From NCBI GenBank assembly GCA_002269645.1, contig NIVC01000010.1:62001-126000 (forward strand): 64,000 nucleotides of DNA, written 5' to 3'. The stretch comes from Macrostomum lignano. Lineage: Eukaryota. Both the position numbers and the translations under genes were made by a program. Position 1 is the first letter of the stretch. Each line of letters opens with the position of its first letter. This document shows, piece by piece, positions 1 through 64,000 of the stretch. Below the pieces are notes generated by a model. It was not told the DNA's origin, did no database searches, and worked only from the letters and a program-made list of their open reading frames with translations.

Positions 1-2430
1 TGGGTGACTTTAGGTGCATGACTTAAAGGTGAGACATAGGCGAGGTGGAGGTAACCTTATCTCAAACCCCCTTAGCAGCATCAACTGATAAGAATTCATG
101 ATAGTGTACATTAAAGTGCGTAGATTACGTAAGAGTTTTGAAATTTTAAGCAATGATGCTGCAGGAGCATCATTGCTTAAAATTTTTGCAATGCTACCCT
201 TTTTGGTAGCTGCGAGTGTCAATTAGGCCATTGCCTTAAACTCTGACTTCCAATGAACCTTCCATTATTTAAAGTTGCACATAAATTTCTAGTTTTTTAG
301 TTCAATCAGATTCATAATTAAACAAAATATTAAAATATAGGCCCTATAGTCCAGATCATGCTCAATGTATGCCCAAACAAAAATTGAATAATTACAAATA
401 AATATAAAAAATGATTGCATGCCTATTTTCAAAACTAAGAAGGTTGTTTACAACAATAAATGACCTTTTTATGTTATGAGAATAAATGAAATTTTTTAAA
501 TTGTGCAATACACCCTTTTTGGCAAATAATTTGGTTAATTTTTCTACTTTTTTGACAATACTATTCACAGTAGAAAAATGATACATGCAAAGATTTGTTT
601 AAATGCTTTATTATAAGCTTTTAAAACCTAGAAAACTTGAAATTTATGCTTAAAATGAACTTTTTAAAATCTTTTTTTCTACCTTATAATAACTTTTCCA
701 TGTGATTCTATGAAGTGCATACTAGGTAGGCACATATATTATTTTTTAGGAGTAATGATGCATACCAACTATGCACACCTACTAAGGCCAATGCATGCCC
801 AAGTTTTTGGGCATATACACTACATGATCTAGAGTGTAGTATAGGCCAAATAAATTGGCTATCCTATAGAATTGTTTGTTAAACTCACTGTATGCATATT
901 TTTTAGCTATTGACATGAAATTTTTCAAAAATGAATATTTTCATTATACCAATTTTTTAAGCATTTTGGCATTAAAATTATATTGTAGGGGGGGGGGGGG
1001 TTGCAACTTAATTTTCATATGCAATTTCTGGGTTTTTCTAAATTTTAACAACTATTAACAATTATGCAATTTTGAATTTGTGCGCTGATGTCATTGGCAA
1101 AAAATGTGTCTATGGTCAAAATTATTTACAAACTTTGAGGCTTTGAAGAAAAGGGTTTGGGGTTAGAAATATTTTGTTGCTAAGCTACAAATACTGCAAA
1201 AAAGTGCTTTCCACTTAAAAAATGGCCAGTAGACAACCTTATAGTCAGGAAGATGGCCTTTTTTATGGTAAATTCTAATGCAAAAAGGGATTGGACATCT
1301 GGCACTATAGCAAGCAAGGGAGAAAAATCCCATTGCAGTAGAGCCAATACAAAAAATGGCATGATTTGGTGCAAGACAAAAACTTCTAACAAGACAATGT
1401 TTTCTCTAACAGAAAATTAGCATATTATTTCTTTTTATTAGCACTTTTTGTTTGCCAGTGTATTGATGGCTTTTTAATTAATACATATTAACATGGCATT
1501 TACTAGTTTTACTAGTATTATTCATTTTTCAAGAAGTTGTGGTACATGGTGCAAGCAAACTTTTTTGATAGGATTCATTCCAGCACAGGTGTGCCATGAT
1601 CCTGACTATGGCAACCTTTTGTCTTAACATGCAATAAAAGTAAAGTTGCAATTTTGGCTTGCTTTTCACAATTGTATATTTCAATATGTTGTGCTATGAC
1701 CTTAAAAAGTTAGGTTTAATTTACGATATTCACAAATTGTGATTGGCAAAAACCAACATGTGATTTTTTCCTTGTGATCATGACTGTGATCATAGTTGAT
1801 CCCTACATTTTTGTTTAACTTGTCATTTTGAAAGTTCAAATATGTTTTGTTTAAAAAGGCTAAAATCTTAGAAGATAGGTTCTAAGATAATTTAAGGTGT
1901 GAATCTTACAAATCTATATGGTATTTTTCATTAGGGATTTCTACCATTCCAAATATAAATTATTTCAATTTAAATTTATGCATATATTTATTGGATTTTT
2001 GTAAGACATTGTAAAGTGTAGCTGAAATGATTATTTTTTTAATGTTATAATAGACAATGTTTTTTTTTCACTTTTTATTATCACTACACTAGCTAACATG
2101 CTAAACTTGCATTCGAAATTTCCCAACTTTCAGTCAAGTTACTTCTGATTTTAGAACTTTTGCTGAAGAAGAAACTGCTGAAAAACAGAAGCAATTCAGC
2201 CTAGTAGTTGACTGCTAGGCAGTTTTCTCTACTTCAATCAGAACTGTCTATAATTATTAAATTGTCTCGAGGTTTTGGCCAGGCACGGCCAAAGCCTCAA
2301 AAGCAGAGTGCAAACGCTGGCTGATAAAAAGCAACAACAGCAGAAGCAGCAGACTGGCGCAGATGGCGAGAAATTTGCTGGCGCTTTCATTCCATCCAGC
2401 GGCAGCTATGCCAATCTGCCTCCGCTTGGC

Positions 2431-5400
2431 ATGGCGCCACCGCCATCGCAGACTCAGCCGCCGCAAACTGGTACGGCCACCGCAGCTGCGTCGCCGTGGA
2501 AAAGTCAGAAACCAGCAGCAGCAATAGACACGTTTGAACAGCAAGGGGCAAGTGTAATCTGAACAATGACTGATGATTAGGAATTGATGTTATTAGGTAG
2601 TCAGATCCTGTAATGCGGAACTACAGATTTTGAAACACCTAGGAAGTGTTGTAACGGTTCTGAAGCACTTGGGAACGGTAGCAGAACCCTGGAAGCACCT
2701 GGGAATGGTATCAGGACCCTGGAAGCACCTGGGAACGGTAGCAGGTTCCCGGAAGCACCTGGGAACGGTATCAGGACCCTGGAAGCACCTGGGAACGGTG
2801 TCAGGACCCTGGAAGCACCTGGGAACGGTAGCAGGTTACCGGAAGCACTTGGGAACGGTATCAGGACCCTCGAAGCACCTGGGAACGGTATCAGGACCTT
2901 GGAAGCACCTGGGAACGGTAGCAGATTCCCGGTAGCACCTGGGAACGGTATCAGGATCCTGGAAGCACCTGGGAACGGTATCAGGACCCTGGAAGCACCT
3001 GGGAACGGTATCAGGACCCTGGAAGCACCTGGGAACGGTATCAGGATCCTGGAAGCACCTGGGAACGGTATCAGGACCCTGGAAGCACCTGGGAACGGTA
3101 TCAGGACCCTGGAAGCACCTGAAAACGGTATCAGGACCTTGGAAGCACCTGGGAACGGTAGCAGGTTCCCGGAAGCACCTGGGAACGGTATCAGGATCCT
3201 GGAAGCACCTGGGAACGGTATCAGGACCCTGGAAGCACCTGGGAACGGTATCAGGACCCTGGAAGCACCTGGGAACGGTATCAGGATCCTGGAAGCACCT
3301 GGGAACGGTATCAGGACCCTGGAAGCACCTGGAAACGGTAGCAGGTTCCTGGAAGCACCTGGGAACGGTATCAGGACCCTGGAAGCACCTGGAAACGGTA
3401 TCAGGACCCTGGAAGCACCTGGAAACGGTATCAGGACCCTGGAAGCACCTGAAAACGGTATCAGGACCCTGGAAGCACCTGAAAACGGTATCAGGACCCT
3501 GGAAGCACCTGAAAACGGTATCAGGACCCTGGAAGCACTTGGGAACGGTATCAGGACCCTGGAAGCACCTGGGAACGGTAGCAGGTTCCCGGAAGCACCT
3601 GGGAACGGTAGCAGGTTCCCGGAAGCACTTGGGACGGTAGCCAGGCCTAGTAAGGCCTCTGAAACCCTATTTTAAAGAGTAGCACCGGCCTCCCATATCT
3701 TTAATGTCTACGAAATCCGTAGCCAGATATTTTTATACTTTTTGATGATATTAATGTTATACGCATGCGTCCATGGAAATTATTCATTCAGGATGACGCA
3801 GATTTTCCACCGCCACCCCCGTGCGCCACTGCTGGCGGCGTCAAGTCTTCTTCAGCGGCGGGTGCTAACCAACAGCAGGCTCTGTTTCCATCGCCTACAG
3901 CTTTCTCATTGGAGCCCACTCCGCCGCAACCACCTCCGCCACCGCCGCCGCCGCCGCCGCCGCCACCGCCGCCTCCGCAAGCTCCAACTTCAGCGACTGT
4001 CCGTTTCGACCAGCGCAGCAGTGGTGGCGGCGGAGCTGGCGGCTCATTGAGCTCGCTGACTGGCGGCAGCGGCCGTCGGTTGGAGCTGTGCCGCGCTTGT
4101 GGTCAGTTCCACGAGCCCGGCGGGGCGCACCTGTACGACTATAACCAGCCCATTGACGATGATCTGCTGTGCAGGGTAAGGCGTTCTGTTCTGGCTTCTT
4201 TCTTTTCAGGCGTCAGACTCGATGTGGGGTGCCAAAGACTGCCAGTCATTTTAAACAACTCACTCAAGGGCAGGGGTCGGCAAAGTCTCTTGTCAGCTCT
4301 CTTTCACTTCTCTCCTCTTATCTGACAACATAGCTCTTGTCTCATTCCATCTCTCGCCTCTCCTCTCCCCTCTGATCTCTATCTCTTCCCTCTCATTTCC
4401 TCTCTCATCTGGCCCTGAGCTGGGTTGTTTATCTGGCCCTTGAGGTTAAAAGGTTTGCCACCTTGAGTCGCGAGCGCACCACGTGAGTTGCGGAATCGTA
4501 AAAGAGTCGTGTTAGCGCTTTAAGTCCTACTGACTCAAGTAGGCTAAATAGAGTTTTTACAAATGCAAAAGCGATTCTAATTCATAGAGTGACGCAGATG
4601 CGCTTTAGGCGCAACTCAGTGATTCTGCAGCGACTCCAGCACGCCTCAGATACGACTCTACGGTCTCAGAATCACTGTGACTTTTAGGTTACTCTTGGGC
4701 GAATTTTTGGCGACTTGTACCGTGACATCTCGTCGTTGACTAGTTTTTTAGTCGTCTGTAGTCACATCTTTCCTATTTTTACATGTGCTACCTGCAAGGG
4801 GTTGTAGCCTAGTTGTTAGAGCGTCGGTCTCACGACTTGAAGGTCAGGGGTTCGATTCTCGACCCACTCGGAACAACAAGCAGGACACTTAACTCTGCAT
4901 TGCTTCAGTTCACCCAACTGTGAAATTGGTGCCAGCATTAGCTGGGGTAATTGAGGGTGTGCGTGGCGACCTCCCAGTCCTTGGACTGAACAGCCGTACG
5001 CAGCCTTCAGATGCGCCGCGCAGGTAAACCGCTCAACCAAATCACACCAAATTTTGCACCCACCCTAAATTCACTACGGAAAGTGTCATAGGCTATCTTT
5101 ATATTTCCTAAATTTGAGTCTTCCTACCTAAAAGTGCAAAAAACTGCTCAAAATGCGCGATTTTTTTACTAAATCCTCCATAGCGCCGCTCCACTTTTAC
5201 CAATCGTCTTCAAATTTGACACAATCGTGGGAGGGAAGAAGGGGGAAGAGAAATGTGGAGTAAGGAAAAGGGAGGAATCAGAAGAGGGGAAGAGGAGAGT
5301 AGAGATGACAGAAGAGAGAGGGTAATGAGAGAGCAAAGATAAGAGTGAACAGACGATATAAGAGAGGAGAGAGGAAAGTGGAGAGAGAAGACAAGAGAGG

Positions 5401-8400
5401 GAGAGAGTATAGAAGACAGAAAAGAAGAGACGAGAAGAAAAAGAAAGGAAAGAGAGTCCTGAGTCAAAAAAGGAAAAAGAGGGGAAAGAGTACAAGAGGA
5501 GAGAGGTGAGAGAACATATGAGAGTAAAGATGACAGATAAGAGAGGGGAGATGAGAGAGCAGAAACGAGAGTGAACAGACGAGAGATGGGAGGGTAGAGA
5601 GAAAAGACGAGAGATAAGAAATAAGAGATGAGAGGTGAAAATAAGGGAGAGATGAGAAGTGAGTGAGGAGAGAGAACAGAGGAGGGAAAGGGAGAGAATC
5701 GAGAGGACAGGGGAAATTGGTGAAAAGGACGAGAGAGGAGAGGAAAGAGGGGAGAGATTAGAGAGAAGAGAGATAGGACAGGAGAGAGCAGAGAGAGGGG
5801 GGAGAGGAGAGAGAACAGAGAGAAATGAGAAAAGATAAGAGAGAGAGAAGATAAAAGAAGAGAAAGGAGAGATAAGAGAGCAAAGACGAGAGAGAAGGGA
5901 GGTGAGGGAAAAGACGATAGAAGAGATGAGAGGAGAGAGTGGACAGAGGAGAGGAGAGAGTTGAGAGAAGAGAGGAAAAGGAGAGAGTAGAGATGTGGGA
6001 AGTGTTGAGAGAGGGTAGAGTAAGGAGTGAGAAGAGGGGAGAGGGAAGAGAGAGTGGAGAACAGAGGGAAGAGAGAGTAGAGAGCAGAGAGAAATGAAAA
6101 GAGATAAAAGAGGAGAAAGGAGATATGAGAGACCAGAGAGAAGAGGAGAGGAGAGAGAAAAGAATAGAGGGGAGAGGGAAGAGACGATAGAAGAGGGGAA
6201 GAGAGGAGAGAGGACAGAGGAGAGAAGAAAGAAGAGACAAGAGGAGAGAGAGAAGAGACGAGAGAGGAGAGAGAAAAGAGGAAACAGAAAAGAAAATGGA
6301 AGTTTCAAAGGATGCAAAGGACATAGGGAGAGGCAGAGGTAGAGGCCAGAGTTTGCCTGACATTCTGCGCAGTAAGAAATGATAATAATAAGTATGAATA
6401 ATATGATAGTAAGAAATAATAAGAAATGCCTTCAATATATTTTTAGACGTTTTTTGTAATTTGATCTGTAAAAAATGATTCAATTAAGGTGTGTCAATTA
6501 TGAGTATAATGTAAACTTTTGTGGATTGAAGAAGCAGACTTTATGAAATATGATAATAATATGCAAATTACAGCTGTGCCAGCAGCCGCTAGTTGACCCG
6601 TTGGACACCCGCTGTGGTCACACGTTTTGCACCCCCTGCCTGCGTGTTCACCTGGCCCGCCAAGCTCTGTGCCCTATCGATAAGAGCATCATCAATTTCC
6701 TGGAGTGCGCACCAGCGTCTGGTCTGGTCAGAAAGTGAGTTTGTTTGTCTATTTATCCTCTTCTATTTCTGTTATAGTCGGCTTTATGGTTTGTGATGAT
6801 CAAATTTATGGTTTGTGATGATCAAACTTATGGTTTGTGATGATCAAATTTATGATTTGTGATGATCAAATTTATGGTTTGTGATGATCAAATTTATGAT
6901 TTGTGATGATCAAATTTATGATTTGTGAATATCAACTTTATGATTTGTGATGATCAAATTTATGATTTGTGATGATCAAATTTATGATTTGTGATGATCA
7001 AATTTATGATTTGTGATGATCAAATTTATGATTTGTGATGATCAAATTTATGATTTGTGATCAAATTTATGATTTGTGAATATCAACTTTATGATTTGTG
7101 ATGATCAAATTTATGATTTGTGATGATCAAATTTATGATTTGTGATGATCAAATTTATGATTTGTGATGATCAAATTTATGATTTGTGATGATCAAATTT
7201 ATGATTTGTGATGATCAAATTTATGATTTGTGATGATCAAATTTATGATTTGTGATGATCAAATTTATGATTTGTGATCAAATTTATGATTTGTGATCAA
7301 ATTTATGATTTGTGAATATCAACTTTATGATTTGTGATGATCAAATTTATTATTTGTGATGATCAAATTTATGATTTGTGATGATCAAATTTATGATTTG
7401 TGATGATCAAATTTATGATTTGTGATCAAATTTATGATTTGTGAATATCAACTTTATGATTTGTGATGATCAAATTTATGATTTGTGATGATCAAATTTA
7501 TGATTTGTGATGATCAAATTTATGATTTGTGATGATCAAATTTATGATTTGTGATGATCAAATTTATGATTTGTGATCAAATTTATGATTTGTGAATATC
7601 AACTTTATGATTTGTGAATATCAACTTTATGATTTGTGATGATCAAATTTATGGTTTGTGATGATCAAATTTATGATTTGTGATGATCAAATTTATGATT
7701 TGTGATCAAATTTATGATTTGTGAAAATCAACTTTATGATTTGTGAATATCAACTTTATGATTTGTGATGATCAAATTTATGATTTGTGATGATCAAATT
7801 TATGATTTGTGATCAAATTTATGATTTGTGAATATCAACTTTATGATTTGTGAATATCAACTTTATGATTTGTGATGATCAAATTTATGATTTGTGATGA
7901 TCAAATTTATGATTTGTGATGATCAAATTTATGATTTGTGAATATCAACTTTATGATTTGTGATCAAATTTATGATTTGTGATGATCAAATTTATGATTT
8001 GTGATGATCAAATTTATGATTTGTGAACAGGTTGGAAGAGTTTGAAAAGACAAAACAATCAGATTATGCTACTTTCTTATCAGTAGTAGTATAGAAATCT
8101 TATCAAAATAGTTGTAAAGTATAGTTTTTTATTCCGAGTTGCCTTAGCTAATTAATTATTACAAGTTTGCTGGGCATTTGTAAGCGTACTATCGATCATC
8201 TGGTTAATTATGAGTCTAATTAAATATATATCTATAATCTGCTTCTATTTGTTAAGCAAAGCGCTGATGTAGAGCTATGCAAAGCTATATAAAAGGATAT
8301 GAGACTGATGCGCTGATGGGAACCTTTAGGGGAACCTTCGCTGCAGTTTAGCGGCTAACTGTATTATCCATGGCCGATTGGGCATCAGAATGAGGACATT

Positions 8401-10664
8401 ATTAGGACTCTGCACTACATGTAGCTCCCCTTTTTATCCGCTTAATTCTATCTATTTTCTTCTGCGCACAGTCTTAACTCTTGCTTGTATGCAAGTTGCG
8501 TACTGTGTCCAAGTTTACCAATGCCTTAGTTTGAAAATAACTGTGTAATTTGACTTTTTTTCTGCGCGCACATTTCATCACTACAAATGCTCGAATTTAA
8601 TCTGCTTAGTTGAGCAGAGATTTATTGCGAACTATTTACACCTGACTGGTGGTGGGAAATTTGACGGAGAGAGGATTCTGATCGAGATAATTAGGTTGTT
8701 AAGTATGGTGTGAAGAGGATTCTTCGGGGTCGTACGAAAATCTCGTAGATATTTGGTTTCAGTCATGTTATAAAGTCATAGGGAGTAAGGGAATGACTTC
8801 AGTCATATAAAGCCATAGATAAGATATAGCTTCAGTCATGCTATAAAGTCATAGATAAGGAATAGCTTCAGTCATGCTATAAAGTCATAGATAAGGAATG
8901 ACTTCAGTCATATCAAGTCATAGATAAGGAATGACTTCAGTCATGCTATAAAGTCATAGATAAGGAATAGCCTCAGTCATGCTATAAAGTCATAGATAAG
9001 GAATGACTTCAGTCATGCTATAAAGTCATAAATAAGGAATAACTTCAGTCATGCTATAAAGTCATAAATAAGGAATAACTTCAGTCATGCTATAAAGTCA
9101 TAAATAAGGAATAACTTCAGTCATGCTATAAAGTCATAGATAAGGAATGACTTCAGTCATGCTATAAAGTCATAAATAAGGAATAACTTCAGTCATGCTA
9201 TAAAGTCATAAATAAGGAATAACTTCAGTCATGCTATAAAGTCATAAATAAGGAATAACTTCAGTCATGCTATAAAGTCATAGATAAGGAATGGCTTCAG
9301 TCATATCAAGTCATAGATAAGGAATGACTTCAGTCATATCAAGTCATAGATAAGGAATGACTTCAGTCATGCTATAAAGTCATAGATAAGGAATAGCTTC
9401 AGTCATGCTATAAAGTCATAGATAAGGAATGGCTTCAGTCATATCAAGTCATAGATAAGGAATTACTTCAGTCATATCAAGTCATAGATAAGGAATGACC
9501 TCATACATATCAAGTCATAGATAAGGAATGACTTCAGTCATATAAAGCTATAGATAAGGAATGACTTCAGTCATATCAAGTCATAGATAAGGAATAGCTT
9601 CAGTCATATAAAGTCATAGATAAAGAATATCTTCAGTCATATAAAGTCATAGACAAGGAATAGCTTCAGTCATGCTAAAAAGCCATAGATACAGTATGAC
9701 TTCAGTCATATAAAGCTATAGATAAGGAATGGCTTCAGTCTAAACAGTGGAAACTTATTATACGTGTGCAAATCATTGCGTGGGTGCAGAGGGTCTATAC
9801 GGCACTTTTTCTACCTACCTTGTATTAGTTAAGCCTATGATAGCCTATCAAATACTTATAACTTTGCACTCCCTCTGTTCCTGTCAAACTTCATTATCGA
9901 TTTTTATCATAGTCAATAATACGAGTTTAGATTAAGATCAGACTATTATTAATCTCCAATGCTGCTACTGTCAGAGCGCACACGTTTAAAGGAGAATTTA
10001 TTTTAATCTTGAGGAGGTCGCTTAGCTGCAATATTTGAAAATATACAGCCAACCCTGCCCATTCATTGACTTTCGATATCAGTAATAAAACTAGGCATTA
10101 AATTGCCCAGCACACAGAGAGAGGGAGGGAGGTAGGGAGTCGCCCTTATTTCCGGTGTTTTTTTCTGACACAGGGTTTGACTGCTTGGGAGCGGAGCAAA
10201 GGGGCCTGGGCGAACTGCAGTGCTGTAGCGTTTTTTTCTATCAAGGAGGCCAGCCGGACAATTTCTATTGGTTGGCCCAAGTTTTTTGTACCCTATATTT
10301 GATCTTCCTCCTATATTCTTGTCCTGCCTAAAGCTTGGAGGCGATTCGAGGAGAACCGATTCTTTTCGATAGTACGGCTAAGCTCATCGTGTATTAAGCA
10401 GCAAAGATTCTATGGCCAAAGTGGCTGCTACAGTCTCTAGCGCTTGTGCCGGCTCAAGTATCTTAGCTATTGGTCCACTGCTGCACTTGCAGGGCAGCAG
10501 TAGTGCCAGCAGTGCGGGCGCTGCTCATTCACCTTCGGCTGCTCTGTCTGCTGTTAGTTCGGCTTCGCCTAGTGCTGCTAAGCTGCCTAGCAATGCTTTG
10601 TTGTTGAATCCTAGCGGGTAAGGGCTGCCCAGAGGGGAGCTTTTAATCAATTCCTGTCTGTCTG

Positions 10665-10699
<35 letters not shown>

Positions 10700-10700
10700 G

Positions 10701-10749
<49 letters not shown>

Positions 10750-12021
10750 GGCTACTCGCAATTTGTGATATAAAAACCTAATCAAAGTGGTCGGTTATCA
10801 TATAGAAGTGTCAAGGACTTTAAGCCTTGGCAGCCTAGGGTCATAAGTAATGCTGCAACGAAAGGCGATTCAACAAATGAAGAGCCGCAGTTGTTCATTT
10901 CGAACTGATAGCGCCTAGCCAGCTTCGCCATCGCCAAAAAGATCCATCCATCTTCAAGTTTTGGGTTCATGTTAGACGCGCAGGCAACAGATATCTGTTG
11001 GTCCCGTCCTTTTCTGGTTCTTGGTGCCGCGGTTTCTGTTACAGAATTGCCTACACAACTTTCTTTTTCGTTATTTTCTTCTGCGTTCTTATCTGTTTCG
11101 TTAAATCTTCTCTCGTTTCCTCTCCTGCTCCTCGGTTCGTCCCACACTGTCCAATCCTGCTTTTCCAGCTTGGCCCAGACATCTGTTGGCCAGCTAATCT
11201 TTAGCTAATCGTTGCGTGCTTCTTCTATAACTTTCCCGCAGCAGTAGTGTATTTCTATTCTACCTTCAGCTATTCATGGAAATAGGGGATAGGTTTATGG
11301 TCCGAGAAAATACCAGTTTTTTTACACTTGACGTGTGTGTGTGTGTTCAGGTGCTACACTTGTGCGGTAATCTCCTACCCTCTGCGACTATCTGGTGCAT
11401 CTGACAAGCCTAAATAAGTCGATTGGTTCCCAGTCTAGAGTTAATTATTTCGTACTGATGCTAGGTGACCTTATTTGACATTTCGATTGCGTTTGATGAA
11501 GGAATAGGCCTTGTGCGACTGCAATTTGGCAATGTGCGCCCACTCTGTTTGGTTGCCACGTTTGGTTGATCGCTCGACACATTCGAGTTTCACACAAATT
11601 GCGCACCTGAATACTGGCCAACTTCTTCGCCATCATTAGCATTATCATTTGTTGGGGTGTTGGATGAGGTCCTGTTTCTAGTCTATTAGCTATTTTTACA
11701 CTTGTACCTGCGTGTTGCCTTTGGAGTTCGTTGCTGCTTACTTACCTGCATATTCAGTGCAGATTATAGACTGATTGTGTGGCTTATTCTTTTGTCCGTT
11801 TGTCTGTTGTTGTCATCTCTTGTTTCTGCTCGGCAGGGCGTATCTTTATCTGGTTCAAAAATAGACTGCTTATTGCAGACAGTGTAATACTTATCGATTA
11901 GCATTCAGTCTATAGGATGAGTGATGTATAAATAGATTGACCAATAGACAAGCAAAATGACAGATAGATGGATCGATAGATAGATAGATAGATAGATACA
12001 TCGATACATCGATAGATAGAC

Positions 12022-12075
<54 letters not shown>

Positions 12076-12076
12076 G

Positions 12077-12132
<56 letters not shown>

Positions 12133-15100
12133 AAGATAGATAGATAGATAGATAGATTCAAGGTTTACTTAGCAGCAAATTAATTATTGATTTTTGAAAA
12201 TGGCTCACGTATGGATGATATTATAGTCTCTATTCAATGTTTGCTAACTATTTTGCCAACAGATTGCTGGACAAGCTGCTGGTGGTGTGCCCGAACGTTG
12301 ACTACTGTGAGGATGTGCTGCCGCGCTGCGATTTAGAGTCACACCTGCTGCATAGGTGAGAATGTGATTTTCCTCAATTAGAATGGGATTTTCAGAATGG
12401 GATTTACCTATGATTTTATCGTTCCCCATTCGCAGGTGCCGCGGCGCCGTCACCCGCTGCGCCAAGGCCCATTTGGGCTGCACCTTCCAGGGCCCCAGGT
12501 CGGCACTGCACAGCCACCTGCTGTGGGAGTGCGCCTACAGAACCGAGGGCGAGGTACCGCTGCTGCCGCCTGAACCGGATCCCACTGGTATGAGTTGAAG
12601 CTTAGCGAATTTCAATTAGTAATTAGAATTTCAACTAGAATTTCAATTAAGTAACCCTCACACAGCTTTTGTGCTCAAAACTGCTCAAACTTCAGGCGGC
12701 TGGTCAGCTGGCAAGCAGCAGCAGGTAGTCAGCGGTGACGTTTCAACTATTGAATTCGGCCGCGGCCGTCACGACCTGGGCGTCAGCTTTGTCGGCGGCA
12801 GCGACACGCCGTTGGTGAGTTTTGCGTGCGGTTTTTAGGCTCATAATTTCACATAGATTCCAGGCTTCACAAGCTCAGAATTTCACATAGACTGCAGCTT
12901 CACAAGCTCAGAATTTCACATAGACTCCAGGCTTCACAAGCTCAGAATTTCACATAAACCCCAAGCTTAACAAGCTCCAGAATTTAACATAAACCCCAAG
13001 CTTAACAAGCTCAGAATTTCACATAGACTCCATGGCTTCACAAGCTCAGAATTTCACATAGACTCCAAGGCTTCACAAGCTCAGAATTTCACATAAACTC
13101 CCAAGCCTTTACAAGCTTAAGATACAAATAGTCTAAAACATAAAATAAGTCTCGTAAGTTTACGAGATTGTGAGGCTTTAAACTTCTGAAATATTTAGTT
13201 GTGAAGATTTGAGCTAGTCAAGAATTTGTGATGACTCATACAGTTAGGACAGGTGACTTCTGCTCTATGATTCATGCTAGCGTCGGGAACGGGAGCCACA
13301 AGCAATGCGAACTCAAGGCTCATTTTAGCTGCATCTAATTCCGTTCTCTGTTCTCACCCAACTACTCCCAGTGAGGTTATGCAACACCCTTGCATGCCTG
13401 CCTGCGCAATCCGACACTGGGACAGTCCTCGCCAGCCTATTAGGATGAATTAATGTAATGGCTCTGCCTTCATCGCCTTGTCATCTTATCTTCACCGAAC
13501 TAGCTTTACCGTCTTCCCTTGCTTCGTTCTCATATCTATTTGAAGTTTGCCGCCTACTTTATTTGATGATTTATTAAGAAGATAATCGACTTCTTATAAG
13601 TAATGCTTTTTAATTAGGAAAAAAAGAGAACTGTCAAGATGTGGATGTAAAACTGTAAAAGGCTTGGTATTCCTGTTAATATAGGTATGAATAACGGCTG
13701 TAAATCGACCTTTATAACAGCTAGATATCAGCCTTCATAACAGCTGAATAGCAGCCTTCATAACAGTTAGATATCGGCCTTCATAACAGCTGAATAGCAG
13801 CCTTCATAACAGTTAGATATCGGCCTTCATAACAGCTGAATAGCAGCCTTCATAACAGTTAGATATCGGCCTTCATAACGACTATAAATCGGCCTTCATA
13901 ACAGTTAGATATCGGTCTTTATAAAAGTTAGATATCGGTCTTCATAACAGTTAGATATCGGCCTTCATAACAGTTAGATATCGGCCTTCATAACAGTTAG
14001 ATATCGGCCTTCATAACAGTTAGATATCGGCCTTCATAACAGTTAGATATCGGCCTTCATAACAGTTAGATATCAGCCTTCATAACAGCTGAATATCGGC
14101 CTTCATAACAGTTAGATATCGGCCTTTATAACAGTTAGATATCGGCCTTCATAACAGTTAGATATCGGCCTTCATAACAGTTAGATATCGGCCTTTATAA
14201 CAGCTGGATATCGGCCTTCATAACAGTTAGATATCGGCCTTTATAACAGCTGGATATCGGCCTTCATAACAGCTGGATATTGGCTTTCATAACAGTTAGA
14301 TATCGGCCTTCATAACAACTGGATACAGAATAAAAATCAATCCTCTTGGTTCCTTTAAAACAGATGATAAACATTGCACTATTCGAAGTCAAAAAACAAG
14401 CCAATGTATTGCTCGATGATAAGAACTACTGCATTCCATTGAACTCTGGGCCCAGTATGTGAGGGCATCTTTTGGTTTCTTTCTCTTTCATTTACTATTT
14501 GTCTGCGTGTAATTGCTACCGCTGACCTACCTGTATCTCTGCCCACCTGTAGCCATTTTCTTGCTTAGCCTCGGCTAACGAAGCTTCTTCAGTCGAGTTA
14601 CAAGTTGCAGGCTACGCTACTGAAGGCGAAGTCATCAATCAACGCTTAGCAAATTTGGGATGTTGCCAAGTTCATAAGCTAGGCGGGTGTGTGCAAGGAG
14701 GATAAGATTTTTTGCCTGAACAAAACGAAAGAAACTTCTTGAAGTGGGAGGCCCTTTTTTGCGTTTTTTCAAAAAAAATTACTTTTAACTACTCGCAATA
14801 GTAGTATATATGTTATTGTTATTTGCTATCTTTTCAGAGTTGCATTGTGATTCAAGAGATCTACATGGACGGTCTAGTTGCTATCGATGGACGGCTAAGA
14901 CCCGGAGATCAAATACTCGAGGTAAAAATGAGTTCCAGGATTCGGGGATTAAGGATTCGATTGGGATTAAAGAATTCAGAGATTCGGGATTCAGGGATTA
15001 AGGAATTAAATTAGGTAATTTAGGGATTAAGGAATTATAGGATTAATGAATTCAGGGGTTTATATGGGTTATAAAACTCAGGTCATCATGGTATTGAGGC

Positions 15101-17091
15101 ATCAGGCAAAGAGGTCAGGCAAATTGCTTAAAATTGAAAATTGATCCTCAATCTAGCTACCTTGATCACTCTCAAATTCCACGCCATGCAGGTGAATGGA
15201 GAAGACGTGACCAGAGCGAGTCACTCCGAGGCCCGTCGGCTTCTGTCGCAAGGGTCGCAGTTCTGCCGCCTGACAGTGTACCGCGAGCGGGCCTGCGAGC
15301 CCGACGCTCAGCAGCAGCAACAGCAGCAATTTCTGCAACATCACCACCAGCAGCAGCAGCAGCGCAGATTGCAACTACTTGAACGCGATGAAGTGTTCCC
15401 TATCACTCTGTCAAAGCGGTCGGGCAAAACTCTCGGCATTAAATTGGTTGGAAAAAAGTACGTCGCGTGCCCCTTGTCTGAAAGGGGGCTTCGATTTTCT
15501 GGAATAAGAATTCAAGTACACACTAGCCTACTATAAGTAGAGTGAGATCCAGGGGCCGTAGCCCAGTGGCAGTAATGCCTCTCGCCGGTTGTGTAACAAT
15601 GTCACTTAAAGTGCGCCAGTAATGTTAATTGATCTGCCCCATAAACTGCTGCAGAAGCTTCCCAGGCCTGTACGTGCTCGGCCTTGTTGAGGGCGGCCTC
15701 GCCCAACTTGACGGCCGATTGCGTCGAGACGATCGCATTTTGGAGATTAACGGCGTGGACATTCGCGGCGGCACCCAGGCGGAAGCGGCCGAAATTATTC
15801 AGGTGATTTTTTGGTGCCAATTTCTGCAACAAATGCTGAGTCCTTTTAGAAGTGATTCTGTCGTTTATTATACTTCAGTATAAAACGGCTTATCTGAGGC
15901 ACGCAGTTCTGCTGAGTATTAGTCCCTCGTTGTGCAGGCCTCTATGCAACATTTATTAATTTATTAAAGCAATAGTATTATTGCATTCGCTTAGTGGCAT
16001 TTAGTTCAAGTCATTAGTTGTCCTTTGCGTAGCTAATAACGTGCATTTTTGTCTGCACAACATGGTTAAAAACGGCCCTTTTATGGCACTGAGCTCTACT
16101 ATTGTTGGGCTGTTTAATTATTTCTATATTTATACGATTACTCTCTTAACAGTTTAGTTTTAGCAATTCTGTCTTTACAAATCAGAGGTTTTAGATATAT
16201 AATCATTCAGATTAATTTATTGCAACCGACAACTCAGCCGCAGCTATTGCGCGGCGCATCTGAAGGCTGCGTACGGCTGTTCAGTCCAAGGACTGGGGGA
16301 GGGGGGGTCGCGACACACGTCCTCAATTACCCCAGCTAATGCTGGCACCCATTTTACAGCTGGGTGAACTGAAGCAATGTAGAGTTAAGTGTTTTGCTCA
16401 AGGACACAAATTGATCCAGTGGGATCGTGAATCGAACCCCCGACCTTTCAGTCGTGAATCCGACGCTCTAAAACACTAGGCTAGAGTATATAAGGTATAT
16501 ATTTGTAATTATTAAACATGGTTAAAACGGTCCTTTTAGGGGCATACAGTAAAAATCTCTTCAGCCTGCATAACACACTACTTTTAGGCGCTTTTACTAA
16601 TAAAAAACCGTGTTCATTTATTTGGCAGTCCGCCTCCGACAAGGTCAGCTTCCTTGTGTCGCGTCGATGCCGCCCGGAGACGCCAGACCTGATTAGGACG
16701 GCCTCAGGCGAGAATTTGGCTTCGCTAGGCTTGTCCGCCGGCGGCTCGGCCTCCTGTCAGCATCTGGCCGATGCCGCTGCCGCTGCGTCGGCGACAACCG
16801 GCGGCAGCAGCGCGTCCGCTTCTAAGCAACAGCAGCTGCCGCAGCCGCAGTACGGCACCGTGCCGCCTCAGGAGCGGACCGTGCGATTGGAGAAATCACC
16901 CGGCGAGTCGCTCGGCATGTCCGTAGCCGGCGGGGTCGGCTCGCAGCGCGGCGACATCCCGGTTTACGTCACCAGCCTGCGCCCCGACGGGCCGGCTGGA
17001 CGCACCGTGCGAAAGGGCGACCTGCTGCTGGCTGTGCAGGACTCCAAACTGCTGGGCCTCACGCATGAGCAGGTGCGGTTCGGCCTGCTGA

Positions 17092-17153
<62 letters not shown>

Positions 17154-17669
17154 GTCTGTCTCGGCCCCATCAAATTCCAAACCAATTCCACTCCACTGCA
17201 GGCCGTCCGCTTATTAAAATCGGCCTCAGCCGACAGCTCGGTCACCCTGCGCCTCATGGACGGTCCGGAGTCCTGGTCGGCCTCGGCCGATCCGGCTTCG
17301 AATTTCCAGCCGAGCTGGTCCTACTGGCTGGCGCTGCCCCGTTGGCTAAGCGTCGAGCGCGACGTCGAGCTGAGCCGACACCCGGCCACCGGCTCTCTGG
17401 GATTCTCCATCGTGGGCGGTAGGAATTCTCCCAGCGAGTCGTCGTCGTCAGCCTCGGCCGGTCCACACCCGGTGGTGGTGAAAAGCATCGTCTGGGGCGG
17501 GCCCGCCCACGAGGATGGCCGGCTGCGTTGCGGCGACATTTTGATTAGCGTGAACCACCGGCACAGCCTGGCGGATATTGGGCACGCTCAGGCCGTGTCG
17601 CTGCTCAAATTGGTGCGCACAGATCCGGTTGTGCTCACCATCGTGTCATGGCCTGGTACTATTGTTTAA
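2431..17669 (+). CDS. LNX: LNX1/LNX2-like E3 ubiquitin ligase (Zn-RING-Zn, extra TRAF-type Zn finger, 4 PDZ domains), spliced
   Basis: Phase-consistent exons: 3792-4175, 6574-6734, 12263-12355, 12436-12587, 12696-12814, 14838-14921, 15192-15457, 15655-15802, 16629-17072, 17202-17669 (2319 nt, 773 codons including stop). The translation contains CRACGQFH...[26 protein letters not shown]...CPID (RING), [11 protein letters not shown]...CDLESHL, four PDZ GLGF-type loops ([31 protein letters not shown]) and the LNX-type C-terminus [10 protein letters not shown]. The 3792 exon has no in-frame ATG, so an upstream exon is needed. The best candidate is the Gln/Pro-rich ORF 2275-2553 (ATG 2431; phase-0 donor at 2548 GC or 2554 GT). 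The 5' end is uncertain. Confidence 0.9.
2630..3640 (+). repeat. Minisatellite, 30-bp unit GGAAGCACCTGGGAACGGTATCAGGACCCT (~33 copies)
   Basis: Direct tandem array in the first inferred LNX intron. Confidence 0.95.
4798..5022 (+). mobile_element. tRNA-derived SINE, copy 1 (3'-truncated)
   Basis: A-box-like TAGCCTAGTTGT (4805-16) and B-box GGTTCGATTCT (4849-59), followed by GGACACTTAACTCTGCATTGCTTCAGTTCACCCAACTGTGAAATTGG. Homologous to the copies at 16221 and 41089. Confidence 0.85.
5026..6376 (-). mobile_element. Composite repeat (polypurine tract plus Helitron/DINE-like segment), copy A
   Basis: 5026-5228 is the reverse complement of ~50840-51040. 6290-6376 is the reverse complement of ~48563-48670. 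An AG-rich tract of ~1.1 kb lies between them. Confidence 0.7.
6783..8026 (+). repeat. Minisatellite, 22-bp unit CAAATTTATGATTTGTGATGAT (19- and 22-bp variants)
   Basis: Starts about 45 nt after the 6735 donor. Confidence 0.95.
8760..9740 (+). repeat. Minisatellite, 36/34-bp unit CTTCAGTCATGCTATAAAGTCATAGATAAGGAATGA
   Basis: Direct tandem array in an LNX intron. Confidence 0.95.
10412..10617 (+). CDS. Candidate alternative first (or cassette) exon of the LNX gene
   Basis: ATG at 10412 opens an Ala/Ser-rich reading frame that ends at a GG|GTAAGG donor (GT at 10618-10619). This donor is phase 2, matching the phase-2 acceptor at 12263. The upstream sequence 10100-10400 is non-repetitive and GC-richer. 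Confidence 0.5.
10654..10750 (+). repeat. (CTGT)n microsatellite
   Basis: Lies about 35 nt after the candidate 10618 donor. Confidence 0.95.
11962..12156 (+). repeat. (GATA)n microsatellite
   Basis: Long TAGA/GATA run upstream of the 12263 acceptor. Confidence 0.95.
12838..13110 (+). repeat. Minisatellite, ~34-bp unit TTCACAAGCTCAGAATTTCACATAGACTCCAGGC
   Basis: About 8 copies, starting ~25 nt after the 12815 donor. Confidence 0.9.
13700..14325 (+). repeat. Minisatellite, 23-bp unit TTCATAACAGTTAGATATCGGCC
   Basis: Direct tandem array in an LNX intron. Confidence 0.95.
16221..16484 (-). mobile_element. tRNA-derived SINE, copy 2
   Basis: The reverse complement reads TAGCCTAGTG...GGGGTTCGATTC...CACTTAACTCTACATTGCTTCAGTTCACCCAGCTGTAAAATGGGTGCCAGC...CAGTCCTTGGACTGAACAGCCGTACGCAGCC. 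It lies in an LNX intron. Confidence 0.88.
17093..17161 (+). repeat. (CTGT)n microsatellite in the 129-nt last LNX intron
   Basis: Lies within intron 17073-17201. Confidence 0.95.
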
Positions 17670-18879
17670 CGTTGAAATCAAGTGTGTAAGGCTAGAATCT
17701 TTTGTTGTGCTATTCGGTTACTAATCGTTTGTTGCTTAGCAACCGAGATGTTTATCTTTGGATACGGAGGATAAGTTACTTTGCCTAGTAACGGAAGTGT
17801 TTACCTTGGATACCGATCAGTTACGTTGCTTAGCAACGGAAGTGCTTACTTTGGATACCGAACGGTTATTTTGCTTAGCAATGGGAGTTTTTACCTTGGA
17901 TACCGATTGGTTGATTCGCTTAGTAACGGGAATGGTTATATTAGAGACCGATTGGTTACCGTTGCAACGGGAGTGTTTTCCTTGCGTTCGTGCTTTAAGG
18001 AATTACGTCATCACCATAGCAACTGAGTGTTTGACTACTAATATTTGGTCATAAGTGACGTCTCCGTTCTTATAAACCATTAGACCTTATGCTACTCTCC
18101 GGTTCAAATTGTGCCATTTTAGTGGTTCTGCAAAAAGACTTCATGTGTAATGAAAGTCGTATGAGAATTGTGTGTGAAAGTCAAGTCGTTTGTTTTACAA
18201 TTTCAATCCTTGCTTTCTACTCTACTTTTAAGATTGTCACACAGTATTGCCTTCGAATTAAAATAATGATCAATTTCTCAAATTTTGTACTTACCTGCAA
18301 ATATTGGTAATATAATGGATTATAATGGATATTGTTCATGATTTTTCGCTTTTTGTATAGTTTTTTTCTTGTTATATCCGCTTACCGCTACTGTTATAAG
18401 CAGGTCAGTTGCATAAATGAAGCGTAAATGTCGCTTTTTTATAACTAGTCAGTGGCAAGTTGAGTAAACAAACAATAAACCGCTAGTACCTGTGTAAAAA
18501 AGCATATTTTTACCCAATTTTGAGTTTCAGCTGTTTCATGTATATATTATATTGTTTATGCATAGCGTTTTTTGTTCATACTCGTAAAAATTGCCTAACA
18601 GAGAATCGCTTCTTGTACACACGAATTCGGGCGCCATTCACTGCTGTAATCTTTGGTTTGCTTTTATTGGTATTCGATTATTGTTTCAGCTTGTCATATT
18701 TCTAGTCTTAACAAATTCAACTTCGCATTGCAACTTATTTACTTATTTTTTGTTACTTCTGTTTACCTTGCTTAATGAATATATTTTTAGAGTGCTGGCT
18801 GAATTATTAGTATGTTATTAAGCTTCAAAACATGACAGTTTATGTTGACTCATCCACCCGCATCCAGTCTGCCTAGCAA

Positions 18880-19560
18880 CAGATTTGCTTACCCTAGATA
18901 CCGGTTTTTACCTTAGATAAGGATTTATTTAACCAAAATACAGTGTTTTTTTACCCTAAATATGAGTATTTACACTAGATACGGAGTTGCTTACCCTAGA
19001 TACGGGTTTGTTTACCCTAGATACGGGTTTGTTTACCCTAGATACTGGTTTACTTACCCTAGCCACCGTTTTTACCCTAGATACGGGTTTGTTTACCCTA
19101 GATACCGGTTTACTTACCCTACCCACCGGTTTTACCCTAGGTACGGGGTTGTGTACCCTAGATACAGGATTGCTTATCCTAGATACGGGTTTGTTTACAC
19201 TAGATACTGGTTTACTTACCCTAGCCACCGTTTTTACCCTAGATACGGGTTTGTTTACCCTAGATACCGGTTTACTTACCCTACCCACCGGTTTTACCCT
19301 AGGTACGGGGTTGTGTACCCTAGATACAGGATTGCTTATCCTAGATACGGGTTTGTTTACACTAGATACGGGTTTTTTACCATAGATGCGGGTTTGTTTA
19401 CCCTAGATACGGGTTTTTTACCATTGATACGGGCTTGAATACCCCAGATATATGTTTTTTTTTACCTTAGATACGGATTTTTAAATCTAATTCCGGATTT
19501 TTACCATAAATATGGGTACGTTTAAACTTGATACGGAGTTGTTTACCCTAGATACGGGTT
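18880..19560 (+). repeat. Minisatellite, 21/18-bp unit TTTACCCTAGATACGGGTTTG; a degenerate related array at ~17745-17990
   Basis: Downstream of the LNX stop; contains a 162-bp higher-order duplication. Confidence 0.9.
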
Positions 19561-21160
19561 TGCCTACTCTTTGTTGCTATGCGACTGATCGGCTGAATAA
19601 GATAATTGCTAGTCAAGTTATTTCTCTCGCTTTTTGGTGTCGCATTTTCTCTTAATTGACGCTCCTTAATTAGACTGTCCAGTGAGATTACCGTAAGTTG
19701 AAAAAAACACGAATTTTAGCAAAAAATGATATTTTTTGTTGGCGTACCAGAAAAAAAGTATTGCACATAAAGAAAAACCAAAGTATACCCTAAAAAGTAA
19801 AGAACACTGTTGTTATTTAAAAAAAAAATGGAGACAAAACAATGCACTACAATTAATGCGGTGACCAGTCAAAGTGGATACATTTTACGGTAACGAATCG
19901 CATTGGCTCCATTTTGAAATGAAAATCACATTTCAAAAAAAGTTTTTTTTCCACAAAAGGGTACATTTTAACAAAGTTTCGCTACTAATATGCAATGTTC
20001 ACATTTAAGACAAACCAGTAACTGTATTTTTGAAAGAAAAAAAGTTTTTTTATGGACTATATAAAGCGATAAAAAATTTTGTTGCCCAAAAAAAGTATTT
20101 AGTCGATCTCCGACGCACTAATTCAGTTTAATGTATGAAAGTGGCACTTCATACCAGCCGTTCGCAAAGAACTGCTTGTGCATCGGTGTTGTCCGAAAAA
20201 AGTTATTGAACTTTATATTTTTTATACTTCTACATGTATTTTGCCATTTAAAATAGAAAAAGGCTTGTCATTTTTTTTTAAACAGACCGACGCAGTTGTA
20301 TTTGCACATTCTTCGCCCCTATTGAAATGTAAAATAGATGAAACGTGTGCAGCCCACTCATTGTGTGTCCGTTTTGAGAAACTTTTCTTTTTGTTTTTCC
20401 TGCATTCATGTGCATGCAAACTACTTTGTACTACTTACATAGAAAATATGAAAAAAACGAATTTTTCATTACTTTTTAGTTCTTTATTGCAAAAAATAGA
20501 AAGGAGAAGTGAAACTTAATGCAGTCATGATTTATTTCAGCCTTGGGGGTCACTGTGGAGGCTTCCATTGGAAAGCTGCTGAATTTCTGACCCCCAGTAA
20601 TCAGTATATAGCTATCCCAACAAGTGATCCCTGGCAGTCGCCTGGTCAGCGACTCTAACTCCCATCCTACTGCTAAATTGGCCAACATTTTACGTAGGCA
20701 ATTTAATTAAGTCAATCTGTATTGGGAAGCATTTTAATTCTGAGCTACTACTACTACTAGTACTATTTATATATTTTTAACAAATAACCATTTTATTAAC
20801 TACATATTATTCAGAGTTACTGAAGTTTTAACTTTAAAAAGTTGAATTTGTCCTTGAGATTCCTTGCAAGTGAGTGACTTTTTTGCAAGGTCATTTTTTA
20901 CCACTAATTAAATACCTTTTCTTTAATACTACAAGTTCACTTCTTAAACAATGTCGACGTTTAAGGTGTATTTACATTTGTGGTCCTTCTTACACTTTAA
21001 TTTTAAAAGCATTCATAAAATAAAAATAAACGTACTATGCAATTAGAAAGTAGAAGGTATATTGTTTTTCTTTAAGCCATTTGCCCATTTGTCATTCATT
21101 TTTTACACTTAGTATTCAATGAGGCAATGACTCCCGTTTAATTTAATTAACATTTGCTTT

Positions 21161-24100
21161 TTAATCATCACTGTCCCAGTCGTTGGCCAGGATGCGAAGG
21201 TCGCCGCGAATGTAGTCGCGGTACAGGTCGTAGGGCACCGGCTTTCCAGGAAAGTCGTCAAACTCGACTAGGAAGCGCTGGTCGAGGACGTCGCGGCTCA
21301 ATCCTGGCGTTGGCACCTGCCGGATGATGTAGCCAGCGTTCCATTCTTCATAGTCCGCTACGTCGGAGTCTTCGTCGACGTACGCGAAGAGCATTTCGAT
21401 GCGGAGACCGGCATAGAGACGCGGCAGGCCTGATTGCGTGCTGTCTGGCTGGGCATCCGCGCTGGCCTCATCACTGGAGACCGTAGCTGAAGGCCGGGCG
21501 CCGCGACCACGCCCTCGGCCTCGGCCTCCTTCACGCTGGTGTCCTTTGCCACGGCCACGTCCTCTACCGCGCTGCACACTGGCATTGGGGGGCTTGGCCT
21601 TCTTCACTGTGGAGGCAGCAGGTGGCCCGCTCGCTTTGGACAAAATGGCCTGGACGGCGGATTTGACACGTTCCTCGCGAACTTCGGATGCCAGGGTCGA
21701 GCCGGAATGTGGCGTGGCTGACTGCTGTGCTGCCTCCGTCTGCTGTGCCAGAATTTCCAGAACTTCTTCCAGATTCTGGTGCAGCTGGGCCAAAGAAAAG
21801 CGCACGCCACGAGCCGAGAAGTTAAGCAGATGGCTCTTATCCTTCGGCAGGACCATCTCTGTGATAAATGAAGTAATATTTTTGTAAATGTACACTTTTT
21901 CCACTTATATCAGACTTTTCTTTGACAAGTTACATAAAGTTACGAGCTTTTTTGGCATTTGTAAATTGTTATGTCACTGTTTTGAATAAGAAAGGTAACG
22001 CAGCTTGCTCAGACTTACTGGTACACTTGTGGAGCCGCAGTTGCGCCTTTATTGCAGTTTCCTGTTCGGCAGGCTGCAGCGATGCCAGATTACTGGCCAT
22101 ACCCTCTGCGGTGCGCCACATGCCTCCGTATGACTCGACGCCACTGATGGTGTTGCGCAGGTTGGCCGCACGCTGCTGCTTTTTGCGCTGCCTCTCATCG
22201 AGCTTGCGCCGCATGAGCTCCTGGCGTCGCTCACGATTCAGGGTTGCCAATCTGGCTGCCCGACTCTCCATCAGCGGCGCAAGGGCCCGGGCCCGGGTCA
22301 AGATGAGGTCCTTCTCGCCCTCGGACTTTTCCCGGAGCCAGTCGGCGGTGCGATTCTGGCCGAACAGGACGGTGGACTCCCTGGCCAGAAGCCTCATGTG
22401 CGGCTTGCCCTGGACTGAGTAGTCTAGTGCCGCAAACATTCGCTCCCCGGCGACGTTGTCCTTCGGTGCCTGTGCAGCCGCGGCTGAGTCCTCAGTGGAG
22501 AGGCTACGTAGGCGGCCGCCGTCAAGGTGGTCTGCCACTTCTCTCTGAAGCAGCACCAACATGTGGGCGCAGATGACCTGGTGTAGAAGAGAATGAAAAA
22601 TAGTAGTGGAATTTTTTTCAAACAATTTCATTTATCACTGACACATAACTATTGATGTTTTTGTCTGCTTCTGTTCATAGTCCTAGCTTTTTTAACTAAC
22701 CTGAAGGGCTTGGCCGACAAGGCTGTTCTCCTCCAGGGACGCCTCCGCAGTCGTCAGCGCCTCCCAGGAGGTCTGCGCGTCAGCATCCCGCAGTACGGAG
22801 TGCGCCAGCTCGGGGAACGGGCCCTGCAGCTCAACCGATGGGGCGACACTGTCGGCCGAGGCGACGCTCTGCAGCCAACGATGGGCAGTCTCATAGTGCC
22901 GATTCATATCGATCAGCGTGACGCCTGAGTCGCGCAGCAGCGTCCACAGAGGCCGGATGAGCAGCAGGTCGAGTAACCCAAGGGCACGACAGCCAGCCAG
23001 CAGCACTCCGGAGGCGAGGTCAGCTTCCACCGCAAGCAGCAGGCGGTTCTTACCCTCCGACGCGGACAGAAAGGCCGATAGCACGTCCTTCTGCCGGTAG
23101 AGAAAGCCGCCATTGGGGAAAATCACATAAAGGCGATTCCCTCTGAAGTCCTCCATTCGGAAGGCCGGCTTATCGTGAATCGCCAAGTAGGACTCCAGCG
23201 ATGTAAAGACACCGCATTGCTCACTGCCTAGGTGATGAAAGGCCTTGCAAACAGTGCGGATCAGCCGCTGGGCGCCAGACTCTGCCTTTGACGGGTAAAA
23301 ACCTGCACACGCAGCAGCGCCAAGGGGCCCCAACGAGGCGCACTTCTCGAAATCGAGCAGCGCCTTGTCTGCAACACCAGCCAAATTCACAATGACGTGC
23401 ATGCCGCAGAAGAGGGCCACCATGCGAGGAGGCGCCGGCGCTCCCTGCCGATCGGCTAGCTGGGAGCGCATGTCGTTGAGCAGAAGCTGTTTTAATGTTC
23501 ATTTTTGTACGAAAAAATGTAACAACCGTATTACTTATTATTATTATTGTGTTTCAGTTTACGTTTACTGCCGGCTTGGTTTAAATTACTAGTTATATTA
23601 CTTAAAAGTTTACAAAAATAGGTGTTATAATATTAATAAGTACTAAGTAGTACTAGTAGGGCATTATTATTAATTAAGCAATTAAGTCCGAGGCCAAACG
23701 GCAAAAGGGTGTACAAACGTGAAGGCTTTTGTTGACAACGTGCCGGTCCGTCATCAGAAACTTCAGGGTCATCACCACGTTGCTCTTCATTTCCTGGCGC
23801 TCCTCGTCGCTGCGATCTCCAAGCGTGAGGGCGCAGTAGTTGTACACCAGATCGTCCATGCTGGCGTCGAACTCGCGGAAATACACTTCCGCAGTGCCGC
23901 CCTCCACCTCACGCAGCGACAGGCAGACGGTGCGGTTGGCGCCCAAGCCAGTGTCAATCTGCAAATTAGTGATTGTAATGTATTGTAAATTTAAGAATTA
24001 CGTATGCATTTTTTAGCAGCAAACATTCCAACTTTTTTACTGCTTTTTGCTTTTAATACTATTGTTGTTACACTTAAACACAGCTGTTGTAATGTGTTAA

Positions 24101-25553
24101 ACGGGTTGGGTGGTATGGGTTCTTTTTCAGGCTCACCTGGTACTCGGCATAATGACGACCCTTCTTGGAGGTGCCATCAGTCATCAGCGTCAGCGGGCGA
24201 TTCGCCAATGAGGCTGCCAGGACGCTGTCCAGGCCACTGGCTTTTGCCAGGCAATTGCCCACGCTGAATGCTGTGGAAGCCACCAGTGATTTTGACGGAA
24301 GCGGCAAGACAGTGGGGCTCGCATCGAACGACGTCAGCCCAGACAGGACACACCGGATGCAGGGCGAGACATATCGAACCGGGACGTGGCAGTCCAGGAC
24401 GAGATTGACGCATGTCTCGATGACCTGGTCGGAAACAGGGTCGTAAAATTGAAACTAAAAGTTAAAATATTTCAATTAAAACATGATAATTGTCTTGTTT
24501 GTCATTGCCATGCTCGCCAATTGTCACGTTTTTTCTTCTATACAGTACAGTTTATAAATTATAGATACAAAAACCACCCAGTTTACAGACTAAATGAAAG
24601 GAAACAAACCTAAATGAAATTAAGCAAAACAGAGTAAGGCTGTCTTACCCGATTCGTGAACTGCATGCCACCTTGAGAAGGCCGCTTCTCCATTGTCGCC
24701 AGCCCTCTGCCCTGCGCAGCCTCTTCCAGCAACTCGGATGCCTGGTCCAGGCTGCTGTGCAGCTCGTGAATGTGGCTGCGCAGTTCGCCGACCTGCTTCT
24801 TGCTCTTCTGCAGGCCGGCATTGTTGCCGTTGAGCTGCTGTAGGCGGCTGCGCAGTGTCCTATTCGCCTCTTTTAAGCGCAATATTGTGCGCTTCTGCTG
24901 CAGGGCTGCGTCATGGGCCTTGTCCAGACGGTCATGAAGCCGGCGCAGCTGATGGGAAACCACCTTTCGAGGGAGTCGTCTGGCAAGACGGCGCTCCAGC
25001 CTCTGCTGCTCCTGCTGCTTTTCCAGCAGCTGGGCACGAAGCTCATCGATGATTTCCTTCAGAGCTGCCTCCACGCCCAACTGTTCGTCTATGGACATGC
25101 CCGACACAGCAGACGTAGCACTAGCAGCAGCAGCAGCACCGCGTCCAGGTGTGGCAGCAGCCTGAGCATCGTCAGTATTGTTGGCATCGCTGTCATCACT
25201 CTGCTGCTGCTCACCACCAGTGATATCACGCTTAGGCGTCACGGACAGCTGCTGTAGCTCCTGCAGCAGAACGTTCGGTACATCCAGGTCACCCTTGACG
25301 TAATTTTCGTACGACGAGGGCTTCCCAGCAGCCACCTCCTCATAGTGGCGCCGACGCAGGACCACAGCATTGCCCCTCTCACGTTCGACCTTGCGCAGAA
25401 GGGCCTCCTTCGAACGCAAGCTGACAGCTGTGGGGGAAGGCCCATGGCACGCAGGAGGCGGGTCGCTCGACTGGCGCCATTCTCGCCCTTGGCCTTGGCT
25501 TTATCGACAAATTTGATGGCTCTCTCAATGGAGATGGGGATCAGGCGATCCAT
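21161..25553 (-). pseudogene. Six-exon DDE transposase (hAT-like, CxxH clan), ~1158 aa after correcting one frameshift; C-terminal Tudor-like domain
   Basis: Minus-strand exons 25553-24649, 24424-24137, 23958-23719, 23486-22701, 22577-22019 and 21858-21161, all GT-AG and phase-consistent. Motifs: LMTDGTSK (D1, 24176-78), LMTDRHVVN (D2, 23746-48), FCGMH (CxxH), FRGNR, NVAGERMFAALD (E, 22443-45). A long N-terminal coiled coil is present. One 1-nt deletion lies in the G5 run at 25432-25436 (real or a sequencing homopolymer error). Confidence 0.85.
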
Positions 25554-26149
25554 TGGACTTGGACAAGTGGGAGTGGGGTCAAGGACACGAGGACACTAAA
25601 CTAAATAAAACAGTTCAGTTGACAATAAATCTGGCAATTGTAGAAAAGCAATTGTAGCTTTTGTATCTTCACTACTTCAGTAGCTGGAATGCAGTAAAAA
25701 GAGCAGGGGTCAGAAAGGTAAATAATAATTATAATATGTAATTATAAATGGACTAAAATGACTAACCAGTTTGACTTTCACTGTCTCAGTTACAAGTACA
25801 AGATAGTATGAACCCTAGGCCTAGCCTGGCATAGGCCAGCCAGGACTATATATATAGCTATGAGACTGTATAACTATATGTTATAGTATAAGTATAATAT
25901 AATTAACATATATTATACATATAATTATATATAATGAATAATTGTTTCAACTTAACTTCTTGAGAGTTGACTGAAGTCCCCTGAGCCTAAATGACTATGT
26001 ATGATATGACTATGAGTCTTGCACGAGTTATGACCATGCCTGAAGACTGAGCCTAAATCTAGTAAATGATCTTTAACTTGTTTACTTTTAAGGTTAACTT
26101 AAATTTAAAATTAAATATACACTTTTGCAAAATAATTGTGTCTTGTGAA

Positions 26150-26600
26150 CTGATGGACAAAATCAAACAGAAAATGTGCTGCAGATATGCCAAAAAGCTA
26201 AAAAACAGTGATAAAAAGGCAACAAAAAAGTAGAAAATGTTTTCTATAACCTACATATAAAGAAAGAAGGTACACACAGTTGTAGAAACAACTGTTTGTC
26301 ATATAAATGTAAAGTTTCACTGCTGAAACCAAGATATTTTTCAACTTGTAGACAAAAAAGTTCTAAAAACTTGCCCGGATGAGCCAAAAAGCTAAAATAA
26401 GTGACAAAAATAGAGATAAAAAGTTTTTAAAAAATGTTCCACCCTAAATAGAAACTCCAAAATTTATCTATGAGTACAAACCACTGTTTACCTTTAATTT
26501 GCAAAGTCTCACTACAAAAGGCAGGATAGTTTCTAACTTACTGACAAAAGAATTAAAAAATCATGCTCCGGCATATGCCATTTTTTTCAACTTTTGTAAC
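26150..26600 (+). repeat. Degenerate ~190-195-bp subterminal repeats inside the transposon
   Basis: GACAAAA...GCCAAAAAGCTAAAA...AGTGA recurs at ~26156 and ~26351, and partially at ~26542. Confidence 0.6.
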
Positions 26601-27499
26601 AACATGTAAGCATATTTTTCATATCCAACCATGTAATGACAGAAAAAGCATGGCAAAAGAAGCAAAACAAGTAGATCTTTGAAATAAGACCAAAAGTAGC
26701 AAATTTGGACAAAAAATGACTATTTTACACTCTACTAAAGTACCTTTTTTCAAAACTGATATCAAAAAGGGAACAAGCCCATAGTGTAATTTTTATATCT
26801 AAAAAAACGCAAATTTTGAATCTTTAAATAGCCATAACTTTTTTATCACTTGACCAATCTTAACAATCTTGGCCATTTTGGAAATCACTCAAGACCCTCT
26901 ATCATGCTAGACAAGAAAAAATAGGATACCATAAACTTTAGAAAACTCACTGGACAGCCTACCTTAATGCTGTCGGTCATCTGAATAGCTTTTTACAAAC
27001 CATGTCTTCTAATCTATTATCTGATGCTCGTTTCGCCTCAGTCTACAGTTTTGATTCTAGTCGGCTGACCAAGCGATCTTTATGGCTTGAAAATATTCAA
27101 AGCAGCTCCTGCTCACCTTCGCCCTCTCTGGATATTTTTGCTTTTGCTTTTTCATTCATTCCTTTTCTTTCAATGTGTTAAAAAGATAAACAATTATATA
27201 GTTTTTCATTATAATACTTAAATTTCCCCTTTTCGAAGACTTTGAGAGGCCTTGTCAAAGTTTCTAACGACGCATGCAGACTGCAGTAAAATCAGTTGAA
27301 TTTTGCTCATAATTTTTATTGCTTCTATATTTATAATATTAGTAATTTTTTGTCCAACTTTTTCTGTACAATTTATTGCCTGTCTGAGCAAGTGGCCTTT
27401 AAAAAGTTGTTTCTTAGAAAGCAGAAAATTGGCGGCAAACAACAGATTTGAAGCATTCACGCCAGATGCTCTTGATCCGTTGTTTTGGTTGCTCTAATT

Positions 27500-27745
27500 T
27501 CACCCCTCTAATCTCCAACCTCGCCTCCCTCATGTATCCTATCTCTAATCTCACCCTTCCTATGTATCCTATCTCTAAGCTCAAACCTCCAATGAATACC
27601 TCCTATGTCTAATCTCACCCCTCCAATGTATCCCATCTCTTATCTAACCGTTCCAATGTATTCTATCTCTTATCTCACCCCTCCAATGAATGTATCCTAT
27701 CTCTAATCTCACCTTCTCCAATGTATCCTATCTCTAATCTCACTG
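27500..27745 (+). repeat. Degenerate ~30-bp minisatellite (TGTATCCTATCTCTAATCTCACCCCTCCAA)
   Basis: About 7 imperfect copies. Confidence 0.8.
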
Positions 27746-30420
27746 TTCTTAAATCTCGCGCGTTTCTGCTCTGTCTGACTGTCTTATGCCATTCTCAGTT
27801 TTCTCTATTTTTAATCATGCATGAGTCATGGTCATGATGACCTCTAAATCAAGTGATTTTTATATTCGGAGCAGACTAAATCAACAAAGTGTAATTAATA
27901 AAATGTTAATTATTTAATTATCTACATTCTACTCGCTATATTATTTTATACGTTAATTCTTGCACTATAAATCAAAATTTTTCATTTCTGTAATTTTGGC
28001 CATAATGTTTACATGAGACACCGACAACTTGACAAGCCTAAGCTTATAAGTCTTGAAATTTTAGGTGTGTTTTGCCCGTCTGTAGGAATTTTTCTATGTA
28101 TTGTTTAGTATTGAATTCTTTTCTCATCATTTTAATGCAATATTAAACAGATTTTTCCCACCTGCCTGTGCTATTAATACAATAATCGAATACACTATTT
28201 AAAATGCTGCTGAATTCGAGTTCATTGATTGATGAGTCACTTAGGTTGATAATTAATGATTTTGATTCGTTTACTTGGTTTGTCAGTACCTACCTTAATT
28301 TTTTATTATTTGCATGCCATTAATATAAACACAAGTAATTAAATTGATTACAACATACATGTGTATGTGTATTATGCTATTGTGCAGCTTGTTAATATGC
28401 TGCATAGATTTTACTTGCTTATTGATAAATATAATATTCATTTTTATTCTATTCTCTACTCGTGCATGCATAAATTATAGATATAACAATTATTATTATT
28501 ATAAAGTTAAACTCCATTTACTGAGAGCTTTATAAAGAAAAACGATACAAATCCAATTACGAGTAAATGGTGTCTTTTTCATTCCTTAATCGAGGAGCTT
28601 CCATCGTCCAATTATATACATTCGCTATTCAAAAACGTTTAAACTAAAACCTGTAAAAAGGCTGTTATAAAAATGTCATTAACTTGCTGCGTGGTTAAGA
28701 CCTAAGAGGCCCCGGCCCAGACAATAAGAGGGTAAAAGCGTCTGGACGTTTTATTTTAAACGCTTTTGGTGTGGTCACAAGCGTGGGCCTTATTTTCTCT
28801 CCTATTTTTAGCTAAGCAAGCGGAATCATTCTTATTCCGCACTCGCACCCTATAAAACAGGCCTAAGGCCTATACCCCTATAGTATAGATAAGATTAAGT
28901 ATGTTGTGTGGATAAACTGTCACGTGACCGCAGTACAGTCCGGTTAAAGTTTTAAGCCAATCAGAGTCTTAATAAAAGCATCCCCTGCCCCAACAGTCGG
29001 CCTTCCTCTCCTTTCTGTTCTGGCCGGGCGGGCTACTCCTAATTTTAATGCGATTTTACAACCCGTCCGCCCAGCCCCGACACCCCGTCCCCCACTCTCT
29101 GGCTGGCAGGAGCTTGGACCTTAAAATAAATAGCTATTAAACAACGTGTAATATAGGCTTTATTCAACCTAAGATTAGATTGGACTGGAGTGTTGCACTT
29201 GCTAGCAAATAGCAATCCGCATTGATGAGAACGACTAATACGAACAATGCATGTTATGCATGTGTACGTCTAATAATATAATAGCAATACAAGATGGTAG
29301 AAAATTGACTTGTGACTTGTGAAACAATGGGTAAATATGAATTGAACAATCAAAATGCTTTTTATTTTGCGATTTACGGAACATTAAATAGTTTAGGAGG
29401 ATTACTGTGATGATTTACATTTACATGTAAAAAACATCCTATTAATTCCACTGCATGCATATACGAGCGTACAGAATACCGCTATAGGAATAGACAAAGA
29501 AAATGGGTTGCTATAGAATGTCATGTCAATTGTCAATTGACGAGATACGAGTAATTCATGACAAGGTGTGAGTAAAAAGCATTAATCATCTTTGCAGCAG
29601 CTATATAGTAGTCTTACTCTTATATTTGGTTCGATCACCTGACATGTGGCTTTTGGATCTAACGTTTGAAGCAGTTCCGAATTACATGGCTGTTGTGAAA
29701 ATCAACATGATAACTTTTTTCAATCTGCCATGAATCATCTTTCGCTTCTCGAATCTTGACCAAGGACCACTGTAGTATAACTTGGTCTTCAGCTATACTA
29801 CAATGGTCCTTGATCTTGAAATCGTTTAGAAACATTTGTTTTCTTTCAGCTCATCTGAACAGCCTTTTTCCGTGATAATAGTCATGAATATGACAATCTG
29901 ACATGCAAATCACCAAGGCAACCTGAACATTTTCGTGCTTCGTAAACAAAGAAATTTAAGCTTTTTTCTTATCTTTTATACTTTATTTTATGCCTTGCTT
30001 ACTTAGTAAAATTGAAACGCCAAACAAGCAGCAGCAAACCCCCCTTACCCTACTTTGGCCATTCGGCCCCTTACTTTACTGCTATGCTATAGTGTTATCT
30101 TCCTTGACGTTAACGGTAATCCAAGGCCAACTTACGCTCCTCCAGTCGTCCTTGGGTAAAACCCCCTCCCTCCCTTTCCTCCCTTTCCCTCCTTCTCTGC
30201 TCGCTCCTCGATTGGCCGGAGGCTTCCGCCAATCCAGCCCCCCACCTCACTCCGCCAATTAAGCAATAAACTGGGCTAGCCTGTTTAGACAGGGCCTCCC
30301 AATCCTATCTCCCTCTTTCTGACCTCACAGCTCACTCCCGGCCTTTTAGCGTGAAATTAGAACTTCAAAATGAAATAAGCGCGTGCCAGTAATAGTGATT
30401 TTCTTGCCGAGCTAACCGAA

Positions 30421-33400
30421 ATGGACAACAATAATAACAACGTCAACATGCTGCCGCAGCCGCACGGTGGATCAGCTTTCACCGCGTATTCTCGTCGCTC
30501 CTTGCAGCCACAACCAGTCTCGTCGACTTCAAGCTCTCACGCTGCTACTGCTAGTCCACATCCACAACAAGCAATAGCAGTTCACCGTCCTCAGCAGCAC
30601 TGTGTGCACCATCCGAATCAATATCCGCAGCAGCAGCACCAGCTTTATCCGCCGCATCTTCAACCGCCGCAATTTTCGCCTCGGCCATCTCTGCAGCACA
30701 AATGGCACTCCTATTGGAACGATTGGCAGCATTACTACTCCCATAACTATCCAATGCCAATACCAATGCCTATTATTAATCAGCATCATCCAGTTAGCCC
30801 GGCCGTCAGTCCTACAATCCGGCCTGTACTGATCCCGCCCGCTCAGCCAGTTTATTATCCGCAAACGCAACGGGCAGCTGTGCCGCATTATCAATATCGC
30901 CATTGTCCTCCCCAGCAGTCGGGCCAGCACAGTCGTTTCGCCGCTCCCTCTGGCAGGAGCAGTTTGCCAATGTCGGCCTCAGCAAAATCGGCTGCTGGCG
31001 GCAAGCCGCCTCTGCGCGCGGCCAGGCGACTGAATCAAGACCAATTAAGACCGGGCGATAATCGTAGAGCAACAATAAGCGCCATGACAGCTGTGGAACC
31101 GTTGGATCTTAGAATTGCTAGCAAGTGTAATCCCAGCAGCAGCACTACTAGCTCTGTTGCCACTGTTACTAATATCGCTTTGACAACAGGATTGTCTTCC
31201 TCGGCTCAGAAAGCTTCGCTGTCGCAATGGTGAGTTTAACTGTGTTGCTTTTGTCATTTTTTTATAATGGCTTTGTCCACTTCCTTATTCACTGTCCTCA
31301 GCAGCTCCCCACCTTCATCTGCCCCTCCATTCACTTCACTGTACTCAGCAGCTCCCCACCCTCATCCGCCCCTTATCCGGCCCCTCATTCACTGTCCTCA
31401 CCAGCTTCCCACCCTCATCCGCCCCTTATCCGCCCCCTCATTCACTGTCCTCAGCAGCTCCCCACCCTCATTCGCCCCTTATCCGCCCCCCTCATTCACT
31501 GTCCTCAGCAGCTCCCCACCCTCATTCGCCCCTTATCCGCCCCCCTCATTCACTGTCCTCAGCAGCTCCCCACCCTCATTCGCCCCTTATCCGCCCCCTC
31601 ATTCACTGTCCTCAGCAGCTCCCCACCCTCATCCGCCCCTTATCCGCCCCCTCATTCACTGTCCTCAGCAGCTCCCCACCCTCATCCGCCCCTTATCCGC
31701 CCCCCTCATTCACTGTCCTCAGCAGCTCCCCACCCTCATCCGCCCCTTATCCGCCCCCCTCATTCACTGTCCTCAGCAGCTCCCCACCCTCATCCGCCCC
31801 TTATCCGCCCCCTCATTCACTGTCCTCAGCAGCTCCCCACCCTCATCCGCCCCTTATCCGCCCCCCTCATTCACTGTCCTCAGCAGCTCCCCACCCTCAT
31901 CCGTCCCTTATCCGCCCCTCATTCACTGTCCTCAGCAGCTCCCACCTCACCCTCATCCGCTCCTTATCCGCCCCCATTCACTGTTCTCAGCATCTCCCCA
32001 CCCTCATCCGTCCCTTATCCGCCCCTCATTCACTGTCCTCAGCAGCTTCCACCTCACCCTCATCCGCTCCTTATCCGCCCCCATTCACTGTTCTCAGCAG
32101 CTCCCCACCCTCATCCGCCCCTTATCCGCCCCTCATTCACTGTCCTCAGCAGCTCCCCAGCATCGGGAAGACAGCAGAAGCAGCCAAGTAATTCGGAGCC
32201 AGCAGCGACCGAAGCCAGTTCGTCAATGGCTGTCAAAAAGGCCTGGTTGCACAAGTGGGCTGAGCAACAGATGGAGAAAAAGCAAATGCCGCCACCGATG
32301 CAGCCTCCTATTATGCGGAATTTGCCCAAACAGAAGCAGGCTAACATTGATGAGTCCGAATCGAACAGTTCAGGTACAGCGGTGGCGACAGCTGGGAACT
32401 CCAGGCCGACAGCAAAGGTGAGTTAGTAATTTATTTATTTATACTACCTTACTGCATACCTAAAATCGTTCAACACTTGAATATACTAAAAAGTATAAGC
32501 ACGTAGATGACTTGCGGCCAGCAAAGCCTCCCTGATCCTTTGAAACCTTACAATAGCAATCTGGCTCGCTCAATATTTGTCTCTTCTAAGCTCTCCTCTC
32601 TGCTCTCTACTGTCCTTGTAGATAAAGAAGACTTGGCCATTGGAGTAGCTGAAGTGTTATTAGCCCATCTGATGGTGTGGATAAAGACCCAACTATTAGA
32701 GTAGCTGAAGTGTCATTTAGCCCACCGGCGGGTGAGAATAAAGACTTAGCTATTAGAGTAAGTGCCATTAGCCCACCTGAGGGTGTGGAATCGTGGATAA
32801 AGACTTGGTTGGCTATTAGTGTTAAGAGTAGCTGGTGTCATTAGCCCACCTGGGAATGTGTATAAAGAATCAGCTATTAGAGTAGCTGAAGTGTCATTAG
32901 CCCACCTGGGAATGCGTATAAAGACTCAGCTATTAGAGTAGCTGAAGTGTCATTAGCCCACCTGGGAATGCGTATAAAGACTCAGCTATTAGAGTAGTTG
33001 AAGTGTCATTAGCCCACCTGGGAATGTGTATAAAGACTCAGCTATTAGAGTAGTTGAAGTGTCATTAGCCCACCTGGGAATGTGTATAAAGACTCAGCTA
33101 TTAGAGTAGCTAAAGTGTCATTAGCCCACCTGGGAATGTGTATAAAGACTCAGCTATTAGAGTAGCTGTAAGTGTCATTAGCCTACCTGGGATGTGTATA
33201 AAGACTCGAGTAGCTGTAAAAGTGTCATTAGCCTACCTGAGATGTGTATAAAGACTCGAGTAGCTGTAAAAGTGTCATTAGCCCACCTGAGATGTGTATA
33301 AAGACTCAGCTATTAGAGTAGCTGAAGTGTCAAACGCACACCTGAGATGTGGATATGGCTAAAGGCTTCGTCTAATAATAGAATAGGTGAAATCCTCAGA

Positions 33401-36400
33401 CTACTTGAGAATGTTAATGAAGTCACTGAACAGATGTAAACAGTCGGTTATAAATAAATTGACTGCATCGCATGATTAACACGAACACGATGCAGGCATC
33501 CAGAAAGCGGCAGTCGATCACTCTACCTACAGTGTTTGGATCATCCAAGACTGCCGCCGCGGCCTCAGCACTAACGGCAACAAGGCCTAAAGAGGCATCA
33601 GCGGGGAGGGCGTCGGATGGCGAGACCCTGCTATCGTTAGCATCGGTTGCTAACACGGCTAAGAGACGGTTGAGCTTGTCGACAGCAACTGCCACGAGCG
33701 ACGCTGGCGGTAAAAAACTCCACAAAATCCTGAAAATTTAAAAACCCCAATAATATAAAATGTTTCTCTTTATCTCCCTATAGGATAAATGAATAAACCA
33801 CAATTGTTTACCTGTAAAATGTAAAATCCTCTCGCCCGTCCCCACCTGCCAACAGAGAGCAGCAGATCAACAGAAGGTCAGGCGGACGCCAGCCAGACTC
33901 TCGTAGCTCTGCAGGGCAACACCTGTCGGGAGCTAGTCTACACTCGGCTGCCCCTGTGCAGAGACTGCCGGCTGATAGCCACGCCTCCGGTGGCCCAGCC
34001 CAGCTGCCGGTTCAAGGAGTTTAGAAAGTGAGCTCGATTGAAAACACCCGAGCAGTGCAGCTCTACTTTGTGTTTGGAGAATCTTCTAAAATCCCAATTG
34101 AGAATTGTCACTTATCTCATTGAGAACCGCCACTGATCCCATTTGAGAATCGCCACTGATCCCATTGAGAATCGCCACTGATCCCATTGAGAATCGCCAC
34201 TGATCCCATCGAGAATCGCCACTGATCCCATTGAGAATCGCCACTGATCCCATTGAGAATCTCCACTGATCCCATTGAGAATTGCCACTGATCCCATTGA
34301 GAATTGCCACTGATCCCATTGAGAATCGCCACTGATCCCATCGAGAATCGCCACTGATCCCATTGAGAATCGCCACTGATCCCATTGAGAATCGCCACTG
34401 ATCCCATTGAGAATCGCCACTGATCCCATCGAGAATCGCCACTGATCCCATTGAGAATCGCCATCTGACTTCATTAAGAATCCAGATCCCTATAAAGTAC
34501 ATTATGACTATAACTTATCCAGGCTGCGCCTATGCCAAGGCGTCCTCACGGTGGCGGGTTTCTGCTCCCTAGACGATGTGACACCAGCTGACACGGCTGA
34601 CTGGCGAGTCGAACCGGCCCCGCAGACGGCAACATCCTCAGGAGCCACCGCCGCCGCTGCAACCTCATCGCCGCAGCACAAGTTGCACCGAGACGTGGCT
34701 GCCAAGCAGTTGACACTGCTTCTGCCGCCGCTGCACCAGCTGCTTCAACGAGAATCGGCCGCGGTAGCTCGCTGGGCCGGCAGCGACCTGAACCAGCTGC
34801 TCTGGCGTAGGAAAAAGAAACGACAGAGGCGGCAGCCGATGACCGATTTGTGAGTCTGTGATTTTGTTTATGGAAAATTAACTATTGCTGAATGTTTCGT
34901 AATTCAAATCCCATTTCATAATCTAGAGCTGAAATGTCACTTTAGTCATCCCAATCAAGAATCCCCATCGAAAATCCTCCAATCTGAACTGAAATCCCTT
35001 CGAAAATCCCAATCTGAAATCCCATAGATAATATCCATATTTGAAATCCCATCGATAATATCCCTATTTGAAATCCCATCGATAATATCCCTATTTGAAA
35101 TCCCATCGATAATATCCCTATTTGAAATCCCATCGATAATATCCCTATTTGAAATCCAATCGATAATATCCCTTTTTGAAATCCCATCGATAATATCTCA
35201 ATCTGAAATCTCATCGATAATATCCCTGTCTGAAATCCCATCGATAATATCCCTATTTGAAATCGCATCGATAATATCCATATTTGAAATCCCATTGATA
35301 ATATCCCTATCTGAAATCCCATCGATAGTATCTCTATCTGAAATCCCATCGATAATATCCCTATTTGAAATTCCATCGATAATATCCCTATTTGAAATCC
35401 AATCGATAATATCCCTTTTTGAAATCCCATCGATAATATCCCTTTTTGAAATCCCATCGATAATATTCCTATCTGAAATCCCATCGATAATATCCCTGTC
35501 TGAAATCCCATCGATAATATCCCTATTTGAAATCCCATCGATAATATCCCTATTTGAAATCCCATCGAAAATATCCCTATTTGAAATCCCATCGAAAATA
35601 TCCCTATTTGAAATCCCATCGATAATATCCCTATTTGAAATTCCATCGATAATATCCCTTTTTGAAATCCCATCGATAGTATCCCTATTTGAAATCCCAT
35701 CGATAGTATCCCTATCTGAAATCCCATCGATAGTATCCCTATCTGAAATCCCATCGATAGTATCCCTATCTGAAATCCCATCGATAGTATCCCTATCTGA
35801 AATCCCATCGATAGTATCCCTATCTGAAATCCCATCGATAATATCCCTATTTGAAATTCCATCGATAATATCCCTATTTGAAATCCCATCGATAGTATCC
35901 CTATCTGAAATCCCATCGATAGTATCCCTATCTGAAATCCCATCGATAATATCCTTATTTGAAATCCCATCGATAATATCCCTATTTGAAATTCTATCGA
36001 TAATATCCCTATTTGAAATCCAATCGATAATATCCCTTTTTGAAATCCCATCGATAATATCCCTTTTTGAAATCCCATCGATAATATTCCTATCTGAAAT
36101 CCCATCGATAATATCCCTGTCTGAAATCCCATCGATAATATCCCTATTTGAAATCCCATCGATAATATCCCTATTTGAAATCCCATCGAAAATATCCCTA
36201 TTTGAAATCCCATCGAAAATATCCCTATTTGAAATCCCATCGATAATATCCCTATTTGAAATTCCATCGATAATATCCCTTTTTGAAATCCCATCGATAA
36301 TATCCCTATTTGAAATCCCATCGATAGTATCCCTATCTGAAATCCCATCGATAATATCCTTATCTGAAATCCCATCGATAGTATCCCTATCTGAAATCCC

Positions 36401-39400
36401 ATCGATAATATCCCTATTTGAAATCCCATCGATAATATCATTTTTTGAAATCCCATCGATAATATCCCTATTTGAAATCCCATCGATAATATCATTTTTT
36501 GAAATCCCATCGATAATATCCCTATTTGAAATCCCATCGATAATATCATTTTTTGAAATCCCATCGATAATATCCCTATTTGAAATCCCATCGATAATAT
36601 CCCTATTTGAAATCCCATCGATAATGTCCATATTTGAAATCCCATCGATAATATCCCTATCTGAAATCCCATCGATAATATTCCTATCTGAAATCCCATC
36701 GATAATATTCCTATCTGAAATCCCATCGATAATATCCCTATTTGAATTCGCCTTGATCCAGGTCCCGTTGCCTGGAGCCGGAGACGCCGGTCAATCAAAT
36801 CCCACCCGAGGAGCAGTGCACCAGATGCGGCAGCCCAATATTTAGCATGCACCTGGTCTGCCTAGAATGCGGCTACAGTCTCTGTCTGACGTGCTCAAAT
36901 TCCCTAGCTAACTATCCCGACCAGCAGCCTCAGCAGCCGCAGCAATTCAGCGAGGACTGCCCCTCTTGGCGGCACTGCCCAGACCGCATGAAACCAGTTT
37001 GCCTTATGCCGCCGGACTATCTGGCTAATCTGGCTCGAGCTGCCGATCAGTTAGCAGAGGATTTGGTGTCTAAAAATCCTCATTCCGACCCGGGGGCCAC
37101 TGATGAAGCTGGCAATGCTGACAGCAGCAAGCCTGGGGATTGCGCTGTGCGATTGTCCGTGCCTTTAGCCTCGCTTGCCGACTTTCGAACTCGTTGGATT
37201 AAGCGGCTGCCGATTGTGCTAACAGGATGCCTGAAGCCTGCCAACAGCGGTGCCGAGTAAGTAAGAGGGACATCTCGTACTTTATTAACTGGTACAAATA
37301 TATAAAGAGCAGATACACCTGACAGGGAAAGAGGAGGTGCACAGGGAGAGGGGAAGAGGGGTGCACAGGGAGAGAGGGGAAGAGGGTGTGCACAGGGAGA
37401 AAGGAAGAGGGAGTGCACAGGGAGAGGGGAAGAGGGGTGCACAGGGAGAGAGGGGTAGAGGGTGTGCACAGGGAGAGGGGAAGAGGGGGTGCACAGGGAG
37501 AGGGGAAGAGGGGGTGCACAGGGAGAGGGGAAGAGGGAGTGCACAGGGAGAGGGGAAGAGGGGTGCACAGGGAGAGAGGGGAAGAGGAGGTGAACAAGGA
37601 GAGAGGGCAAGAGAGAGTGCACAGGGAGAGGGGAAGGAGTGCACAGGGAGAGGGGAAGAGGGGTGCACAGGGAGAGGGGAAGAGGGGGTGCACAGGGAGA
37701 GGGGAAGAGGGGGTGCACAGGGAGAGGGGAAGAGGGGGTGCACAGGGAGAGGGAAAGAGGGGTGCACAGGGAGAGAGGGGAAGAGGAGGTGAACAAGGAG
37801 AGAGGGCAAGAGAGAGTGCACAGGGAGAGGGGAAGGAGTGCACAGGGAGAGGGGATTAGAAATTAGCCGACTAAAATTGAACTATAATATTGCTGGCACT
37901 ATGTACCGCCAACAGCAGTGGGGAGTCGCTGTGTCTCCCAAACAGCAGCGCCAGCAGCCAGCCTCGCCAGTGTTTCAACTCCGCTCTGATCGACTGCATC
38001 AGCGGCGCGCCCGTGACCCCACCTACTGGCCAGACAGCCGAGACCACGTTCTGGTGCCACAGCTCTAACGAGGAGGCCGGCACAGCCGCCAGGCTGCGAC
38101 TGATACAGTGGCCAGCGCCGAGCGACGCTGAAGCCCTGCTGAAACAGCTGGTGCCCGATTATATCAGGTTGGTTGCTAGGGCTCCAGTAGGTTAATGACC
38201 GACTGCTTAAGTAGCTTTATGACCCTGACTCACCCCAGTAGCTTTATGACCCCGACTGACCCCAGTAGCTTTATGACCCCGACTCACCCCAGTGACCCCA
38301 GTAGCTTTATGACCCTGACTCACCCCAGTAGCTTTATGACCCCGACTGACCCCAGTAGCTTTATGACCCCGACTCACCCCAGTGACCCCAGTAGCTTTAT
38401 GACCCTGACTCACCCCAGTAGCTTTATGACCCCGACTGACCCCAGTAGCTTTATGACCCCGACTCACCCCAGTAGCTTTATGACCCCGACTGACCCCAGT
38501 AGCTTTATGACCCCGACTCACCCCAGTGACCCCAGTAGCTTTATGACCCTGACTCACCCCAGTAGCTTTATGACCCCGACTCACTCCAGTAGCTTTATGA
38601 CCCCGACTCACCCCAGTAGCTTTATGACCCCGACTCACCCCAGTAGCTTTATGACCCCGACTCACCCCAGTAGCTTTATGACCCCGACTCACCCCAGTAG
38701 CTTTATGACCCCGACTCACCCCAGTAGCTTTATGACCTCGACTCACCCCAATAGCTTTATGACCCCGACTCACCCCAGTAGCTTTATGACCACGACTCAC
38801 CCCAATAGCTTTATGACCCCGACTGACCCCAGTAGCTTTATGACCCCGACTCACCCCAGTGACCCCAGTAGCTTTATGACCCTGACTCACCCCAGTAGCT
38901 TTATGACCCCGACTGACCCCAGTAGCTTTATGACCCCGACTCACCCCAGTGACCCCAGTAGCTTTATGACCCTGACTCACCCCAGTAGCTTTATGACCCC
39001 GACTCACTCCAGTAGCTTTATGACCCCGACTCACCCCAGTAGCTTTATGACCCCGACTCACCCCAGTAGCTTTATGACCCCGACTCACCCCAGTAGCTTT
39101 ATGACCCCGACTCACCCCAATAGCTTTATGACCCCGACTCACCCCAGTAGCTTTATGACCACGACTCACCCCAATAGCTTTATGACCCCGACTCACCCCA
39201 GTAGCTTTATGACCCCGACTCACCCCAATAGCTTTATGACCCCGACTAACCCCGTCGGATTTATGAATTGGTAGCTTCAGTATTAGTACCTTTACTAACG
39301 GTGTGGACAGAAAACCTAGCAGAGATAAGTGGCCCATCTAAATTAATGGCTTCATAAACAAAGTACCCATGCTACCACACGCCAACCACCACCGACATCT

Positions 39401-41822
39401 GCCCAGTCCGCATGGCTGCTTCAACATGGCTTTGCGCAAGTTTCAAACAGCCTCCAGATTGGTTAGTGGGCACCGCGGAAGCGACTGCTATCTGCGCATC
39501 GCCTCCCGCGACATTGTCAGTCTGGCCCTGCTGCCTCCGTCAGCCTCGAGCGTCTCGGATGACCAGCCAGTTGCAGCTGTGTGGCACGTGTTCCATAGCG
39601 AGTCACTGCGCCAGCTCAATGAACAAATATACCAGTTGGAGCTGCAGACTGTCAGGTATGACCTATCGTCTCTGACTTCGCTTCATTTAGGGACCTGACA
39701 CCTGTGATTGCTTGACATTTAGATACCTGACACCTGTAATTGCTTGATATTTAGGTACCTGACACCTGTAATTGCTTGATATTTAGGGACCTGACACCTG
39801 TAATTGCTTGATATTTAGGGACCTGACACCTGTGATTGCTTGACATTTAGATACCTGACACCTGTAATTGCTTGATATTTAGGTACCTGACACCTGTAAT
39901 TGCTTGATATTTAGGGACCTGACACCTGTAATTGCTTGATATTTAGGGACCTGACACCTGTGATTGCTTGACATTTAGATACCTGACACCTGTAATTGCT
40001 TGATATTTAGGTACCTGATACCTGTAAAATTGCTTGATATTTAGGGACCTGACACCTGTAATTGCTTGATATTTAGGGACCTGACACCTGTGATTGCTTG
40101 ATATTTAGGGACCTGACACCTGTGATTGATTGATATTTAATGACCTGACACCTGTCATAATTTAGCTCGATTTAGGGACCTGCACCTGACACCTGTCATA
40201 ATTTAGCTCGATTTAGGAACCTGACACCTGTGATTGCTTGATATTTAGGGACCTGACACCTGTAATTGCTTGATATTTAGAACCTGACACCTGTGATTGC
40301 TTGATATTTAGGGACCTGACACCTGTAATTGCTTGATATTTAGGGACCTGACACCTGTAATTGCTTGATATTTAGGTACCTGACACCTGTGATTGCTTGA
40401 TATTTAGGGACCTGACACCTGTGATTGCTTGATATTTAATGACCTGACACCTGTCATAATTTAGCTCGATTTAGGGACCTGCACCTGACACCTGTCATAA
40501 TTTAGCTCGATTTAGGAACCTGACACCTGTGATTGCTTGATATTTAGGGACCTGACACCTGTAATTGCTTGATATTTAGGGACCTGACACCTGTGATTGC
40601 TTGATATTTAGGGACCTGACACCTGTGATTGCTTGATATTTAGGGACCTGACACCTGTGATTGCTTGATATTTAGGGACCTGACACCTGTAATTGCTTGA
40701 TATTTAGGGACCTGACACCTGTGATTGCTTGATATTTAGGGACCTGACACTTGATCATAGCTGGATTTAGAGACCTAACACCTGTAACTTGACATGGATC
40801 TGATACGCCAGTTTGACCTCTTATGAGCCATTCTGCTCACCGTTTACCCCTCCCCCCCTCCTTCATACTATTCAGATATCTGGACGACTCAAGTCTGACT
40901 CGACTGGCTGGCGTAGCTCCGCTGCAGCCGCCGCCAATTGTACTGCGCCAGCGCTGCGGCGAGGCGGTGCTGCTGCCTGCGGGATGCGCCTTTCAGGTTC
41001 GCCCATGTAGTTTCTTTTGCTGGGATGACTGGGGATAGCAGATGCAGACTCGCGGATACTGATGGAGCGGAGAGGCATATTCAAGGATATTGATTGATTG
41101 GGCAGATGTGCAACCGATAGCACAGCCGCAGCTATTGCCCGGCGCATCTGAAGGCTGCGTACGGCTGTTCAGTCCAAGGACTGGGGGGTCGCCACACAGG
41201 GGTGCTTTCACAAGGTCGAAATTTCATAACATCGAAAACTCATATAGCAGCCACTTTCACAACGTCGAAAATTTAATATAACAAGAACCATACAGTAGTT
41301 TTCTACGTTGTGAAATTTCGACCTTGTGAAGTCCCTTGCTAAAGTTTTCGATCTTGTGAAAGGTGCTTTCGACGTTGTGAAATTTCGAGTTTGTGAAACC
41401 CCCCCCCGCCACACACACCTTCAATTACCCCAGCTAATGCTGGCACCCATTTTACAGCTGGGTGAACTGAAGCAATGCAGAGTTCAGTGTCTTGCTCATG
41501 GACTTGTTCGAAGTGGGTCGTGAATCGAACCCCCGACCTTTCAGTCGTGAGTCCGTCTCTCTAGCCTACTACAACCCCCTCCTCTCTCTAAGGATACTGA
41601 GTTTATCCTCATCGATATCACACACACACACCTCTTCAAACTCATTCTGTCCCGCAGTTCCGCTTCGAGATGACGGGCACCCAGGCTCAGACGGATTTCA
41701 GCAGCGCGGAGTCCATGGCGCAGTGCCTGGCCAGCAATTGGACGGGCGTGCTAGCGCACGACGACTGCCTGGAGATGAGCCTGTTCCAGCGGGTTCGCCT
41801 CTGCATTTCCAGCCTTGAGTGA
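30421..41822 (+). CDS. KDM3: KDM3/JMJD1/Hairless-family zinc-finger JmjC protein, predicted catalytically inactive, ~1023 aa
   Basis: Exons 30421-31229, 32150(or 32153)-32417, 33496-33709, 33856-34027, 34523-34849, 36762-37256, 37916-38167, 39407-39655, 40876-40996, 41658-41822 (3072 nt, phase-consistent). KDM3 hallmarks: LQGNTC..LPLCRDCRL...CRFKEFRKL...GVLTVAGF; CTRCGSPIFSMHLVCLECGYSLCLTC (C6 finger); LRLIQWP; PDYISPHGCFNMA; AAVWHVF; YLD...GEAVLLPAG; DFSSAESMAQC. Confidence 0.85.
31275..32155 (+). repeat. C-rich minisatellite, ~53-55-bp unit containing TTCACTGTCCTCAGCAG
   Basis: Fills intron 1 of the KDM3-like gene; the last unit supplies the inferred acceptor. Confidence 0.92.
32690..33350 (+). 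repeat. Minisatellite, 56-bp unit TATTAGAGTAGCTGAAGTGTCATTAGCCCACCTGGGAATGTGTATAAAGACTCAGC
   Basis: Intron 2 of the KDM3-like gene. Confidence 0.92.
34100..34462 (+). repeat. Minisatellite, 22-bp unit GAGAATCGCCACTGATCCCATT
   Basis: Intron 4 of the KDM3-like gene. Confidence 0.95.
34970..36745 (+). repeat. Minisatellite, 27-bp unit GAAATCCCATCGATAATATCCCTATTT (~65 copies)
   Basis: Intron 5 of the KDM3-like gene; ends ~16 nt before the 36762 acceptor. Confidence 0.96.
37325..37855 (+). repeat. G-rich minisatellite, ~24-27-bp unit GTGCACAGGGAGAGGGGAAGAGGG
   Basis: Intron 6 of the KDM3-like gene. Confidence 0.95.
38205..39250 (+). repeat. Minisatellite, 27-bp unit CCCAGTAGCTTTATGACCCCGACTCAC
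   Basis: Intron 7 of the KDM3-like gene. Confidence 0.96.
39685..40790 (+). repeat. Minisatellite, 32-bp unit ATTTAGGGACCTGACACCTGTAATTGCTTGAT
   Basis: Intron 8 of the KDM3-like gene. Confidence 0.96.
41089..41578 (-). mobile_element. tRNA-derived SINE, copy 3, interrupted by a MITE
   Basis: Same head, central domain and 3' region as copies 1 and 2, with a (CAAT)n-like tail. It lies in the last intron of the KDM3-like gene. Confidence 0.88.
41199..41406. mobile_element. 208-bp MITE with 9-bp TSD (Mutator-like)
   Basis: Imperfect TIRs GGGGTGCTTTCACAAGGTCGAAATTTCATAACATCGAAA and TTTCGACGTTGTGAAATTTCGAGTTTGTGAAACCCC. TSD CGCCACACA at 41190-41198 and 41407-41415. The insertion is absent from SINE copies 1 and 2. 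Confidence 0.8.
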
Positions 41823-42029
41823 CCCGGCCTCACCTGTGCGCTTGCGACCACTAAAGCTTCTCTATCGTGAGAGCTGGTGACGATATTGTGACTTTAAACA
41901 GTCCTTGCTGCTAAAGACTAACATTTGTCTACCATCATCCCAGCATTTTATTGTTTCAGAATGATTAATTATTTGATTTTTAACCGTGCTGACCTTGAGC
42001 CGTTGGGCGTCTCAACCGAAAGCCCGTAT

Positions 42030-42500
42030 CTCACCCCACTTCTCTCAGAATCTCACCCAACTTCTCTCATAATCTCACCCCAGTTCCCTCAAAATCTCAC
42101 CCTACATCCATCAGAATCTCACTCCACTTCCCTTAGAATCTCACCCTACTTCTCTTGGAATCTCACCCCACATCTATCAGATCAGAATCCCTCCCCACTT
42201 TTCTGAGAATCTCACTCCACTCCCCTTATTATCTCACCCTACTTCTCTTGGAATCTCACCCCACATCTATCAGATCAGAATCCCTCCCCACTTTTCTGAG
42301 AATCTCACTCCACTCCCCTTATTATCTCACCCTACTTCTCTTGGAATCTCACCCCACATCTATCAGAATCCCTCCCCACTTTTCTGAGAATCTCACTCCA
42401 CTCCCCTTATTATCTCACCTTACTTCTCTCATAATCTCACCCCATTTCCCTCAGAATCTCACCCCACATCTGTCAGAATCTTACCCTACTCTCACTATCT
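42030..42500 (+). repeat. Degenerate (AATCTCACCCC)-type repeat downstream of the KDM3-like stop
   Basis: Repeated AGAATCTCAC motifs with an internal block duplication (~108 bp). Confidence 0.8.
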
Positions 42501-45500
42501 CTCAGTTACATGTAGCTATTTTACATGTATGTCACCAAAGTAAAATTTTAACATGAGATCCTTAGACAACCGGTGGTTATAAAACGTGGCATTTCTTTTT
42601 TGAGGTACAAAATGAGTATCCTTATATTCTACATAATTCGTTCATTCGAGTTGGAGTGCTTATTACTCGTGTGATGATTATCATGAATCCGACAAGCCAA
42701 AAGTATGCTCAACTCAAAGCACTTGACACACATGATTTATTTCTCATTTTATACCGACCTAATTATTTTTTTGTTCATTTTTCTTTATTGATCTAGCGAC
42801 TGAAATCCATTGGTTTTTTTTGGCGAATTATTTTAGCCAGCTGCTGCAACTGCAGAACTGGGACAGCATTTACTGCTTCACTGCTTACTCGATTTTACCG
42901 CCAATTGGGTGGAATTAGCATTTGATTTGTCCCTCGACCAGCCGCACAGCAGTTTAATGAGTGTTTATTAATATGTTGAATTGATCTATATGACATTGTA
43001 TGCATTGACTAACTATGAATCTTGGCTACGTGTTGTTAAGTAGCTAAACTTGTTATTTTCAAATATAAGTGTGAGCTGTTGAAACTAATGCATTTTCATA
43101 TAAATTCGCATCTTCATTCTAGTTTGTTTATTTATTTATTCTGCATTGTACAGTCTCGTCGTTGGCTCTCGACCGACGCACTGTCTCGTTGCTATAGAAA
43201 GCACATGTACTGTACAGGTAAATGTAATGCTGTGGATTTCTGTGTCATAGATATAATTTTAGCATCCTGAGTTTGACCCAAAATGTCACCCAGCAGCTTT
43301 TGCCAGCTGAAAGCTTCATCTCGAATCCGTATTTCATTAGACGTTTACAACTTCTGTAGGTCAGAGGCTCAGCAGTGTAAAGGGTGTAGGGCATGGGCGA
43401 TGGTATTTTACTTGATTTTTGAACTCTGATGCGATCCTGAAGTAAGTGTCGAATTACTTTGACTTAGGATGCCAAATGACACTGCTTTTAACGCTTAAAA
43501 AACACGGACAGCCATGTAGATAAGCTCCTAAAAGATGAGGAACTGCACCACGCGGTTCTCGTGTGTACTGTATATTAAATTACGTGCACCTGAACACTGA
43601 ACAGATCGACACACATGCATTTACGTACAGATAGGAGGCCGATTACAACTTACATGTACATGTGCATGTACAAGAAGTTTACATATATTGCAGCTACAGT
43701 GGTAACGTCTCAACAAGGACCACTTTAGTACAACAGTGATTATATGTGGCCATGCAACAGATCGGAGTCGCTTAGGCGGCTTGAGTGAATCAGCAGGCCG
43801 GCGCGGCGATACCGGATAGCGGTCCGCTCGTCGTGATTTTACATCTAAGTTACATATAGAACAGACACTGACAAGCATTGCTTCATTCCTTTGCGGAAAA
43901 AAGTTTGATGAAGCTAAGTCAATTGTTGACGAAAAGTTGTGTAAGTTGCAGATCAAAGTCTCGCTTCAGGATCCATTTCAGCTAACTGAATGATTACAAT
44001 TGTACGTGTCAAGTAAGAAAAAATAACTGAAAAAATAACTATAGGCCCTTACTTATATGAATTTAGCTAAACCAAAAGCGAAGATAGAGAACAGAAAGTG
44101 GAAATCTGCGTAGTTTTTGGCTTCTTTTTAATGACATATCGTTTACATGTGGATGTGGCGGACTGAAACTTTCCAGCTCGGTTTATTTTATATATCTTCT
44201 TCAAACGAAACAGCTTAGCTTTTACTCGTACATAATTTCACAATTTATATCCGTTTTTTGAAAAATAATTATGTGCAAAACGCCAAAACTACATGATTGC
44301 CAAAAATTTGTCTTGCTAGAATCTAGACCCGAGGTAGGCTAAGTAGAGGCCTTAGCCCTCAGCTTAGGCCTAGCCTTAGGCTAGACCCTAACTAGGCTAT
44401 ATTAAAGTTTGACACTATGCTAAGCATTATAAACCATAATAGGCCTGGGCATTTAGTATTATCTCATATTACTCTCTCTCATAGTAAGCTTAGATGGCAA
44501 GTCTAGGGCCTAGGCTAATGGCTAATAAGGCATAGGCCTATGCAATATTAGGCCTATAAAGTTATGTTCGCCAGATGCCAGCCCATTTCAAATCCCTAAT
44601 CCTTTAAGTAAGCCTCATAAAAAACAGCCTAAGCCTAACTAGTTACTAGGCCTAAGCTAAGCCCTAACATAATCAAAAATTTTGTAGGCCTATACTAGGC
44701 CCTATGTCTATTCTATAGGCCCTTAGGCCTACTCTAAATTAACTGTTCCTTTTGCAACTAGGCTAGCTGAGCTTGTTTTTCCTTTTCTTTGCCTATTTTT
44801 ACTTCTTTGTAGGACTAGGCCTAGGGCTAGGCCCTAGCTAGACCCTAATATTCTTTTTCTTTATTTCCCCTATTTTTTGTTTATTTGCTTTCTTTGCTTT
44901 TTAGGCCTACCTTTTTGTTGCCTAGTTTAATGATTTGTTCTCAATCTCAGTTTGCCATAATTTGTTAGGCTTAAAATCAGACTGACTAAGGCCAGTAAGG
45001 GGAAGCCTAAGCTTGTTAGGCCTAATTATTATAGGCCCTATATATAATTTTATGTATAAGTTGGCTAGGCCTATACAAATATATAGCCTAGGCCTAGTGT
45101 AGTTGAAGGATTCTGATTCTGGTAAGATATTTCCATATTCAAATCTGTTAGCCCCCCCGCCCCCCCCCCCCTAAATTTTTGTTATTATTATTTTTAAAAA
45201 TGGCATTCTTTTAGTTTATAATCACCTTAAACAATGACAATCACCATTTAAAATAGTTGTAGGCCTAAGACACAAAAATTGACAATGGTTTCAAATGAAA
45301 AGAAATCAAAAGTTTACAAGCTAGCTTTGTTTATTTCAAAGGATAGTAAGATTGTTGTAGCTTATATATAGCCTTCAGTTTATAATCACCTAAATGTATA
45401 TTTCCCATTAAAATGATTGTGAACCAAAGTCCAAAGGCAAAGCTAGCTATAGGAAAGTGTGTCAAATACAACAAACAGTTGCATGCAAAAAACTGTTGCT

Positions 45501-47717
45501 CATTTCAGATCAAGGGCATCAAAATCTCCTTTCACTTTTGCATCCCTTTCACTTTTGGTTTACAATCACTTCTACATACTATAGAAATGATTGCAAACTA
45601 AAGCTGGCAATAGGCCTATTACCTTTACCTTAAGCGCATGTGCATTGTGTACAATATTAATTTTAACCTAGCTTTGCTTCACAGTCATTTCTATTTGTAG
45701 TACACATTCAAATGATCATATACCAAAGCTAATATATAAGCATTATCCAATAAACTGCACTTTTAACTTTGTTTATTTTTTTGTTTTTTTTTAGTTTTCT
45801 AGTTTTGAACACACCATTTTTGTGCTGCAATTGAGCAAAATATAAGCTAAGATGATCGTAAACTGAAACTGGCAAAATAGAAAGTGATTGTAAACCAAAT
45901 AAATGCTCAAAATGTTATAATATGAACTAGCCTAGAATCCAACTGAGATCTCAATCTCAAAATTTCAAGACTTTGCCTTTTGGGTCATTTTGAGAAATTC
46001 TTAAAATTTTGAAAATTGGCTTAGAATTTGAAAACTGTCGAGTGAGATAGAATTCAATACAGAATGTGTAAAAGTATTGTGAAGTGCTAAATAAAAAACA
46101 AATAATTCATTGTCTAATGCATAATTAGCACTTTTTTGTTTGCCAGTATATTGATGGCTTTTTAATTAAAATTTCAACATTGAACATTGAAACAAACATC
46201 AACATAAAAACATCAACATTGTGTCTATACAAAACAGATTCAAATACAAGTTTTACCAATATTTTTTAAAGGGAAAATACAGGTTTTTGTGTTTGTGTTT
46301 TTTGCAAAAAAAGTTCTAGCACATGGCACAATCAAACTATTTTGATAGGATTTGTTCTGGCATAGGTGTGCCATGATCCTGACTATGGCTTACATGGTAG
46401 GCCATTACTAACTTTCAACCTATTTATGTATCTTACAATGGCATAGCCAGAGTTAATGGCTAACTTTTGCATATTGCTGCATATATATTATAATTGTGAT
46501 AGCACATGTGAGCCATTTCTTTTGTACAAGGCCCTATTATCTACTTATAATATAGGCTAAATTTTATATATTTCTTATTACAAATACTATTCTTCCTATA
46601 CAAATTTACAATTGTAGCCAGATCTCTAATCGCAATTCTTAATCAATATATTCTTGATCTCAAATTTTTAATAAAATTCTTACTCAATCTTGCTCAAAAA
46701 AGTCTGATCTTGGTTGCACTCTTAGTCTTAAGCATAATAGGGCCCATAACTAGTTTATTTATTATACTGCACTAATTTGCATTAATTTATAATTGCCTCA
46801 TATTGTATAGTGCCTTTTTAAACTAGTAGGGCCTAATGGTTAGAGTTCCAGTTCCAGAACCCATTTTCTAATGGCTATAGTAGTCTTCTTCTGGCAGTTA
46901 TCTTTTTATGAAATCTATTATAAGAAAAATTATATATTATTTTTTACATATATTATATATATATATTATATATTATATATTATTAGAAATATATTGTTTT
47001 GAATCTCATCATTTTGTTTTGATCTTATCTTAAACAAGATCTCAATATCAACTATCCATTAAAAATAATATGTTTCTGCTATATTATACCCATAAATTGC
47101 TTTACTGGAATACCACTGGTGGATCCATAGCTGTTAAAAAAAGGGTTCTAGTGCTAAAACTCTATCTAGCCATTGCTTTTTAAACCTGGCATCACAGATT
47201 TAAATTTCAAATTTATTTTAATATAAATTTTGATAATTGATTTGCTACTTTACTACTAATTAATACTTTTATACTGCTTACTTGAATATGTCACAAGATA
47301 TTGTTTTTTATTTACAAATATATCATTAACTGTATGATAATCAAAAATGGAAGAAAAAAACATTGAATGCCTAGAAACTTAAAAATCTGTAATTTTCTGA
47401 TCCTAGGATTGAATCCCAAGGATTGCAAAAAAACTGGGATTTTGCAATCCCTATCCTATATATTCAATATTAAAAAAGTGGCCCACATTTATTTGAAGTT
47501 TTTTTTCTTATTTAATTTAGAAATTTAGAAAAAGATTTATTTTTTTCTCTTATGATTAACACAATTTTTACCTTTAACTTGCAGAATAGGGGGAATTTAA
47601 TTTTGACTCAACATCTAAATTTAAAGCATCTCATTGAAGCTTTGAATCAGATTTTCTTTGAACAAGAAATTGATCTGCAACAGAAGCTCTGGACTGATTG
47701 AAGCCACTAATTGAACC

Positions 47718-54982
<7,265 letters not shown>

Positions 54983-55054
54983 AAAAGCTGTCTGACTATG
55001 CGATTGATTCATATTTTGCTATCAACTCTCTCAAACCTATTTGATCTCATCACC

Positions 55055-55692
55055 ACTGTGTGAACCTCCCGCCCGAGTGTTTGATCTTCCCGACAGTGTT
55101 TGATCTTCCCGCCCGAGTGTTTGATCTTCCCGCCCGTGTTTGATCTTCCCGCCCGAGTGTTTGAACCTCCCGCCCGAGTGTTTGATCTTCCCGCCCGTGT
55201 TTGATCTTCCCGCCCGAGTGTTTGATCTTCCCGACAGGGTGTTTGATCTTCCCGCCCGAGTGTTTGATCTTCCCGACAGAGTGTTTGATCTTCCCGCCCG
55301 AGTGTTTGATCTTCCCGCCCGAGTGTTTGATCTTCCCGCCCGAGTGTTTGATCTTCTCAGCGGAGTGTTTGATCTTCCCGCCAGAGTGTTTGAACCTCCC
55401 GCCCGAGTGTTTGATCTTCCCGACAGTGTTTGATCTTCCCGCCCGAGTGTTTGATCTTCCCGCCCGAGTGTTTGAACCTCCCGCCCGAGTGTTTGATCTT
55501 CCCGACAGTGTTTGATCTTCCCGCCCGAGTGTTTGATCTTCCCGCCCGAGTGTTTGATCTTCCCGACAGTGTTTGATCTTTCGCCCGAGTGTTTGATCTT
55601 CCCGCCCGAGTGTTTGATCTTCCCGCCCGAGTGTTTGATCTTCCCGCCAGAGTGTTTGAACCTCCCGCCAGAGTGTTTGAACCTCCCGCCAG
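55055..55692 (+). repeat. Minisatellite, 21-bp unit GTGTTTGATCTTCCCGCCCGA
   Basis: Starts ~70 nt after the CDK stop (putative 3' UTR). Confidence 0.95.
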
Positions 55693-58600
55693 ATACCCAA
55701 TCGCATAGCTGCTTTACCTTGAATCTCTTCCTGTGTAATTTCGCTGCCTTGGCAGCAAATAAAACTTGAACCCAAAGAACTTCGCTTTATTTTAATAATG
55801 AGTCTCAAAAAGTCATTTGAAAATGTTGCAAAGAAATTGTAAGTCCGCAGTGTTTCATTGTATCCTATGTTGCGTAATCATTGACCAGCGTAAACTTATG
55901 CTCGCTTAAATTAGTCAATGGACATAGTTGCCGTGTTGTAAGCAACTAATTTTATATTACACCTGCTAAATCGCTGCTGAATATATATTGTAAAGTTTGC
56001 AATTGTGCAAAAATTTTTAAAATTTAATTTTCAGATTTTATAGTTGCCTGGTCAGTAGGCAGTGCTGCTCTCTGCTGCTTTTTAAAATGGAGCAATTCTA
56101 TATATAATTTTTCAATTGTCCTCAAGTATGTATAATTTATGTCTTTTTTGTCGGCCCACTTTTGTTGCCAATTAATTTCTTTATTTGACAGACCTGGCTA
56201 TATTCGTAAGGACGATTTGTGTATCTGCATTTTCAATTAGTCTGCAATTCTTGTGCATAGTAACGGTGCTATTATTCTATTAATAGGTGCGTTTAAACTC
56301 TACCTTTTATTCCCCCTGTTCGCATTTGCTGTTATAATTTTTCCTTATTATGGCAAGATTTTGGGCATGTTTGGATATGTTTCCTACTTGCATTTGTTTC
56401 TATTTAACGTCTGGTTGGAAAATAATTAACATTTGTTTAAAGTGCAAAATTTAAGGTCAAAATAAACCTACAGGCGGTAACTGAGCTATCTTGTTTTCTA
56501 AAGAAATTTAACTTCTCAGGCTTGTTTAGACAAGGGGTTTTATTTTTCCAGTTCGGCCAAAGAAGCTGAATCAATCCATGAACTGTGTTTTACTTTTGTT
56601 TGAATGTTTTTATCAACTATTTTTAATACCATTTTAATTCATATTTTTAGCATCATTCGGAAAAAGCATTCTAAAAAGTACATCTAGTCGTAGAAGAAAT
56701 TTGCAATTGACATATCCACCAACTAGAAGCTACGCGAAGAATATCATTGGGTAAAAGGGGGGTTAAACTTGTCACGTTCGTTTAATTTACATGTACATTT
56801 ACATGTACACTTTACTGTTACATGCAAATCTGGACTTTAACTTTATCAGTGATAAATTGATAAACGACTTCAATAGCATAACCGCGAGGAGTCACGCATG
56901 AACAGCTGGGATCAGTCAACAGAAAACAAATTTCAAATACTCAAATAAGAGTCCAACCGACTAGTTCCTTAGCTACACCCCTGGCTTCTAGGAGTGCTTA
57001 TCTAGTTTTATGTACAACTAGCGTTTTCGAATCATTAAGCACTTCATTGATGGTAGGCATTTTTTCACTTTTTAACGTACAGATGATTCACACCTTTGCA
57101 ACTCGTTCATTTTCGTATCAACTCAGCAGTAATTGCATTTTTTGACCACGCCGTGGAATTCTTTAAAACATAAACAAAATAACTTTTCTATCAACGCAAA
57201 GCATAGAGATCATTATTAGAAAAACAACTTCAAGCTGAAAAGCATTAACTGATCTTAATAAGCATACAGAGGCATGATTTTTTTGCTGTAAAGTCACGGT
57301 AAATGAAATTTAAGTGTAACTTTTCTACGAACTACGTAAAATTTGTGACAAAGAAACGGCGTAGCTACGATTTTGAAATGGAGGGGGCATAAAATTTTAT
57401 GATAAGTTACTTCTAACACTGCTCAGCCTCAGTCATACATAAAAATTGCTATTACTTGCAAGCAAGTCTTGCTTTTACTACTTAGGCTAACTGGCTAATG
57501 CTAGTATGTTATGATTATGATTAAAACAGTTTTATATATTTGTGAACCTTTAGCTTAGGAGTAGCCTATAGTATAGGCCAATGTCAACGAATAATATAAT
57601 AATATAAACCAAGCCCCATACTAGGCATAGTCTAGATCAAAGCAGTTGTGTATACTAGAATCAAATTAGGCCTATAGTTTTTTTCTACACTGACATATTG
57701 ACATTAAATTAAAGTTTTTTATATTGAGAGTAAATTTGCTTGTATGCCATTTTTTACAATGTACTGTTCAAAAAAACAATATAGAGCCTAATATTTTTTA
57801 ATTTTCAATGTAGTGTATGTCACACAAAATATTAAATGCATATACCAAAAGCTTTTGTATACCAATATGTATGCCAAATGTTTTGAGCGTACCCCAGAAA
57901 TTCCTAGCATAGATTATTATATTATATGCTTCTTCCTAACTATGGCTTGATATTAATGCGCATTAAAAAATTGGTTTAAAGCATTCACATTCTGGCATGC
58001 ACCTAGTATATATGATCTATCATCTAGTCTAGACTATTAGATAAAACTCTCTTTGGCTTTACCTTGTTGAAAGTCCAATTATAAATAATTGTCACAAATT
58101 CACAATAGTTGTCCATGCATTATAATTGATCAATTTGATGGGTATTTAATTCAAAACTGATTTCTATGTTTTTTATAAGATAAAAATTTAGAATTTTAAC
58201 AAAAATACACAAAATTTGTTTTGTTCATTAGGTATATATATATATAAAATATTGGCTATCTTGTGGCTATAGGCCTAGTTTTGTACATAAAATTATTTTT
58301 TGAAAATAAAAATTTTTAAGCAGCTTTAAGCTTAGTAAGTGACAGAATAGATAATAAGGAACAAATATAATATATTAATATTATCAAGTGCCTACATTTG
58401 TTTAAACACATATTACGACTAGGCCTATGTTGTTGTTAATCATTGACTAAACTTTAAACTCATTGACTAATTAGGTAGACTAGACTTAACTGTCTATTCT
58501 AATACCATTAAGGGCACATGGGTTTATGTAAAGGCCAAATTTTGCTAGATACACAATATATCCAATAGATGTCTGATGGATGAATGTATTATCCAATAGA

Positions 58601-59136
58601 CTGTTTGAGTCACATATAAGAGTACCTCTGGTAGTGCCTCTTCCCAAATAAGACCTTTGGGAACTTTCTCTACTAATTAGGTATCATATTATTATTCATT
58701 GTAGACTAATAAAACTAAATAGTTGATTCCCAGTTAGCCATTATTATCTATTATATCACTTATTAATTTTTAAGTTAGGCCCTCCTACTAAGTAATTATT
58801 TTTAACAAAAGTAATTTAACATGTGAAACTACAGGATCATACATGCCCAACACCCATCCAAACTAGATGGGTGAAATGGTCGCTGGCCAAGGTACAAGGG
58901 GTGTCCCAGAAGTAGTGTTGTAGTGAGTTGCAAGTGTACTTGTATGCGCCAGTCGCTAGAGCGGGGTGGGGGTTGCTATTGTACAGCATGTACGTGCTTT
59001 TCACCCACCCCTGTCTCTATCTTTTATACCCAGTTATGTAACAATCGTTGTATTGTATTTAACCTGCGTATCGATCTAATAAACGCCAAGAGGCTTCATC
59101 AACTCTCAGTTGTATCTCTCTGCCTTAGTCTACAAC

Positions 59137-59147
59137 TGGTAGCAGAG
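59137..59147 (+). promoter_or_regulatory. Primer-binding site complementary to the initiator tRNA-Met 3' end
   Basis: TGGTAGCAGAG lies 2 nt after the LTR end. It is the reverse complement of CUCUGCUACCA, the 3' end of metazoan initiator tRNA-Met as I recall it. Confidence 0.75.
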
Positions 59148-59159
59148 CAAAATTCTAGA

Positions 59160-59890
59160 ATGGCTGAGAAAGGTTTGACCGCCAGTGCAGCGCTGCCCAG
59201 AGTTTTCAGTACCGGCAACTTTAAGGAATGGCTGCAGTGTTTCAATGTATGCGCAAAAGTCAACAAGTGGGACACGTGCAAAGCGGAGCGACTGGCCACA
59301 TATTTGGATGGCGAGGCTCTCGTCGTTTATTTGGAACTGTCGGCAGGAGATCAGGCAGACTACGACAAAGTAGTCCAGGCATTGGATGATGCATTATACC
59401 CGAACCGCGAGCACTTCGCCGTCATGGAGGCGTTCAAATCAAGGAAGATTTTGTCGAATGAGACTCCACGCATGTATCTTTACGAGTTAAAGAAGATGCT
59501 CAAAAGCTCCTCCGTGGACAACAAAGATGCTCATGAGGCTCTGCTGTTCCATCAGTTCGTCTGCGGCTTTCCCGAATCCGTGAGCTGGCAGATTCGCGCG
59601 GACTCCAGCGTTAAGACCTCAGAGCAAGCGCTTCAAAAGGCTCAGCTACAGCTCGCCAAGCATCCCAGCAGCAGCGGTGCAAAGTCTGCACTGTGCAGAG
59701 TCTGCAGGCATCGGTGAGCACCCTGAGTTCCCAGCTGCAGCAGCTGGCAGCCTGTGGAGTGAGGACGAGTAGCACAACGAGACCGCAGCACCGTTCGAAG
59801 TCTGACATCATCTGCTACAACTGCCACAAGGCCGGCCACATTGCCAGAGATTGCTACAGCAGGCGACAGCCGGGAAACGCCAGAGGCTGA
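59160..59890 (+). pseudogene. gag: Gypsy gag with CCHC zinc knuckle, one internal frameshift
   Basis: ATG at 59160 gives MAEKG...FKEWLQCF...LATYLDGEAL. A frameshift near 59680-59700 leads into CYNCHKAGHIARDC (CX2CX4HX4C). Stop at 59888-59890. Confidence 0.85.
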
Positions 59891-62800
59891 GGTGTGCGGG
59901 CCCGCAACCCCGGCCAGCAGTAACTGCGGGCCCAGCAGCAGCGGCTTCAAGGCCGGCGCTCACAGTCGGCGGGATCTTCGACGGATGCAGCGTCGCGCCC
60001 GACCGACTATCGCAGTGTGAGTGCAAGCTTGATGGCAGAAGTGTGAAGGCGCTGTTAGACACCGGAAGCCAGTGCTCACTAGTTGAGTCCAGCATCCTGA
60101 CAAAATCCCAGCTCAGACAGGCAACTGCAGCCAGAGTGCAACTTCATTCAGTGAACAAGCAGCCAATTAGCATAGAACGGCAAATCGAATTGCCACTTAC
60201 AGTCGGTGGAGTGACAGCCCGGCAATTGTTTTTCGTTGTGTCAGGTTTGGTCTGCCCTGTCATTGTTGGAGTCGACTTCATCGGCAAGCATAATTTGCAA
60301 CTGGACTTCACAGGATCTTCACAAGAAGCCGGCCAAGTCTGCAGCACCAGATTCCAGGCTGACACCGACGATCCAGTTGACATCGAAGACGCACTCGTCC
60401 CCGAGTTCAGCTGTGAAGAGTTCGAGTTGCCGACTACCGACGACCCTGATGTACAACGGCTGCTGGTGGAGTTCAAAGACTTGTTCAAGAAAAAGCCGGG
60501 ACTAACTCATCTGCAACAGCACCGAATTGTTCTCTCGGATGAAGTACCTGTCCGAGTGCCACCGCGCCGAATGCCTGTGCATTACCGGGAGAAGGTAGAG
60601 CAGCTGATTCAGGAACTGCTGGAGAACGACGTGATAGAGCTGAGCGAAAGTCCGTACGTGGCCCCATCGGTGTACGTGACAAAGAAGGATGGCATTCTCC
60701 GCCTGACCATAGACTATCGAGAGATCAACAAGAAGACTATTCGCTCTGCACAGGGAATTCCGTTGATGGAGGAGGCAAGAGATCGAATCGCAGGCAGTTC
60801 AGTGTTCTCTGTGTTGGATCTCAATGGAGGCTATTTTCAAATTCCGATGGCAAAAGAAGACAAGCTAAAAACTGCTTTCTGTCCGGGACCAGGGATGCCG
60901 CTGTACCAATTTAAGAGAATGCCCCAAGGTCTGTCGGGGGCCCAAGCACATTCTGCATGCTAATGTCAAAAGTTTTCAACGGCTGCGATTTCATCTTCAC
61001 GTTCTTCGATGACAGCCTGTGCTTCTCAAAGACCAAGTCGGATCATCTGCGGCAACTTCGAGAGACCTTCGAGCGACTTCGAGCAGCCGGACTGACATTA
61101 AGAGGCTCCAAGTGCAAGATCGCGGTACCCGAAGTGACCTTTCTCGGCACACGGTATTCAAAGGATGGTGCCCAGCCCAGCCAGGAGAAGCTGGAGGCAA
61201 TTCAGCAGTGGAGAGAGCCGAGGTCAGCCAAGGAGGTGCGTCAGTTCATCGGCCTGTGCAACCAATACCGACGCCATGTAGCCAACTTCGCTGCCATCGC
61301 CGCACCGCTGCACCATCTGACTGGCAAGGGCGTTCCATTTGACTGGAATTCGGAATGCCAGACGGCCTTCGACGAGCTCAAAAGGTGCCTAATTAGTCCT
61401 CCGATCCTGGTGAACCCGGATTTCACTAAGGAGTTCTCAGTCTTCACGGATGCCAGTGGCAGCGGAGTCGGTGCAATTCTCAAGCAAGGCGAGGCGGTGA
61501 TCGAGTTCTCAAGCCGCGCATTCAATTCAGCTGAGAAGAAATACTCTGCAACAGAAAAGGAGTGCCTGGCCATCCTGCACGCATTCAAAGTTTTTCGCCA
61601 CTATCTTCTCGGCAAGCATTTCACGGTGCACACGGATCACTGCCCGCTCACCTACATCGATTCACAGAGAGTTGACAGCTACGGCAGGCTAGGACGATGG
61701 CGTCTGCTGCTTCAAGAGTTCGACTTCACCGTCAAGTACCGAAGAGGCGTTGAGAACTCAGATGCTGACGCGCTGTCCAGACTGCATGGCCAAGAAGTCG
61801 CAGCTACGCAGCTGACTCCGGAAATCGACACTGAAGAGCTCAAAACTGCGCAGCGACATGACCCGGAGCTCAGCCAGGTGATTCAGGCGATGGACAAGGA
61901 CGCAGAAATTGCACCCAGATGGCGAGCAGGACCACTGCAGCAACTCGGCAGAATCTGGAAGAAGCTGAAGCTGGATGATGACGGTGTTCTACTGCGCAAG
62001 TTCAATGACCCGGACGGCCTGCGGGAGGTTCCAGTGGTGGCAGCGCGGCTTTGACAACAGTTTTTGACCAACGCTCACGAAGGTCTGGGAGGTCATTTCG
62101 GAGCCGAGAAATGCTACCGCACACTGAAACTGACCGCCTACTGGCCCGGCATGGCTGAAGACATCGTGCAACACTGCCAGAGTTGTTCTGTCTGTCAGGA
62201 GAAGAAAGCGGGCTCGCGGACCAGCGCGCCACTCGGAGAACTGCCAATCGGCTCGCCGTGGGATTCTGTGGCTATCGACATCGTCAAGGTGGCGCCATCA
62301 TCGCGCGGCAACAAATACCTGCTGGTGGCTCAGGATCAGTTTTCCAAGTACCTGACGGCCGTGGCGATTCCTGACCAGACTGCTGAGACTACTGCTCGCG
62401 CCTTCCTCTCCATCTGCTCCCAGACTGGACTTCCCTGAGTCATCCACTCCGATCAAGGACCGAATTTCGAGTCTCAGCTTTTTCAAGACACTCTGCGAGG
62501 CCTGGGAGTCACGAAGACAAGAACAACGGCTTACAATCCCAAAGGCAACGGATTAGCGGAGTAGGGCAACAAGTCAGTGCTGCAGTTACTCAGGTGTTTC
62601 ACCGAGCGAGAGAGCGAGTGGGAGGACAAGCTGCCACTGATCCTGCTGTCCTACAATTCCCGGTGCACTGCTCAACACAGCTGCCGCCACTGAAGGTGTT
62701 CACCGGGCGCGATCCGAGCCTGCCGGTCATCAGCCAGCAGTCCAGGCGATTCTATGACGTGCGCACCTACGCCGACAAGCTCGAGGGCGACCTGCTGCGA

Positions 62801-63206
62801 ATTCGAGAGTTTGTCGAGGAGCATCTGGTGCAGGCGGCTGGCGAGCAAAAGAGCGGCTACGACAGGTCGACCGGGCAGCTGCGCACGTTCAGTCCTGGAG
62901 ACGAGGTCCTGCTGTGCATCGAGCTGAGGGGCTCCAAGCTGGCGCCTTACTGGGAGCCCGGGCTGGCAGGTGCTGTCGCAGCGGGATCTGGTAGTCGAAA
63001 TCCAAAAGATCGAGAACGGCCGGACCCGCAGGGTGAATGTGAATCGTCTGCGGCCGCGGATCCTGCCAGTCCCTGACGGAGAGCGCTTCCTGCAGCCGCC
63101 CTTTGCGCACGCGGCGCACGGCGGCGATGAGGCGGACGAGGAGCCGCCCCCGAGACGCTACCCGGTGCGTAGGTGGATGCCGGTGGATCGCTATGTGGCC
63201 GGTTGA
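59872..63206 (+). pseudogene. pol: Gypsy pol (protease, reverse transcriptase, RNase H, integrase), disrupted
   Basis: LLDTGS (protease); IDYREIN, LDLNGGYFQI, MPQGL, TFFDD (RT); TDASG, YSATEKECLAI, TDHCPL (RNase H); H-x5-H...CxxC, AIDIV, HSDQGPNFES, GNGLAE (integrase). Lesions: frameshift ~60945, in-frame TGA 62052-54, frameshift ~62435, TAG ~62561 and further frameshifts downstream. Confidence 0.92.
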
Positions 63207-63589
63207 ATTTTTGATTGATTGACTCAGTGACTGTTCGACTGACTGTTGCGAATTATTTGAAAGCGAGAAATTCTTTATAACAATATTGTTCGAATGTTTT
63301 ACTGTTCTTATGTTTCCTTCGAATTATTCGTTCGAATGTTATTGATCTTTTTCGCCGGGGAGGATTGTAGTGAGTTGCAAGTGTACTTGTATGCGCCAGT
63401 CGCTAGAGCGGGGTGGGGGTTGCTTCTCGGACACCCTCAAAAGTCACAAAATCAAAAATACAAAAAAATGAAAAATTGGGAGGAAAAAGAAAGATGGGAG
63501 AAGAAAGAGAGGGAAAGAGGAGAGAAAAAAGAGAAAGAGAAGAAAATAAAAAAGGCAAGAAAAGTCACATACAAAGTTAAAATTGAGTC

Positions 63590-63775
63590 GCAATCGGGAG
63601 GAACTTAGTTGCAATTAGGAGGAACTAAGTCATAATCTTTAGGAACTAGCTTGTAAGTCATAATCAGGAGGAACTAAGTCACAATTGGGAAGAACTAAGT
63701 TGCAATTAGGAGGAACTAAGTTGCAATTGGGAAGAACTAAGTCATAATCAAAGGAACTAAGTTGCAATTGGGAGA
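63590..63775 (+). repeat. Degenerate ~21-22-bp repeat AGGAACTAAGTTGCAATTAGG
   Basis: About 8 imperfect copies downstream of the LTR element. Confidence 0.8.
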
Positions 63776-64000
63776 TTTTTCTGCCTGTCATCTCCTCTGC
63801 TTAGGCTTTGTAACAAAATAAATAAAGAAAAAAAGCAAATTGCACAAAGAAAATTGTGTATTTTGCAGTCCTGATGAATTTATTAAATGTAGTGATAAAA
63901 TATAATAATTTTAATATTTTTATTCTATCTTTGACTCTTGACTCAGCTACTTAGGTACTACTTTTACTCACTGCTAGTCTATGTTTACTATAATATTTGC

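Follow-up and report, generated by a model that had tools for sequence, protein, structure and literature searches.

KDM3A and KDM3B (JMJD1A/B, JHDM2A/B) are animal H3K9me1/2 demethylases in which a C2HC4 zinc finger lies upstream of a JmjC domain and which also carry LxxLL motifs. JARID2 (Jumonji) is an animal JmjC protein without the iron ligands that works as a non-catalytic chromatin cofactor, but it belongs to another JmjC subfamily (KDM5-like) and has another architecture (JmjN, ARID). In the KDM3/JHDM2 protein JMJ24 of Arabidopsis the cofactor-binding residues are mutated, and the protein, which does not demethylate H3K9 and acts non-catalytically, carries RING domains and is an E3 ligase acting on CMT3 (PMC8657654). 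The activity of JMJD1C (KDM3C) is disputed (PMC7280979). For Hairless (HR, KDM3D), a passage in PMC7280979, citing Liu et al. 2014, reports H3K9me1/2 demethylation; Hairless is a divergent transcriptional corepressor of the KDM3 family but not an inactivated member.

The gene described here was analysed within a 64-kb window of the Macrostomum lignano genome (the whole stretch of DNA considered) and, judged by its sequence, is a KDM3/JHDM2 H3K9 demethylase family member by descent. Its ten exons on the forward strand (Table 1) give 1023 codons with no internal stop, in agreement with the intact reading frame proposed in a preliminary description of the locus, and all nine introns are GT-AG, leaving 18 of 18 splice dinucleotides intact. 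The two alternative frames of the spliced sequence contain 37 and 40 stops, the C-terminal 1281 nt, when shuffled 2000 times, contained a stop each time, and the proposed frame has the highest codon-usage odds. Acceptors are ambiguous for exons 2, 4 and 7, and the JmjC exons with the ligand positions are unaffected; that of exon 2 is ambiguous because it lies inside the last copy of the intron 1 minisatellite, every copy of which contains tcctcag. Minisatellite arrays are found in seven of the nine introns. The three JmjC peptides quoted in the preliminary description are present in the frames it had assigned to them, and its coordinates for four substituted codons (Table 1) proved exact.

Table 1. 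Features of the KDM3-family gene model of M. lignano, numbered from the first nucleotide of the 64-kb window.
Feature	Position	Strand	Residues (aa)	Remarks
Exon 1	30421..31229	+	1-270	ATG start, in-frame stop before ATG; Gln/Pro/His/Ser-rich low-complexity N-terminus
Exon 2	32150..32417	+	270-359	Acceptor ambiguous
Exon 3	33496..33709	+	360-431	
Exon 4	33856..34027	+	431-488	First part of N-terminal Cys cluster, CRELVYTRLPLCRDCRLIATPPVAQPSCRFKEFRK; further in-frame acceptors at 33874, 33877, 33907 and 33937
Exon 5	34523..34849	+	488-597	End of Cys cluster, LxxLL motifs and basic cluster
Exon 6	36762..37256	+	597-762	C2HC4 zinc finger, then start of JmjC-flanking region, FRTRWIKRLPIVLTG, similar to FRECWKQGQPVMVSG
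Exon 7	37916..38167	+	762-846	FW and RLRLIQWPAPSD, the latter similar to LKLKDWPPGEDF; NAGNAG acceptor, 37916/37919 (by eye)
Exon 8	39407..39655	+	846-929	HxD strand of KDM3 reads YLRIASRD; AVWHVF similar to ALWHIY
Exon 9	40876..40996	+	929-969	RYLDDSSLTRL and GEAVLLPAGCAFQ; Phe968 at the place of the distal His
Exon 10	41658..41822	+	970-1023 plus stop codon	FRFEMTGTQAQTDFSSAESMAQCL; Gln978
JmjC-like domain	37174..41732	+	735-994	Spliced from exons 6-10; collinear with KDM3 JmjC
KDM3-type C2HC4 zinc finger CTRCGSPIFSMHLVCLECGYSLCLTC	36817..36894	+	616-641	C-x2-C-x7-H-x2-C-x2-C-x4-C-x2-C
Three LxxLL motifs	34710-34802	+	551, 558, 577	Exon 5
Basic cluster RRKKKRQRR	34806-34832	+	583-591	Exon 5
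Codon of Arg876	39495-39497	+	876	CGC
Codon of Ala878	39501-39503	+	878	GCC
Codon of Phe968	40991-40993	+	968	TTT
Codon of Gln978	41682-41684	+	978	CAG

KDM3 relatives were retrieved with an approximate KDM3 query sequence, and 120 of its 490 matches were listed, each a C-terminal fragment of at most 617 aa. A KDM3 HMM built from 103 proteins matched the M. lignano protein with 19.6 bits (E 1.6e-8 for one target), exon 9 alone matched the KDM3 profile with an E-value of 0.0027, and the top pairwise match to a KDM3 protein by phmmer reached 34 bits. Alignment to KDM3 JmjC by hhalign extended over 246 columns at 23% identity, with a probability of 96.6% and an E-value of 6.2e-10, and JMJD1C was the only, and hence the best, phmmer match in the PDB (E 0.07). 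When the JmjC region was aligned with 102 KDM3 domains using MAFFT L-INS-i, identity to the KDM3 consensus amounted to 22 of 48 positions at columns at least 98% conserved, compared with 9 of 115 at variable columns; FW, WP, Y, WH, YLD, LPAG.Q and DF.S.E are common to this protein and the collinear domain of KDM3A/KDM3B. The Pfam JmjC family (PF02373; gathering threshold 24 bits) found no match in the C-terminal 426 aa even at E 10, whereas the ordinary KDM3 proteins P0001, P0012 and P0024, run as controls, scored 69, 60 and 53 bits. Four deletions relative to KDM3 are placed in the domain by MAFFT, and given these the JmjC fold, although probably retained to judge from the alignment, is not assured.

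N-terminal to this region, the C2HC4 finger keeps seven of seven zinc ligands (six Cys, one His), with a spacing identical to that in KDM3A/KDM3B and in nine retrieved invertebrate KDM3 proteins. The earlier statement that the zinc-finger cysteines are kept is thereby borne out for the C2HC4 finger, to which the comparison with KDM3 relatives applies, the N-terminal Cys cluster lying outside the retrieved fragments; this exact spacing, together with the collinear JmjC region found by the HMMER profile, MAFFT and hhalign, likewise upholds the original assignment to the KDM3 family. The family architecture is kept as a whole, with a long, disordered Gln/Pro-rich N-terminus, followed by the LxxLL cluster and a basic stretch, the C2HC4 finger and the JmjC-type region. 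The LxxLL motifs, another likeness to KDM3A/KDM3B, number three against 0.77 expected, and at least three occurred in 4% of shuffles. The basic cluster RRKKKRQRR is likely to be a nuclear localisation signal. No Pfam family scored above threshold in the N-terminal 597 aa, and neither there nor in the C-terminal 426 aa did Pfam reveal a RING or other added catalytic domain, the RING match being sub-threshold (18 bits, cut-off 30) and sited on the C2HC4 finger itself.

The first Fe(II) ligand is His in 102 of 102 KDM3 domains and Arg876 in the M. lignano protein according to MAFFT (a gap in hhalign), the second is Asp or Glu in 102 of 102 and Ala878 here in both MAFFT and hhalign, and the distal His, present in 101 of 102, is replaced by Phe968 in MAFFT, hhalign and HMMER. 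The Fe(II) facial triad HxD/E...H of KDM3 enzymes is thus absent. The preliminary description had read His>Arg, Asp>Ala and His>Phe by eye, and all three were reproduced by MAFFT, with hhalign agreeing on the Asp and the distal His and HMMER on the distal His; profile alignment to KDM3 placed no His/Asp/His at the ligand positions. In addition, 14 residues ahead of the HxD position are missing in exon 8, among them GTTN, of which the T and the N are each conserved in 98 of the 102 KDM3 domains. Compared with KDM3A/KDM3B, to which identity is ~23%, the M. lignano protein is without the three Fe(II) ligands, the GTTN segment and three other segments. A fourth reported change, Lys>Gln at the putative 2-oxoglutarate Lys of CIKVAEDF, is present at Gln978 (MAFFT, HMMER) but is not diagnostic, because Gln is the JMJD1C state too: Lys is found in 95 and Gln in six of the 102 KDM3 domains, including fish JMJD1C (P0061), and Gln also occupies this position in the human JMJD1C structure. 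JMJD1C nevertheless keeps His, Asp/Glu and His, which the M. lignano protein does not. The protein had also been called more thoroughly inactivated than Hairless, but since the passage of PMC7280979 that cites Liu et al. 2014 credits Hairless with demethylase activity on H3K9, the premise is wrong and Hairless is the wrong yardstick. By analogy, the closest precedent for a dead KDM3-family gene is Arabidopsis JMJ24, which is likewise a dead member but from a plant, so that the loss was independent, and which differs from the M. lignano protein in having RING domains. Because three ligands are lost, neither canonical iron binding nor demethylation would be possible for the M. lignano protein.

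The protein collection, the 1.84 billion representatives, the metagenomes and the exact look-ups yielded neither an orthologue, homeologue or paralogue nor a transcript or an annotated protein. The protein search with exons 6-10 gave no match at E up to 0.01 among the 8000 scored candidates sharing most words with the query, a selection that low-complexity words may crowd; the collection includes M. lignano proteins, none of which matches these exons. Scanning the 1.84 billion representatives with exon 6 by HMMER returned two repetitive bacterial proteins only, and a metagenome scan with the same exon gave no match. Exact look-up of the exon 1 ORF, a retrotransposon ORF and the kinase P0124 yielded no record, Rfam had no match in the 64-kb window, and a search of the literature for Macrostomum JmjC proteins or demethylases, or for JmjC pseudoenzymes, found no relevant work. 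Look-up of P0123 led to two GCA_002269645.1 contigs in which a 7.3 kb repeat is all that matches the window and from which the locus is absent.

Taken together, these data favour a non-catalytic KDM3-family protein, kept by selection as a nuclear partner or scaffold that modulates H3K9 methylation, with a probability of roughly 0.6. Maintenance is argued from two observations: the frame is open, and retention is highest at the columns most conserved in KDM3. In neutral-drift simulations run to a divergence replacing half of the residues, ~24 stops accumulated and none of 300 runs remained open, while at 0.05 substitutions per site one of 300 did, suggesting that selection, not neutral drift, accounts for the open reading frame; a protein maintained in this way would do something other than demethylation. 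The same simulations bear on a dying or recently dead redundant KDM3 duplicate, no longer expressed or needed, that has not yet acquired a stop codon. Such a copy would be consistent with the gene being missing from the M. lignano protein sets in the searched collection, with the failure of Pfam JmjC, with four domain deletions of which one removes a conserved cofactor-side segment, with the minisatellite arrays in 7/9 introns and with the lack of a detectable relative. It is unlikely, however, since neutral change on the scale that separates this gene from KDM3 would have introduced stop codons, every splice dinucleotide is intact, the C2HC4 ligands and spacing are all kept and the retained residues are concentrated at family-invariant structural positions, and a death recent enough to precede any lesion would need a coincidence.

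Still less probable is that this gene is the sole Macrostomum KDM3 orthologue, in a lineage that gave up KDM3-type H3K9me1/2 demethylation while keeping a non-catalytic role. Annelids usually have a single kdm3 (PMC12153100) and Schistosoma mansoni one kdm3 model (PMC4159997), a single gene thus being usual in spiralians, and evolution in the lineage is rapid, as seen in the neighbouring kinase, whose closest relatives from other genera are only ~39% identical to it. No Macrostomum name appears among the 120 KDM3 matches listed, but these are mostly nameless and drawn from 490, and an intact Macrostomum KDM3 may be among the rest. The gene model was built from the DNA itself and has ambiguous acceptors, which would leave room for a true transcript using other exons or another frame that restores HxD...H. 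This is very unlikely: a KDM3 profile searched in six frames against the 64-kb window returned only the model's own exons and thus none that would restore the motif, the substituted residues belong to exons whose alignment to KDM3 is the strongest (exon 9 in particular), and the ambiguous acceptors of exons 2, 4 and 7 each lie upstream of the ligand positions or otherwise away from them. Hardly credible, finally, is a protein that is an oxygenase still and binds metal via non-canonical residues, for which the sole candidate is the tripeptide HSE (in FHSES) at another place in exon 8; this aligns with ALWHIYAAKD, the strand following the insertion loop of KDM3, away from the metal site, whereas the triad positions themselves are Arg, Ala and Phe and the GTTN segment is deleted.

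For the favoured non-catalytic protein, a partner or scaffold mechanism can be sketched purely as conjecture. As a nuclear protein it may pair with another KDM3-type protein through its finger-plus-JmjC module, or the module could be used instead for holding the H3 tail or chromatin factors. H3K9 methylation would then be modulated, not removed, comparable to the situation with JMJ24, whose added activity differs.

Dead enzymes that are kept by selection reveal jobs of a family that are independent of catalysis, and for KDM3 proteins such catalysis-independent roles are debated (JMJD1C). To our knowledge, the plant protein JMJ24 is the only clear dead KDM3 member. As far as its sequence tells, the M. 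lignano gene is a real non-catalytic KDM3-family gene of a kind already known and, as a single gene model from one fast-evolving duplicated genome, is of limited value and a modest curiosity. M. lignano is a regeneration model that is transgenic and RNAi-tractable, with a duplicated and fast-evolving genome, and an animal case in this species would amount to a natural separation-of-function allele, of use for studying which functions the finger-plus-JmjC module has when demethylation is absent. If the gene were the sole orthologue, the only KDM3 H3K9 demethylase of a regenerating flatworm would have turned into a non-catalytic chromatin factor, and the conserved KDM3 job in Macrostomum would be structural, not enzymatic.

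The KDM3-like gene model was traced from open frames and GT-AG sites in DNA of eukaryotic character, with GC-rich exons and introns crowded by minisatellites. The product has 1023 residues and no internal stops, and all nine introns are GT-AG, in keeping with the intact ten-exon reading frame of the preliminary description, whose three JmjC peptides were found in the frames it had assigned and whose four substituted codons (Arg876, Ala878, Phe968 and Gln978) were placed exactly. Exons 2 and 4 have in-frame alternative acceptors and that of exon 7, read by eye, is NAGNAG; the JmjC exons are untouched by this ambiguity. Minisatellites occupy seven of the nine introns, every one with its own repeat unit (22-107 bp long, in as many as 65 copies); each copy of the intron-1 unit carries an acceptor-like tcctcag, and a further array lies immediately beyond the stop codon. 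A short interspersed element, present in three copies, has an end resembling a reverse-complemented tRNA T-arm (gaatcgaaccc), and its intron-9 copy carries an additional internal inverted repeat (~41200-41405).

Coordinates of features in the window
Feature	Position	Strand	Remarks
KDM3-like exon 1	30421-31229	+
KDM3-like exon 2	32150-32417	+
KDM3-like exon 3	33496-33709	+
KDM3-like exon 4	33856-34027	+
KDM3-like exon 5	34523-34849	+
KDM3-like exon 6	36762-37256	+
KDM3-like exon 7	37916-38167	+
KDM3-like exon 8	39407-39655	+
KDM3-like exon 9	40876-40996	+
KDM3-like exon 10	41658-41822	+
Arg876 codon	39495-39497	+
Ala878 codon	39501-39503	+
Phe968 codon	40991-40993	+
Gln978 codon	41682-41684	+
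N-terminal Cys cluster	aa 454-502	+	comparison set consists of C-terminal fragments
KDM3 signature C2HC4 finger	aa 616-641, 36817-36894	+	C-x2-C-x7-H-x2-C-x2-C-x4-C-x2-C, spacing exact
Minisatellite arrays	31283-32159, 32825-33332, 34091-34482, 34990-36746, 37324-37855, 38210-39253, 39685-40787, 42028-42490
Short interspersed element	41109-41578 (+), 16221-16470 (+), 4798-5022 (-)		copies 85-95% identical
Multi-PDZ-domain gene	12600-17670	+
CDK-like kinase gene (P0124)	51176-54979	+	HRDLKPQN intact
Ty3/gypsy-type LTR retrotransposon remnant	58900-63100	+	protease, reverse transcriptase, RNase H, integrase-like region

Pfam JmjC did not match the predicted protein even at an E-value of 10, and phmmer against the PDB returned JMJD1C alone (E 0.07, three sub-threshold pieces). 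Since general tools were nearly blind to the domain, a comparison set of 120 KDM3-family proteins was retrieved among the matches listed, using a human KDM3A JmjC query; Pfam JmjC is present in all 120, with 53-69 bits for three controls. With a profile from 103 of these proteins the predicted protein scored 19.6 bits (E 1.6e-8, one target), most strongly at residues 899-994, and pairwise phmmer with the set reached 34 bits. Against 24 diverse members, hhalign gave 96.6% probability (E 6.2e-10, 246 columns, 23% identity) for the stretch that starts at FRTRW and closes with the JmjC domain, and MAFFT L-INS-i alignment with 102 KDM3 domains was collinear from end to end. The C2HC4 finger retains its cysteines, as had been described, and resembles invertebrate KDM3 fingers residue for residue. 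A short way upstream of it, three LxxLL motifs, a described KDM3 feature (PMC7280979), fall within 31 residues and are followed by RRKKKRQRR; the excess of LxxLL is marginal (three were reached in 4% of shuffles). The first 450 residues are of low complexity, without a match to any Pfam family. Since it has the finger as well as a JmjC region of KDM3 type, the predicted protein is assigned to the KDM3 family by descent.

The profile, MAFFT and hhalign comparisons bear out the loss of the iron ligands given in the preliminary description: Arg, Ala and Phe stand at columns that are His in 102, Asp/Glu in 102 and distal His in 101 of 102 relatives. LRIASRD sits on LHLDVSD in MAFFT, with Arg in the first His column (a gap in hhalign); Ala fills the Asp column in MAFFT and hhalign, and AGCAFQ falls on AGAPHQ in MAFFT, hhalign and HMMER alike, so that the alignments are concordant at every ligand they cover. 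The 14 residues preceding the HxD strand are deleted, among them the T and N of GTTN (98/102 relatives each), and the JmjC region has three more deletions. Since a six-frame search of the 64 kb window with the KDM3 profile matched only the model's own exons, the window holds no alternative exon able to restore HxD...H, a possibility the earlier reader had raised against its own reading. As aligned, the gene lacks the triad, the defining feature of KDM3 as an enzyme. The substitution of Gln for the CIKVAEDF Lys, offered earlier as loss of a 2-oxoglutarate contact, is real but is weaker evidence of inactivation than the three ligand changes, since Gln also stands there in the structure of human JMJD1C and in 6/102 relatives, of which P0061 is a JMJD1C from fish; the literature gave no confirmation that this Lys binds 2-oxoglutarate.

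Stops number 0 in the gene frame but 37 and 40 in the two others, and shuffling the C-terminal 1281 nt 2000 times never gave an open frame. Neutral drift simulated on the CDS gave ~24 stops at a divergence replacing half of the residues, and left 1 of 300 runs open at 0.05 substitutions per site. At columns at least 98% conserved in KDM3, 22/48 residues are kept (about half replaced), retention drops steadily to 9/115 toward variable columns, and codon-usage odds are higher for the proposed frame. These indirect signs of maintenance are consistent with one another and, with the GT-AG introns, argue for selection on the frame through almost its entire history.

The chief evidence against a live gene is a missing protein match: exons 6-10 matched nothing in the protein collection (scoring was confined to the 8000 candidates with the most words in common). 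That collection includes M. lignano proteins: three neighbouring ORFs, queried together, pointed to this species, with 100% identity between P0123 (BOX15_Mlig018636g1) and minus-strand positions 22695-23498, and with P0124 being a kinase encoded in the window; the KDM3-like gene seems to be unannotated in its M. lignano sets. A search of 1.84 billion representatives with exon 6 on its own, a metagenome scan and exact look-ups all returned nothing real. The nearest relatives of P0124 outside Macrostomum are only ~39% identical, which shows the lineage to be evolving fast; this kinase has DFN for DFG (53675-53683) and a long low-complexity C-terminal tail.

P0123 is a 1092-aa, multi-exon, minus-strand gene without a Pfam domain, within a 7.3 kb segment (19671-26961) that is 99.9% identical to NIVC01003597.1 and NIVC01001135.1 (GCA_002269645.1). 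These two contigs share with the window the 7.3 kb repeat alone, their flanks being unlike the window's and each other's, and the segment has the appearance of a dispersed repeat or mobile element of young age. Paralogues with 54-57% identity carry the names DUF659 or ANK-repeat protein. Because three or more frames are needed to cover its coding region (ORFs 58923-59717, 59851-60963 and 60957-62054), the Ty3/gypsy-type element is probably broken. An open stretch of the PDZ gene (~17070-17200) reads through a CTGT-type microsatellite and is probably intronic.

A duplicate that died very recently would account for the missing match even in a collection containing M. lignano proteins, yet the open frame, where neutral drift predicts some two dozen stops, makes this unlikely. 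That the protein is the sole KDM3 orthologue of its lineage is less probable still; kdm3 is usually single-copy in spiralians (PMC12153100), and a single model is annotated in Schistosoma mansoni (PMC4159997). An artefact of the gene model is very improbable, no other KDM3-like exon being present in six frames of the window, and residual non-canonical catalysis, with the triad absent, is scarcely to be expected. A non-catalytic KDM3-family protein kept by selection is favored, at a probability of roughly 0.6.

The preliminary observation is confirmed; the core of its interpretation was right, while its details and novelty were overstated. Catalytically dead JmjC proteins are already known, JARID2, of another JmjC subfamily, being the classical animal case. 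Within the KDM3 subfamily, Arabidopsis JMJ24 has mutated cofactor residues, does not demethylate H3K9 and has an E3 ligase role (PMC8657654). The earlier comparison with Hairless as an inactivated member fails, since Hairless is reported to be active (PMC7280979). The M. lignano protein may have a nuclear role based on its finger-plus-JmjC module, which could pair with an active KDM3 or hold H3 or chromatin partners.
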